Part shown: positions 1-64,000 of the stretch, one piece after another
How the letters are laid out: every line of letters begins with the position of its first letter
Position numbering within the stretch: the stretch's first letter is position 1
Origin: Dehalococcoidia bacterium
GTDB lineage: Bacteria > Chloroflexota > Dehalococcoidia > UBA6926
Direction of reading: 5' to 3'
Assembly: GCA_965205915.1 (NCBI GenBank)
Contig: OZ242191.1
Coordinates: 21,410-85,409, forward strand
Length of the DNA: 64,000 nucleotides
The notes under the pieces: generated by a model
Database searches by the model: none
The model's input: only the letters and a program-made list of their open reading frames with translations
What the model was told of the DNA's origin: nothing
Program-made: the position numbers and the translations under genes

Positions 1-1371
1 GTCACGGGATAGAGGGCGTAGATGAGGACATCGCCGTCGTTCTTGGCGATCTCCTTTGTGGCCTCACGGGCGGCGTCCATCTCCGGATCAAGGATATCGG
101 CGGGGCGGCCTTTCGTGGGTCGGGTTCCACGCTCGTAGCCCTTGAGGGCGATCTTCTGGACGGCTTTGTCCATGGGCAGGGGCGGCTGGCCGTAGAGGCC
201 GTACGCGTAGTCCTTGACCTGCTGGCTGACCAATTCATATCGGCCAAAGAGGACGTTCTGGACGGCCTGGATACCCACAATCTGGCTTGTCGGTGTGACG
301 AGCGGCGGGTAGCCAAGGTCTTTGCGTGTTTGTGGCAGTTCTTCAAGCACCTCCGGCAGGCGGTCGAGGGCGTCGGCCTCGGCGAGTTGGGAGACGAGGT
401 TTGAGGTCATGCCGCCGGGCACCTGGTGGGTGAGCACGCCGGTGTCGATGATGCTGAACTTCTTTGTGTCGAGCAGGTGCATGTATTTCTCTTGCAGGAT
501 CTGCTCGAGACGGTCGCTGGCCGCGATGAGGCGGTCGAGATCAATGCCGGTGTCGCGGGGCGTGCCCTCGAGGGCGACGACGAGCGGCTCCGTTGCGGGG
601 TGGGCGGTGCGGAAGGCGAGCGGAGAAAGGTCGGTATCGACGATATCGACGCCCGCCTCGATTGCCTTGAGCTGGGTCATCTGGCCGAGGCCGGACGTGT
701 AGTGGGTGTGCAGGTGGATTGGAATTGAGACTGCGTCCTTGAGGGCGCTGATGAGATCGTAGGCGTCATAGGGCGCGAGCAGGGCGGCCATGTCCTTGAC
801 GCAGAGGGAGTGCGCGCCCATCTTCTCGATTTCCTTCGCCTTCTTGACGAAGTAGTCGCGGGTGAAAACGGGGCCGCCCATGTGCCGCTCCGTGACGGAG
901 TAGCAAACGGTTCCCTGGATGTGCTTGCCGCTGGCGGCGATGGCTTCAAAGGCCGTTTCAAAGTTGCGGGTGTCGTTGAGGGCGTCAAATACGCGAAAGA
1001 TGTCGATGCCGACTTCAGCGGCCTCCCGGACAAAGGCATGAACGACATCATCGGGGTAGTTGCGGTAGCCGACGAGGTTCTGGCCGCGCAGCAGCATCAT
1101 AAACGGGGTGCGGGGGGCGGCCGACTTGAGGAGTCGGACGCGCTCCCACGGATCCTCATTTAGGAACCGTGTCATCACATCGAATGTTGCGCCGCCCCAA
1201 ACCTCGAAGGCGTGGAAGCCAACATCGTCCAACATGCGGATGATCTCGAGGATGTCGGGCGTCCTCATGCGCGTGGCGAGGATGGACTGGTGGCCATCGC
1301 GCAGGGTGATGTCCGTGATGCCGACGGGCGAGGCGTTGGCTGCAAAGGGGCTTGCGCCGTTCATTGTCATC
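1..1371 (-). CDS. Carboxyltransferase 5S-type subunit (pyruvate carboxylase subunit B / oxaloacetate decarboxylase alpha-like HMGL TIM-barrel); N-terminus complete, 3' end runs off the window
   Basis: Minus-strand translation from ATG at about 1371 reads MTMNGASPFAANASPVGITDITLRDGHQSILATRM...MGAHSLCVKDMAALLAPYDAYDLISALKDAVSIPIHLHTHYTSGLGQM..., which is the conserved carboxyltransferase core. GGGGAG lies 9 nt upstream of the ATG. It is missing from the ORF track only because it runs off the window edge. Confidence 0.8.
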
Positions 1372-1600
1372 AGGATGTTCTCCCCGGAAAGCCGGACACA
1401 TCGCGCCTGCGGAAGGGCAGGGCTTGCTGAGTCCGATTGGTGGCATAGCGCATGCTCATCTGCATGCGGCGACCGCGAGCGCGCCACGCGTCCGTAGAGG
1501 AGGATGCGAGGTTGCGTATGGGGATTTCGTCCTGTTCATACGCCTCGATAGCCGCGATGATCGCGGCGCGCAGGCTTTCGCTGATGCCGTCTGAAGTCAT
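1370..1600 (-). CDS. Small 76-aa ORF between the two carboxyltransferase genes; possibly a small accessory subunit of the carboxylase complex
   Basis: Track ORF MTSDGISESLRAAIIAAIEAYEQDE... fills the gap between the 12S-type gene and the 5S-type gene on the same strand and abuts the 5S start. No recognisable motif. Confidence 0.3.
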   Translation of the reverse strand: MTSDGISESLRAAIIAAIEAYEQDEIPIRNLASSSTDAWRARGRRMQMSMRYATNRTQQALPFRRRDVSGFPGRTS

Positions 1601-1630
1601 GTTTTTTCTTGGTTCGCTCCGCGCCGGGAC

Positions 1631-3181
1631 CTAGAGAGGGATATTCCCGTGCTTGCGGGGCGGCATTGTGTCTCGTTTATTTCGCAGCATACCAAGGGCG
1701 CGAATGATGAGTTTGCGGGTGTCCGCGGGATCGATCACGTCCTCGATGTAGCCTCGTGAGGCTGCAATATAGGGATTGAGGAATTGTTCTTTGTATTCCT
1801 CGATGGCTCGCTGGCGCTCTTCATCAGGGTTTTCGGCGCTGCGGATGCGGTCACGGAAGATGATGTCCGCCGCGCCCTCAGAGCCCATGACGGCCATCTC
1901 CGCGCCCGGCCACGCGTAGCCGATGTCTCCTCTGAGCATCTGGGAGGACATGACAAGGAATGCGCCGCCGTAGGATTTGCGAGTGACGACGCTGACCTTG
2001 GGAACGGTGGCTTCGGCGTAGGCGTAGAGGAGTTTTGCGCCGTGCGTGATGATGCCGCTGTGCTCCTGCTCAACGCCTGGCAGGTAGCCGGGAACGTCCG
2101 TCAGGGTGACGATGGGGATGTTGAAGGCATCGCAGAATCGGACGAATCGGGCGGCTTTGATGGCGGCGTTGATATCGAGCGTGCCGGCGAGAACCATCGG
2201 TTGCTGGGCGACGATGCCGGTTGAGCGTCCGTTGAATCGGGCGAAACCGACGACGATGTTGGCGGCCCATCGAGCGTGAACCTCAAGGAACTCGCTCGAA
2301 TCGACGAGGCAATGAATAACATCGCGGACATCGTAGGGTTCATTCGGATTCACGGGAACCACCTCGCGCAGTTCAGGGCAGAGGCGGTCGGCGGGATCGT
2401 CCGTGGAGAACTCGGGCGCGTCCTCCTCGTTGTTGGAGGGCATGAAGCTGAGGAGTTCGCGCGCGAGGTCGAGACATTCGTCCTCGCCCTGGGCGGCGAA
2501 GTGGGCGACGCCGCTCTGGGTGGTGTGGGTGGTGGCGCCGCCGAGTTGCTCGTGCGTGACGACCTCACCTGTTACGGCGCGAATGACATCCGGGCCGGTG
2601 ATGTACATCTGACCGACGCCGTCTTCCATGATGATGAAATCGGTGATGGCAGGGCTGTAGACCGCGCCGCCGGCGGAGGGGCCCATGATGAGGCTGATCT
2701 GTGGGACGACGCCGGAGGTGAGGACGTTGCGGACGAAGACGTTGCCGTAACCGGCGAGGCTGTCCACGCCCTCCTGGATGCGCGCGCCGCCTGAGTCCAT
2801 GATGCCGATGATTGGCGCGCCGGTCTTCATGGCCATGTCCTGGACCTTGTTGATTTTGCGGGCGGCGGTGAGGGAGAGGGTGCCGCCGAGCACGGTGAAA
2901 TCAAAGGCGTAGATGAAGACGGTTCGGCCATCGATTGTGCCGTAGCCCGTCACGACGGAATCGCCGGGGACCTTGCGGTCGGCGAGGCCAAACTCAAGGA
3001 CGTTGTGGGCGGTGAGGGCGTCCAGTTCGACGAAAGAGTCGGGGTCATATAGGCGTTCGACACGCTCATGCGCGGTTAATTTTCCGCGCGCGTGCTGACG
3101 CTCCACGGCTGCGGCACCGCCACCGGCACGCGAGGCCTCGTGGCGCTTGGCAAGCTCATCGAGCTTTTGGTCCATGCTCAT
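1631..3181 (-). CDS. pccB: Acyl-CoA carboxylase carboxyltransferase beta subunit (propionyl-CoA carboxylase beta / methylmalonyl-CoA carboxyltransferase 12S type)
   Basis: 516 aa and colinear with PccB/AccD5 family: ...TGYGTIDGRTVFIYAFDFTVLGGTLS...IMGPSAGGAVYSPAITDFIIM...TRKSYGGAFLVMSS... Confidence 0.9.
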   Translation of the reverse strand: MSMDQKLDELAKRHEASRAGGGAAAVERQHARGKLTAHERVERLYDPDSFVELDALTAHNVLEFGLADRKVPGDSVVTGYGTIDGRTVFIYAFDFTVLGGTLSLTAARKINKVQDMAMKTGAPIIGIMDSGGARIQEGVDSLAGYGNVFVRNVLTSGVVPQISLIMGPSAGGAVYSPAITDFIIMEDGVGQMYITGPDVIRAVTGEVVTHEQLGGATTHTTQSGVAHFAAQGEDECLDLARELLSFMPSNNEEDAPEFSTDDPADRLCPELREVVPVNPNEPYDVRDVIHCLVDSSEFLEVHARWAANIVVGFARFNGRSTGIVAQQPMVLAGTLDINAAIKAARFVRFCDAFNIPIVTLTDVPGYLPGVEQEHSGIITHGAKLLYAYAEATVPKVSVVTRKSYGGAFLVMSSQMLRGDIGYAWPGAEMAVMGSEGAADIIFRDRIRSAENPDEERQRAIEEYKEQFLNPYIAASRGYIEDVIDPADTRKLIIRALGMLRNKRDTMPPRKHGNIPL

Positions 3182-3295
3182 GGGCTGGTTCAGTCTACCC
3201 CCGAAATGCGCTATTCAACGTGGGGTTATGCTAGCAGAGCTACCCGTTAGATACAATGTTGGGCGGCTTGGGATGGGGGCGTTTGGGGGGTTGGT

Positions 3296-3524
3296 TGGGA
3301 GTGGGGGGCGTTGGATTCCTCGCTGCGCTCGGAATGACAGAGTGGGGCGTGGGAATGACGGAGTGGGGCGTGGGAATGACATGGGGATTGTGATGGGTTG
3401 GCGTTACGGGGTTTGGTTGGGGGAATGTGGGTTTAGATTCCCGCGTTCGCGGGAATGACGGGGTTGGAGGCGGGAATGACGGGGGTGGAGGAAGGGAATG
3501 ACGGAGTGGGGGTTGGTTGGCGGA
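3296..3524. repeat. Intergenic hairpin-repeat cluster (GGAATGAC family) in the pccB/folP divergent region
   Basis: ggattcctcgctgcgctcggaatgacagagtggggcgtgggaatgacggagtggggcgtgggaatgac ... gattcccgcgttcgcgggaatgacggggttggaggcgggaatgacgggggtggaggaagggaatgacgg: a hairpin plus tandem roughly 20-bp units. Confidence 0.85.
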
Positions 3525-3530
3525 GGGGGC

Positions 3531-3552
3531 GGGGCGCGTCGCGACGCGCCCC
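3531..3552. promoter_or_regulatory. Perfect 22-bp palindrome GGGGCGCGTCGCGACGCGCCCC in the divergent pccB/folP intergenic region (candidate operator or hairpin)
   Basis: The sequence equals its own reverse complement and sits about 70-90 nt upstream of the candidate folP start (3592/3622), between two divergently oriented genes. Confidence 0.35.
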
Positions 3553-3621
3553 TACAGGTTAGGTTGCAATTGGGGGTGTGGGAGTTGATGGGTGTTTGAG
3601 TGGGGGCGGCGGACTTATTTG

Positions 3622-4503
3622 ATGGGGATTGTGAACGTTTCGCCTGAGTCGTTTTCGGGGGACGGCTTGGGGGACGTGGATGCTGCTGTCGCGCAGGCGC
3701 TGCGGTTCGTGGAGGAGGGGGCGGACATCCTTGATGTTGGGGGGCAATCGACGCGGCCCCGGTATTCGGCGGCGGTTGAGGTTGGTAGGGCCGCCGCCTT
3801 CGCGGGGGATTCGGGTGGGGCGCGGGGGGATTCGGGTGGGGCCCCCGCCTTCGCGGGGGTGAGGGACAAAGGGTATGACGAGTTGTCCGTTGAGGAGGAG
3901 ATTGGGCGGGTTGTGCCTGTTATCCGGGCCATTAGGGGAAAGACTGACACTCCGATCAGCGTCGATACGTATAAGGCGGGGGTGGCTGAGGCGGCCATAG
4001 AGGCGGGGGCTTCGATTGTCAACGATGTGTGGGGGCTGAAGCGGGATGTAGCGCTGGCGGGGGTGGCGGCTTCGCATGGCACACCGCTTATTTTGATGCA
4101 CAACCAGGAGGGCACGCGGTATACGCGGCTGATTCCGGATGTCGTTGCGAGCTTGCGGCGGAGCGTGGCGATGGCGGTGGCGGCGGGGGTGGCGCGGGAG
4201 CGGATTATCGTCGACCCGGGATTTGGGTTCGGGAAGACTGTCGGTCATAACCTCGAGGTGTTGCGTCGGCTTGGCGAGATCAAGGCGGCGCTGGGGTTGC
4301 CGTTGCTTTTGGGGACGAGTCGGAAGTCGACTATTGGGCGGGTGTTGGATTTACCTGTTGATGATCGTGTCGAGGGAACGGCGGCGACGGTGGCGCTGGG
4401 GATCGCGCAGGGGGCGGACATCGTGCGGATACATGACGTGAGAGAGATGGCGCGGGTTGTGAGGATGACGGACGCGGTGGCGCGCGGCGGGTGGAATGGC
4501 TGA
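3622..4503 (+). CDS. folP: Dihydropteroate synthase, carrying an in-frame insertion of about 30 aa encoded by a repeat element
   Basis: MGIVNVSPESFSGDG...ADILDVGGQSTRP...SVEEEIGRVVPVIRAI...DTYKAGVAEAAIEAGASIVNDVWG...DPGFGFGKT. The track ORF starts 30 nt earlier at 3592. Canonical DHPS N-terminus is MGIxNVTPDSF. Confidence 0.88.
   Translation: MGIVNVSPESFSGDGLGDVDAAVAQALRFVEEGADILDVGGQSTRPRYSAAVEVGRAAAFAGDSGGARGDSGGAPAFAGVRDKGYDELSVEEEIGRVVPVIRAIRGKTDTPISVDTYKAGVAEAAIEAGASIVNDVWGLKRDVALAGVAASHGTPLILMHNQEGTRYTRLIPDVVASLRRSVAMAVAAGVARERIIVDPGFGFGKTVGHNLEVLRRLGEIKAALGLPLLLGTSRKSTIGRVLDLPVDDRVEGTAATVALGIAQGADIVRIHDVREMARVVRMTDAVARGGWNG
3783..3873. repeat. Intragenic copy of the hairpin-repeat family inside folP, retained in frame
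   Basis: gccgccttcgcgggggattcgggtggggcgcggggggattcgggtggggcccccgccttcgcgggggtgag has the same architecture as the intergenic copies at 42816-42900 (ccccgccttcgcgggggattcggg...). It encodes AAVEVGRAAAFAGDSGGARGDSGGAPAFAGVRDKGYDE between the conserved STRP and SVEEE motifs. Confidence 0.7.
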
Positions 4504-5029
4504 CCTCGCCACTGCTTACCTGGGGCTTGGCGCGAATCTTGGCGATCGGGAGCGGGCGCTTAGGGATGCGGTCGCGGAGCTAGGCCGAGATATGAACGTG
4601 GTTGCCGCGTCCTCTTTGTATGAGACGGCGCCGGTGGGGTATTTGGATCAGCCGGCATTCCTTAATGCGTGCGTGGTGGCGCAGACGGAGTTGGGGCCGG
4701 AGGAGCTTCTGGATTTCGTGAAGGGGATAGAGGAACGGGCGGGGCGGGTGGCTAGTTTTCAGAATGCGCCGCGGGTGTTGGACATCGATATCTTGCTGTA
4801 TGTGGATGCGGGCGGGGAGCATGTGGTGATGCAGTCGGAGCGGCTGGAGATTCCGCATCCTCGGATGCATGAGCGGGGGTTTGTGCTGGTTCCGCTTGGG
4901 GAGGTTGCGGGGGGTGTTTTGCATCCGGTGTTGGGGCGGACGGTTGGGGAGTTGAGGGATGAGGTGGGGGATGCTGGGGTCAGCCGCGTTCGCTCAAAAA
5001 CAGATTGGACCAGCGACCAAACACGTTGA
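4496..5029 (+). CDS. folK: 2-amino-4-hydroxy-6-hydroxymethyldihydropteridine pyrophosphokinase (HPPK)
   Basis: MADLATAYLGLGANLGDR...PRVLDIDILLY...EIPHPRMHERGFVLVPL. The start overlaps the folP stop (ATGGCTGA). Confidence 0.85.
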   Translation: MADLATAYLGLGANLGDRERALRDAVAELGRDMNVVAASSLYETAPVGYLDQPAFLNACVVAQTELGPEELLDFVKGIEERAGRVASFQNAPRVLDIDILLYVDAGGEHVVMQSERLEIPHPRMHERGFVLVPLGEVAGGVLHPVLGRTVGELRDEVGDAGVSRVRSKTDWTSDQTR

Positions 5030-5711
5030 TTGCTGCCTCTCTCAGGGCTTCTGCTCGCGCAGGTGTCTCATCCAAAAGAGCGGAAGGTTCGAGGTTGGCG
5101 CGTCGGAGGTCTTCGGGGAATTGGGTTGCCATTTCTTTGATTTGAGCTTCTGTCATTTCCAGGTGGAAGAGTAGGGCGTAGACGTTTTGGTTGTAGGAGA
5201 AGCCTTGTGTTGCAGTCATTTCTGAGGAACCAATGGGGGTTGCGCCTTTGGGTAGATCGTAGATGTCGCCGTGCCAGTGTAGGGGTGTGAAGGTTTCGGG
5301 TAGGGCGGAGAGGACGGGGTTGTTGGCGGCGTGCTCGGAGCGTTTGACGGGTTTCCAGCCTAATTCGGGGGCGGGGCCGGGGTGGACTTCTGAGCCGAGA
5401 ACGTCGGCGATTACCTGGCTGCCGAGGCAGACGCCGAGCAGGGGAATGTTGTTGTCGATGGCCTGTCGGGCGAGTTGTTTTTCGGCGCGTAGGTAGGGGT
5501 ATTTGTGCTCTTCGTAGACGGACTGGGGGCCGCCCATGATGATGAGGCCGGCGTAGTTTTCCAGCGTGGTGGGAGTGGTTTGAGCGAGGTCGGTGCGGAT
5601 GGTTTCGACCTGCGCGCCAGCGTGTCTCAGCGCTTCAAGGATTAGGCCGGGGTGTTCGGGATCGGCGTGTTGGAGGACGAGGACGCGGGGGGCGGGGTTG
5701 GTGTCGGTCAT
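4980..5711 (-). CDS. Class I glutamine amidotransferase-like protein
   Basis: MTDTNPAPRVLVLQHADPEHPGLILEAL...GLIIMGGPQSVYEE...IPLLGVCLGSQV (GATase1 Cys-containing motif). Start chosen at the internal Met of the track ORF. Confidence 0.7.
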   Translation of the reverse strand: MTDTNPAPRVLVLQHADPEHPGLILEALRHAGAQVETIRTDLAQTTPTTLENYAGLIIMGGPQSVYEEHKYPYLRAEKQLARQAIDNNIPLLGVCLGSQVIADVLGSEVHPGPAPELGWKPVKRSEHAANNPVLSALPETFTPLHWHGDIYDLPKGATPIGSSEMTATQGFSYNQNVYALLFHLEMTEAQIKEMATQFPEDLRRANLEPSALLDETPARAEALREAAINVFGRWSNLFLSERG

Positions 5712-5727
5712 AGAGTGGGCCTTTGCG

Positions 5728-6162
5728 TCAGATGGAATGTTCCCATTCGTCAAGGCGGACGGGGTCCAGTCTTTCGATACCATCTATCCGATCAAAGTCG
5801 GTGTCGGCAGAGATGATGTGGGTTATGCCAAGCCGTTGCATGACGGCTGTGTGGATGAGGTCGCGGGCGTCTATGCGCGGATAGCGTTCGACCATTTGTC
5901 CCGCGAGAATGACGTCATCCGCGTAGACGGGTTCAATGCGGCCTTGCATTGTCTCGGCGAATTGATTCAGTGCCACCCGGCCTTCCGGCCAACGACGCGC
6001 GGCGACGTAATAGTGAATGATCTCCTGCAGGGCCTCGGAATCCGTGAAGAAGGCGCTTCGATCAGCCGTCACCATGTTGAGGATGCGCAGGCATGGCTGT
6101 CTGTATCGATGCTCCCGGCCGACCGCATAGATCGGTATGTTGGTATCAATAAAGAGGGCCAA
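5728..6162 (-). CDS. vapC: PIN-domain toxin (VapC family)
   Basis: MALFIDTNIPIYAVGREH...DARDLIHTAVMQRLGITHIISADTDFDRI. It is paired with an overlapping upstream small RHH ORF. Confidence 0.8.
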   Translation of the reverse strand: MALFIDTNIPIYAVGREHRYRQPCLRILNMVTADRSAFFTDSEALQEIIHYYVAARRWPEGRVALNQFAETMQGRIEPVYADDVILAGQMVERYPRIDARDLIHTAVMQRLGITHIISADTDFDRIDGIERLDPVRLDEWEHSI

Positions 6163-6397
6163 TGTTACCGGACTGCCTGATTATTCTGCGGATGTCTTGC
6201 GGGTCTTCGGGGACGGGAAGGCTCAGGGACTTCATTATTTCAACGGCTCGCCGACGCCTTGCGCGGTCGATTTCTTCGTAGGCGTCATCAATGAGTTGGC
6301 GGACTACTTCGGAGATTGGGGCGCCCTTTTCGCGCGCCAGTTCTTCCAAGCGCGAGCGACGCTCGGGGTCGAGTCGGACTTCCAACCTGTGAGCCAT
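6146..6397 (-). CDS. vapB: Ribbon-helix-helix antitoxin (VapB/CopG-like)
   Basis: 83 aa, MAHRLEVRLDPERRSRLEELAREKGAPISEVVRQLIDDAYEE. Its stop overlaps the vapC start. Confidence 0.7.
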   Translation of the reverse strand: MAHRLEVRLDPERRSRLEELAREKGAPISEVVRQLIDDAYEEIDRARRRRAVEIMKSLSLPVPEDPQDIRRIIRQSGNIGPLY

Positions 6398-6514
6398 TTC
6401 TGCTCCTCTGTACGGTTGTTACTGTACGGCTATTGTCTGCCGTACATGGAGTGGAGTCAATGGGGGGAGGGGGAGTGTTGGATGGCGGTAAGAGGTTTGG
6501 TTGGGGGATGGAGG

Positions 6515-6590
6515 TTAAGATTCCCGCGTTCGCGGGAATGACGGAGTGGGGGAGCGGGAATGACGGAGTGGGGGGCGGTTCGCGTTGTGG
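6515..6590. repeat. Hairpin repeat plus two tandem units
   Basis: gattcccgcgttcgcgggaatgacggagtgggggagcgggaatgacggagtgggggg. Confidence 0.85.
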
Positions 6591-6612
6591 CGTGGTGGGG
6601 GGTTCTTGTAGA

Positions 6613-7338
6613 ATGCAGAGGCTTGTCAGATTCATCATGAAGCTGGACCTTCACGTTCATACTAATTTCGGTTCTTCCGATAGTGGCCTATCGCCGCAGG
6701 AGCTTGTGGTGGCCGCGAAGGCGGTCGGGCTTGATGGCGTCTGCGTCACGGAGCATGGCACCGTCTGGGATAACTACCAGCTCGAGCGATTCTCTGCGGA
6801 ACATGATTTCCTCGTGATACCGGGGATGGAGGTCGCGACGGATCTTGGCCACATCACATGCTTTGGGCTGCCAGGGTACGCGGCCGGCATCCACCGCGCT
6901 GAGATCCTGCGGCGGGTCATCATGGCGTCGGACGGGATCATGGTCGCCGCGCACCCGTTTCGGCGCATGTTCGATGACCCCCGCATCAGCGGCTGGCAAA
7001 AACAGTATTCCCTGGAGGAGGCGGTCGAGTTGCCGATCTTCAAGCTGACGGACGAGATGGAGGTCGTGAACGGGGCGAATAACGCGCCGGAGAACCTGTT
7101 TGCGCTACAGGTGGCACGGGCGCTTGGGCGTAGGGGAGTCGGAGGCGGGGACGCGCATTCGACATCCGGCATAGGCTCCGGCGCGATTGTCACTGAGCGT
7201 CGAATCTCTACTGTGGAGGAGTTTATCGAGGAGATACGCGAGGGCCGCTATTACCCGACCGGCTCGATAATCCAGGGGAGCGACAGGTCGTATTGGGATG
7301 AGCGTGCAGATGATCTTGCCGCGGCAGGCGCGCGATGA
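6613..7338 (+). CDS. PHP-domain metal-dependent phosphoesterase
   Basis: MQRLVRFIMKLDLHVHTNFGSSDSGLSPQELVVAAKAVGLDGVCVTEHGT...AAHPFR. The track ORF extends upstream through the repeat; an alternative start is 6637 (MKLDLHVH). Confidence 0.7.
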   Translation: MQRLVRFIMKLDLHVHTNFGSSDSGLSPQELVVAAKAVGLDGVCVTEHGTVWDNYQLERFSAEHDFLVIPGMEVATDLGHITCFGLPGYAAGIHRAEILRRVIMASDGIMVAAHPFRRMFDDPRISGWQKQYSLEEAVELPIFKLTDEMEVVNGANNAPENLFALQVARALGRRGVGGGDAHSTSGIGSGAIVTERRISTVEEFIEEIREGRYYPTGSIIQGSDRSYWDERADDLAAAGAR

Positions 7339-10166
7339 CCACTGCGGCCGGACCCGTCCCGTTCCCGCAGACGTTCGTTTCGCTCGACCTTGAAACGACA
7401 GGGCTGAATTCGGATAGCGACCGCATCATCGAGGTTGGCGCGGTAAAGGTGGTGGGCGGGGAATTTGTCGACAGCTTTCAGCGCCTTATCAACCCCGGGC
7501 ACACGCTGCCTGATTTCGTGTCTGTCCTAACTGGCATTACTGACGCCGATCTTGTAGGCGCGCCGCCGTTTGGGGACGTGGCGGAGGAGCTTGCGGCGTT
7601 TATCGGCGACCTGCCGATGGTGGGACAGAATTATCGATTTGACCTTGGGTTCCTGAACGCGGGTGGGGTGAGTCCGACCGGTCCGGTGTACGACACGCTG
7701 GATATGTCGCGCATCTTGCGACCTTCGGCGGCGAATCACGGTCTTGGGTGGCTCATCGAGGAGTTGGACATCCGTAACGACAGTCCGCACCGGGCGCTAG
7801 CGGACGCGGAGGCGACGGCGCACGTTTTCCAGGAGTTCTGGAACAGGATTCACGGTCTCGATCCGGTGACGATTGCGATGATTCGTTCGCTGGTTGACCG
7901 AGCGCCGGGCGAGTGGAGCGCGGGGGCGGTGTTTGACCTGGCTGCCCGAGAGCGTGGAATTGCCGCCGGTGGGCCCGAGGGCGTGATCCGGCGGCTGACG
8001 GAGCGGCTTGGACGTCCGAGTGTGGAGTCCGAAACGCGGCAGCGTCGGTTGCCGGCGACGGAGGCCGGTGGGGCGGCCATCGCGGCTGTATTTGAAAAGG
8101 ACGGCGGACTTGGGCGGGCGCTCGATGAATCATATGAGCCTCGAACTCAGCAGTTAGAGATGGCGCAGGCAGTGCTGGAGATACAGGAGGCCGGGGGAAC
8201 GCTGCTGCTGGAAGCGCCGCCGGGGACGGGAAAGTCGCTGGGTTATCTGATTCCGGCCATGTGGCGGGCGGAGGCGGGCGAGGAGCAGGTCGTCGTTGCG
8301 ACATCGACGCGTGGCTTGCAGGAGCAGTTGGCGGCCAAGGATGTTCCCATCGCGCTACAGGCGCTTGGGCTGTCTTCGGACGATTTCCGGGTGGCCCTGC
8401 TCAAGGGCAGGGGGAACTATCTGTGCATCTCGCGTCTGCTGTCGCGACTGGGCAATCTTGAAGTGACGGCCGGCGATGCCGCGTTCCTGGCTCGGCTGCT
8501 GGTGTGGCTGGAATCAACGGAGAGCGGTGATCTCGGTGAACTGCCGATAGGCGAACAGGAGGCGGCGCGGTGGTCGAGCCTGTCCGCCGGTTCAGAGGAG
8601 GGGCATAGAAACTGCGCGTATGAGCGTGAGGGGCACTGTTTCATTGGGCGGGCTCGCCGCGCCGCGCAGGCCGCGCACCTTGTGATTACGAATCATGCGC
8701 TGCTGCTCGCGGATTCGTCGGCGGGTAGCGGCGTGCTTAAGGACGTCCCGCACATCATCCTTGATGAGGCGCACAACCTTGAGCGAGAGGCGACGGATCA
8801 TTACACCCGCAGCATTTCCCATACCGAGGTGAACGAGCTGCTCGCGGCATTGGGTTCAGACTCCGATGATGGACGGCCACGGATTGTGGTGACGGCGCTG
8901 GCGGGTTCCGAGCAGGGCGGTGGTTCTCGCAGGGCCGAGATTGAGGCCGCGGGGGCAGAGGTTGCGGCGGCGGCTCGAAACGCGGCGACTAGCGCCGGAC
9001 AGTTCTTCAGGGCAGTTGGCGTGATGACTGCGGGGGCGCGCTCCGACCGGGGAGGCGAGGCCGTTCGGCTCACGCAACAGGCGCGGGAGACGGAAGAATG
9101 TCGTGAGGTGGCGCGCGCGTGGGAGGACCTGGACGGGACTCTTAGCGCCGTGAACAACCTGGTAGATTCGCGGCTGCGCTCGGCGTTGCAGACGCAGCAG
9201 GGGCGACAGGGGCCATCGACGGATGTGGACGATGCAATGCGCCGTATATCTGACGTAAGGGAACGTCTGCAACGCGTGATGAGTGGGACGAATCCTGACG
9301 AGGACATCACATGGCTGGAGTTGCCGCGAGATCAGCGGCGTGGTGTCTCTTTGAACTGGGCGCCGATGACAGTCGCGCCGCATCTTGCGAGCGGACCATT
9401 TAACGAACGCAAGTCGATTGTGCTGGCGAGCGCGACGCTGACGACGGACGGCTCGTTCGGGTTCATCAGCGAACGACTGGGACTTGAGGAGCCATCCGAA
9501 AAGCGGCTGAGTCTCGGGCTGGCCCCGGAGGATGCGGCGGCGGCGATGGTTCCCATGGACGTGCCTGATCCGAATAGCAATGCCTACGGCAGGGCCGTTC
9601 AGCAGGCCATCGTTGATGTTGCGACGGCGACGGGGGGTGGGGTGCTGGCGCTGTTCACGTCGCACGCGTCGCTCCGCGAGACGTACACGAAGATTAGCTC
9701 CGTGCTGCGTGAGCGGGATATCAGCGTGCTGGCGCAGGGCATCGACGGGCCGCCGGATCGGTTGGCGGAGATTGCGCGGCTTCGCAAGGGAATCGTCATT
9801 CTTGGGGCGGCGGCGTTCTGGGAGGGTGTGGATCTACCGGGCGACGCGCTACGGGCGCTGATCGTCGCGCGGCTGCCGTTTGATGTGCCATTCGATCCCA
9901 TCATCGCGGCGCGGGGCGAGACGTATGAGAACTCGTTCAGCGAGTTCCAGATTCCGCGCTCGCTGTTGAGATTCAAGCAGGGCGTGGGGCGACTGATTCG
10001 GAGCACAAAAGATCAGGGCGTGATTGTTGTGCTCGACTCGCGTGTGCTCAACAGGGGGTATGGCGCGGCGTTCATCGACGCGCTGCCGACGCCGACGGTA
10101 CTGACGCCGCCGCTGGACCGGTTGGGCGATCAGGTTCGGGAGTGGTTCGGCGGCGATGGCGAGTGA
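7335..10166 (+). CDS. dinG: DinG-family ATP-dependent helicase with an N-terminal DnaQ-like 3'-5' exonuclease domain
   Basis: FVSLDLETTGLNSDSDRIIEVGAV...HRALADAEAT (exonuclease motifs), then EAPPGTGKSL...DEAHNLE (helicase motifs I/II). 943 aa. Confidence 0.85.
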   Translation: MTTAAGPVPFPQTFVSLDLETTGLNSDSDRIIEVGAVKVVGGEFVDSFQRLINPGHTLPDFVSVLTGITDADLVGAPPFGDVAEELAAFIGDLPMVGQNYRFDLGFLNAGGVSPTGPVYDTLDMSRILRPSAANHGLGWLIEELDIRNDSPHRALADAEATAHVFQEFWNRIHGLDPVTIAMIRSLVDRAPGEWSAGAVFDLAARERGIAAGGPEGVIRRLTERLGRPSVESETRQRRLPATEAGGAAIAAVFEKDGGLGRALDESYEPRTQQLEMAQAVLEIQEAGGTLLLEAPPGTGKSLGYLIPAMWRAEAGEEQVVVATSTRGLQEQLAAKDVPIALQALGLSSDDFRVALLKGRGNYLCISRLLSRLGNLEVTAGDAAFLARLLVWLESTESGDLGELPIGEQEAARWSSLSAGSEEGHRNCAYEREGHCFIGRARRAAQAAHLVITNHALLLADSSAGSGVLKDVPHIILDEAHNLEREATDHYTRSISHTEVNELLAALGSDSDDGRPRIVVTALAGSEQGGGSRRAEIEAAGAEVAAAARNAATSAGQFFRAVGVMTAGARSDRGGEAVRLTQQARETEECREVARAWEDLDGTLSAVNNLVDSRLRSALQTQQGRQGPSTDVDDAMRRISDVRERLQRVMSGTNPDEDITWLELPRDQRRGVSLNWAPMTVAPHLASGPFNERKSIVLASATLTTDGSFGFISERLGLEEPSEKRLSLGLAPEDAAAAMVPMDVPDPNSNAYGRAVQQAIVDVATATGGGVLALFTSHASLRETYTKISSVLRERDISVLAQGIDGPPDRLAEIARLRKGIVILGAAAFWEGVDLPGDALRALIVARLPFDVPFDPIIAARGETYENSFSEFQIPRSLLRFKQGVGRLIRSTKDQGVIVVLDSRVLNRGYGAAFIDALPTPTVLTPPLDRLGDQVREWFGGDGE

Positions 10167-11136
10167 ACCGGACGGCGTGACGGCGGCGCACATCGAGTTG
10201 GCGTGGCCGCTGGACTTGCCGGCGTCGCTGGATGAGGGCCAGGCTTTCGGTTGGACTGCGCCGGAGCGCGAGGACGGCGGGTGGTGGATCGGGACGGTGT
10301 ACGGCCATGCCGTCCGTATCCGGCACGTTGATGGCAGCCCTGACACACCCGGCGCGCTTGATGTTGAGGCGCATGATGCCGGGCCGGGGAATGACGCGGC
10401 GGCGGCGATGGTAACGCGGTATCTGAGGTTGGATGACGACCATGAGGCCATTTGGCGTGATTTATCCCGGGATGCCGTGCTTGGCGAGATCATGGGGCGT
10501 TGGTCGGGCTTGAGCGTGTTGCGACAGGCGCCGTGGGAGTGCCTGGCGAGTTTCATCATCAGCGCGCAATGCCATTTGCCGCGCATTAAGAGGAACATGC
10601 AGAACCTCGCGGAGGCGTGCGGTGTGAGCAGCACTGCGTGGGGGCAGACGGTCTATCGCGTCCCTGAGCCGGACGCCGTGGCGCGACTGGGTGAGATGCG
10701 CCTTCGGGAGATCGGGCTGGGGTTTCGCGCGCCGTTTCTCGCGTCGGCTGCCATCAGGATTGCAGAGGGCGAAATCGATCTCGACGCTCTTTGTGAGTTG
10801 TCGTATGAGGAGTCAAAGGGCGAGCTGCTGACATTCAAGGGCATTGGGCCGAAGATCGCCGACTGCATCCTCGCGTTTTCGCTGGATCACATGGAGGCAT
10901 TTGCGGTGGATCGGTGGGTGAGCCGCGCAGTGACTCGTCTCTATATGGATGGGGCAAAGACGGCGGAGGACAAGATTTCGGCGTGGGGGCGGGAGCGATT
11001 CGGCAAGTATGCCGCCTATGCCCAGCAGTTGTTGTTCCAGGAGGAACGAGAGGTGGCGATGCGGGAGCGCGGGTTGCCAGGGAGCGTCATGATCCGGCAG
11101 AGGCGGCAGAATCGCGCGCTTTCCACTGCCGGATAA
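10156..11136 (+). CDS. HhH-GPD superfamily DNA glycosylase (AlkA/Ogg-like)
   Basis: ...LASFIISAQCHLPRIKRNMQNL...LLTFKGIGPKIADCILAFSLDHMEAFAVDRWVSR (helix-hairpin-helix Gly/Pro-rich loop followed by a catalytic Asp). Confidence 0.75.
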   Translation: MASEPDGVTAAHIELAWPLDLPASLDEGQAFGWTAPEREDGGWWIGTVYGHAVRIRHVDGSPDTPGALDVEAHDAGPGNDAAAAMVTRYLRLDDDHEAIWRDLSRDAVLGEIMGRWSGLSVLRQAPWECLASFIISAQCHLPRIKRNMQNLAEACGVSSTAWGQTVYRVPEPDAVARLGEMRLREIGLGFRAPFLASAAIRIAEGEIDLDALCELSYEESKGELLTFKGIGPKIADCILAFSLDHMEAFAVDRWVSRAVTRLYMDGAKTAEDKISAWGRERFGKYAAYAQQLLFQEEREVAMRERGLPGSVMIRQRRQNRALSTAG

Positions 11137-12364
11137 GCGCTATTTCACCCTCCATTTGCAGGACGAGGCCGTCAAGGCGGTCGTCACGTAGTTGATTGAG
11201 ATATTTGCCGATCCGTGGGCCCTGCGGCACGCCGAGTTCGAGGAGGTCATTGCCGTCGAGTTCCGGCCTGACGTGTCTCCACGTGCCGAGATATGAGGCA
11301 ATGGATCGTGCTTCAGGGGCATCGCCGGTGAGGTAGATGGCAGCGAGGGCGGCGGGTTCGAACAGGGCCAGCGCGCTCGAGATGAGGCTTGGCCGGCCGG
11401 ACTCTGACGCCTCGCGGAACTTTGTCAGGCCGTCCGCTTTCCACAGCTGAATGTCGTCAACGGCGCGTCGCGAGCTGCCCATGAGATTGAACGTGTTGAC
11501 GAGGGCTCCATAGTTCTGGCCGACAGTTGTGGCCACCAGGGCCCAGTAAACATCCAAGATGTCGGCGTCGTCCGGTCTGACAGCGGCCTCGCGGTCTGAC
11601 AGTGAGATGTTAAAGAGACCGTTGACCCAATTGGACGCGGTGGGGATGTGGTCAAGCACACCCCAGGATTGGAGCATGTACAGCCCCTCAATGGGCTTTT
11701 CTTCTCGCCAAAGCCTGTTGAACTCATTGCGGAGCCGATCAGGCCCCACCATCTTGATGTTGAGGGCGTCGCTCTTGAGCCATGTTTCCGTGTCGGCGTG
11801 GAGCTTGAATCGGAGGCGTGATGCGTAGCGGGCGGCGCGAATAATGCGCGTGGGGTCATCGCGAAATGAGGCGGGATGCAGGGCGCGCAGGACACCGGCC
11901 TGGACATCATTTATGCCCCGATGCGGGTCAATGATGCGCCCAAAATCCATTGAGCCGATGGAGGCCGCTATCGCGTTGGCCGCAAAGTCGCGCCGTCCGA
12001 GGTCGTCCTCAATGTTGGCGGGTGTGACATGAGGCAGCGCGCCGGGCGACGCATAGGTCTCTCTTCGGGCGGTCGCAATGTCGATGTCCCGGGCGCCGAC
12101 GGTCAGTTTGATGGTCATGAACTGCGATACTGCCGTTCTGCGCGCGAGGCGCGCCTGAACGGCCATCTGGGCCAGCTCTTCCGCGTTGCCCTGTATGACG
12201 AGGTCCACCTCATCGAGCTGTCGGCCAAGCAGGATGTCCCGCACCGCGCCGCCGACGATGTAGAGCGTGCCAGGCTCCGCCAGACCGCCGAGCGTGCGGC
12301 ATGTCTCCATGAGGTCCGGCGGGAGCGCCTGCCCCAATTCCAGCGCAATGCTGTTGGTCATCAT
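11087..12364 (-). CDS. cca: CCA-adding tRNA nucleotidyltransferase / poly(A) polymerase family
   Basis: MMTNSIALELG...YIVGGAVRDILLGRQLDEVDLVIQG...RRDFAANAIAASI. Start placed at the internal MM just downstream of an AT-rich intergenic stretch. The track ORF's N-terminal 100 aa overlap the intergenic region. Confidence 0.8.
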   Translation of the reverse strand: MMTNSIALELGQALPPDLMETCRTLGGLAEPGTLYIVGGAVRDILLGRQLDEVDLVIQGNAEELAQMAVQARLARRTAVSQFMTIKLTVGARDIDIATARRETYASPGALPHVTPANIEDDLGRRDFAANAIAASIGSMDFGRIIDPHRGINDVQAGVLRALHPASFRDDPTRIIRAARYASRLRFKLHADTETWLKSDALNIKMVGPDRLRNEFNRLWREEKPIEGLYMLQSWGVLDHIPTASNWVNGLFNISLSDREAAVRPDDADILDVYWALVATTVGQNYGALVNTFNLMGSSRRAVDDIQLWKADGLTKFREASESGRPSLISSALALFEPAALAAIYLTGDAPEARSIASYLGTWRHVRPELDGNDLLELGVPQGPRIGKYLNQLRDDRLDGLVLQMEGEIALIRQWKARDSAASAGS

Positions 12365-12476
12365 GGATATATGATTGCACGTCAGGCAATTGCTTTGACT
12401 CACTGGGACGGGCATTCTAGAATCTAATTGCGAAACAAAAAAGATTTGAGCCAAAGTGGGCTCTGTGGAGGTATCC

Positions 12477-12716
12477 GTGGCAACAGAGGTTGGCACAAAG
12501 CCGGTGGTGTACACACTGACGACGTGCCCGGCGTGCGTTGTGATGAAAGAGGATTGGACAAAGCAGGGTCTCGAGTTCGAGGAGCGCCAGGTCGATGAGA
12601 ACCAGGCGTGGCTGGATGAGGCGCGCACGTTCGGCGACGTCGTGCCCATCGTCGTGTACCCGGACGGCAAGGTGACGATGGGCTACAAGGACATGATCAG
12701 TTGTAATATAGGGTAG
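12477..12716 (+). CDS. Glutaredoxin-like (NrdH/Grx) small redox protein
   Basis: GTG start 5 nt after GGAGG. VATEVGTKPVVYTLTTCPACVVMKEDWTKQGLEFEERQVDEN...VVPIVVYPDGKVTMG (CPAC thioredoxin-fold motif). Confidence 0.6.
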   Translation: MATEVGTKPVVYTLTTCPACVVMKEDWTKQGLEFEERQVDENQAWLDEARTFGDVVPIVVYPDGKVTMGYKDMISCNIG

Positions 12717-12771
12717 ATATGGTACGGACCCACAGTATGAAAGCACCGTCCGAGAAATAGGAGAGAACGCA

Positions 12772-13353
12772 ATGGCTGAGAAGACAACGGTGGTATCGCC
12801 TGAGCGATTTGGGTCGGGTTTCGCGTACGACGACTACATCGCACAGATCAAGGTCAATAAGGATAAGTTCGAGCAGTATTACGAGAGCGCGCAGCTTACG
12901 GACGACGATGTGACGTTCTTCCGTCGGGCGAAAGAGGCGGGCGCGACGAAGATGCTGATCATCGGCGAGGACTGGTGCCCGGATGTGTTCCGGGGGATGC
13001 CGGTCCTGGCAAAGATCGCCGAGGCGGCGGGCATGGAAGTCAGTGTTTTGCCCCGTGACGAGAACCTGGACGTGATGAACGAGTTTCTGAAGGAAGGCGA
13101 GTACTTGTCCATTCCTGTGCCGGTGTTCTACACCGATGACATGGATGAGATTGCGCATTGGCATGAGCGCCCCGTCGCCGCGAATGAGGAGATGCCGAAG
13201 ATCAACGAGGATACGAAGGCTGAGATGCCGGACGCGGACGAGCAGGCGGTCCGACTCGCGGTTCGTGAGCGGATGCAGGCCCGTTACCCGGCCTGGCAGG
13301 TGGAGACGGTGAGAGAGTTGCGCGATCTGCTTGCGGAGAAGCTGGCCCTCTAA
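12772..13353 (+). CDS. Thioredoxin-fold family protein
   Basis: 193 aa. ...KMLIIGEDWCPDVFRGMPVLAKIAE... (a single-Cys WCP motif in thioredoxin-like context). Confidence 0.45.
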   Translation: MAEKTTVVSPERFGSGFAYDDYIAQIKVNKDKFEQYYESAQLTDDDVTFFRRAKEAGATKMLIIGEDWCPDVFRGMPVLAKIAEAAGMEVSVLPRDENLDVMNEFLKEGEYLSIPVPVFYTDDMDEIAHWHERPVAANEEMPKINEDTKAEMPDADEQAVRLAVRERMQARYPAWQVETVRELRDLLAEKLAL

Positions 13354-13388
13354 TTCCGAAGAGCCACTCCCACACGACTTGAGCCCTG

Positions 13389-13901
13389 ATGCCAACCACT
13401 GAACCGAATAACGTAAGTTCAGCCGAGAAGCATCTCGGTATCGTTTTCCGTGACAAGAGTTTATTGCAGCAAGCGTTGCTGCACGCTTCTCGTGTCAACG
13501 AGCATGAGGGCCTTACCGCAAGGGATTCAAACAGGCGACTTGCGTTTCATGGGGACGCCACGTTGTCTCATGCCATCGTACTGATGCTCAACAGGTATGA
13601 GGAATTGGCGGACGTGGATGAGGGCAACTTGACGATTCTTCGGCAGAAGCTGGTCAATGGCCAGACACTTGCGGAGATTGCCGGCGAGCTGCGGATCGGT
13701 GAATGCCTGTTGCTTGGCAAAGGCGAAGAGAGTTCCGCCGGCAGAAGCAGGATCAGCAACCTTGAGGACGCGCTGGAGGCCGTGATTGGAGCGATTGAGC
13801 TTGATCAGGGCTTTGAGGGGGCGCTTAAGTTTGTGAAACAGCATTTTGGGCCCCGATTGAGGGATCTTGTCAAGAAAGGCGGCGACGCAAATGACACCTA
13901 G
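13389..13901 (+). CDS. Mini-ribonuclease III (RNase III catalytic domain only, no dsRBD)
   Basis: FRDKSLLQQALLHASRVNEH...NRRLAFHGDATLSHAIVLML...EDALEAVIGAIELD (RNase III signature). 170 aa. Confidence 0.7.
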   Translation: MPTTEPNNVSSAEKHLGIVFRDKSLLQQALLHASRVNEHEGLTARDSNRRLAFHGDATLSHAIVLMLNRYEELADVDEGNLTILRQKLVNGQTLAEIAGELRIGECLLLGKGEESSAGRSRISNLEDALEAVIGAIELDQGFEGALKFVKQHFGPRLRDLVKKGGDANDT

Positions 13902-14024
13902 TGGAATTGCAGGAACTCATGCGGGGCACGTGCAGGCTTCGTCTGAGATATGTGGACATCGATAACTGTTCTGGCATGAACGGCGTTTACTAAAGAGACA
14001 ATCCGAAACTCTGAGGTGTGACTA

Positions 14025-15707
14025 ATGGATGCTCTCGGACGGCTACGAACTTGGCACATTGTACTTGTCGTTGGGCTGCTTATTGCCGGCGTGTTGGCAG
14101 CGTATTACTTCATCGAAATAGCCCAGGCGGATGAGCAGGATGGCGATAGCCTTACTGACAATGAGCAGCTTGTTGCGGTTGTGCGCGGCGATCTTGTGAA
14201 CCAGGTGCAGACGGGCGGGACACTCAAGCTGCCGAGACGGGAGTCTGTTCGGCTTGGGCCAGGCTCCGTTGTGAAGGACGTGCTGGTCGTTGAGGGTCAG
14301 GCCGTGGTTGAGGGTCAAGCCCTATTGACGTTGGATGAAGCCACGGTGGCGATGCACGACATGGACGTGGCGAGGGCGCAGATTATTTTGCGAGACGCCC
14401 ACGAGACCCTGGAGGATATGCTGCCGAATGCGGAGAGCGATGTTCTCGACGCCGATGTAGCGGTGATTGAGGCGGAGAGGAAGCTGTCGAAGACCAACAG
14501 GGATGAGGGCGAAAAAGTGGAAGCGGCGCTGGAAGAACGCGAGGCTGCGGAGAAGGCATATCGAGACGTGTACGGAGCGTGGCTTGGGGCGACGCTGGCG
14601 CCGGAAGACTTTGACCTACCCCCCGATGTCCTCTTGATGCAATGGAGCCTTGACCTGGATTGGCTGCTAAGCCCGGAAGGGCCGTTTGACCCCGGGAGCG
14701 GAGTGTTTTCGGGATCGACACCGTCTGACGATCCCAACACGCCGTGGTCTGAAACTGCGGTATATGGAGTTGTTAATTTTTATCCCGGCGATATCGTCGC
14801 GAGGTGTGAGACGGACCAACACCCGCTCAATGGACACTGTCTTGAGAAGGGTTTCACAGATAGCTGGGAGATGCTGGTCCGAGCCCGCGACACACTCGAG
14901 GACACGGTGGAAGACAGGGACAATGCGGTCAAACAGGCGGAACACAATCTGATTGCGGCCCTGGACGCTCGGGAACAGGCGCTGATTGCGCTGGCAGACG
15001 CCGGCGTGGATGAATTTGGCTATGCTCGCAAACTCAGGGAGGCTGAGCTTGTGACCGCGCGCGTTGCGTTGGAGGATGCCCTACAGAAGCGGGAAGAGGC
15101 GACGATCCGAGCGCCAATCAACGGAATCGTGGCAGTGCTGAATGCGATTCCGGGTGAGCCGCTGGATACGGACTCACGCATTGCAATCGAGATCATTGAT
15201 ACCTCGGTTGTGGAACTTGAGGGCCTGATTGATGAGACTGATGTCCTGCGAATCGACTACGGGGACGCGGCTGAGATCACGCTGGATGCAATGCCCGGCC
15301 AGATTTTCAGCGGAGAGATAACGTCCATCTCATCAGCGGCCCAACTCCAGCAGGGCATCGCTGTGTTTACGATCATGATTCGCGTCAATGTGCCGCCGGA
15401 CTTTGACTTACGGGAAGGTATGAACGCGACGGCCCGGATGGCCGTGGATATGCTGAGCAATGTACTACTAGTTCCCGTGCAGTCCATCTATGGAACGTTC
15501 CAGGAGCCGCTTCTCCGTGTTGTGGTCGACGGCACGATCATTTCGCGACCGGTGACGCTGGGTAACAATGACGATTTCTGGGTTGTTGTGGAGACGGGCG
15601 TGAATGAGGGCGAAGAGGTCATCATGCACGTGTCCGAGGCTGATGAATTCGTGGGCTTCCAAGGAGGCCCCGGGTTTCAGAGGCAGACTGTGAGGACAAT
15701 TGGTTAG
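14025..15707 (+). CDS. HlyD/MacA-family periplasmic adaptor with N-terminal membrane anchor and long coiled-coil
   Basis: MDALGRLRTWHIVLVVGLLIAGVLAAYYF then QTGGTLKLPRRESV... then a long coiled-coil then IRAPINGIVAVLNAIPGE...; followed by ABC ATPase and FtsX permease genes. Confidence 0.75.
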   Translation: MDALGRLRTWHIVLVVGLLIAGVLAAYYFIEIAQADEQDGDSLTDNEQLVAVVRGDLVNQVQTGGTLKLPRRESVRLGPGSVVKDVLVVEGQAVVEGQALLTLDEATVAMHDMDVARAQIILRDAHETLEDMLPNAESDVLDADVAVIEAERKLSKTNRDEGEKVEAALEEREAAEKAYRDVYGAWLGATLAPEDFDLPPDVLLMQWSLDLDWLLSPEGPFDPGSGVFSGSTPSDDPNTPWSETAVYGVVNFYPGDIVARCETDQHPLNGHCLEKGFTDSWEMLVRARDTLEDTVEDRDNAVKQAEHNLIAALDAREQALIALADAGVDEFGYARKLREAELVTARVALEDALQKREEATIRAPINGIVAVLNAIPGEPLDTDSRIAIEIIDTSVVELEGLIDETDVLRIDYGDAAEITLDAMPGQIFSGEITSISSAAQLQQGIAVFTIMIRVNVPPDFDLREGMNATARMAVDMLSNVLLVPVQSIYGTFQEPLLRVVVDGTIISRPVTLGNNDDFWVVVETGVNEGEEVIMHVSEADEFVGFQGGPGFQRQTVRTIG

Positions 15708-15740
15708 TGGCGTCGGAACGAGGGACGGCGGGGAGACATC

Positions 15741-16472
15741 GTGATCGAGCTGGCAAACGTCACGAAGATTTACCGCATGGGCGAGGTTGAGATTGCCGCG
15801 CTGCGCGACGTGAGTCTCGGCGTTGGAGACGGGGAGATGGTCGCGATTATGGGCGCGTCCGGCTCCGGAAAGTCGACGATGATGAACATCCTGGGATGTC
15901 TTGATGTTCCGACAACGGGGCGCTATTCACTGGATGGCTATAACGTGGGGCGCATGTCCGATGGGCGGCTGGCAGGGATCCGGAACCGAAAGATCGGATT
16001 TGTTTTTCAGAATTACAATTTGCTGCCGCGCCTTACTGCGCTCGCGAATGTGGAGTTGCCGTTGCTGTATGCGGGGCGAAAGGAATCCGCGATGCTGGCT
16101 CGACAGGCGCTACGTCGCGTGGGCCTGGCGGAACGCACGAATCACAGGCCCACCGAGATGTCGGGCGGTCAGCAACAGCGGGTGGCGATTGCGCGAGCGC
16201 TTGTGAATGAGCCATCGATCCTGCTGGCCGATGAGCCGACGGGGAACCTGGATTCACGCTCCGGGCAGGAGATTATCCAGATACTGCAACGATTGAATCA
16301 AACATCCGGGATCACGGTTATCCTCGTCACGCACGAGGAGAGTGTGGCGCGGTATGCCGGACGAGTTGTCACGATGCGGGACGGCGAGATCGTAGGCGAT
16401 GACACTGTCGAGTCTCCCGCCGTGACGCAGACTGCGCGGGTGTCTCAATCGTTCAAAGGGCCAACTGAGTGA
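15741..16472 (+). CDS. ABC transporter ATP-binding protein (MacB/LolD type)
   Basis: GASGSGKST (Walker A), [15 protein letters not shown] (signature), [12 protein letters not shown] (Walker B). Confidence 0.9.
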
Positions 16473-17686
16473 GCCCTCTCCGCACACTGCTTTCCGCCCT
16501 TCAATCAGTGGGGGGGAATAAGCTACGCAGCCTGCTAACGCTGCTGGGCATTGTCATCGGCGTTGCCGCCGTGATTTCGCTCATGTCGATCGGGCGCGGC
16601 GTGCAGGTTTCAGTCACGTCTTTCATCCAGGATCTCGGCACCAACATTCTATTTGTGAGTCCGTCAACCGGATCGTTGACGCTGGACGACGCGTATGCGC
16701 TGGTTGATCCGGTGCTCGCTCCATCAGTGGATCAGGTCGCCCCGGAGATCAACGCATTTGGCAACGTCACCGTGATTGATGAATTCGGCGCTCGCACTAT
16801 TTCAGGCGAGATTACGGGCGTCACGCCTGAGTACCGCGAGGTGCGGGGGTATGAGGTTGATATAGGGGACTTCGTCGGACTCCCGCATGTCATTAATGCG
16901 TCGGATGTTGCCGTGCTTGGCGCGCAGGCGTCGGTGGATCTGTATGGCGGCCGCAACCCCGTCGGGCGGAGGATAAAGGTGAACGGGCGCCAGATGACGG
17001 TTATCGGTGTGCTGGAGAGCAGGGGCGGGGGCGCATTCAGCTTCGAGGACAATCGTGTGCTAATTCCGATAACGACCGCTTTCCGCCGCATCAGCGCGGA
17101 TCGAACGGTGGAGGGAGTGGCAGGCGTCGATACGATCAGCGTGCTCGTGGAAGACGTTGAGGATATGGAGAGGGCGGAGAACGAGGTTGGGCGTATCCTC
17201 CGCCTGCGGCATCGCATCACCGATGAGGACGACTTTGATATCAGGAATCAGCAGGCGGCGCTGGAGGCGTTTCGGGAAACGACGCAGGCGTTCGTGCTCT
17301 TCCTGGGGGCGATTGCCAGCATCTCGCTGGTCGTCGGCGGGATCGGAATCATGAATATCATGCTGGTCTCTGTGACTGAGCGGACGCGAGAGATCGGCAT
17401 CCGCAAGGCGGTGGGGGCGAGGCGCTGGGACATTCTTTCGCAGTTTGTGCTGGAGGCGATGTTGCTGAGCCTGGGCGGCGGGATTATCGGCGTTCTGCTG
17501 GGGATGCTCATCGCGCAGGGGATGAATGTGACCCTTCTGGCCGAGGAGGATATCCGAACAGTCGTGAGCACTGATATCACAATCCTGGCGCTGGGCGTTT
17601 CAATACTCATCGGGCTGGTGTTCGGCATCTATCCGGCGATGCGGGCGGCTGCGCTGCATCCAATCGAGGCTCTGCGGTATGAATAG
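16469..17686 (+). CDS. ABC transporter permease, FtsX/MacB-type
   Basis: N-terminal TM, large periplasmic domain, and a C-terminal four-helix FtsX domain (...[22 protein letters not shown]...). Confidence 0.85.
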
Positions 17687-17706
17687 GGGAATCTGAGGAA
17701 AAGAGC

Positions 17707-18348
17707 ATGAGTTTGGATGGCGACCGGGAGGATTCAGGGGGTCTGGGTGTTCGCCCACTAATCGGTATCGCGGCGCTCGTGCTGGTGGTTGGGCTTGGCA
17801 TTGGCGGAGCTTTTGCCATTGGACTCCAGATTGGTCGTGGGCAATCCGAGGTCGTGGAAGAACCACCGCAGCTCGCAATCACGGCGGAACAACCCGTCAC
17901 GGAAGAGATTGCGCCCGGGGAGTTTGTTACGAATGCGCCGGGGGGAGAGATTCCGCCCGCTGCTTTGCAACGCCTACGCGCAGAGGGAGCTTCAGAGGAG
18001 GACATTGCTGCAATTCGCGCCCAATTTTCGCAATTCCAGGGTGGTCAACAGGGTTCTGGGCAGGGACGGCCGGGATTCGCGGCGGGCACGGGTGATGCCG
18101 ATGCTGCGGGGATCGGGACGCGGCTGACAGGAACCATTGAGTCCATCGATGGCGACGTGATTACGCTCATGACGCCGGCGGGATCGCAACGTATTTCAAC
18201 TATTTCCGGCACGCGCATCACCATCACGCAGGCCGGTGATATTGATGACCTTACCGTTGGGGATCGGGTGACGATTGCCGCGGTGGCCGGACCGGAGCCG
18301 GACGTGCTGGAAGCGGCGAGTATCACGTCAGTGTCTACTGAGGAGTAG
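17707..18348 (+). CDS. Membrane-anchored hypothetical protein, possibly co-transcribed with the MacAB-like genes
   Basis: 213 aa, single TM (LIGIAALVLVVGLGIGGAFAIGL), Gly/Gln-rich linker and a C-terminal beta-rich domain. GGAAAAGAG lies upstream of the ATG. Confidence 0.5.
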   Translation: MSLDGDREDSGGLGVRPLIGIAALVLVVGLGIGGAFAIGLQIGRGQSEVVEEPPQLAITAEQPVTEEIAPGEFVTNAPGGEIPPAALQRLRAEGASEEDIAAIRAQFSQFQGGQQGSGQGRPGFAAGTGDADAAGIGTRLTGTIESIDGDVITLMTPAGSQRISTISGTRITITQAGDIDDLTVGDRVTIAAVAGPEPDVLEAASITSVSTEE

Positions 18349-18406
18349 GGCGGGGGCTGCGCGGGTGGCTTGGCGGTACTGAGGTTGGTTGCGCTCCGAG
18401 ATTAAG

Positions 18407-18652
18407 ATTCCCGCGTTCGCGGGAATGACGGGTGGGGGCGCGGGAATGACGGGTGGGGGCGCGGGAATGACGAGTGGGGGCGCGGGGATGACGGGTGGGG
18501 GCGCGGGAATGACGGGTGGGCGGCGCGGGGATGACGGGTGAGGGCGCGCGGGTGGGGGCGGTGGAATGACGGGTGGGGGCGCGGGGATGACGGGTGAGGG
18601 CTGCGGGAATGACGGGTGAGGGCTGCGGGAACGACGGGTGGTGGCGCGGGAA
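18407..18652. repeat. Hairpin repeat followed by about 12 tandem 22-bp units (GCGGGAATGACGGGTGGGGGCG)
   Basis: gattcccgcgttcgcgggaatgacgggtgggggcgcgggaatgacgggtgggggcgcgggaatgacgagtgggggcgcggggatgacgg.... Units abut directly and there are no spacers. Confidence 0.9.
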
Positions 18653-18685
18653 CGTCAAAATAAGGCGTGCGATAATGATTCTGTA

Positions 18686-19807
18686 ATGACGACACAGCGA
18701 ACGCGCCTTTCTGTGCCTCTATTTGACCGGCTTGTGCCCCGCTATCGGGACATGAAGCCGTATGAGCCAGTTGCGCCGCCGGAGCGGTTGCAGGCGGAGA
18801 GCGGGGTAGGCAAGGAGGGCATCGTTCGCCTGAACGCGAATGAGAATCCGTATGGCCCTCCGCCGCGAGTTCGCGAGGTGATTGCGTCGTTTGACGCGGC
18901 ACACATCTATCCGGACCCGGATCACGCGGCCCTGCGCGCCGGCCTTGCACGATATACGGGTTTCGACGTTGAACGCATCGTCGCGGGGTCTGGCAGCGAC
19001 GAGTTGATCGCCCTGTTGGTCAGGCTCTTTGTGGGACCCGGCGATACCGTCGTCACCACGCCGCCGACGTTTGGGATGTACGCGGTAGAAGCGGATCTTG
19101 CGGGGGCGCGCTTTGTTGGCGTGCCGCGCAATGTGGAGGATTTCTCCATTGACGTGCCGGGACTCGTTGAGGCGGCGCGGGGCGCGTCCATCGTATTTTT
19201 TTCGACACCCAACAATCCGACGGGCAACAGCGTTTCCGAGGCGGAGATTCGAGCAGTCGCGGAGACCGAGACTCTCACCGTCGTCGATGAAGCCTATGCG
19301 GAGTTTTCCGGAAGGTCGCTCATGCCGCTGGTGGATGAGTACCCCAATCTCATTTTTCTGCGAACGTTCAGCAAGTGGGCCGGGTTGGCCGGGCTGCGCG
19401 TCGGCTACGGCATTTTCCCCGCCGATCTTGCCGCGATTCTCATGACGGTGAAGCCGCCGTATAACGTCAGCACTCTGGCGCAGGTGGCGGCGATTGCGGC
19501 CATTGATGACCTGGACGCGGCGATGGCAACGGTCAATACCATCGTGCGTGAACGCGCGGTGCTGGAGGAGGCGTTGCGGTCGCTGCCGAGCGTCCACGTC
19601 TATCCGTCAGATGCCAACTTCCTGCTTGTGCGGTTCCTTGAGCACGATGCAAAGGGGCTGCACGCGGCACTGCTGCGTCGAGGCATCGCCTTGCGGCATT
19701 TCAGCACGCCTGAGTTGCGGGACTGCATCCGGATAAGCGTGGGACGGCCGCGAGACCATGAGCGAATGCTTGCGGCCCTGCGTGAGGAGATGGAGGCGCA
19801 GCGATGA
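18686..19807 (+). CDS. hisC: Histidinol-phosphate aminotransferase
   Basis: ...RLNANENPYGPP...YPDPDH...NNPTGN...FSKWAGLAGLRVGY (PLP Lys motif). Alternative start at 18752 (MKPYEP). Confidence 0.85.
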   Translation: MTTQRTRLSVPLFDRLVPRYRDMKPYEPVAPPERLQAESGVGKEGIVRLNANENPYGPPPRVREVIASFDAAHIYPDPDHAALRAGLARYTGFDVERIVAGSGSDELIALLVRLFVGPGDTVVTTPPTFGMYAVEADLAGARFVGVPRNVEDFSIDVPGLVEAARGASIVFFSTPNNPTGNSVSEAEIRAVAETETLTVVDEAYAEFSGRSLMPLVDEYPNLIFLRTFSKWAGLAGLRVGYGIFPADLAAILMTVKPPYNVSTLAQVAAIAAIDDLDAAMATVNTIVRERAVLEEALRSLPSVHVYPSDANFLLVRFLEHDAKGLHAALLRRGIALRHFSTPELRDCIRISVGRPRDHERMLAALREEMEAQR

Positions 19808-20421
19808 CGGGGCAGGGAACACCGGCGCCGCGGCAGGCCACCGTGCGGCGAGAGACACGCGAGAGCGTCATTGAGGTAACGCTGAATCTTGATGGCGCGG
19901 CGACGTACGATGTCAGCACCGGGTCACTTATGTTGAATCACCTCATCGATCAGTTGGGGCGGCACAGCGGTTTCGACCTTACGGTGCGCGCCGAGGGGCT
20001 GAAAGACCCGGACGGGCACCACACGGCGGAGGACACGGGCATCGTGATTGGGCGCGCGCTTGGCGAGGCGCTCGGCGACCGGACGGGCATCCGTCGCATG
20101 GGCCATGCAATAGTGCCGCTGGACGATGCGCTTATCACCGTCGCCGTTGACCTTAGCGGGCGGGGCTACGCCGTCATTCCACTTACGTTTTCGACGCCGA
20201 TGATGGGCGATCTTCGCACTGAACTGGTTTCTCACGTCCTGGAGTCAATCGCACGTGAGGCGCGGATAAATCTGCACGTTGTACAGAACGCCGGAGTAAA
20301 TGACCACCATATCGCGGAGGCGACGTTCAAGGCGCTGGCAAAGGCGCTGGATTCTGCCACGCGGCAGGATGAGCGGTTCACGGGCGTCGCGCCATCCACG
20401 AAGGGGACGCTGACAGGATAG
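19804..20421 (+). CDS. hisB: Imidazoleglycerol-phosphate dehydratase
   Basis: RETRESVIEVTLNLDG...GFDLTVRAEGL...DGHHTAEDTGIVIG...NLHVVQNAGVNDHHIAEATFKALA. Confidence 0.9.
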   Translation: MTGQGTPAPRQATVRRETRESVIEVTLNLDGAATYDVSTGSLMLNHLIDQLGRHSGFDLTVRAEGLKDPDGHHTAEDTGIVIGRALGEALGDRTGIRRMGHAIVPLDDALITVAVDLSGRGYAVIPLTFSTPMMGDLRTELVSHVLESIAREARINLHVVQNAGVNDHHIAEATFKALAKALDSATRQDERFTGVAPSTKGTLTG

Positions 20422-20426
20422 GGCGG

Positions 20427-20470
20427 CGGCCCCCCCTCACCCTAACCCTCTCCCCGAGGGAGAGGGGATT
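20427..20470. repeat. Second repeat family: CCCTCACCCTAACCCTCTCCC(N)GAGGGAGAGGGGAT(T-rich). Hairpin-forming; terminator-like here, downstream of hisB
   Basis: ccccctcaccctaaccctctccccgagggagaggggatttttcg. A near-identical copy lies at 38455-38497 in the same orientation. Confidence 0.6.
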
Positions 20471-20555
20471 TTTCGCGTTTCCGCGTTCCGGCGATGGCGG
20501 TTACTGGCGCTTCTTCCGGGTTCCCGTGTCAAGCACGGGAATGGCGAGACCGGCG

Positions 20556-20816
20556 TTATTCGGTTTCTGAGACCTCGAACCGATAATCTTCAATAACCGG
20601 ATTTGCCAGCAGTTGGCGGCACATTTCCGTTGCGCGTGTTTCCGCGGCCTCTTGTGAGGGGGCCTCGCCGAGTTGGATTTCAAGGTAGCGGCCCGCGCGC
20701 ACGGCGGAGACGGAATCGTAGCCGAGGCTCTTTAGCCCGCCCAGGATTGAGAGGCCCTGCGGATCGACAACGCCGGGCTTGGGTGTGACGTAGATGCGCG
20801 CGAGGTAGTTTGCCAT
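20556..20816 (-). CDS. purS: Phosphoribosylformylglycinamidine synthase subunit PurS
   Basis: MANYLARIYVTPKPGVVDPQGLSILGGLKSLGYDSVSAVRAGRYLEIQL...; start at the internal Met of the track ORF (86 aa). Confidence 0.8.
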   Translation of the reverse strand: MANYLARIYVTPKPGVVDPQGLSILGGLKSLGYDSVSAVRAGRYLEIQLGEAPSQEAAETRATEMCRQLLANPVIEDYRFEVSETE

Positions 20817-20841
20817 TCTGTCGATAAGGCGGGGCAGCCCG

Positions 20842-21033
20842 CTAGCTTTCGCGTTGGCTGTCTGCGCCGTTCGGATGGTTGCGGCGGCGCATTCGCTGTA
20901 CGGCCATGACGGCGAGCGTGGCGGCCAAGGTGCCAAAGATGACGGGCAGGAACAGCTTGACGGTTATCGGCATCTCGCTGAATTGGGAGACGCCCCAGAC
21001 GGTGGAGATTGCGCCGGCGATGGTGTAGGACAT
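20842..21033 (-). CDS. Possible small membrane protein between purC and purS
   Basis: MSYTIAGAISTVWGVSQFSEMPITVKLFLPVIFGTLAATLAVMAVQRM (two hydrophobic helices). Weakly supported; could be spurious. Confidence 0.25.
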   Translation of the reverse strand: MSYTIAGAISTVWGVSQFSEMPITVKLFLPVIFGTLAATLAVMAVQRMRRRNHPNGADSQRES

Positions 21034-21083
21034 GATGGCGGCGGCAAGGATGATTACCCCGCCCAACAGCACTCTGCCGATGC

Positions 21084-21986
21084 TCACAGCGCCAGCTCCT
21101 GCTTCGTGAGCATCCGGTAGACATCGCGGTACTTGTCGATGGTCTGTTGCACGATGTCGTCGGGAAGTTCGGGCGCGGGCGGTTCGCGATTCCAGCCGGA
21201 CTCCGTCAGCCAATCGCGGATGATCTGCTTGTCAAAGCTGGGCTGCGGCTTGCCGGCCTCGAAGATGGAGGCGTCCCAGTAGCGGGAGGAATCGGGGGTT
21301 AGTAGTTCGTCGATGACGGAGATCTTGCCGTCGATGATGCCGAACTCGAACTTGGTGTCGGCGAGGATGACGCCCATTGCCTGTGAATACTCGGAGGCCA
21401 TGCGGTAGAGGGCGAGGCTGTGCTCTTCCAACGGCCAGGCGATGTTGCCGCCCACACGCTTCCAGAGCTCATCAATCGTTAGGGGCAGATCGTGGCCGGT
21501 CTCCTCCTTGGTGGTGGGCGTGAAGAGGGGAGTTTCAAATGCCTGGCTGTCGACCATGTCGGCCGGTAGTTCGTAGCCCTGCACCGTGCCTGATTTGCGG
21601 TATTCCGCGAGGGCGGAGCCGGTGATGTAGCCGCGCACGACACATTCGATGTCGATGCGCTCGGCCTTTTTGACGACCATGGCGCGGCGGGCGGTTGGCT
21701 CATCGAGGTCGCCGAGCTTGTATTGATTGGCGATCTCCGGCTCATAGGCCATGCCGATGAAGTGGTTGGGGAACTCATGGCCGGAGCGTCGGAACCAGAA
21801 GGCGGAGATCTCCGAGAGGACGATGCCGCGACCGGGCACGCCGGTGGGCATGACGACATCAAAGGCGGAGACGCGATCCGTGGCGACGAGCAGCAGCGTG
21901 TCGTTGCCGAGATCATACGTATCGCGAACCTTGCCGCGATGGATCATCGGGAAGGAGAGTTGGGTTTCAAGCAGGGCGTCTGTCAT
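21084..21986 (-). CDS. purC: Phosphoribosylaminoimidazole-succinocarboxamide synthase (SAICAR synthetase)
   Basis: ...MIHRGKVRDTYDLGNDTLLLVATDRVSAFDVVMPTGVPGRG...YITGSA...ILADTKFEFG. Confidence 0.9.
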   Translation of the reverse strand: MTDALLETQLSFPMIHRGKVRDTYDLGNDTLLLVATDRVSAFDVVMPTGVPGRGIVLSEISAFWFRRSGHEFPNHFIGMAYEPEIANQYKLGDLDEPTARRAMVVKKAERIDIECVVRGYITGSALAEYRKSGTVQGYELPADMVDSQAFETPLFTPTTKEETGHDLPLTIDELWKRVGGNIAWPLEEHSLALYRMASEYSQAMGVILADTKFEFGIIDGKISVIDELLTPDSSRYWDASIFEAGKPQPSFDKQIIRDWLTESGWNREPPAPELPDDIVQQTIDKYRDVYRMLTKQELAL

Positions 21987-22038
21987 GGCTCAATTGTAGC
22001 GCACGGGGTGGGCGTGGCGACGGGGGTAACACGCCACA

Positions 22039-22380
22039 TTGATGGGCATGTTGGCAGGGTTGATGATGCTGTCTGTCCTGAGCCTGATCCTGGTGATTCC
22101 GGGGCTGCTGGATGCTCTTGCGTCGGCGGTCGGCGAGATGGCGGAGGGTGATACGTCGCCCTTTGAGGTGATTTCTACCGTCGTCAGCCTGGTTGTTGCA
22201 ATCTGGAGCATCACCCTCGCAATCATTTTGATTCGTGAGAACTATCGGCTGAGTACGGGGATTGCAGTGCTGAGCGGCATCGCGTCGTTCTTTGCCGTAG
22301 CCATCATAGGAATCATCTTTTTCTTCATGCTGATCCTCTTCATCGTGATGATCGCCATCGGCGTAGGCATCGCGACTTAA
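22039..22380 (+). CDS. Small Yip1-like integral membrane protein (short paralog of the downstream array)
   Basis: 113 aa with 3-4 TM helices and the shared ILIRENYRLSTG motif. Confidence 0.5.
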   Translation: MMGMLAGLMMLSVLSLILVIPGLLDALASAVGEMAEGDTSPFEVISTVVSLVVAIWSITLAIILIRENYRLSTGIAVLSGIASFFAVAIIGIIFFFMLILFIVMIAIGVGIAT

Positions 22381-22520
22381 GCGGTAGGGCGTATTTTCGA
22401 CAACCGTGTAGAGAGAGGCGTGCGGGCTGCGCTTTCGCCCAGCCCGCACGCCTTCTTTTTTGTGCCTCGCCCACCAAGACATTCAATTGCGCGTAGACTG
22501 CGTGGCAGGGGAGTGATGCC

Positions 22521-23240
22521 ATGAACGCCGGTCAAACTACCGACCCACCGCGCCGATATGGAGGCAATTCTCAGGCGCCTGACCTGACAGAGCTTCCCCG
22601 ATGGTACTTGGGCCTGATAATTGCGCCCGTGCGCACAATCCAGGAGTTCGTCAGGAGGCAAGCCAAGTGGGTGGGGTTGGTGACGCTGTTGATTGTTGCG
22701 ATCGTCAACCTCGTTGTCGTGATTGCATTGGGCGTCAGAAGCCTATGGTTAGGCTCAGTCGACGGAGTTGACGCAGGCACAATATCTCTGTTGATCCTGG
22801 GGGAACTGATCGGCATCACGCTTCTGGTGGTCCTGCTCTTCGTCCTGGCATTGCTGGCACACGGCTTTTCCAGGATGCTCGGAGGCAAGGGGTCGTTTCT
22901 CGGCATGTTGTCCGGGCTGATGTTATTGTCCATCTTGACTCTGTTGAGCTTCGCAACTTCACCAGTCCTCACGCTGGCTCGTTTGTCAGATGTTTGGAGT
23001 CCGTCAGGACTAATAGAAGAAGCGTTAACTGTGACGGCAGTCAATTGGATCATGTACCTGTGGCCGTTTACCCTGGCCTTCATTCTCGTGCGGGAGAACT
23101 ATCAGTTGACCACGGGCAGGGCAGTAGTGAGTTGGCTGGGCGCCTCCGCCGTCGTCTTTGTCATTGTTGCCGTGCCGATTCTGTTGTTCTTGCTTCTGCT
23201 ATATGGCTTGGGTTCGTCAATGGGATATGGACAGGCCTAG
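22521..23240 (+). CDS. Yip1-family (DUF1282-like) integral membrane protein, paralog 1
   Basis: 239 aa, 5 predicted TM helices. N-terminal LPRWYLGLIIAPVRTIQEFVRR and C-terminal FILVRENYQLTTG motifs are shared with neighbours. Confidence 0.6.
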   Translation: MNAGQTTDPPRRYGGNSQAPDLTELPRWYLGLIIAPVRTIQEFVRRQAKWVGLVTLLIVAIVNLVVVIALGVRSLWLGSVDGVDAGTISLLILGELIGITLLVVLLFVLALLAHGFSRMLGGKGSFLGMLSGLMLLSILTLLSFATSPVLTLARLSDVWSPSGLIEEALTVTAVNWIMYLWPFTLAFILVRENYQLTTGRAVVSWLGASAVVFVIVAVPILLFLLLLYGLGSSMGYGQA

Positions 23241-23966
23241 ATGCTCAGCGCGCAGCCTGAGGGCAACAGCCCGCCTCCCGTCGACTACAACCCGGACGAG
23301 TTTTGGTTGCGGACGCTTTTGCGGTGGTATATCGGGCTGGTAATTCGGCCCTCGCCGACGATACGGGAGATTGTGGAGCGGCGGCCGGTGTTGGCGGGGG
23401 TGGGGACGGCTGTTGTAGGGAGTGCGATGTCTGTTGTGGTCTATGATGCTGCGTATCAGTTACTTGAATTTCAGTCTTTGTCGATTGATCAAGTGAACTC
23501 GGGTGAAGTTCAAGTCGGACTTGTCGCTATTCCCTTGTGGTGCGCTTTGATCGTCAGCGCATTTACACTCTGGTCGCTAGTTATTCATTGGATCGCGGAA
23601 CGGTTTGGAAACCGCGCAAGCTTTCATAGGACCTTTTCTGCGATGTTGGTTATCTCTGCGATCCTTTTCGCGGTGTTTTCAAGCGGAATTCTGGCGGCTT
23701 CCCTAATCATTGACCCTGGAAGCCCCAGAATCTTCAAGGATGCGCTCCACACGGTAACAAATGTAACGCTAGCACTCACTGTTGTCGGGTTACTTTGGAT
23801 CTGCTCCCTGTCTGCAATCATGGTCAAGGAGCAATACGACCTCCATATAGGGAAAGCTGCTCTGGCGGTTGCCTTGAGCATCATTCCGACCTTCGTACTG
23901 GGGTACGTACTACTAGGTCTGCTGTTGCTTGCGGCATTATTTAGCGGCCTCGCTTCATTCGGATAA
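23241..23966 (+). CDS. Yip1-family integral membrane protein, paralog 2
   Basis: PPVDYNPDEFWLRTLLRWYIGLVIRPSPTIREIVERRPV is almost identical to the N-terminus of paralog 3; multi-TM. Confidence 0.6.
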   Translation: MLSAQPEGNSPPPVDYNPDEFWLRTLLRWYIGLVIRPSPTIREIVERRPVLAGVGTAVVGSAMSVVVYDAAYQLLEFQSLSIDQVNSGEVQVGLVAIPLWCALIVSAFTLWSLVIHWIAERFGNRASFHRTFSAMLVISAILFAVFSSGILAASLIIDPGSPRIFKDALHTVTNVTLALTVVGLLWICSLSAIMVKEQYDLHIGKAALAVALSIIPTFVLGYVLLGLLLLAALFSGLASFG

Positions 23967-24002
23967 TCCACTGGCTTGCCCCCCACCGCGTAGTATGGAT
24001 AG

Positions 24003-24080
24003 ATGTTTATTGATCCGACGGCGGAGTTGAGTGGCGGGCGGGGCGGGGTGCATCTCCCACGAGAACGCTTTTGCGCGTAG
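24003..24080 (+). pseudogene. Remnant 5' fragment of a paralog-4-type gene (MFIDPTAELSGGRGG...), truncated after 25 codons
   Basis: cgcgtagtatggatagATGtttattgatccgacggcggagttgagtggcgggcggggcggg matches 24880-24945 (the leader and start of the 24897 gene). Confidence 0.4.
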
Positions 24081-24104
24081 ACTGCGTGGCAGGGGAGTGA
24101 TGCC

Positions 24105-24842
24105 ATGACCTTTGACGAAACTGCGCTACAACAATCCGGCGGCAACGCCTCGCCTCCGGTCGGCTACAACCCGGACGAGTTTTGGTTGCGGATGCTTTTG
24201 CGGTGGTATATCGGGCTGGTGATTCGGCCTTCGCCGACGATACGGGAGATTGTGGAGCGGCGGCCGGTGTGGGTGGGGTTGGGGACGGCTGTTTGTGTTT
24301 CCATGATTCTTGAAGGGCTCAGTGAAGTCCTTTACTCCAACCGCGACTTTTCCAACCGCGACTTTTCTGGCTACTTGGAAACCCTTGCGATTATTGGAAT
24401 CCGAACACTGGTCTACTTCCTACTCGCTTGTTTGCTGGCGGCTCTTTTTGCGCTTATTGGGCATCTCATTAACAGCGTGATAGGCAGTTCAGGTTCTTTC
24501 ACCGGCTCTTTTTCGGCTGTGGCGATGCTCAATGTACTGAGGTTCGTCTGGTTGATTCCAATTGCTGCAGAGCAAGCTGGTTTGGGAATCCGATTCGATG
24601 ACCCCTCTCTTCCGTTAGATCCCTTTCCCGCGTGGTTCGCCCCATGGGGCATCAACTGGTTGACTTTACTGCCGATTGTCGTATGGGGGATTATTCTCGC
24701 GGCCATCGTCTTTCGCGAGAATTATGCTCTGTCCAATATTCAGGCATTTGTGTCTACCTTCGCATCGCTCGTGGCAGTTGTTGCTATTTGGGTGTTGCTA
24801 CTGTTTATTGTTGTAGTTCTTCTATTTGCTGCACGAATTTGA
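24105..24842 (+). CDS. Yip1-family integral membrane protein, paralog 3
   Basis: SPPVGYNPDEFWLRMLLRWYIGLVIRPSPTIREIVERRPV...; the upstream leader gcgcgtagactgcgtggcaggggagtgatgccATG is identical to that at 22487-22523. Confidence 0.6.
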   Translation: MTFDETALQQSGGNASPPVGYNPDEFWLRMLLRWYIGLVIRPSPTIREIVERRPVWVGLGTAVCVSMILEGLSEVLYSNRDFSNRDFSGYLETLAIIGIRTLVYFLLACLLAALFALIGHLINSVIGSSGSFTGSFSAVAMLNVLRFVWLIPIAAEQAGLGIRFDDPSLPLDPFPAWFAPWGINWLTLLPIVVWGIILAAIVFRENYALSNIQAFVSTFASLVAVVAIWVLLLFIVVVLLFAARI

Positions 24843-24896
24843 CGCGGGTTAAGAGAGAAGCTTTGGCTTCCCCTCCAACCCGCGTAGTATGGATAG

Positions 24897-25541
24897 ATGT
24901 TCATTGATCCTTCGGCGGAGTTGAGTGACCGGCGGGGCGGGCAGGGGCGGAGCGCTGAGCGGCGTAAGCGGCCCGTGTTGTTCTATCTGCGCGGTATCGT
25001 GCGGACGCCTTCCTGGACGTTTAGCGATATCGCCATTGATCAGCCGACGCTAAGAGGCACGGGGGTCCTGCTGCTTGGGTTGGCGGTGGCCGGGGCGCTG
25101 TTTGGCGCGGGCGGGCTGTTTCCCGCTCTCGAGGGAGTAGCGGGGACGGCGCTGAGCGCGGCGGGGTTCGTCGTCGTGGGGTACGCATTCCTCCTGTTCT
25201 GGGTAGTGATGCTGCACCTTATTGCCAAGGTGTTCGAGGGCGAGGCGAGCATCGCGGAGGAGTTGTCGGCGATGACGTACGCGGCGCTGGCGCTGTGGCT
25301 ACTCGTGCCGATCTCGCTGTTATGGCTCGTGTCGGGCGGCGCTCAGCCGCTCGTGATGGTTCTGGGCGTGATGGTGACGACGCTGGCCGCGCTCAGGCTG
25401 ACATATATCGCGGTGCGTGAGGCGAATCGGTTCCTCGGCACGCAGGCGATCCTGACGATGCTTGCGCCGCCGCTGGGGCTGGGGCTGCTGGGGATCGGGA
25501 CGTTCTTCATCGTCGCGTTCGGGACGTTGATATTTGCCTAG
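24897..25541 (+). CDS. Yip1-family integral membrane protein, paralog 4
   Basis: 214 aa, multi-TM, YLRGIVRTPSWTFSDIAIDQP... Confidence 0.6.
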   Translation: MFIDPSAELSDRRGGQGRSAERRKRPVLFYLRGIVRTPSWTFSDIAIDQPTLRGTGVLLLGLAVAGALFGAGGLFPALEGVAGTALSAAGFVVVGYAFLLFWVVMLHLIAKVFEGEASIAEELSAMTYAALALWLLVPISLLWLVSGGAQPLVMVLGVMVTTLAALRLTYIAVREANRFLGTQAILTMLAPPLGLGLLGIGTFFIVAFGTLIFA

Positions 25542-25594
25542 GGCTGCAAACCCAGACCCATCGCGTATACTGAGGGCAGTGGCAGGGAGGTAGC

Positions 25595-25810
25595 ATGACG
25601 ATTCCGCACATACCTGAGTTGATTATCATCCTGGCGATTATCCTGTTGATCTTTGGGGGTCGCAAGCTGCCTGAGGTGGCGCGCTCCATGGGGAGTTCGA
25701 TCCGCGAGTTCCGCAAAGGGGCGCAGTTGGAGGAGGGCAAGTCGTCGGAGGAGTCTGACACGTCCTCAGAGGCCGCCAAGGAGCCGGACTCAACGACTGC
25801 CAAGACGTGA
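25595..25810 (+). CDS. tatA: Twin-arginine translocase TatA/E family protein
   Basis: MTIPHIPELIIILAIILLIFGGRKLPEVARSMGSSIREFRKG (canonical TatA TM plus amphipathic helix). Confidence 0.85.
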   Translation: MTIPHIPELIIILAIILLIFGGRKLPEVARSMGSSIREFRKGAQLEEGKSSEESDTSSEAAKEPDSTTAKT

Positions 25811-25840
25811 TCCTCTGATTTCAGAACGGTAAGATTAAGG

Positions 25841-25890
25841 GCGCCGCCGCAAGGCGGCGCTCCTGTTTCTGGCGCCGCCTTGCGGCGGCC
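25841..25890. terminator. GC-rich hairpin followed by a T-rich tract, downstream of tatA, with a second mirrored hairpin (candidate bidirectional terminator)
   Basis: gcgccgccgcaaggcggcgc tcctgtttct ggcgccgccttgcggcggcc. Confidence 0.55.
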
Positions 25891-25944
25891 AAAGCGTCGA
25901 TTCGCTCAGTAACGACAAGGCGATGAGTTAGGTATACTGCTGGC

Positions 25945-26208
25945 ATGTCAAAGAAACTTCAGGTTCTGTTGGATGACTTAGAGTATGAGATGATCCAGGC
26001 GGTCGCCAAATCCCGGGGGATGACCGTTTCGGAGTGGGTGCGGCAGGTGCTGCGCAAGGCCCTCCATGTGGACCCCAATTCCACTAAGAAACGTGCTTCC
26101 CCTGAGGAAAAACTCCGCGCCATAGCGAAGGCCTATCGCCACCAACACCCAACAGCCGATATCGAGGTCATGCTTGCTGAGATTGAGGCCGGCCGCAATC
26201 TCCAGTGA
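25945..26208 (+). CDS. vapB: Ribbon-helix-helix antitoxin (VapB-like), paralog of the 6146..6397 gene
   Basis: MSKKLQVLLDDLEYEMIQAVAKSRGMTVSEWVRQVLRKAL. Confidence 0.7.
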   Translation: MSKKLQVLLDDLEYEMIQAVAKSRGMTVSEWVRQVLRKALHVDPNSTKKRASPEEKLRAIAKAYRHQHPTADIEVMLAEIEAGRNLQ

Positions 26209-26211
26209 TAC

Positions 26212-26607
26212 GTGATATTCGTTGATTCAAACGTGCCCATGTATCTCGTGGGCGTTGATCACCCAAACAAAGACCGCGGCAACGACCGATTGAGGCAGTT
26301 TGCTGCGCAACGCGAACCTCTTGTCACGAGCGTGGAGGTCTACCAGGAGATTCTCCACAGATATGCAACAACCCGTCACCGTCAGGCCATAAATGATGCC
26401 TTCGATGCCCTCGATAGAATCGTCGATGCCGTCCTGACATTCGGCGTTGCTGAAGTTCGGGCAGCTAAGGAGATTGTCTACGAAATACGAGAGTTGTCGG
26501 CTCGTGATGCCCTTCACATAGCCGTCATGAACAGCGTCGGCATCAGCCGCATTTTTAGCTTTGACAGAGGGTTCGACTCCTACGCCGGCATTGAACGGTT
26601 GGGATGA
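26212..26607 (+). CDS. vapC: PIN-domain toxin (VapC), paralog of the 5728..6162 gene
   Basis: MIFVDSNVPMYLVGVDHPNK...ARDALHIAVMNSVGISRIFSFDRGFD. Confidence 0.8.
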   Translation: MIFVDSNVPMYLVGVDHPNKDRGNDRLRQFAAQREPLVTSVEVYQEILHRYATTRHRQAINDAFDALDRIVDAVLTFGVAEVRAAKEIVYEIRELSARDALHIAVMNSVGISRIFSFDRGFDSYAGIERLG

Positions 26608-26625
26608 CCTGCACCGGTAGGGTAG

Positions 26626-27378
26626 CTATCCGGATTCAGACCGCTTCCTCTGCCACGCCGCCAAACGCGCCATCAGCAGTCCAACCTCATATAGCGCCCA
26701 AATTGGGATGGCCCAGATGACCATGTTGATGGGGTCGCCGGTGGGGGTGATTATGGCGGCGGCGACGAATGAGAGCAGGAGCGCGCCCTTTCGCTTTTTG
26801 CGGAGGCTCGCGGGATCGATGATGTCGATGCGGGCGAGCAGGTACATGACCACGGGTATCTCAAAGAGCAAGCCCATCGCAAAGATGAGCCAGACCGTCG
26901 TGCCGACGATGCTCTCGACGCGGATCTGCGGAAGGATGTCCTCTCCAAGGAACTCGGGGAGAATCCGCATCATCACCGGTATCGGCACGAAGAACGCAAA
27001 TAAAATGCCGCCGATGAACAGGCCGCTCGTGATGGGCAGCGAGACGTAAAGGAAGGTCTTTTCCGTTCGGCTAAGGGCGGGCCGGACGAACATGACCGCC
27101 TGGTAGAGGATCATCGGGAAGGCCACGACAATTCCACCCAGCAGCGCAATCTTCATGCGAACGCGGATGCCTTCCAGGATGTCGATTTGAACGACTTCGA
27201 TGTCATCCGGGAACGGAATCAGCAGGACTTCGACGAGACGGTTGCCGATGGCGAACGCGCCTATCGCTCCGATGCCAACGACGATGAACGTCCACATGAG
27301 GCGAGTCCGCAGCTCCCGCAGGTGCGAGGAGAGCGGCATTGTCGCGACGGATACGCCCTCGGGTTCAGGAGTCGTCAC
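26626..27378 (-). CDS. tatC: Sec-independent protein translocase TatC
   Basis: ...LSSHLRELRTRLMWTFIVVGIGAIGAF...; six TM helices typical of TatC. Confidence 0.9.
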   Translation of the reverse strand: MTTPEPEGVSVATMPLSSHLRELRTRLMWTFIVVGIGAIGAFAIGNRLVEVLLIPFPDDIEVVQIDILEGIRVRMKIALLGGIVVAFPMILYQAVMFVRPALSRTEKTFLYVSLPITSGLFIGGILFAFFVPIPVMMRILPEFLGEDILPQIRVESIVGTTVWLIFAMGLLFEIPVVMYLLARIDIIDPASLRKKRKGALLLSFVAAAIITPTGDPINMVIWAIPIWALYEVGLLMARLAAWQRKRSESG

Positions 27379-27758
27379 TGCCTATCCTCCGGCGGTGAAT
27401 CGGGGTCAGGCGGCTGAACCGTTTGCGGCGTGTCAGGCGATTCGGCGGTTTCGTCAGTTGAGGCATCCGCCGGTGGATCAGCGCGGCCCGTGTTGGGGCG
27501 CGCATCGGGGATGTCGAGGGGGCGGCGGAGTTCGGTTTCGATGTCGCGGAGGGACTCGCGGGCGGACCGGAGGGGTTCGGTTTCTTCGCGGGCCTGAGTG
27601 CGGAGGTCTTCGGTGAGGGAGTTGATGGTGCGGCGGGCGCGGGCGACGATGCGTCCTATCTCTCCGGCAATCTCCGCGGCGCGCGCGGGGCCGACGATGA
27701 TGATGGCGATGCCAGCAAGGAATAGGAGCTCAAGGCCGCCGATGTTGAAAACATCCAT
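27375..27758 (-). CDS. tatB: TatA/TatB-family translocase component (TatB-like, extended C-terminus)
   Basis: MDVFNIGGLELLFLAGIAIIIVGPARAAEIAGEIGRIVARARRTINSL...; stop overlaps the tatC GTG start. The 336-aa track ORF is this gene plus translated repeat. Confidence 0.75.
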   Translation of the reverse strand: MDVFNIGGLELLFLAGIAIIIVGPARAAEIAGEIGRIVARARRTINSLTEDLRTQAREETEPLRSARESLRDIETELRRPLDIPDARPNTGRADPPADASTDETAESPDTPQTVQPPDPDSPPEDRQ

Positions 27759-27883
27759 AGGGCAAGTGTATCTGACGGGTCTTTTTGCCGTTGGTGATTG
27801 GGCGTGGGAATTGAGGCCGGAGTCCGCGTTCCGGTTTTGTTCTCGGCTTGGAGTGCGGAGTTTGGTTGGGAAATGGAGATTGG

Positions 27884-27990
27884 GATTCCCGCGTTCGCGG
27901 GAATGACGGAGGGGGGCGCGGGAATGACGGGGGGGGGGGGCGTTCGTGGGAATGGTGGGGGGTCGTGGGAATGGAGGGGAAGGGGCGGGA
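27884..27990. repeat. Hairpin repeat plus degenerate tandem units and a poly-G stretch
   Basis: gattcccgcgttcgcgggaatgacggaggggggcgcgggaatgacggggggggggggcgttcgtgggaatggtggggggtcgtgggaatggag. Confidence 0.8.
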
Positions 27991-28025
27991 ACTATGGAGG
28001 GGGGTTGGACTCTATAATACGGGGG

Positions 28026-29867
28026 ATGGCTGCTATAGACCCTCGGTTTGTTCGTAATTTTTCGATCATTGCCCATATCGATCATGGGAAGTCGACGCTT
28101 GCTGATCGTTTGCTGGAGGCGACGCGGACTGTTTCTCAACGCGAGATGCAGGATCAGTTGCTCGATCAGCTCGATTTGGAGCGGGAACGCGGCATCACGA
28201 TAAAGTCGCAGGCCGTTCGGATGCTGTATGAGGCGCGGGACGGCAATACGTATCAGTTGAATCTCATCGACACGCCGGGGCACGTGGATTTCAGTTATGA
28301 GGTTTCGCGGAGCCTGCGCGCATGCGAGGGGGCGCTGCTGGTGGTGGACGCGTCGCAGGGGATACAGGCGCAAACGCTGGCGCACGCGATGCTCTCGACA
28401 CAGCTGGGGCTGAACCTGGTGCCGGTGCTGAACAAGATCGACCTGCCGGGGGCACGTCCCGACGAGGTGAAGGCCGAGTTGGAGGACATGCTCGCGATTC
28501 CGGGGGAGGACGTGGTGTTGGCGTCGGCGAAAGAGGGCATCGGCATGGAGGACGTGCTGGAGGCCATCGTGAATGGGATTCCGGCGCCAAGGGGGGATTC
28601 AAACGCGCCGCTGCGTGCGTTGGTGTTCGACTCAAAGTACGACTCGTATCGCGGCGTCGTTGCGTATGTGCGGATATTTGACGGTTCCATTCCACCAAGC
28701 GGGCAGCTTCGGCTGATGTCGAACGGGCGGGAGATCGAGCCACTGGACGTGGGCGTGTTCACGCCGTGGCTGATTACCGCGCGTGACGGGTTGGCGATGG
28801 GCGAGGTGGGGTACGTCGCGACCGGGCTCAAGGACGTGCGCGAGTGTCGGGTGGGGGACACGATCACGTTGGCGGCGCGGCCGGCGTCGGAGGCGCTGCC
28901 GGGGTATCGACCGCTCAAGCCGATGATTTTCGCGGGGCTGTATCCATCAGGCGATACGGATTACAGCGATCTGCGGGACGCGCTTTCCAAGTTGCAGTTG
29001 AACGACGCGGCGTTGACATATGAGGCGGAGAGCAGCGTGGCGCTTGGTTTTGGGTTCCGGTGCGGGTTCCTGGGGCTGTTGCACATGGAGATTGTGCAGG
29101 AGCGGCTGGAGCGGGAGTACGATCTGGAGATTTTGATCACCGCGCCGAGCGTGGCGTACGAGATTCTGCGGACGGACGGCTCGACGTTTGTCATCCACAA
29201 TCCGGCGGAGATGCCGAATCCGACGACGATCGACACGATGTATGAGCCGTGGATACGCGCGACGATTCTGTGCCCAAACGAGGTCGTGGGGCCGGTGATG
29301 GAGCTTATGTCCGAGCGTCGCGCGGAGTATGAGGAGATGGAGTATATCCAGACGGGCGCGGGGTCGTTGAGCGGGCAGGCTCGCGTGTCCATGCGGTATA
29401 AGATGCCGCTGGCGGAGATGCTTATCGATTTCTTCGACCAGTTGAAATCACGGACGCAGGGGTATGCGTCGCTGGACTATGAGGTGATCGACGCTCGCGA
29501 GGCGAATTTGGTGAAGCTGGATATTTTGGTGAATGAGGAGCCGGTGGACGCTTTGAGCGCCATCTATCCAAAGGAGGCGGCGTATCACCGGGGGCGGGCG
29601 CTGGTCTCACGGCTGCGAGCGACGATTCCGCGCCAGATGTTTGACGTGCCCATTCAGGCGGCGATTGGCGGGCGAATTGTCTCCCGGGAGACGGTGCGGG
29701 CGTTGCGAAAGAACGTGCTGGCCAAGTGCTACGGCGGGGACGTGTCGCGGAAGCGGAAGTTGCTTGAAAAGCAGGCGGAGGGGAAGCGCCGGATGAAGCG
29801 TGTGGGGCGCGTCGAGGTGCCGCAGGAGGCGTTTTTGGCGTTGTTGAAGTTGGGTGATGGGGATTAG
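28026..29867 (+). CDS. lepA: Elongation factor 4 (translational GTPase LepA)
   Basis: [31 protein letters not shown]...[19 protein letters not shown]...; start at the internal Met downstream of a tataat-like hexamer. Confidence 0.92.
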
Positions 29868-30496
29868 ACACCCGCCCCCAAGTTTATGAGGAAAACGAAA
29901 CTTATAAATGGTATTTGCAGTAGAAGGCTAGCCAGACTGGTTAGAGCGGCTTTCCTATATGGCCACAATGACAGGCCCTCTGCAACCGCCGATACTACCA
30001 CCGGACGAGCTGTAAGGACTCGATAATCTGTCAGGGATTCTTTTAACGAATACTGCCATATTCGGAAGAAGAGGAACGCGAGTATGCCGGAAACCAGCAG
30101 GGGGATTGAAATCCTCATAACATGTTCAGCCGCGCCGTACGCGACGTACCCAAGGTTGATTAGATGTTCCAGGTCAAATGAAACCGAAACAATGCTCAGC
30201 AAAATGACTAGTGCCCAAAGAACCCAATTGAACACCGCGCCAAAGAACCACAGTATATGAACACCCAATTGGCGGGACGGATAGGTCGAGCTTTGAACGG
30301 TATCGACGTAGCTCTGTAGATACATGAGCCCCCACGGAGACAAGACACGAGCGACTAGCACAGGAAAGAATCGTATTGTTGTCTTGGGCGCGGGAGGTGC
30401 GATTTGTGGTGTCTTAAGGAATCTAAACAGCGGCACGCTGCACAGTCCAACCAAGCTCAGAATCACGATCAGCAGGTGGATATCAAGGGTTAGCAA
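29864..30496 (-). CDS. Hypothetical polytopic membrane protein in a lower-GC stretch
   Basis: 210 aa, about 6 hydrophobic helices; the surrounding DNA is visibly AT-richer than its neighbours. Confidence 0.5.
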
Positions 30497-30655
30497 CAGT
30501 GGAATGGATGCGATGCCAAATAGGTATACTCACCGTCTGCCGTGATGCCGCTCATCAGATATACAACGGTCATGATCATCCCTCATAAACGGTGTACACA
30601 ACCATTGGCTGCGTAAGGCAGGAGTCGATGTGGGGACGTGTCCTAGCCTTGCCGG

Positions 30656-31195
30656 TTATCGCCAGCGGCGCATGTCGCCGCCGCGGTTACGCAAGGTCCG
30701 ATGCTTGTCAAATGAGAGGGCGTCATACAGGCGTTGAGCTTGCTCGGCGGCGGTCGCGCCTTCCCAAAGCAGACCGATGGGGTTTTCGTCTGTGCTAAAC
30801 TCACCGAATTCGTCGACCTGGAATATCTGCCAGTACTCGCCGTTAGTCAGAACGGCAGTGATGGATTCAGCGTCGGCGAGTTCTACGTAGAACAGGGCAT
30901 CATCCTCCCAATCCCGGGTGTCCTCAAACAACCTCTTAGCTTCAACGATTATCGTAGGGGCCCCAGTTTCCGTGAACATGGCGTAGTCAACACGATGCTT
31001 TGTATCGTCATTCACGCGGTATTCAGGCAGGCAGTTCGCTGACCGCCTCGGTGCGCCCCAACCAAGAGCATTTAGAATCGGATCGATGATTCGTCGGCGC
31101 GTTTCCCTCTCGTTTGGATCAGCATCGCAATCGTAATAGTCCTCGATAATGGGTTCGACAGCGATGATCGCCTTTTCGACGTCTCGAACGCACAC
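30656..31195 (-). CDS. Hypothetical protein with a possible HSDR_N-like (type I restriction enzyme R N-terminal-like) fold
   Basis: ...VDYAMFTETGAPTIIVEAKRLFED...ITAVLTNGEYWQIF resembles the D-x-(E/D)xK-type HSDR_N motif pattern. Tentative. Confidence 0.35.
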   Translation of the reverse strand: MCVRDVEKAIIAVEPIIEDYYDCDADPNERETRRRIIDPILNALGWGAPRRSANCLPEYRVNDDTKHRVDYAMFTETGAPTIIVEAKRLFEDTRDWEDDALFYVELADAESITAVLTNGEYWQIFQVDEFGEFSTDENPIGLLWEGATAAEQAQRLYDALSFDKHRTLRNRGGDMRRWR

Positions 31196-31286
31196 TGGTC
31201 ACCGCCTTTCTTTCCGTACGGCTATGCGGGGGCAGTATAGCACTGTTGTCCTGTTGGAGGGAAATGGCGGATAGATTGGATGTCTG

Positions 31287-31462
31287 GATTCCCGCTTTCG
31301 CGGGAATGACGGAGGGAGAGCGGGGGGTTATACAATTGGGGCGGCAGGGTTGTGGCCGCTCATGTCCTTCGACACGCTCAAGATGAGCGGGTGCGGGAAT
31401 GACGGGGATGGATTCCGGCTTTCGCCGGAATGAGGGGAACAAATGGGTGGGGCGGGAATGAC
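31287..31462. repeat. Two hairpin-repeat variants (cccgctttcgcggg and ccggctttcgccgg stems) plus half-site units
   Basis: gattcccgctttcgcgggaatgacgg ... gtgcgggaatgacggggatggattccggctttcgccggaatgaggggaac...ggcgggaatgacgg. Confidence 0.85.
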
Positions 31463-31471
31463 GGAGGGGAG

Positions 31472-32236
31472 ATGGCGCGGGTTAATGCGGTTAAGGATCG
31501 GCTGGGTCGGGGCGAGGCGGTTATCGGGTCGTTTTGCAATGTGCCTAGTCCTGAGGCGGTGGAGATTTTGGGGTGGGCAGGGTTGGATTTCGTCATCATC
31601 GACGCGGAGCATGGGCCTGCCGATCTTGAGACGGTGACCAATATGGTGCGCGGGGCTGAGGCGTCAGGGACGACTCCCATCGTTCGCGTCGCTATGAATG
31701 AGCCGCAGAATATTTTGAGACACCTTGATTCCGGCGCGCAGGGGTTGCAGGTTCCTATGGTGAACGGGCCGGATGATGCGCGGCGAGCTGCGGGGGCGGC
31801 GTTGTATCCACCGGAAGGGCGGCGCGGGCTTGCGGGTGTGCGGGCGGCGACGTTCGGGTTGGAGGAGTTTGTGCCTGACTACGCAGTGACCGCGAACGAC
31901 GAGATGCTGGTCATCGTGCAGATCGAGACTGTCGAGGCGCTGGGGAATCTCCACTCGATAATCGGTGTGCCGGGGATAGACATTGTGTTCTTTGGGGCGA
32001 CGGATTTGTCGTCGTCGATGGGGATACCCGGACAGACTCGGGACGCGCGGGTTGTGGATGCCATCGCTGAGGCGGGCGCTGTCGTAATGCAGGCGGGGCT
32101 TGTGGCCGGGACGATTGTGGGGACGGCGGAGCAGGCGGTCGAGTGGCAGGGGCGCGGGTTTCGGTATATCGCGACGAACTTTGCGGGGCTGGCAGGGCGG
32201 GCGGCGCGGGCGTTTGTTGAGGGGGCGCGGGGGTGA
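31472..32236 (+). CDS. HpcH/HpaI-family 2-keto-3-deoxy-sugar-acid aldolase
   Basis: MARVNAVKDRLGRGEAVIGSF...LDFVIIDAEHGP...IVRV...; GGAGGGGA SD lies before the ATG. Confidence 0.8.
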   Translation: MARVNAVKDRLGRGEAVIGSFCNVPSPEAVEILGWAGLDFVIIDAEHGPADLETVTNMVRGAEASGTTPIVRVAMNEPQNILRHLDSGAQGLQVPMVNGPDDARRAAGAALYPPEGRRGLAGVRAATFGLEEFVPDYAVTANDEMLVIVQIETVEALGNLHSIIGVPGIDIVFFGATDLSSSMGIPGQTRDARVVDAIAEAGAVVMQAGLVAGTIVGTAEQAVEWQGRGFRYIATNFAGLAGRAARAFVEGARG

Positions 32237-32259
32237 ATGGCATTACGGGGGTTGGTGGC

Positions 32260-32535
32260 GGAATTGAGGCTTTGGATTCTTCGCTGCGCTCAGAATGACA
32301 TGGTCACGCTCAGAATGACGTTCACGAGGGTGGATGATTGGGGTTACGAAGGTTGGGTGCGCAGTGGAGGTTAAGATTCCCGCGTTCGCGGGAATGACGG
32401 GTGGGTTGGCGGGAATGACGGGTGGATTGGCGGGAATGACGGGTGGGTTCGCGGGAATGACGGGTGGGTTGGCGGGAATGACGGGTGGATTGGCGGGAAT
32501 GACGGGTGGATTGGCGGGAATGACGGGTGGGGGTA
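32260..32535. repeat. Composite repeat: 5' module (GGAATTGAGGCTTTGGATTCTTCGCTGCGCTCAGAATGAC...), hairpin, then 8 tandem 21-bp units
   Basis: ...gattcccgcgttcgcgggaatgacgggtgggttggcgggaatgacgggtggattggcgggaatgacgggtgggttcgcgggaatgacgg... About 150 bp are shared with 32985-33130. Confidence 0.9.
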
Positions 32536-32581
32536 TGGCGCGGGCTAATTCGGTGACGGAGCTGCGGGGTAAGGTGCGGGC

Positions 32582-32947
32582 ATGATACAGGACATTATTG
32601 GGGTGAATATTTTTACGGCGCGTATGGATGCGATGGTGGCGTTCTATCGGGACGTTGTTGGGTTGGAGCAGCACTCCGATCATGGGGATTTGATCACGTT
32701 TGATGTGCGGCCGGGGTTGCGGCTGAATATCGGTCGGCATAGTCAGATTTGGACGGAGGAGAGCCTCGACCCGTTTCGAATGATGCTGAACCTGGGGGTC
32801 GATGACATTCACGCCGTTCATGCGCGAATGGTCGATAATGGGGCTGAGTTCATCCGTCCGCCGGAGCAGGAGGCGTGGGGCGGTTGGATCGCGACGTTCA
32901 AGGACCCGGACGGGAATATGTTGCAGTTGATGGAGGGGCCGGGGTAG
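32582..32947 (+). CDS. VOC (glyoxalase/bleomycin-resistance) family protein
   Basis: 121 aa, ...FYRDVVGLEQHSDHGDLITFDV...KDPDGNMLQLME. Confidence 0.7.
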   Translation: MIQDIIGVNIFTARMDAMVAFYRDVVGLEQHSDHGDLITFDVRPGLRLNIGRHSQIWTEESLDPFRMMLNLGVDDIHAVHARMVDNGAEFIRPPEQEAWGGWIATFKDPDGNMLQLMEGPG

Positions 32948-32972
32948 GGGGGTGTCCGATGGCGCTATCAGG

Positions 32973-33186
32973 GTCGGTTGGGAAATTGCGGCTTTAGATT
33001 CTTCGCTGCGCTCAGAATGACATGGTCACGCTCAGAATGACCGGGTCACGCTAAGGATGACGTTCACGAGGGTGGATGATTGGCGTTACGAAGGTTGGGT
33101 GCGCAGTGGAGGTTAAGATTCCCGCTTTCGCGGGAATGACGGGTGGGGCGCCGGAATGACGGGGTGTCGGCGGGAATGACGGAAGG
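32973..33186. repeat. Composite repeat of the same family (5' module + hairpin + units)
   Basis: gggaaattgcggctttagattcttcgctgcgctcagaatgacatggtcacgctcagaatgac...gattcccgctttcgcgggaatgacgggtggggcgccggaatgacggggtgtcggcgggaatgacgg. Confidence 0.9.
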
Positions 33187-33194
33187 GTGTAGTG

Positions 33195-33548
33195 ATGGCG
33201 CAGGCGGTTGAGTTGACGGGGCAGAAGTGCGTGGCGTGTCGGGCGGATTCGCCTCGGGTGACGGAGGCGGAGATTGGCTCGTTTCATCCGCAGGTTCCGG
33301 AGTGGGATCTGCTGGATGATGCCGGCGTGTTGAAGCTGCGGCGCGTGTATCGTTTCAAGGATTTTGCTGGGGCGCTGGCGTTCACGAACCGCGTCGGCGA
33401 GATCGCGGAGGATGAGGGGCATCATCCGCTGGTATCGACGGAGTGGGGCAGGGTTGCAGTGTGGTGGTGGACGCATAAGATCAAGGGGCTGCACGTCAAC
33501 GATTTCATCATGGCGGCGAAGACGGATGGGTTATTTGATGGCGGGTAG
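33195..33548 (+). CDS. 4a-hydroxytetrahydrobiopterin (pterin-4a-carbinolamine) dehydratase
   Basis: ...YRFKDFAGALAFTNRVGEIAEDEGHHPLVSTEWGRVAVWWWTHKIKGLHVNDFIMAAKTD (E-x-HHP signature). Confidence 0.8.
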   Translation: MAQAVELTGQKCVACRADSPRVTEAEIGSFHPQVPEWDLLDDAGVLKLRRVYRFKDFAGALAFTNRVGEIAEDEGHHPLVSTEWGRVAVWWWTHKIKGLHVNDFIMAAKTDGLFDGG

Positions 33549-33568
33549 GGGATGGATGGCGTCATGTG

Positions 33569-33750
33569 ATTCGGTTGGGAAATTGAGGCTTTAGATTCCT
33601 CGCTGCGCTCGGAATGACAGGCAAATGGGCGGGAATGACGGGGTGGTGAGCGGGAATGACGGGGTGGGGCGTAGGAACGACGGGGTGGTGAACGGGAACG
33701 ACGGGGTGGTGAACGAGGTATTTGATGACGGGTGGGTGAGCGGGACTGAC
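33569..33750. repeat. Composite repeat of the same family with degenerate GGGAA(C/T)GACGGGGTGGTGA units
   Basis: ttgggaaattgaggctttagattcctcgctgcgctcggaatgacaggcaaatgggcgggaatgacggggtggtgagcgggaatgacggggtggggcgtaggaacgacgggg... Confidence 0.85.
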
Positions 33751-33771
33751 GATGATTAATGGGGAGGGACT

Positions 33772-35451
33772 ATGACTCAGGGACCGGCGCCTAAGCCGAA
33801 TTCGTGGCAGGTAACGGATGGGGTGGAGCGCGCGCCGCATCGCTCCATGTTCTATGCGATGGGGTTCACGCCGGAGGATCTGCGGAAGCCACTCATCGGC
33901 GTGGCGAGCACGGCGAATGAGGTTACGCCCTGCAATCTGAATCTCGGGCGGCTGGCAGATCACGTCAAGCAGGGCATTCGGGCGGCGGGCGGAACTCCCA
34001 TTGAGTTCACGGCGATTGCCGTATCTGATGCTATCGCTATGGGGCATGAGGGCATGAAGGCTTCGCTGGTGAGCCGCGAGGTCATCGCTGATTCGTTCGA
34101 GCTTGTGGCGATGGCGGAGGCGCTGGACGGAATGGTGACGCTGGCAGGGTGCGATAAGTCGCTGCCCGGCTCCGTGATGGCGATGGCGCGGACAAATATC
34201 CCTTCGATCTTTCTCTATGGCGGCACGATTTTGCCTGGCAGTTATGAGGGCAAGGACGTGACGATTGTTGACGTATTCGAGGCCGTCGGCGCATATGCGG
34301 CAGGCACGATTCCGTTGGAGGCGGTGACGGCGCTGGAGGAATGCGCGTGCCCCGGCGAGGGGTCGTGCGGCGGCTTGTTCACGGCCAACACGATGGCTTC
34401 CGTATTCGAGGCGATGGGCGTGTGCCTGCCGGGTGGGGCGTCCGTGCCGGCTGTCGACGCGCGGCGCGAGCAGCTTGCGTTCCGCAGCGGGGAGCAGGTC
34501 GTCGACTTGGTGCGTCAGAATCTCGTGCCGCGCGACATCATCACGCGCGAGTCCATCGAGAACGGCATCACGACGGCGATGGCGATGGGCGGATCGACGA
34601 ACGTCGTGCTGCACCTGCTGGCCGTGGCGGATGAGGCGGGCGTCGATTTGGACATTGAGGACTTTCAGACGATCAGCGACAAGACGCCGTATATCACCGA
34701 TATGAAGCCGGGCGGGCAGTACGTGATGTCCGACCTGGATAAGGCGGGCGGCGTGCCGGTGGTGCTCAAGCGGCTGCTGGACGCGGGCTACCTGCACGGG
34801 GACGCGATAACGGTGACGGGCAAGACGCTGGCTGAGACGCTGGCGCCGGTCAAGCCCGGTGGCGGGGCGGGCGTGGTGCATGACACGACGGACGCGCTTG
34901 GGCCGACGGGTGGGATCGTCATCCTCAAGGGCAATCTTGCGCCGGAGGGGGCGGTGATGAAGGTGGCGGGGACGCCAATTCGCCAACATCGGGGGCCGGC
35001 GCGTGTGTTCGACCGCGAGGAGGACGCTTTTGACGCGGTTCAGGCGCGGGATATCAAAGAGGGCGATGTTGTCGTGATCCGCTATGAGGGTCCGCAGGGC
35101 GGGCCGGGTATGCGGGAGATGCTCGCGGTGACGGCGGCGATCACAGGGCAGGGGCTCGGCGAGAAGGTGGCGCTGATTACGGACGGGCGCTTCTCGGGCG
35201 GGACGCACGGGTTGGCCGTCGGACACGTCGCGCCGGAGGCGATGACGGGCGGGCCGATGGGGTTGCTTGAGGACGGCGATATTATCGTGCTGGATGTGGA
35301 CCGACGGGTTATCGAGGTTGAGCTGCCGGAGGCGGAGTTGGCCGAACGGCAGGCGCGGTGGACGCAGCCGGCGCCGAAGCATTCACGCGGGGCGCTGGCG
35401 AAGTACGCGCGGCTGGTGTCGTCGGCTTCTCGGGGGGCTGTGACGCATTAG
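33772..35451 (+). CDS. ilvD: Dihydroxy-acid dehydratase
   Basis: ...[29 protein letters not shown]...CDKSLPG...[14 protein letters not shown] (Fe-S Cys ligands and C-terminal signature). Confidence 0.92.
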
Positions 35452-35620
35452 GGGAGCTGCGCTACGGCTCTCGGCTCGCGATCACGTTGGGCAGTAGAAG
35501 AGGATTGATTACCGCGTTCCAGCTTGAGTGCCCCGCTTAACCTATATCAAGTAGGGGATTTTGCTTTCGCCGGAATGAGGGGATGCCACAATAGGGCGCT
35601 TTGGTAACGGCCCACATACT

Positions 35621-37129
35621 GTGAGCGAGGGGGCTATCGCTATGACCGTGGATGCACAAACCGGGGGCGGGTTCGATGTGATGGAAGCTACGATTGCGGA
35701 CATTCATGACGCGCTGGAAAGGGGTGACATCACCTGCCGGGAGCTGGTGAAGACCTACATCATGCGCATTAGCACGTATGACAAGTCCGGTCCGGCGTTC
35801 AATTCAATCATCTCCATTAATCCGGACGCGCTGAAACTGGCAGAGGAGTTGGACGGCAGGAATCTGCCTCGCGACCAGTGGGGAGAATTGCACGGCATTC
35901 CCGTCATCATCAAGGACCTGATGCATACGGCCGACCGCATGCCGACGACGGGAGGCAATCTGGCGCTCAATGGGATGATGACGCCGGATGACGCGACGAT
36001 TGTTGCGCGGATGCGTGATCAAGGGGCGATCATCCTGGCAAAGGCGAACCTTGATGAGATGGCGCGGGGCATCAACGGCGCGAGCGGCCTGGGAGGGCAG
36101 ACACGCAATGCCTACGATACGAGCGTGAATCCATCAGGGTCGAGCGCCGGGACGGGTGTGAGCATAGCGGCCAATTTCGGCGTGGTCGGCATTGGTACTG
36201 ACACTTGAGGCTCGATCAGGAACCCATCGGCGTATGGGTCACTCGTCGGTTTGCGTCCAACGTATGGGCTGAACAGCAACGCGGGAATCATTCCTGACGC
36301 GCCAACGTCCGATACGGTTGGGCCGATGACACGTACCGTGCGGGATGCTGCCATTGTTCTAGGAGTAATCGCGGGGCCTGATCCCAAGGACCCGGTCACT
36401 GCGAGGGCAGAAGGTCTTGTCCCTGAATCCTATACTGCGGGACTGAGTTCAACGGGTCTTCAAGGCGTTCGGCTCGGCGTGATCCGGTCATTCTTCGGAA
36501 CAGGTGCAGAGGCCGATAAGGTGACGGCCGTCATGGATGCCGCGGTGGCCGACCTGAGACGTCTTGGCGCAATGGTGGTGGACCCGGTTGAGATCCTGTT
36601 CGCGGACATCATTCTTTCGCAGGGGGGCACTACGTGGGGACGGTGGAACTATGAGAACGGCGATGCTCTCGATGCCTATCTCAAGGGTCTTGGCAATGTC
36701 GCGCCGGTGACCTATGAGGAGTTGAGGGAGATTGATTCGGGCGCGCCGCTCATCTTGCCGTACACGCCGACGGGAGGGACGAAGATGCCGGAGTCCTTGA
36801 AGGCGCTCCGGGAGAGCACGGAATACACGCAGACGGCGGTTCAGTCTGCTATGGCAGAGCACAACCTGGATGCCCTGGTGTACCCGACACTCAGCCTGCC
36901 GCCTGCGCCGATCGGGCAATTCCAACAGGGGAGTAATTGTCATCTCTCGGCATGGAGTGGCTATCCGGCCATCACTGTGCCAGCCGGGTATACGGTGGAC
37001 GGCCATCCCGTCGGTCTGGAGATGATCTCCACGCCGTGGACTGAGGCGACGCTTCTCAAGTACGCGTATGCCTTTGAGCAGGGGACAAGACATCGCAAGG
37101 CACCGTCGTTGGCGCCGGGGTTGTCATAG
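35621..37129 (+). pseudogene. Amidase-signature family amidase interrupted by an in-frame TGA (36206-36208) at the conserved GTDTGGSIR glycine
   Basis: ...[34 protein letters not shown]... Both halves (track ORFs 35621..36208 and 36251..37129) are in the same frame; TGA replaces the expected GGA. Confidence 0.65.
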
Positions 37130-37192
37130 ATGGGAGGGGGGAATCGCAACAGGTAACGGCCTTGAGAACTGTTGATCCAAACCGTGGTGCGA

Positions 37193-37771
37193 TCAGGCGT
37201 CGAAGATGTCTTTGATGGGGACTTTGAATTGGGGGAGGATTTCTTCGGCGGTTAGGGTGTCGGTTTCGCGGAGGGTGGTGACGGGCTGGGCAGGGCGGTG
37301 GGCTTCGATCATCTTTGTTTCCGGCCATAGTACCCAGACGAGTTGGACGCCGGCATCCAGCCACATCCTCGCCTTGTCGTTGATTCCCCGCACGGAATCG
37401 GACGGCGATACAACCTCGACAACGAGATCAGGTGGAACCTCCGCATAGCCCGGCACGTCCGCATCAAGCGCCAATCGATCCCTTGAGAAATAGGCAATGT
37501 CGGGTTCACGAACAGTATCAGGGTCGGTCTCGACCTTGACGCCGGAATCAGACGCCATGAGTCTTCCAAGCCGGTTGGGTTTGATTTCCGCTCCCAAGAA
37601 CATTACCAAATTGACAACGATTTCGCCGTGTTTCATTCCTGCTGACATGGTTGGACAGAATACCCCCCGGATTAGTTCTCCGCGCATTCCCTTTGCGTCC
37701 ATCTTCAGCAGCTGTTCTGCCGTGATGGGCTCTGTTCCGAGGGGCGTCAGCGCCTGTTGAGTTGTTGCCAT
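37193..37771 (-). CDS. Uma2-family (DUF820) putative restriction-like endonuclease, tandem paralog 1
   Basis: MATTQQALTPLGTEPITAEQLLKMD...MSAGMKHGEIV...EPDIAYFS...PDLVVEVVSPSD...WLDAGVQLVWVL. Confidence 0.75.
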   Translation of the reverse strand: MATTQQALTPLGTEPITAEQLLKMDAKGMRGELIRGVFCPTMSAGMKHGEIVVNLVMFLGAEIKPNRLGRLMASDSGVKVETDPDTVREPDIAYFSRDRLALDADVPGYAEVPPDLVVEVVSPSDSVRGINDKARMWLDAGVQLVWVLWPETKMIEAHRPAQPVTTLRETDTLTAEEILPQFKVPIKDIFDA

Positions 37772-37818
37772 GATTTGCTCCCCAGTCATGGGTTAGACGG
37801 CTCCATTGTACTAGGGGG

Positions 37819-47272: not shown

Positions 47273-49336
47273 ATGTTGGCAATGGTACGCCGAAGACGAC
47301 GCCTCTACTCCGTTGCTGGAGTCCTCATAGTCCTGGCCGTGGCGTTGGCAGCCGCCGTCCTCTATGCCGGATCAATGAGTCTGAACGGGAATTCGCCACT
47401 GCCGGGCGCGTCTGGAGGCTTGCAGCGAGAGTCTGCTTGGTGGATCCCTCCCCCCGACTTCCCCCCGACTTCGCTGGAGGAGAGGATAGTGCGGAGTGAC
47501 GCCATAGCAAGGGTGACTCTGGTATCCGCGGCCCAGGTGGTGGAGGAAATCTCCGGATGGCCCAACCAAGGAGACACTTCGTACGCAAACGCGCTGGAGT
47601 TCAGGTTCAAGGTACTGGAGCACCTGAAGGGGAGCGGTGGAAGCGAGCTTGTGGCGATAGCAGTTGACTGGTATGAGCATTTTGCAACTAGGGCGGAGGC
47701 GGGCGCAGGCGCAGAAGACTTCCTGGGAGAGAGGGACACAAGGTGGGACGCCCGGGAGGCGATAGTGTTCCTGCATGATGACGAACCGTATCTGCCAAGC
47801 ACCGGGCAAGCGGACAGGTACCTCCTCTGGTTTCTGCGCAACACCTATGGGCAGGAAATCTACACTATAGCCAGCCCCTCCAAGATGTGGCTGCCGGCGG
47901 CGTCTGACAGTCTACCAGTACCAGCTGACCAGGCGAGGGCATCCAGCGGAGGGACGCAGCGCTTCCTTCTTGAGGAGCCGCCTTCGGGGGGCGGGGCAGT
48001 GCTTTCAGGGATGGCGCGGGCCCTGTCGGGTAATCAGGGCGCGTCGCAGGCCGCCACCATCAACCTGGCGGACATGAAGACAAAGATCGCAGAGCTGGAC
48101 GCGGAGGTCGGGGAGGGGGACGGCTCGGAGGAGTACCGGGAGTGCGTCCGGTTCAAGTACGAGTGGGAGAACTGGGTAAGCCTAACCAAGGAAGAACGCG
48201 CCGCCGAGGGCGAAGGCGGCTACGACTACGATCGGTACGACCATGCACTGGCGTCCGGGCAGGCGGCGGGCAGCTTGTTCCACACCTACGAGCTCTGGCA
48301 CATCTGGGTGATTGACTATGGCGAGACCATCCCCAGCAAGTATGCGAGCATGTTCCAGCTGGACGGGCAGGACGAGGGTCTATTCGTCGTGGAGTACCCC
48401 GGCGAGGTGTCCCCGGCACGTCCACTTCCGGCGGGGGAGTACAGGTTCTACTTCATCCGCATGGAGAAGGGGCTCGTCGTCTGCGACGGACTGCCGGAGG
48501 AGGAGCGGACGAGCAAGGAGCACTTCGTGACCGTCACCGCTCCCACCGGCACGCTCCACGAATCCTTCTTTGATCCGGTGGACCTGACAGGTGGAGGCGC
48601 TGGCGCGACGGGATCCTCCGGGGCCATCGACCCGGATGAGTTCACCGTCGGCAGCGACGACTATGAGATTGAGAGCCTCGTGTGGCGGAGCGGGTCCGTC
48701 GTCCTGACGCTGGATGATTATGTGTCGCTGAGCGGGCAGACGCTGGATTTTATTGAGTTGGATGGTTCTATCGATACCTCGTTGGATGTCTCCGACGCTT
48801 CGGTCAATCAGACGGCCGCCACTTGGACGTGGAGCGTCACCGGCGCGCCATGGGAAGACGGCGATCAGTTGATGCTGCGCATCCGCGACACGAGCACGGG
48901 GCCCACAGTCGTGACACCAACGCCAACACCCACACCCACGCCGACGCCGGGACCAACCGTGACGCCGGGACCAACCGCGACGCCCACACCCACGCCGACG
49001 CCCACGCCGACTCCAACTCCCACTGCCACTCCGAATCCCGCCAGAGGGAACCCCTCAGTCGGCGATGTGACCGGAACCGGTGTCCGCGTGAGTTGGGACA
49101 GGGTGAGGCCGTCCGGCACGTACCTGCAGGACGTCCGCGGCAACTACCGGCTCGCAGACACAACAGACTAGTCGTTCGGCGCGTATATCGACGTCAGTAC
49201 GTGGGGCACTCGGAGGCAGGAAGCGACGGTGTCCGGCCTCACGTGCGAGACGAATTACGACTTCCAGATCGAAGCGGAGTACTCGGACAGCTGGCACGAC
49301 TACGCCAGCGTCAGCGCAACCACCGGAGGATGCTGA
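47273..49336 (+). pseudogene. Paralog B of the secreted-protein family (signal anchor + N-module + shared C-module + PT linker + FN3-like tail) with an in-frame TAG at 49169-49171 inside the FN3-like tail
   Basis: AGGAGG 7 nt before ATG. MLAMVRRRRRLYSVAGVLIVLAVALAAAVLYAGS. ...[78 protein letters not shown] continues in frame to TGA at 49334. The track ORF ends at 49171. Confidence 0.65.
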
Positions 49337-49417
49337 TAGGGAACCACAAACTGAAAGGGCGCGGGAGAGCCGTTCGCCCTTCGACAGGCTCAGGGGAACG
49401 GAGGAGGGACTCCCGAT

Positions 49418-49530
49418 GGATTCCGGCTTTCGCCGGAATGAGGGGGATGCGTTACGCGGTCTGGTTTGCCAATGAGGGGTAGATTCTGGCCGTCCGTGCC
49501 AGAATGACGGGGGTGTTGGGCGGGGGGATG
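49418..49530. repeat. Two hairpin-repeat variants (ccggctttcgccgg and ctggccgtccgtgccag stems)
   Basis: ggattccggctttcgccggaatgagggggatgcgttacgcggtctggtttgccaatgaggggtagattctggccgtccgtgccagaatgacggggg. The 3' half matches 42735-42790. Confidence 0.85.
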
Positions 49531-49537
49531 ATGGCCC

Positions 49538-51949
49538 TTAGCGGATTGCTCCTGAGTTTTGGCCTGACTCGTATTCTTCTTGGGTTAGGTTTAGGAGGTT
49601 TTTGAAGACGTAATCGTTGTGGGCGCCTATCCAGGGTGGGGGGCCGTCTCCGTGGGCTTCTGAGAGGGATGGGATGCCGGGGAGGCCCTGGTGGGAGAGA
49701 TCGCCCCATGGGGGCTCGTGGACATCGACGACGTGGCCTCGGGCGCGGTAATGGACGTCTGAGTAGAGGTCTTCGCCGGTGTATTTTGCGCCGGCGGGAA
49801 TGCCGTTCTTCTGGAGGATGCGCATGGCCTGTCGCTTGGTGTAGCCTCGCGTCCATTCGCTGATCTGGGCGTCGATCTCCTCCTTGCTAGCCATGCGGCC
49901 GGAGTGGGTGGAGTAGATGGGGTCTTGCGCCCAGGTGGGGGCGCCCATCGCCTCGATGAATCCCCGCCACTCCTCGTTGGTCCGGACGGAGATAACGACC
50001 CATTCATCGTCGCCCTTGCAAGGGTATGCGCCGTAGGGGGCGTATTGACGGCCAAGGACTTCGTCGTAGCCCATCGCTTCCCATTCGTTGCCGTTGAATG
50101 TTGAGTCGAGGATGGCGGGGCCCATGATCGCGCCCTGCGCCTCGACTTGTGCGAGCTCGATGAACTGTCCCTTGCCGGTGAGATCGCGGTATTCAAGCGC
50201 GGCGATGGACGAGAGGGCGACGAGGCTCGCGCCGAGATAGTCGGGGATGACGAGTTTGCCGTGCGCGGCCATGTCGGATTCCTTGAACCCCCACATGTAG
50301 GAGAGGCCAGTGTAGGCGACGAGCTGGTTGCCCCACGTGACCCACGAGGTGAGGGGGCCATCGAGGCCCATGCCGGGCGCGGTGATCTGGATTGCGCCGG
50401 GGTTTATTTCATGGGTGTGTTCCCAGCCGAATCCGAGGCGGTCGATAACGCGGGGGGAGAAGTTGTCGATGAGGACATCGCTCTTCGCGAGAAGGGCGTC
50501 CATGAGTTCCTTGCCGTCCTCGTGTCGGAGATCGATGGTGGCGCTGAGCTTGTTGCGGTTCATGTCAGGGTAGAGGGGGCTGTTGGCCTCACGGTTGGCA
50601 ACGAGCAACTCGGACTCGACCTTGATGACTTCCGCGCCGTAGAAGCCGAGGAACATCGTGCCAATAGGGCCCGCAAAGAAGCGCGTGAGGTCCGCGACGC
50701 GCATGCCGGTGAGCAGGGCATCGTCCTGCTGGTGGCCGTTGCGTGAGGCGGAGGCGGCGACGGGTTGGCGGCCGTTTTGCGCTTCGGTCAGGATTTCGTC
50801 CTGGTGCTGACCGAGAGTGGGGGAGTGCCGCCACGCTCGCATCGGCGTCTCATACATCTTGAAGAGGAAGCCGGGCGCGCGGTATGGGCCGATGATGGGG
50901 TGCTCAAGGTTTTGTATCCATTGGCGATGGGTGAGTTGGGGGCCGGTGAGGAAATCGCCGGGGCTGTTGACGGGGGCGCAGGGGAGGCCGCGGCGCTGGC
51001 ATTCCTCAACGAACTGGTCGGCGTCGAACTGTTCGATGAAGGACTGGAAGATGGCGTTGATGACATCGTCGTTCGCGCCACGGTATTCCTGATCGTCCCA
51101 TTCCGGCTCGGAGAGCACGGCGTCCTCCATCCACTCGCGCGTGATGATGTGCCAGTGGGGAAGGATGTAGATGGAGAGATAGACGTGGCGGCCATCCTTG
51201 CATCGGAAGATGTTGGAGCCGCCACCCTGGGGCTTGGCGCCGTTGCGTTCGACGATTTCGCCGCGCTGTGTGTAGCGCGCGATGGCGCTGGAGCCCATGT
51301 AGGTTGTTGCTTCCGCGATTGAAAGGTCGATGCGCTGGCCTGCGCCGGAGAGGCGGGCATGGCGGATTCCGCCGAGGGTTAGATAGGCGGCGTGGACGGA
51401 TGCTACCTGATAGGTCTGGTGGGCGGGCGTGACGACGGGTGGCATTTTGTCGTCGCCGTGGGCGCTCATGAAACCGGAGAGGGCCTCGATGACAGCGGCG
51501 CCGGCCTTGTAGTCGGAGTAGGGGCCCCATTGGCCGAACGGGGTCATGGATGTAGTGACGAGGTGGGGGTTGCGCTTGAGGAGCGCCTCTTGTGTCAGGC
51601 CGAGGGATTCGAGCGTGCCGGGCGGGGTAGCCTCAATGAAGGCGTCCGCGCCTGCGAGCAGGTCGGCGAATGTTTGGCGGTCCGCATCGGAGTCGGTGAT
51701 GTCCAGGACGATGGAGCGTTTGTTGAGGTTGGCGTTGATGAATGCGAGGCTGCGCTCAGGGTCCTGAATGTTGCCGGCAAAGGGCGCGAGATGGCGGTTG
51801 GGGTCGCCGCCGGGGGGTTCGACCTTGATGACGTCCGCGCCCAAATCACCGAGCCATCGGGCGGCGTATGAGGCGGGAATATCGCCGTACTCGATGATCC
51901 TTAGGTGGCTGAGCGCACCTTGTTGGTTTGATTCATTGTCCGTCGTCAT
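49538..51949 (-). CDS. Tandem-fused (two-domain) CoA-transferase family III protein (CaiB/BaiF-like)
   Basis: MTTDNESNQQGALSHLRIIEYGDIPASYAARWLGDLGADVIKVEPPGG... and a second repeat ...LTGMRVADLTRFFAGPIGTMFLGFYGAEVIKVES... About 800 aa. Confidence 0.85.
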   Translation of the reverse strand: MTTDNESNQQGALSHLRIIEYGDIPASYAARWLGDLGADVIKVEPPGGDPNRHLAPFAGNIQDPERSLAFINANLNKRSIVLDITDSDADRQTFADLLAGADAFIEATPPGTLESLGLTQEALLKRNPHLVTTSMTPFGQWGPYSDYKAGAAVIEALSGFMSAHGDDKMPPVVTPAHQTYQVASVHAAYLTLGGIRHARLSGAGQRIDLSIAEATTYMGSSAIARYTQRGEIVERNGAKPQGGGSNIFRCKDGRHVYLSIYILPHWHIITREWMEDAVLSEPEWDDQEYRGANDDVINAIFQSFIEQFDADQFVEECQRRGLPCAPVNSPGDFLTGPQLTHRQWIQNLEHPIIGPYRAPGFLFKMYETPMRAWRHSPTLGQHQDEILTEAQNGRQPVAASASRNGHQQDDALLTGMRVADLTRFFAGPIGTMFLGFYGAEVIKVESELLVANREANSPLYPDMNRNKLSATIDLRHEDGKELMDALLAKSDVLIDNFSPRVIDRLGFGWEHTHEINPGAIQITAPGMGLDGPLTSWVTWGNQLVAYTGLSYMWGFKESDMAAHGKLVIPDYLGASLVALSSIAALEYRDLTGKGQFIELAQVEAQGAIMGPAILDSTFNGNEWEAMGYDEVLGRQYAPYGAYPCKGDDEWVVISVRTNEEWRGFIEAMGAPTWAQDPIYSTHSGRMASKEEIDAQISEWTRGYTKRQAMRILQKNGIPAGAKYTGEDLYSDVHYRARGHVVDVHEPPWGDLSHQGLPGIPSLSEAHGDGPPPWIGAHNDYVFKNLLNLTQEEYESGQNSGAIR

Positions 51950-52108
51950 GTCCCCACACCCCCACACACGATTGTACGCGGTTCACGCCTACATCCGCAC
52001 GCAACAATCTACGACGGGGTGGCGGGCCGGATTAGGAGGTGGGGGGGATTACATGCACTTACGTGGGCCCTCTGTGTCCGCGCTGCGGCTCTGTTTGTAC
52101 GCGAACGC

Positions 52109-52136
52109 TTGACGGGCTAAAGCATAAGGTTAGACT
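52109..52136 (+). promoter_or_regulatory. Sigma70-like promoter (TTGACG - 16 nt - TAGACT) driving paralog C; duplicated at 59370-59397
   Basis: cttgacgggctaaagcataaggttagactgggcgg. GGAGGA lies 10 nt before the ATG at 52184. An identical hexamer pair plus leader recurs upstream of 59445. Confidence 0.45.
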
Positions 52137-52183
52137 GGGCGGCAGCGGCGTGGGTACGGACTACCCGGAGGATCCGAGGTTCG

Positions 52184-53809
52184 ATGAGCAGAGTAAGAGC
52201 GCTGATCGGTTTTCGGCGTTTCCGCATTGGTCTTGGCGTTCTGGGCGCCGTGGGTATTGCCAGCGCCGGTGTTCTCATGTGGGCCTTTTCCTCCGGGTTT
52301 GCGGGCGATTTCGAGCGGAGTGTGCTTTCTGATTTGAGTCCATTTGGCGAGCGTCGGCCCCTGTCGATAAGCCGTCCGTACGATGACGCGCCCGGTTGGA
52401 CGGCGTCTCTTGAGCAGAAGGTTGTCGGATCAGATGTCATAGCTCGCGCGCGATTCGTGTCGGCGACGCGTTCGAGTATAAATATCGTTACTACGTACGG
52501 AGGAATACTTAACGAACCGGTTTCCTACCACATTGCGGCCATGGAGCTGCGCTTTGAGATACTCGAACATCTGAAGGGATCAGGGCCAAGCGAAGTTGTT
52601 GCAATTGTGTGGGAGGATTTTGCGGAGCGCTTCCAAACGGCCCAAGGAGCGCGCCTGTTCGGCACGAATATTGTGGCTGCCAGGAATGCGACCTGGGACT
52701 CTCGGGAGGCTATTGTTTTCCTCACAGACATACCTAGCAACGTGCCTTCCCTCAGGTCGCGGGCGGATTACTACACGTTAGGAAGGCATACATCCTACGC
52801 CATCGATACTCTGGGCGGCAGACGTTGGCTTCCCGATGCCGATGCAGGGTCAACGACAGGCTCACAGGCGCGCAGTTCCAGAGCGGACGCTCAGAGATTC
52901 CTGCTCGAAGCTCCTGCCCAAAGCGATTCGTCTGTCACCAGGAGCAGCAGCTCGCAGGCCACCGGCACGACGCCGACAATCACATTGGGGACATTGAAGC
53001 AGAAGATCACTGAAATGCAGGCTGAGGTAGACGAGGGGGATGGCACAGAAGCATATCGAAATTGCGTGTACCTGAAGTATGCCCGCGCTTCGTATGTCGC
53101 ATATGTGAAGGAAAACAACGACGGGCAATTCCATCAAGGCCAAGATTTCGCGGAGATTGCATCCGGCATGGCGTCCGGCACAGAAGTTGCCGAAGATTAT
53201 GAAGCATCGTCAACCTTGTCCGCGTTCGGGCCCATTCAGCCGCCGGAATTGCCCACCGGCGTCTTTCAGCTCTTCGGCAGAGATGTTGGGCTGTTTGACT
53301 ATCGCTATCCCGGGTTCGTCTATCTGGAGCGTCCGCTACCGGATGGAGAATATAGGGTGTTCTGGGGCGGCGTACTGCCGGAATACTTGCCGTGCGATGC
53401 ACTTCCACAGGAAGAAAAGGAACGCCATGAACTCGTAGTCACCGTCACCGCCCCCGCTGGCACGCTCCATGAGGCTTTCTTTGATCCGGTAGACCTGAGT
53501 GGCTCACGAGTCGGGGCGACGGGTTCATCCGGCGTCATTGATCCTGATGAATTCACTGTTGCTGGTGACGATTATGAGATCGAGAGCCTTGTCTGGCGGA
53601 GCAATTCCGTTGTCCTGACGCTGGATGACCATGTCTCGCTGTCCGGGCAGACGCTGGACTTCATTGAGTTGGACGGCTCCATTGATACATCGCTGGATAT
53701 CGCCGATGCGACGGTTAATCAGACGGCCGCCACATGGACGTGGAGCGTTGATTCTCAGTCCTGGGAGGATGGGGATCTGTTGATGGTGCGGATTCGGGAG
53801 ACGGGCTAG
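52184..53809 (+). CDS. Paralog C of the secreted-protein family (signal anchor + N-module + shared C-module); the PT-linker tail is cut off by a stop
   Basis: MSRVRALIGFRRFRIGLGVLGAVGIASAGVLMWAFSSGFAGDFERSVLSDL...VTVTAPAGTLHEAFFDPVDLSGSRVGATGSSGVIDPDEFTV...WEDGDLLMVRIRETG*. A PT-linker remnant (IVLATATPISSATPTPTPAPR) continues in frame at 53810-53884. Confidence 0.7.
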   Translation: MSRVRALIGFRRFRIGLGVLGAVGIASAGVLMWAFSSGFAGDFERSVLSDLSPFGERRPLSISRPYDDAPGWTASLEQKVVGSDVIARARFVSATRSSINIVTTYGGILNEPVSYHIAAMELRFEILEHLKGSGPSEVVAIVWEDFAERFQTAQGARLFGTNIVAARNATWDSREAIVFLTDIPSNVPSLRSRADYYTLGRHTSYAIDTLGGRRWLPDADAGSTTGSQARSSRADAQRFLLEAPAQSDSSVTRSSSSQATGTTPTITLGTLKQKITEMQAEVDEGDGTEAYRNCVYLKYARASYVAYVKENNDGQFHQGQDFAEIASGMASGTEVAEDYEASSTLSAFGPIQPPELPTGVFQLFGRDVGLFDYRYPGFVYLERPLPDGEYRVFWGGVLPEYLPCDALPQEEKERHELVVTVTAPAGTLHEAFFDPVDLSGSRVGATGSSGVIDPDEFTVAGDDYEIESLVWRSNSVVLTLDDHVSLSGQTLDFIELDGSIDTSLDIADATVNQTAATWTWSVDSQSWEDGDLLMVRIRETG

Positions 53810-53926
53810 GATCCGATCATCGTGCTTGCGACCGCCACACCGATTTCGTCCGCGACACCAACGCCAACACCTGCCCCACGCTGATTGAGCGGCGATGGCT
53901 AAGTAATGGTGAGGGTGGGTATTGAA

Positions 53927-55747
53927 ATGCTGAGAGGAAGAATTGCACAGGCTAAACGGGCTTGGCTGGTCTTGACCCCAGTGGCCCTATGTGCCGTGGG
54001 CATGACGTGGCTGCTAATCTGGGCCTTTTCCTCCGGTTTTGCGGCCGACTTCGAGCGGAGTGTGCTTTCAGACTTCAATCCATTCGATGACGACCCGGCC
54101 ATTATGGGGGCTAGTGAGCCCGGAGGCACGGCGTCGTTGGAGGAAATCATCGTTGGATCGGACGTTATCGCCCGCGCGCGCTTCGTATCAGCAAGTCGTG
54201 CAAGTCTGAATATCGTAATGACACTTCCTAACGCAGACCGGACCGTTGTTTCCTATTACATACCCGCTATGGAATACCGATTTAGGATGCTCGAATATTT
54301 GAAGGGGTCTGGTCCTAACGAGGTAGTAGCTATCGTATATGAGCGCAGGGGGGAGACCTTCCAAACGGCGGAGGGCGCCAGGCTGTTGGGAACCAATCTG
54401 GTGGCAGAGCGAGACACAACTTGGGATTCTCGAGAGGCGGTTGTGTTCTTGGAAGACTTATCAGCCATTCCTGGCTTTGTTGCCCCTGCGGACCGCTACT
54501 CGTTGGGATCAGAGATTGCCCACGCGATTGATAGCCCGCATGCGAAGAGTTGGCTGCCTACTGCCGATGCGCCGTCGCAAACCGAGACCAGAACGACGGG
54601 GACGAATGCGGATAGTAAGAAATACCTCTTGGACGCCCCGACCGGGTTTTCGTCGTCTGCGACAACACGCAGCCTGCCGACGACGATTACAAATGCGCCA
54701 ACAATCGCACTTGGAAAACTGAAGCAGAAGATAACAGATTTGCAGGCGGAGGTTGACGCGGGTGATGGCTCAGAAGAGTACAGAGAATGTGTGTATTGGA
54801 AATACGCCCTTGCTAACCAGGTCGAGCATGTCAAAGAAGAGCGGGGAGGTGACTACTATCAATATCGTGACGAAGCGCACATCGAGTCGGGCCTGCCGTC
54901 CGCTGCCGAGGTTGCCAAGGACAGGCAATACGAAATACTTTTGGATAGCTTCGGACCAGACGGCGGAAGCCAAAACTACAACCTCTATGGTGACGATGCA
55001 AACCTGTTTGTTTACACATATCCAGGTCTGGTAACGCTGGCTCGACCATTGCCTGAGTCAGAATTCAGTGTATTTCTCAATGTCACGTCATTGCGTTACA
55101 TGCCTTGCGACGCTGAACCTCAAGAGGAAAAGGAACGCGCAGAACTTGTCGTCACCGTCACCGCCCCCACCGGCACGCTGCATGAGGCTTTCTTTGATCC
55201 GGTAGACCTGAGTGGCTCACGAGTCGGGGCGACGGGTTCATCCGGGGTGATTGATCTTGACGAGTTCACTGTCGGGGGGGATGACGTCGAGATTGATGGC
55301 CTGGAGTGGCGGAGCGGGTCCGTGGTGCTGGAGTTGGATGATTATGTGTCGCTTTCCGGGCAAGCGCTGGACTTCATTGAGCTGGACGGCTCCATTGACA
55401 CTTCGCTGGACATCGCGGACGCGACGGTGAACCAGACGGCCGCAACATGGACATGGAGCGTCACCGGCGCGCCGTGGGAGGATGGCGATCTGCTGATGCT
55501 GCGCATCCGCGACACGAGTACGGGGCCCACTGTCGTGACACCCACGCCGACGCCGGTGCCAACCGTGACGCCGGTACCCACGCCAACGCCGGTGCCCACG
55601 GTGGAGCCGACTGTGGAGCCTACACCGGATCCCGACAGAGGGAACCCCTCAGTCGGCGATGTGACCGGAACCGGTTCAGCGCAGCCTGTACAAGTACTTG
55701 CCCGCCGTAATAATGCACGAATTCGGGCACACACTAGGCCTACATGA
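53927..55747 (+). CDS. Paralog D of the secreted-protein family; its C-terminal tail is fused out of frame to a metallopeptidase gene remnant
   Basis: MLRGRIAQAKRAWLVLTPVALCAVGMTWLLIWAFSSGFAADFERSVLSDF...VTVTAPTGTLHEAFFDPVDLSGSRVGATGSSGVIDLDEFTV...[21 protein letters not shown]...[12 protein letters not shown], then an unrelated SAQPVQVLARRNNARIRAHTRPT*. Confidence 0.7.
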   Translation: MLRGRIAQAKRAWLVLTPVALCAVGMTWLLIWAFSSGFAADFERSVLSDFNPFDDDPAIMGASEPGGTASLEEIIVGSDVIARARFVSASRASLNIVMTLPNADRTVVSYYIPAMEYRFRMLEYLKGSGPNEVVAIVYERRGETFQTAEGARLLGTNLVAERDTTWDSREAVVFLEDLSAIPGFVAPADRYSLGSEIAHAIDSPHAKSWLPTADAPSQTETRTTGTNADSKKYLLDAPTGFSSSATTRSLPTTITNAPTIALGKLKQKITDLQAEVDAGDGSEEYRECVYWKYALANQVEHVKEERGGDYYQYRDEAHIESGLPSAAEVAKDRQYEILLDSFGPDGGSQNYNLYGDDANLFVYTYPGLVTLARPLPESEFSVFLNVTSLRYMPCDAEPQEEKERAELVVTVTAPTGTLHEAFFDPVDLSGSRVGATGSSGVIDLDEFTVGGDDVEIDGLEWRSGSVVLELDDYVSLSGQALDFIELDGSIDTSLDIADATVNQTAATWTWSVTGAPWEDGDLLMLRIRDTSTGPTVVTPTPTPVPTVTPVPTPTPVPTVEPTVEPTPDPDRGNPSVGDVTGTGSAQPVQVLARRNNARIRAHTRPT

Positions 55748-55865
55748 TTTCTATAGCGATCCTTCGATGAATCATTTGTCCGCCGTGATGAATAAGAGCA
55801 CAACCATAGAGGACGAGGATCTAGCCCAACTGCGGGCGATTTACCTCCTTCATGACGCGCATTAG
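55713..55865 (+). pseudogene. Fossil 3' fragment of a snapalysin-like metallopeptidase gene (MHEFGHTLGLHDFYSDPSMNHLSAVMNKSTTIEDEDLAQLRAIYLLHDAH*)
   Basis: HEFGHTLGLHD = HEXXHXXGXXD catalytic motif, in a different frame from paralog D. The reading frame is closed by TGA about 45 nt upstream. Its stop overlaps the ATG of paralog E, exactly as the 45099 gene stop overlaps paralog B. Confidence 0.5.
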
Positions 55866-57447
55866 GAAGCGAGGCTCGACGATGATCCGCGCGATGCTAC
55901 TCATTCTGATGGTGATCCTCATGGCGGGTTGCGGCTTATTCTCGGCCGCCGCGCCGGCCGAGACCCCGGTTCCGCCTGAACAGGCCCAGACAATTGTCAT
56001 GTCACCTGCCCCAGAGCCACAGCGCGGTGAATTCTCGCTCGAGGAGAGGATCCTCAATGCCACCCAAATTGTGAGGGCGACGATGACTTCGTTCTCGTCG
56101 GAGGTTGTTTCAGACGCGGAAGGAAGGTACCGTGCCGTGCTGAAGTTCAGCTTCAGCGCCAGCGAATATCTGAAAGGCTCCGGCCCCACCAGCGTTGTCG
56201 CAGTGGCGGTTGACGGTCGATCCTACGACACCCGCGCGGAGGCTGAAGCCAGGAAGACGGTCATCCTAAATGAACGGGACGATCAATGGGACGATAGGGA
56301 GGCGATCATCTTCCTGTTTAGTGGCTTCACCGGATTGGGGTCTGCGCTGGACGCACAGTTTCAGCGCGCCGATCACTTCCTCTTGGCAATTGGGAACCGA
56401 TATTCCGGCGATGACCGGTACAACCTACACAGTACCGAGAGCAAAACCTGGCTGCCCGCCGCCACGAGTGGGAGTTCTGCCTCGGGCGCGAGATCCGTTA
56501 GCAAAGACCAGGAGTACCTGTTGGATGTTCCGTCTCAGGAAGGAGCCAGAGGGGTGGGGGCAAGTTCTACCACGTCGACGATCGCCCTCAGCACTCTGAA
56601 GACACGCATTAGAGAGCTGACGACCGAGTTGAACGGCGGCAGCTCGGAGGCGTACAAGCAGTGCGTCAGGGAGAAGTACGAATTCGAACGGATGGGTCGC
56701 TACTGGCAGGATCTGAAAGGCAGGAAGGGGTATGACAACCGGCCCACTGCGAGCGAATTGATGTCCGGCCAGCCTGCCAACACTGAGTTATATGCGTGGC
56801 TGGCAGAGGGCTGGTATCCCGACCAGACGGGGAGAGGATGGCTTGAAGGAAGAGACGCCGCCTTGTTTGCAGTTGTGCTGGGCGAGTTAATTGCGGTCGA
56901 CGTCGATGGCGATGGGAGGATTACTTCCGGCATTGATGGGATTGAATACACGAAAACACTCGCGACGGCCCGCCCTCTCGCAGCTGGTGAATACAAAACT
57001 GTCCGCAAGGATGTGTGGGCTGTATTTCTGCCTTGTAACTACGTCCTCAGCAACGACTGGACGATCACCGTCACCGCCCCCGCTGGCACCCTCCACGAAT
57101 CGTTCTTTGATCCGGTGGTGTTGAGTGGGGGAGGCGTCGGGGCGACGGGATCGTCCGGGGTGATTGATCCTGACGAGTTCACTGTCGGGGGGGATGACGT
57201 CGAGATTGATGGCCTGGAGTGGCGGAGCGGCTCCGTCGTGCTGGAGTTGGATGATTATGTGTCGCTTTCGGGGCAAGCGCTGGACTTCATTGAGTTGGAC
57301 GGTTCCATTGACACGACTCTGGATGTCTCCGACGCTACGGTCAATCAGACGGCCGCGACGTGGACGTGGAGTGTTGATTCTCAGCCCTGGGTGGATGGCG
57401 ATTTGTTGATGGTGCGGATTCGGGAGACGGATACGGCGTCGGAGTAG
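55852..57447 (+). CDS. Paralog E of the secreted-protein family (lipoprotein)
   Basis: Lipobox LMVILMAGC. N-module ...LEERILNATQIVRATMTSFS...LKGSGPTSVVAVAVDG...ERDDQWDDREAIIFLF. Shared C-module ITVTAPAGTLHESFFDPVVLSGGGVGATGSSGVIDPDEFTVGGDDVEIDGLEWRSGSVVLELDD...RIRETDTASE*. Confidence 0.7.
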   Translation: MTRIRKRGSTMIRAMLLILMVILMAGCGLFSAAAPAETPVPPEQAQTIVMSPAPEPQRGEFSLEERILNATQIVRATMTSFSSEVVSDAEGRYRAVLKFSFSASEYLKGSGPTSVVAVAVDGRSYDTRAEAEARKTVILNERDDQWDDREAIIFLFSGFTGLGSALDAQFQRADHFLLAIGNRYSGDDRYNLHSTESKTWLPAATSGSSASGARSVSKDQEYLLDVPSQEGARGVGASSTTSTIALSTLKTRIRELTTELNGGSSEAYKQCVREKYEFERMGRYWQDLKGRKGYDNRPTASELMSGQPANTELYAWLAEGWYPDQTGRGWLEGRDAALFAVVLGELIAVDVDGDGRITSGIDGIEYTKTLATARPLAAGEYKTVRKDVWAVFLPCNYVLSNDWTITVTAPAGTLHESFFDPVVLSGGGVGATGSSGVIDPDEFTVGGDDVEIDGLEWRSGSVVLELDDYVSLSGQALDFIELDGSIDTTLDVSDATVNQTAATWTWSVDSQPWVDGDLLMVRIRETDTASE

Positions 57448-57545
57448 GGGCGGGAATATCGCCGTACTCGATGATTCTCAGGTGGCTGAGCGCGCCATCC
57501 TGATCGTTTCCGGAATTGCCATTGTTAGGAGCAGTCGTCATTGTG
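57441..57545 (-). pseudogene. Duplicated 5' fragment of the CoA-transferase gene (MTTAPNNGNSGNDQDGALSHLRIIEYGDIPA...)
   Basis: gggcgggaatatcgccgtactcgatgattctcaggtggctgagcgcgcc... closely matches 51871-51950 (start of the 49538..51949 gene), then diverges. Confidence 0.5.
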
Positions 57546-57697
57546 CGTCCTCCAACCGTTTCACTTTGTGATTGTACGTGGTTCAGGGGGAGGTTGGTGA
57601 GCAACCACGTTGTGAGTATCGTTGTGTCTGTAAGTCATTTACCCTAACAGTCATGGCTGTGACGAAGAATGCACGGGGATTTGAGGGGGGTTGGCGG

Positions 57698-64000: not shown

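Follow-up and report, generated by a model that had tools for sequence, protein, structure and literature searches.

The window analysed here, a stretch of 64,000 nucleotides from a Dehalococcoidia bacterium (Chloroflexota), carries an intact folP gene for dihydropteroate synthase (DHPS), which is preceded by a cluster of palindromic repeats and followed by folK. The gene order (leftward carboxyltransferase, rightward folP and folK, leftward GATase) is kept in all relatives. An earlier sequence-only reading of this DNA had claimed that a copy of a dispersed hairpin repeat lies in frame inside folP. The features of the locus and of the related intergenic copies are as follows.

3276 to 3504, + strand: REP cluster directly upstream of folP, with a leader, the hairpin ATTCCCGC-GTTC-GCGGGAAT and GGGAATGACGG tail units; its content is polymorphic in relatives
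3592 to 4503, + strand: folP (dihydropteroate synthase) coding sequence, 303 aa, intact; ORF list, Pfam, PDB and synteny
3739 to 3759, + strand: GGQSTRP codons, conserved N-terminal part of DHPS loop 2, with Thr-Arg-Pro of the pABA/sulfonamide pocket
3760 to 3789, + strand: left part of the linker (RYSAAVEVGR), clade-specific part of loop 2 by comparison with relatives; G-rich DNA, left border of the putative landing site (GTTGAGG.GGG in relatives)
3791 to 3808, + strand: type-A hairpin copy 1, CCGCCGC-CTTC-GCGGGGG, with one stem mismatch (CCGCCGC/GCGGGGG); the counterpart in relative L085 has a perfect stem
3802 to 3821, + strand: tail unit 1 (3' arm plus ATTCGGGTGGGGC), 20 nt, overlapping the 3' arm of hairpin 1; the module recurs in intergenic copies (window 42818-42831 and 42867-42880; L084 from 15460)
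3822 to 3842, + strand: tail unit 2 (GCGGGGGGATTCGGGTGGGGC), 21 nt, that is 7 codons (ARGDSGG); TRF 3812-3842; present in 0, 1 or 2 copies in relatives
3842 to 3859, + strand: type-A hairpin copy 2, CCCCCGC-CTTC-GCGGGGG, with a perfect 7-bp stem
3860 to 3870, + strand: right junction TGAGGGACAAA, a CCTC tag variant in the window; in relatives TGACGGACAAA, which on the reverse strand gives a CGTC tag adjoining the stem
3871 to 3900, + strand: GYDELSVEEE, right border of the putative landing site (GGGTATGA) and start of helix alpha2
4496 to 5029, + strand: folK (HPPK), from Pfam; its start overlaps the folP end
42807 to 42831, + strand: intergenic type-A copy, exact match to the 25-mer CCCCCGCCTTCGCGGGGGATTCGGG
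42856 to 42880, + strand: intergenic type-A copy, 25-mer with one mismatch

Results

The folP product is a pterin-binding TIM barrel of the dihydropteroate synthase family (PF00809). Its match to Pfam Pterin_bind (E = 7.8e-74) is split in two around the insert, and among PDB DHPS chains (best E 1.6e-79, phmmer) residues 6-59 align to B. anthracis DHPS 1tws up to ..GGESTRPGFA, with the alignment picking up again at GFAKVSVEEE for residues 94-297. N15, F21, T54-R55-P56, D125, N144, D208, K245, R279 and H281 are invariant in a 48-sequence alignment, as are the loop-2 columns G50, G51, S53, T54, R55 and P56, and outside the loop the gene is under strong purifying selection (dN/dS 0.04-0.17). The AlphaFold model (pTM 0.81) is a confident TIM barrel except for residues 53-94, the sole long segment with pLDDT<50, which lies between strand 46-50 and helix 100-115; the repeat-derived block is predicted to be disordered. 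A surface-loop position, proposed from the sequence, agrees with this model and with the break in both alignments, and can be made more specific: the host loop is the catalytic loop 2 of DHPS, running from strand beta2 to helix alpha2, and no arbitrary surface loop.

Canonical DHPS has a 17-residue stretch at the insert position, which FolP exceeds by ~34-37 residues. Measured against the empty folP allele of the clade, the excess divides into ~13 residues of clade-wide linker and 24 residues (72 nt, 3790-3861) that are repeat-derived. The repeat-derived block (3790-3870) comprises two hairpins, the first imperfect and the second perfect, with two ~21-nt tail units between them, the DNA and peptide quoted in the sequence-only reading corresponding to 3793-3863 and to folP residues 60-97. 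Predicted tryptic peptides encoded by the insert are AAAFAGDSGGAR and GDSGGAPAFAGVR.

Derivation of the insert from the dispersed repeat family was confirmed. With up to 3 mismatches allowed, the 25-mer has three matches in the window (3791, 42807 and 42856) where 0.00 are expected from 100 shuffles, and the 18-mer CCCCCGCCTTCGCGGGGG has six against 0.30 expected, so that the similarity lies far above GC-rich background. Insert and copies near 42.8 kb share the hairpin + ATTCGGG + TGGGG architecture, as had been claimed, and an intergenic copy in L084 (from 15449) equals the folP copies over ~34 nt, including flank and tail. Flanks are element-specific for every type (cccgatgg-ATTCCGGC.., caccctaa-CCCTCTCCC.., ccgttc-GCCCT..). 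Folding energy was dropped as evidence for the hairpins: the 91-nt insert (-42.3 kcal/mol) has no extra stability over shuffled sequence (-42.2 kcal/mol, z = -0.04), and the case therefore rests on sequence identity to the repeat family, not on thermodynamics. Rfam gave no match within the window at gathering thresholds, and an exact scan with the 25-mer gave none in JGI metagenome contigs; the clade was found only in ENA assemblies. When the insert peptide was sought in other proteins with a 42-aa concatenated query, none of 160 word-sharing candidates reached E <=10.

The intergenic copies are laid out as one full hairpin followed by 1-11 reiterated tag-plus-arm units of 21 nt, and in filled/empty comparisons they sit within G-runs. 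The tail core occurs 36 times on the + strand of the window and 0 times on the - strand, with 30 and 14 genes on the two strands, respectively. So strict a bias to one strand suggests a mechanism coupled to replication or to single-stranded DNA. No transposase was detected by Pfam among the main ORFs of the window up to ~55.7 kb. The ~50-nt leader was considered as a carrier of a sigma-70 promoter, for which we found no support.

Close relatives were gathered via an exact-protein look-up; in a FolP scan of genome contigs, the relatives among the matches listed were all at most 55% identical. Genomes with ~94-97% identical flanks form an allelic series at the folP site, listed here under our handles.

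L086: one hairpin
P0004: unit and hairpin
L087: hairpin, tail, hairpin
Window and L085: hairpin, tail, unit, hairpin
L084 and P0002: hairpin, units and D1
L089: D1 only
L081: two B copies

Two further genomes bear other families at this site.

L082: type C, 33 nt longer than the empty L083, corresponding to a 33-nt element
L088: D2

The same ~20-nt stretch of folP harbours at least five palindromic families unrelated to one another (A, B, C, D1 and D2), each element type also being dispersed intergenically, and the encoded insert peptides are wholly different between alleles. Because near relatives differ here in the repeats they carry or in how many copies they have, we regard the site as a recurrent landing pad. 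Three alleles (L085, L086 and L089) come from one shared sample. That the element is mobile, or recently was, had been proposed from the window; differing alleles in genomes with ~97% identical flanks bear out such mobility or instability. The insert also proved to be lineage-specific in the ortholog comparison, in which the same insert was not found in unrelated taxa: the element type of the window's folP is restricted to FolPs at least ~85% identical, and many or most members of the sister clade are without any hairpin, their site being empty (empty linker GCGGGCGGGGCGGCAAGCGGG). Clade-wide, loop 2 is 13 residues longer than in canonical DHPS, G/A/S-rich and variable. In the window's own clade each member has at least one element, and hairpin or peptide could thus also be selected for.

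All of the twelve non-empty alleles are in frame (12/12), a count in which frame-broken alleles are under-sampled since alleles were collected by way of intact protein calls. No allele has a stop codon in the folP frame. A local double frameshift occurs in P0011. The candidate for a frame-breaking insert allele, P0051/L089, was rejected, as its frame is shifted ~60 nt farther downstream, by one surplus A within a homopolymer of a 7x contig.

Between positions 1-12380 of the window and four relatives, indels of at least 6 nt are confined to the intergenic REP arrays, the folP/folK junction and folP loop 2, which is the sole coding site with such indels in ~11 kb of syntenic coding DNA. D1-like and B2 elements sit between folP and folK in L081 and L087. 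The window holds no other gene-internal copy, and folP stands alone in the ~220 kb examined. For the proposal that the element can create new peptide segments in core proteins, folP is thus the one candidate case in these ~220 kb.

The filled/empty comparisons revealed no clean target-site duplication and no terminal inverted repeats. Since, in addition, insertion points lie ~10 nt apart between families, targeting is inseparable from permissiveness at this site. A GGTAT direct repeat (3761 and 3872) was rejected as a target-site duplication, both copies being conserved folP codons that are present in empty alleles. folP diverges more than its flanking genes and is the most divergent gene of its block, and it shows signs of recombination. 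Event counting on a tree is confounded by this, and the independent insertions counted on an NJ tree were downgraded; insertions are now counted by how many distinct element families there are.

Discussion

In-frame palindromic repeats in genes are already known from Rickettsia and from REP surveys. The class closest to the window's repeats is that of the CGTC-tagged REPs (Di Nocera, De Gregorio & Rocco 2013, BMC Genomics 14:522; PMC3733652), which includes Neisseria dRS3 and R. conorii RPE-4 and RPE-6. They are defined by an unpaired CGTC (or TGTC/CCTC) adjoining the stem, an 8-9 bp stem whose first two pairs are A-T, a loop of 4-5 nt and an unpaired ~CCA tail at the untagged end; they occur mostly as head-to-head dimers and in few clusters, and a dedicated transposase is absent nearby (PMC3733652). 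Intragenic in-frame copies exist, different REPs occupy about one site in Xanthomonas recB, and Chloroflexi are not among the reported hosts (PMC3733652).

Judged by its letters, the main intergenic element of the window fits this definition in tag, stem and loop. On the reverse strand it reads CGTC-ATTCCCGC-GAAC-GCGGGAAT-C(C/T)A, that is, a CGTC tag, an 8-bp stem starting with AT and a loop of 4 nt, followed by a tail that is close to CCA in part of the copies. The tag is found in intergenic B2 (GCGGGAAT-GACG on the + strand, CGTC-ATTCCCGC on the reverse) and in the terminal folP hairpins of L085, L086 and L087 (GCGGGGG-TGACGG, or CGTCA-CCCCCGC), the GAGG of the window being the CCTC variant. 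Intergenic B and B2 have the 8-bp stem (ATTCCCGC/GCGGGAAT), whereas the folP type-A stem has 7 bp with outer C-G pairs (CCCCCGC/GCGGGGG); loops are CTTC, GTTC or TTTC throughout. As to the tails, type B (..ATGG followed by ATTCC) gives CCA on the reverse strand, B2 has CTT or CTA and type A has CCC or CCT. The type-A hairpin looks like a compensatory variant of the main element, with T-A changed to C-G twice, and we thus treat it as a relative of the CGTC REPs and not as a typical member. Further likenesses are the several families per genome and the intragenic in-frame copies. To our knowledge, no enzyme mobilising CGTC REPs is known, and in the window no transposase was seen among the ORFs scanned (up to ~55.7 kb). 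Unlike CGTC REPs, the window's repeats form no head-to-head dimers but stand head to tail in arrays on a single strand, with the tag and one arm as the only parts repeated, and types C, D1 and D2 have neither a CGTC nor a GTAG tag.

The analogy with Rickettsia RPEs drawn in the sequence-only reading holds in so far as the main repeat falls in the class of R. conorii RPE-4/6. In the accounts cited here, RPEs (Ogata et al. 2000) are palindromic repeats in frame within genes of functional proteins, and RPE-1 is ~100-150 bp long and encodes a conserved peptide, once per gene in many genes (PMC10969869, PMC3733652). The folP repeats likewise add a peptide at a fold-compatible position of a functional protein (open 303-aa ORF, predicted disordered loop 53-94, low dN/dS). 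In contrast, their modules measure 18-33 nt and sit in one gene, with at least five families and strain-polymorphic copy-number alleles at one site; judged from these RPE descriptions, they differ from that family in size and peptide. GTAG REPs and REPINs, which are associated with RAYT (IS200/IS605-like Y1 transposases), resemble the window's repeats as short, GC-rich, abundant and strain-variable intergenic hairpins. Here, however, GGTAGG stands before the folP copies alone, GGTGG taking its place at intergenic type-A copies, inverted doublets are lacking and no RAYT/Y1 gene occurs among the ORFs scanned (to ~55.7 kb). As for MITEs, neither their 15-30 bp terminal inverted repeats nor a clean target-site duplication was found. 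The single-strand bias recalls elements described as targeting one replication strand (PMC6006769).

We consider it likely that the folP insert is a cluster of REP modules that landed in frame in a linker serving as landing pad, was remodelled in frame and is tolerated as a disordered extension. The insert would consist of small palindromic modules of the dispersed families that fill the intergenic regions, and the landing pad would be the G-rich, poorly constrained linker in the C-terminal half of DHPS loop 2 in this Dehalococcoidia-like clade, where lineages may have taken up different families inside the same ~20 nt. Resident modules would then be remodelled by slippage or unequal recombination of direct repeats in frame-preserving steps of 21 or 30 nt, and further shuffling probably comes from strains exchanging folP alleles by homologous recombination. 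Selection would purge variants that break the frame or contain stops, leaving a tolerated, probably near-neutral, hypervariable peptide adjoining conserved catalytic residues. From the conserved frame we infer that the ribosome reads the modules through as a disordered loop extension.

Might the variation itself be useful? In a far less probable scenario, though one to which we still give a small share, folP is an adaptive contingency locus: in-frame variation in loop-2 length would tune pABA binding or sensitivity to sulfonamide-like inhibitors, with the repeats providing fast slippage. A REP cassette could then let populations vary loop length quickly, exchanged by recombination under fluctuating selection by natural or anthropogenic DHPS inhibitors. 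The pABA/sulfonamide pocket is built in part by loop 2 (PMC6057106), and in S. pneumoniae folP insertions of 3 or 6 bp between Arg58 and Ile66, a stretch described as a mutational hot spot, give sulfamethoxazole resistance (PMC3886935). The inserts described here lie in the same STRP-EEE stretch and are likewise in-frame insertions or duplications; the repeated acquisition at one site, the three alleles together in one sample, the retention of an insert in all members of the window's clade and the position of folP as the most divergent gene of its block would all fit. However, the S. pneumoniae alleles arose under drug selection by local duplication and are 1-2 residues longer, whereas folP here gains 7-32 residues from dispersed repeats, beginning at least 8 residues past Thr-Arg-Pro in a segment predicted to be disordered, and the excess divergence of folP is synonymous (dN/dS ~0.09-0.17).

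Somewhat less probable still is selection of the hairpin as a nucleic-acid element, in DNA or in the folP-folK transcript: it could direct RNA processing or stability, make the ribosome pause, bind a protein or form a G-quadruplex, and the peptide would be a by-product. Structure is indeed kept without sequence, as five different stems of 6-9 bp occur at one folP position and are perfect in most alleles, no member of the window's clade lacks a hairpin, and a G4 motif lies at 3804-3829, as in the intergenic arrays. Yet most of the sister clade is hairpin-free, the window's first hairpin is already mismatched, folding energy equals that of shuffles and Rfam gave no match; perfect stems are accounted for by a recent origin, as dispersed copies have matching stems.

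The remaining three readings we regard as very improbable. A loop extension that is old and specific to the clade, and only looks like GC-rich repeats, would agree with the 13 additional residues of the often hairpin-free clade, but is refuted for the 72 nt at 3790-3861 by the 25-mer matches, the ~34 nt of identity to the L084 copy and the empty and differently filled alleles of close relatives, so that it is possible only for the 13-residue baseline linker. An artefact of collapsed repeat reads would be conceivable in view of the low-coverage long-read contigs of the related assemblies with their occasional homopolymer frameshifts (L089, P0011) and split genes (L084); against it, the four-module architecture is repeated in L085, a ~3% divergent strain, and twelve independent in-frame alleles lie in the same syntenic gene. 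Finally, ribosomal bypassing, known from T4 gene 60 and mitochondrial byp elements, could leave the insert untranslated, and such systems do look like GC-rich hairpin inserts in coding regions, but bypassing would impose no frame constraint, whereas all alleles keep the folP frame free of stops even though B, B2 and D1 have TGA/TAA in other frames.

What is new is a multi-family, strain-polymorphic hotspot in the catalytic loop of an essential enzyme, with at least five repeat families at a single site of a loop of the drug/substrate-binding pocket and copy-number alleles that differ between near-identical strains, some of them within one sample. New as well are CGTC-type REPs in Chloroflexota, with an unusual organisation strictly on one strand and in reiterated tag-plus-arm half-units. 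The series of filled, empty and remodelled alleles in near-identical genomes offers material on how such repeats move and grow, and bears on the amount of added sequence that a catalytic loop tolerates.

Results

The gene folP encodes a dihydropteroate synthase (DHPS; Pfam Pterin_bind, E = 7.8e-74; best match to a solved DHPS structure in the PDB, 1.6e-79) and has a conserved gene neighbourhood, carboxyltransferase<-folP->folK->GATase<-. In both the Pfam and the PDB search the alignment is broken into two pieces: aligned to B. anthracis DHPS, residues 6-59 run up to GGESTRPGFA and residues 94-297 start again at GFAKVSVEEE. The insert DNA and peptide quoted by a sequence-only reading, which had proposed an in-frame, translated hairpin repeat inside folP, were found where it had placed them.

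folP and the parts of its insert (window coordinates)
3592-4503, + strand: folP (dihydropteroate synthase), 303 aa, Pfam and DHPS structure matches
3791-3808: type-A hairpin 1, CCGCCGC-CTTC-GCGGGGG, one stem mismatch
3802-3821: tail unit 1
3822-3842: tail unit 2
3842-3859: type-A hairpin 2, CCCCCGC-CTTC-GCGGGGG, perfect
3860-3870: right junction of the insert, TGAGGGACAAA
4496-5029: folK (HPPK), overlapping folP in the window (4494-4507)

An AlphaFold model of FolP, for which 48 homologs served as input, is a confident TIM barrel (pTM 0.81; pLDDT >=90 at 173 residues) with residues 53-94 as its sole long low-confidence segment, between strand 46-50 and helix 100-115. As modelled, this segment is loop 2 of DHPS, which contributes to the pABA/sulfonamide pocket (PMC6057106); the predicted position agrees with the loop location proposed for the insert. 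Catalytic and loop residues are invariant in the homolog alignment and dN/dS is 0.04-0.17 across all comparisons (variable segment excluded). Judged by these sequence features and by its in-frame alleles, folP is a functional gene.

The folding energy of the insert does not discriminate it from shuffled sequence (z = -0.04), and the case for a repeat origin thus rests on sequence identity. Allowing <=3 mismatches, the 25-mer CCCCCGCCTTCGCGGGGGATTCGGG occurs only at 3791, 42807 and 42856 (expected 0.00), which bears out the claim that hairpin and tail are shared with the copies at 42.8 kb. About 34 nt, flank and tail included, are common to the folP copies and an intergenic copy in the orthologous locus L084 (from 15449). 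The insert shares its grammar with the repeat clusters of the window and has a different stem.

Repeat clusters of the window
3276-3504: cluster 1
6475-6578: cluster 2
18396-18652: cluster 3
27874-27960: cluster 4
31277-31470: cluster 5
32237-33752: cluster 6
42740-42910: cluster 7
49376-49505: cluster 8
59224-59306: cluster 9
61275-61321: cluster 10

Each of these one-stranded clusters combines a head hairpin, aGATTCCCGCGTTCGCGGGAATGACGG, with a downstream series of 1-11 units of 21 nt in tandem, in which only the 3' arm and a G-rich tail recur. The arrays at 18396-18652 and 32365-32531 consist of one complete hairpin and 7-11 tandem 21-nt tag plus one-arm units (CGCGGGAATGACGGGTGGGGG). Across the whole window, the tail core CGGGAATGACGG (<=1 mismatch) occurs 36 times on the + strand and 0 times on the - strand, whatever the direction of the genes (30 lie on +, 14 on -). 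Of the G-quadruplex motifs, 30 are on + and 2 on -, the window has a positive GC skew over its full length, and a run of ~40 nt at 59267-59306, nearly all G, follows a REP hairpin. Compared with empty intergenic sites, filled ones show that the full element has an additional ~50-nt leader and sits in G-runs; no clean target-site duplication was found at these sites and no transposase gene among the scanned window ORFs.

In reverse-strand orientation, the main element consists of CGTC, ATTCCCGC, GAAC, GCGGGAAT and C(C/T)A in that order. By sequence, its tag, stem and loop match the definition of CGTC-tagged small palindromic repeats (REPs), which asks for a CGTC tag left unpaired, a stem of 8-9 bp that opens with A-T pairs, a loop of 4-5 nt, a ~CCA tail and no associated transposase (Di Nocera et al. 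2013, PMC3733652). As this class takes in Neisseria dRS3 and R. conorii RPE-4/6 (PMC3733652), the suggested likeness to RPEs was well founded. The window repeats differ from the class in being strictly one-stranded, in forming arrays of tag plus arm half-units instead of head-to-head dimers, and in their host phylum, here Chloroflexota. The type-A hairpin of folP has the main-element skeleton, except that C-G replaces the outer T-A pairs on both sides. Its reading frame is that of a B2 copy which makes up the C-terminal tail of another FolP, P0025 (APAFAGVT in the loop, IPAFAGMT in P0025). Types C, D1 and D2 are without the tag.

A protein search returned many FolPs from Chloroflexota/Dehalococcoidia (57-95% identical, 265-334 aa). 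The GGQSTRP-to-EEE stretch spans 17 residues in canonical DHPS, 30 in the empty allele of the clade (RPRYSA.VEAG.AAS-GYEELSVEEE) and 36-62 in filled alleles. Nine orthologous loci (n=9) were compared at the DNA level; flanking DNA is ~97% identical to the window in L085, L086 and L081 and ~94% in L087.

Loop-2 alleles in orthologous loci (L) and FolP proteins (P)
Window and L085: hairpin-tail-unit-hairpin
L086: single type-A hairpin
P0004: one unit, then hairpin
L087: hairpin-tail-hairpin, 30-nt tandem
L084, P0002, P0005, P0007: type-A hairpin, units and D1 element (CACCCTAACCCTCTCCC-AGA-GGGAGAGGG)
L089: D1 alone
L081: type B twice (ATTCCGGC-TTTC-GCCGGAAT)
L082 (sister clade): type C, GCCCT-TCGACAGGCTC-AGGGC-GAACGG
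L088 (sister clade): D2, CCCTCCCCC-ACCAA-GGGGGAGGG

The L082 loop exceeds the empty L083 loop by 33 nt, the length of the type-C element (33 nt), and the remaining members of the sister clade are mostly empty at the site. One sample yielded L085, L086 and L089 with three different alleles. Such empty or differently filled loops, some between ~97% identical flanks, support the proposed lineage specificity and recent mobility or instability. Each repeat type is also dispersed, mainly intergenically, in the same locus set, and the folP copies carry element-specific flanks reaching past the stem. Insertion points lie ~10 nt apart between families (type C adjoins GGGTAT, D2 lies upstream of it), all bounded by GTTGAGG.GGG and GGGTATGA.

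All 12 of the 12 non-empty loop alleles are in frame, though types B, B2 and D1 hold TGA or TAA in other frames; these alleles were sampled via called proteins, which entails ascertainment bias. Since folP is under purifying dN/dS and every filled allele is in frame, read-through translation of the insert would be the parsimonious reading. Two broken folP calls (P0011, L089) look like homopolymer errors in low-coverage contigs rather than effects of the insert. Homopolymer frameshifts occur occasionally in the long-read, low-coverage contigs of relatives (L089 3040-3056; P0011; split genes in L084), so their exact G-run lengths in REP modules need some caution.

For an indel census, window positions 1-14510 were aligned to four close relatives, the truly syntenic part being 1-12380 (12 genes, ~11 kb coding). 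Here, indels >=6 nt occur only in intergenic REP arrays, at the folP/folK junction and in folP loop 2. At the junction, L081 (~10925-11048) and L087 (~10853-10981) hold a D1-like element plus a B2 REP with leader (~110-130 nt), which parts folP from folK and alters the FolP C-terminus. Some FolP calls extend into neighbouring REPs: the C-terminal end of P0025 is a translated B2 REP, and P0012 starts with ..LDSRFRGNDGG.. (L082 ~10035), its start probably being called within an upstream REP. A perfect-hairpin census of the whole window found no repeat copies inside other real genes, the remaining copies lying at ORF edges. No gene of the syntenic block (1-12361) diverges more than folP, with 7.0% and 8.1% mismatches to the two closest genomes against mostly ~1-4% in its neighbours. 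Because this divergence exceeds that of the neighbours and the excess is mostly synonymous (dN/dS ~0.09-0.17), it suggests that folP alleles were imported by recombination.

Other features of the window

An amidase gene (PF01425; 35621-37129) contains a single in-frame TGA (36206-36208) where the amidase signature (GTDT*GSIRNP) has its conserved Gly; this TGA is kept in 5/5 loci examined (window, L082 17912-17914, L083, L084, L088). A hairpin 12 nt downstream (36221-36238) shows a compensatory change, ACCCAT/ATGGGT in the window and ACCCGT/ACGGGT in L082. The TGA is a candidate for selenocysteine or other recoding, over a pseudogene. About six paralogous genes (45093-61282; ~530-720 aa) share a ~300-nt conserved block and Pro/Thr-rich linkers; the members scanned had no Pfam matches, and two stretches separated by 12.4 kb (47125-48517 and 59503-60889) are nearly identical. 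Four Yip1-domain paralogs (22521-25541) and two Uma2 paralogs (putative restriction endonucleases; 37193-38400) stand in tandem. Unrelated to the REP families are two long perfect palindromes, at 25843-25889 (18-bp stem, 11-nt loop) and 22416-22453 (14-bp stem, 10-nt loop).

Discussion

We consider it probable that a permissive landing pad, repeated REP entry, slippage and frame filtering together explain the folP insert. The extended, G-rich and weakly constrained loop-2 linker of the clade would be the landing pad, which REP-type elements would have entered repeatedly; five unrelated families at the site imply at least five acquisitions, a count independent of the tree. Slippage would then lengthen or shorten the direct repeats by 21 or 30 nt at a time, which leaves the frame intact, and selection would discard all frame-breaking variants. 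Exchange of folP alleles by recombination is probably one reason why the loop alleles do not follow the tree. The hotspot may reflect either a target preference (for G-runs, or for the REP clusters flanking folP on both sides) or tolerance alone.

Adaptive tuning of the pABA/sulfonamide loop, for which a pneumococcal hotspot of 3/6-bp insertions in the same DHPS stretch speaks (PMC3886935), appears unlikely, and selection of the hairpin as a nucleic-acid element somewhat less likely still. An old loop extension without element origin, an assembly artefact and ribosomal bypass of the insert are each highly improbable.

In-frame palindromic inserts in genes are already known as RPEs (PMC10969869, PMC3733652), as are intragenic GTAG/CGTC REPs, with different REPs near one site in Xanthomonas recB (PMC3733652). 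What is new is an essential enzyme whose catalytic loop houses a multi-family, strain-polymorphic cassette, together with an unusual REP organisation in Chloroflexota.

Follow-up and report, generated by a model that had tools for sequence, protein, structure and literature searches.

An illegitimate junction in the genome of a soil member of the Dehalococcoidia joins a 3'-truncated lipoprotein gene to what is left, at the C-terminal end, of a destroyed metallopeptidase gene of the HExxHxxGxxD type, a reading that is supported on both sides of the join by comparison with intact relatives. The junction lies in a tandem array of related lipoprotein genes (paralogs A to F) within a stretch of 64,000 nucleotides, referred to here as the window, and its features are collected in Table 1. 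Taken as a whole, the locus is best explained as an inherited rearrangement scar that originated in an illegitimate deletion spanning two genes and was later reshuffled among strains, and we hold this account to be likely.

Table 1. Features of the junction and of the surrounding array, with positions counted from the first nucleotide of the window.
Feature	Position	Strand	Description
Paralog A	45093..47258	+	Complete metzincin catalytic domain (~46653-47258) joined in frame to the family domain
Paralog B	47255..49336	+	Family domain, PT linker and complete fn3 domain; reference for the left parent
ORF D	53906..55747	+	613 aa, TGA at 55745-55747; family lipoprotein domain to ~55540, Pro/Thr linker ~55541-55639, 12 fn3 codons, 23 out-of-frame codons and TGA
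fn3 stub	55640..55675	+	12 residues; last stretch common to D, paralog B (49046-49081) and the intact family+fn3 proteins
Junction	55675..55676	+	Left parent up to 55675, right parent from 55676; identical in L001
Frame-shifted D tail	55676..55747	+	SAQPVQVLARRNNARIRAHTRPT and stop; peptidase DNA in the wrong frame
Metzincin stub	55677..55865	+	Last 62 codons and TAG; QRSLYKYLPAVIM-HEFGHTLGLHD-…-AVM-…-LRAIYLLHDAH and stop
Zinc-binding motif HEFGHTLGLHD (HExxHxxGxxD)	55716..55748	+	
Presumed Met-turn Met (SAVMN)	55788..55790	+	Invariant in an alignment of nine tails
Gene E	55882..57447	+	Family lipoprotein, signal MIRAMLLILMVILMAGC; equals P0107 exactly
Second stub	59445..59636	+	63-codon chimeric ORF of the first 9-10 codons of C and an A-type peptidase tail; abuts F

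The left edge of the junction is defined by paralog B. The DNA of D and B has a common stretch of 45 bases with one mismatch that ends at 55675 (B 49081); past the counterpart of this position B goes on as VRVSWDRV…, and D passes through 23 junk codons to its TGA. D-frame codons continue from 55676 and peptidase-frame codons start from 55677, an offset of +1, and the GC content changes from ~0.70 to ~0.48 across the junction. Between a TGA at 55662-55664 and the TAG at 55863-55865, the +1 frame reads PEPVQRSLYKYLPAVIMHEFGHTLGLHDFYSDPSMNHLSAVMNKSTTIEDEDLAQLRAIYLLHDAH, and the stub peptide begun at 55677 opens with QRSLYKYLPAVIMHEFGHTLGLHD and ends in LRAIYLLHDAH. The original prediction that D runs out of frame into the tail of a metallopeptidase gene is thereby confirmed, and alignment to B places the breakpoint as it had proposed, with the exact position corrected to 55675/55676 and the offset to +1. 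The prediction had also called the scar precise, a description that would apply to the left side, where parental (B-type) sequence is available for comparison.

What natively follows the motif GDVTGTG in B is an fn3 domain, of which D retains the first 12 residues only, corresponding to its first strand. The ORF of B is cut by a TAG at 49169-49171, its frame stays open on to 49336, and homologs carry Trp at the TAG position; read through this codon, the extension matches Pfam fn3 (PF00041) with an E-value of 8.8e-6 and 26.3 bits (cut-off, 25 bits). The intact family+fn3 proteins P0020 and P0053 continue as (V/L)R(V/A)SWDRV… into a full fn3 domain, and the L032 protein ends in …GC and a stop, as does B when read through. 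The L032 and B sequences together indicate that family+fn3 proteins end naturally behind fn3.

To the right of the junction lies the last third of a matrixin-like catalytic domain, comprising the zinc-site helix, the Met-turn, and the C-terminal helix. The stub matches Pfam Peptidase_M10 (PF00413) over model positions 108-158/159 (E 2e-5; 25.0 bits, a small margin above the gathering threshold of 24 bits), a profile built from the stub and from its relatives finds, among PDB structures, the final ~48 residues of the catalytic domain of MMPs, and tblastn aligns the stub with homologous C-termini, the best at E 6e-26 and 74% identity and weaker ones down to 53%. The H, E, H, and G of the zinc motif are invariant in the alignment of nine tails, and the invariant Met and the segment …DLAQLRAIY… can be aligned to MMP-8 and MMP-16 as far as the end of the domain. 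Similarity to the HExxHxxGxxD peptidase family, on which the original prediction had been made to depend, is thus significant, and the second reading frame does encode a genuine peptidase C-terminus. Complete metzincin catalytic domains have an N-terminal five-stranded sheet and helix A, some ~110 residues ahead of the zinc helix. Here, the stub has just 13 residues ahead of HExxH; the DNA in front of it belongs to D, whose linker and fn3 stub occupy a different frame, and contains the TGA at 55662-55664. As it is without the N-terminal beta-sheet subdomain, the stub could not form a protease, and its sequence marks it as a gene remnant rather than a member enzyme.

The destroyed gene can be identified from its relatives. 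L004, another Dehalococcoidia MAG, contains an intact open frame of 673 codons with its own signal peptide, fn3 domains, and a metzincin domain; its C-terminus and the stub are 74% identical, and the gene just downstream is an ortholog of E (70% identity). A metzincin is located directly upstream of an A-F lipoprotein family gene, on the same strand, at all 25 Chloroflexota loci examined; the open frames of these stub relatives extend over 422-1300 codons at 18 loci and are short (85-272 codons) at seven. Of the short frames, those of L007, L043, L002/L003, L005, and L006 were inspected and are stubs; the other two are L035, with 156 codons, and L013, which at 245 codons may be a short but complete gene. 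The causes of truncation differ: L002 has a transposase fragment, L005 and L006 have stops, and in L007 the neighbouring genes are 415 nt apart. A stand-alone 'mini-metzincin' gene was also considered, given that a protein search with the stub returned only proteins of 50-116 aa, and was rejected, as the 106-aa call in L004 sits within the 673-codon frame, 18 of the 25 relatives are long, and the short ones are variously truncated. In the window, E starts 17 nt past the stub stop, behind a Shine-Dalgarno-like GGAAGCGAGG. Because of the identity to the L004 gene, the E ortholog next to it, and the invariant pairing, the stub is taken to be the remnant of the partner protease of E, and comparative sequence evidence identifies the destroyed gene as the conserved upstream partner of E specifically.

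In the history that we propose, a non-homologous deletion would have joined fn3 codon 12 of a B-type lipoprotein gene to the next gene, 62 codons ahead of its stop. That gene would have encoded a secreted multidomain matrixin-like metzincin, in which a signal peptide, Pro/Thr linkers, and fn3 domains were combined with a catalytic domain of ~190 aa at the C-terminus. The loss, put at ~2 kb (range 1.3-4 kb), would have taken the fn3 remainder, the intergenic spacer, and ~90% of the peptidase gene, and the +1 out-of-frame join would have caused D to end in 23 junk residues, with the zinc helix, Met-turn, and C-terminal helix left over and translated as part of nothing. Homologous recombination in the ~370-nt C-domain may then have spread or reshuffled the scar among strains. 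Decay of the same kind is seen elsewhere, in the second stub of the window and in the stubs inspected at other loci. A pre-deletion allele was not found in a scan of JGI metagenomes with E, which gave one locus of 37% identity without an upstream metzincin, or by exact look-ups of D, A, E, and P0107 (identical to E), which gave no match; the size of the deletion and any microhomology are consequently inferred rather than observed. The family domain of D is whole, and the protein probably still functions; E has kept a ribosome-binding site and a start codon of its own and is now probably co-transcribed with D. A simple insertion of the stub and E into the fn3 domain of D does not fit, as there is no fn3 remainder downstream of E.

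Less settled is the gene behind which the junction was formed. The original prediction held that a deletion had removed the end of D and most of a downstream peptidase gene, and of this the illegitimate junction is supported, with the qualification that the left parent was possibly not D. The conserved C-domain is common to all paralogs, and recombination between strains within it means that the scar, though real, may have arisen behind a different paralog of the B type (one with family domain, PT linker, and fn3), the module of linker, fn3 stub, peptidase stub, and E being put behind D by homologous recombination or gene conversion in the C-domain repeat. In keeping with this, the closest D orthologs (L062, 90%; L061, 84%; 538-550 aa) stop right behind the C-domain without a PT linker or fn3; L062 has the C-domain of D joined directly to the sequence downstream of E, so that 55524-57430 is absent, and L061 carries the PT linker and fn3 behind an E-like gene. 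L001, a separate ENA assembly (coverage only 2x, as for L062), is ~99% identical to the window from 55603 on and 100% identical across the junction; the gene that precedes the module there is C-like, and its C-domain and linker are different. Alleles of E that are 0.7-3.7% apart in their N-domains are ~20% apart in their C-domains. The related MAGs are long-read assemblies in which some apparent truncations could be indel errors, and three further contigs with an at least 92%-identical 50-aa 'MHEFGH…' ORF beside E were left out of the count of junction copies, because gene callers under-called even the intact L004 gene. An in-situ deletion followed by losses through C-domain crossovers fits the same data, however, and no donor locus is known. 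On sequence comparison, the junction may thus have formed elsewhere and reached the 3' end of D by homologous recombination; we consider this a possible but doubtful course of events, and one that would alter the place of formation rather than the nature of the junction.

Against the two-gene deletion can be set an internal deletion of ~650 nt, with a frameshift, in a single ancestral gene that resembled paralog A and encoded a family-fn3-metzincin fusion, at the cost of the fn3 domain and of all but the last third of the catalytic domain. Paralog A, in which the family domain is fused to a complete catalytic domain, is a precedent for such a gene and probably represents an in-frame version of the event at D, but it is the only family protein with HExxH: the motif is present in none of ~30 family genes at 21 other loci and in none of the 120 best homologs of D. 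With none of these ~150 family proteins carrying it, a deletion of ~2 kb across two genes is favoured over an internal one. Furthermore, family+fn3 proteins terminate behind fn3, and in L004 the intact counterpart of the stub comes with a signal peptide and an fn3 array of its own. A single-gene ancestor, already disfavoured on these grounds, is improbable, and the peptidase, to judge from its relatives, was very probably a separate gene.

About equally improbable is retention of the stub for a function, whether as a promoter or leader of E, for translational coupling to E, as a small protein, or through programmed +1 frameshifting from D. Several genomes have retained 3' stubs of the peptidase immediately ahead of family genes, with stop-free tails, the L005 stub has a pN/pS of 0.38 against its intact paralog, and one sigma-70-like match is present at 55687-55714. 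This one consensus match is weak, however, and promoters of the organism are uncharacterized; stub lengths vary from 20 to ~150 codons, and a fragment of 50-62 residues is without the beta-sheet half of the metzincin fold. Amino acid changes in the stub are about twice as frequent as in the N-domain of E (8/150 vs. 32/1200 over three strain pairs), and the second stub, beside F, has a pN/pS of ~1.2 vs. 0.35 in the adjacent gene, by which measure it evolves neutrally. The A tail and the F stub do not differ over their last 110 nt, and constraint on the nucleotides themselves, such as a promoter for the next gene, was considered and rejected; since B and F are likewise identical over their first ~1 kb, the identity reflects recent duplication rather than constraint. 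Stubs of one gene type were seen to recur beside the same partner gene.

An artefact, either a chimeric join at a paralog repeat or an indel error mimicking a frameshift, has in its favour that the join lies just behind a near-identical repeat common to B and that the related long-read MAGs have indel errors, with L001 and L062 at low coverage, but is very improbable, as the identical junction in the independent L001 contig with a different upstream structure argues against local misassembly, a misjoin at a repeat would swap intact downstream contexts rather than yield a gene starting two thirds into a catalytic domain, and ~130 catalytic-domain residues would still be absent were the frames joined.

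The scar itself is ordinary gene decay, and the junction alone carries little weight. It illustrates clearly how an illegitimate deletion leads to gene loss and is of use mainly for annotation: D should be annotated as 3'-altered, 55677-55865 as a pseudogene fragment, and the public 50-aa 'MHEFGH…' ORFs as spurious. The junction is worth more as a marker, having led to the strictly conserved pairing of metzincin and lipoprotein genes in Chloroflexota and to evidence that cassettes turn over fast between strains that are nearly identical. The array of proteases and lipoproteins around it is conserved and little studied, and a literature search on Dehalococcoidia and metzincin found no papers.

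The pairing bears comparison with the Mtz/Tim system of Listeria monocytogenes, in which the gene for a secreted metzincin is followed directly by that for a TIMP-like lipoprotein (PMC8235301). An AlphaFold model of the lipoprotein N-domain (E and paralogs; pLDDT 77) gave as its five best Foldseek matches in the PDB four entries of TIMP-2 and the NTR module of PCOLCE (probability 0.97-1.0, E 3e-3 to 3e-2, and weak TM-scores of 0.34-0.43), with generic OB folds thereafter. The N-domain sequence has no Pfam or PDB sequence match to TIMP (PF00965) or NTR (PF01759), hhalign with the TIMP-2 N-domain pairs just 19 columns (EE.I..SDVIARV with QQAFCNADVVIRAK; probability 2.7%), and the N-domain alignment contains no conserved Cys that could represent the N-terminal Cys-x-Cys, with its free amino group, and the disulfide cysteines of the TIMP type, the only N-terminal Cys being that of the lipobox, ~30-45 disordered residues away. 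The modelled resemblance to TIMP is a weak lead. As a tentative proposal, which we think has the balance of probability against it, the scar could be one footprint of an undescribed cassette system of soil Dehalococcoidia. In such a system, secreted fn3-bearing metzincins would each be paired with a surface lipoprotein with a TIMP-like OB-fold at its N-terminus, serving as a cognate inhibitor or a protease-released effector as in Mtz/Tim, and the cassettes, arranged in arrays, would be shuffled, duplicated, and deleted between strains via the C-domain as a shared handle, leaving orphan lipoproteins (E), fusions (A), and protease stubs. Were the partnership true, the single published bacterial precedent would be extended to a distant phylum. 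The two systems agree in order and spacing, each being a conserved pair with the lipoprotein gene a few bases downstream of a secreted metzincin, and differ in that there is no sequence relationship and that the present lipoproteins are larger (~520 aa), have further beta-sandwich domains, and occur in tandem arrays. With matrixin metzincins (MEROPS M10/Pfam PF00413; snapalysin, M7, for HExxHxxGxxD), the stub shares the motif, a Met ~23 residues on, and the C-terminal helix, but it is only the last third of the domain and lies outside any translated frame; its intact relatives match M10 weakly (17.6 bits for the L004 catalytic domain against the cut-off of 24) and are large, secreted, fn3-bearing Dehalococcoidia proteins. 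Nothing essential separates the junction from ordinary pseudogene fragments of bacteria and deletion-fusion scars within arrays of tandem paralogs: like these, it shows a non-homologous join with a frameshift, one gene is mostly lost, what remains of it looks neutral, and strains vary in its presence or absence.

Alignment of paralog D to paralog B, two of six paralogous lipoprotein genes (A-F, hereafter the family), locates the breakpoint, the DNA being near-identical up to a last shared base at 55675 in D and 49081 in B, with one mismatch across the final 45 bases, and completely divergent from the following base. Past this point B continues, when its in-frame TAG is read through, into a complete fn3 domain (Pfam PF00041, E 8.8e-6); the last 12 shared residues are therefore the first strand of that domain and all of it that D keeps. 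The D frame runs from 55676 for 23 residues to a TGA, and the +1 frame, open from 55665 and sequence-specific from 55677, encodes QRSLYKYLPAVIMHEFGHTLGLHDFYSDPSMNHLSAVMNKSTTIEDEDLAQLRAIYLLHDAH and ends in a TAG at 55863-55865, while GC content passes from ~0.70 to ~0.48 over the join. The original prediction of a junction at which D runs into the out-of-frame tail of a destroyed metallopeptidase gene is thus borne out, both by the end of D/B identity at 55675 and by the peptidase tail in the +1 frame.

Features of the D/E region and its surroundings (window coordinates)
Feature	Position	Description
1063-aa repeat protein	39393-42584 (-)	HEMTH motif at C-terminal part
Paralog A	45093-47258	family domain fused to complete catalytic domain
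B fn3 domain	49046-49336	in-frame TAG at 49169-49171
ORF D	53906-55747	613 aa
D/E stub	55677-55865 (+)	last 62 codons and TAG of metzincin gene
E	55882-57447	N-domain modelled separately, ~56014-56526
546-aa ORF	57572-59212 (+)	between E and F
Second stub	59445-59636 (scar region 59364-59636)	63-codon chimeric ORF upstream of F, abutting it
C-domain copies, all six paralogs	46248-46645, 48527-48895, 53438-53806, 55151-55523, 57065-57436, 60899-61265	conserved C-terminal domain

That the out-of-frame peptide is a peptidase C-terminus, as had been proposed, is confirmed by its match to Pfam Peptidase_M10 positions 108-158/159 (E 2e-5, 25.0 bits, cut-off 24) and by a profile of the stub tail and eight relatives, which can be aligned to the final ~48 residues of the MMP-16, MMP-8, and MMP-1 catalytic domains, comprising the zinc helix, Met-turn, and C-terminal helix. 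As HExxH is preceded in the stub by just 13 residues, the catalytic domain lacks ~110-130 residues. In the metzincin fold these N-terminal residues form the beta-sheet and the upper rim of the active-site cleft, so the fragment cannot be an enzyme. Closest to the stub, at 74% identity, is the C-terminus encoded by an open frame of 673 codons in the Dehalococcoidia MAG L004 (GCA_034422835.1). This frame codes for a catalytic domain of ~190 residues as well as a hydrophobic signal, Pro/Thr linkers, and three fn3-like domains, and an E ortholog (70% identity over 400 residues) lies 14 nt downstream. Scanning species-representative genomes with the tail profile yielded 20 further Chloroflexota/Dehalococcoidia loci, a result that places the window in this lineage. 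With five fetched earlier they form a set of 25; long open frames of 422-1300 codons end in this tail at 18 of them, and a family (A-F type) gene lies on the same strand ~0-100 nt past the metzincin stop at all 25. The gene order in L004 and these pairs identify the stub as the leftover of a metzincin that was the conserved upstream partner of E. The converse pairing fails, as family genes without a metzincin exist (C in the window; the separate locus L060).

An artefact private to the window is ruled out by L001, a 4.9-kb contig of a different ENA assembly that matches the window at ~99% from 55603 through E, rising to 100% over junction and stub, despite an upstream part holding a C-like gene with a differing C-domain and linker. 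In public protein sets (P0001, P0142-P0144, P0002) the stub has been called as a 50-aa protein, ‘MHEFGH…’, and the intact L004 gene only as its last 106 aa; short database ‘proteins’ of this metzincin family are therefore unreliable. Three more cluster members of the 50-aa ORF, with 1-4 substitutions, occur on contigs also bearing E alleles, and these were not counted as junction copies, in part because of that under-calling of L004.

The deletion that is favoured spans two genes. It would have removed the remainder of the fn3 domain (~250 nt), the spacer between the D-side fn3 domain and the metzincin gene, and a separate metzincin gene except for its final 62 codons, some ~2 kb if the lost gene was like that of L004 and 1.3-4 kb over the observed length range. 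D could instead once have been an A-like fusion of family and catalytic domains that underwent internal deletion, paralog A providing an example of such a fusion (in frame at ~46645-46660); however, HExxH is present in 0 of the 120 best D homologs and in none of ~30 family genes from 21 other loci, where the extensions are fn3, LRR-like, or cadherin-like. Moreover, the homologous proteins P0020 and P0053 carry the exact D/B fn3-start sequence with (V/L)R(V/A)SWDRV and continue into a full fn3 domain, and the B frame closes after fn3 with …GC and a stop codon, an ending shared by the B-type protein of locus L032. At locus L005 the order is metzincin, family gene with fn3, decayed metzincin, and family gene, which shows the expected ancestral arrangement. 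The lack of HExxH in other family proteins, the fn3-ending homologs, and the L005 order together favour the two-gene deletion, and the predicted loss of the D-side end with most of a downstream peptidase gene finds support in these homologs and in the separate L004 metzincin gene. Paralog A looks like the product of a comparable accident that kept the frame, probably a deletion-fusion of a family gene with the partner peptidase of B. The A-type architecture was not seen in ~150 other family proteins. The TAG in the B fn3 domain stands where P0020, P0053, and a 628-aa protein of L061 have Trp, and the frame beyond it stays open as far as 49336, where it closes naturally with …GGC. The TAG resembles a nonsense mutation (TGG to TAG) truncating B, or else a base error.

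Of the original interpretation, a deletion scar with a peptidase remnant stands, but formation of the junction behind D itself is uncertain, since the nearest D orthologs, in L062 (90%) and L061 (84%), stop just past the C-domain; the illegitimate join may instead have arisen after a different B-type paralog. In L062 the D C-domain is joined directly to what lies beyond E in the window, 55524-57430 being absent; ~53800-55097 is absent from L001; and L061, a contig of 2.5 Mb that is syntenic with the window at 85-91% identity, carries fewer cassettes to either side of the CoA-transferase gene. The breakpoints of all strain-level structural differences seen in these three contigs fall in the C-domain, a segment of ~370 nt common to all six paralogs at 77-84% DNA identity, and E alleles differ by 0.7-3.7% in the N-domain versus ~20% in the C-domain. 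The module of linker, fn3 stub, peptidase stub, and E is thus gained, lost, and re-attached through homologous recombination, and the C-domain behaves as a recombination/gene-conversion hotspot beyond being a mere conserved domain. The frame continuing past the C stop (53807-53905) reads DPIIVLATATPISSATPTPTPAPR and looks like a decayed Pro/Thr linker; the L061 protein in the position of C has 546 aa (~39% identical), and C may have lost a C-terminal extension via its stop codon.

The stub is probably without function. Its amino-acid divergence is ~2x that of the E N-domain (8/150 vs 32/1200 over three strain pairs, not significant), and a single weak sigma-70-like match at 55687-55714 is a hint only. 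In the second stub, a copy of the region upstream of C plus the first 9-10 C codons, resembling 52103-52217, meets an A-type peptidase tail that resembles 47094-47258; the join lies at ~59472-59478 and shows 1-2 nt of microhomology. Together with its tail, F duplicates the A tail plus B at 90.5% identity, and the F stub arose with this recent duplication; the pN/pS of the stub is ~1.2, whereas the gene bodies of B and F give 0.35. Metzincin 3' stubs of other lengths occupy the same position in L007, L043, L002/L003, L005, and L006, the loci covered by inspection; L035 and L013 also have short open frames. The stub of L007 (5922-6338) fills a narrow gap between an adh_short gene and a family gene, that of L002/L003 (5000-6000) adjoins a DDE-transposase-like fragment, and that of L043 (~8000-8060) comprises the last ~20 codons only; part of these stubs could be long-read indel artefacts.

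The D/E feature is accordingly an ordinary deletion scar with a pseudogene fragment, and its moderate interest lies in the surrounding cassette array rather than in the scar. The 546-aa ORF, for which no Pfam match was found, has W/D-rich repeats like those of the 1063-aa protein (by eye), and the two are further secreted, protease-related genes of the same island.

The family proteins are lipoproteins without Pfam matches. An AlphaFold model of E (69 homologs) has a mean pLDDT of 78.7, and the separately modelled N-domain (pLDDT 77) is predicted to adopt an OB fold. TIMP-2 entries account for four of its five best Foldseek matches in the PDB and the PCOLCE NTR module for the fifth, all weak (probability 0.97-1.0, E 3e-3 to 3e-2, TM 0.34-0.43) and followed by generic OB folds. 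Sequence-level likeness of the N-domain to TIMP was limited to an hhalign alignment of 19 columns pairing EE.I..SDVIARV with TIMP-2 QQAFCNADVVIRAK, and the cysteines of TIMP are absent; the lipoproteins are accordingly not members of the TIMP family. A TIMP-like interaction of the lipoprotein with the adjacent matrixin-like protease is a reasonable lead, and one precedent for such a pairing is provided by the Listeria Mtz/Tim pair (PMC8235301).
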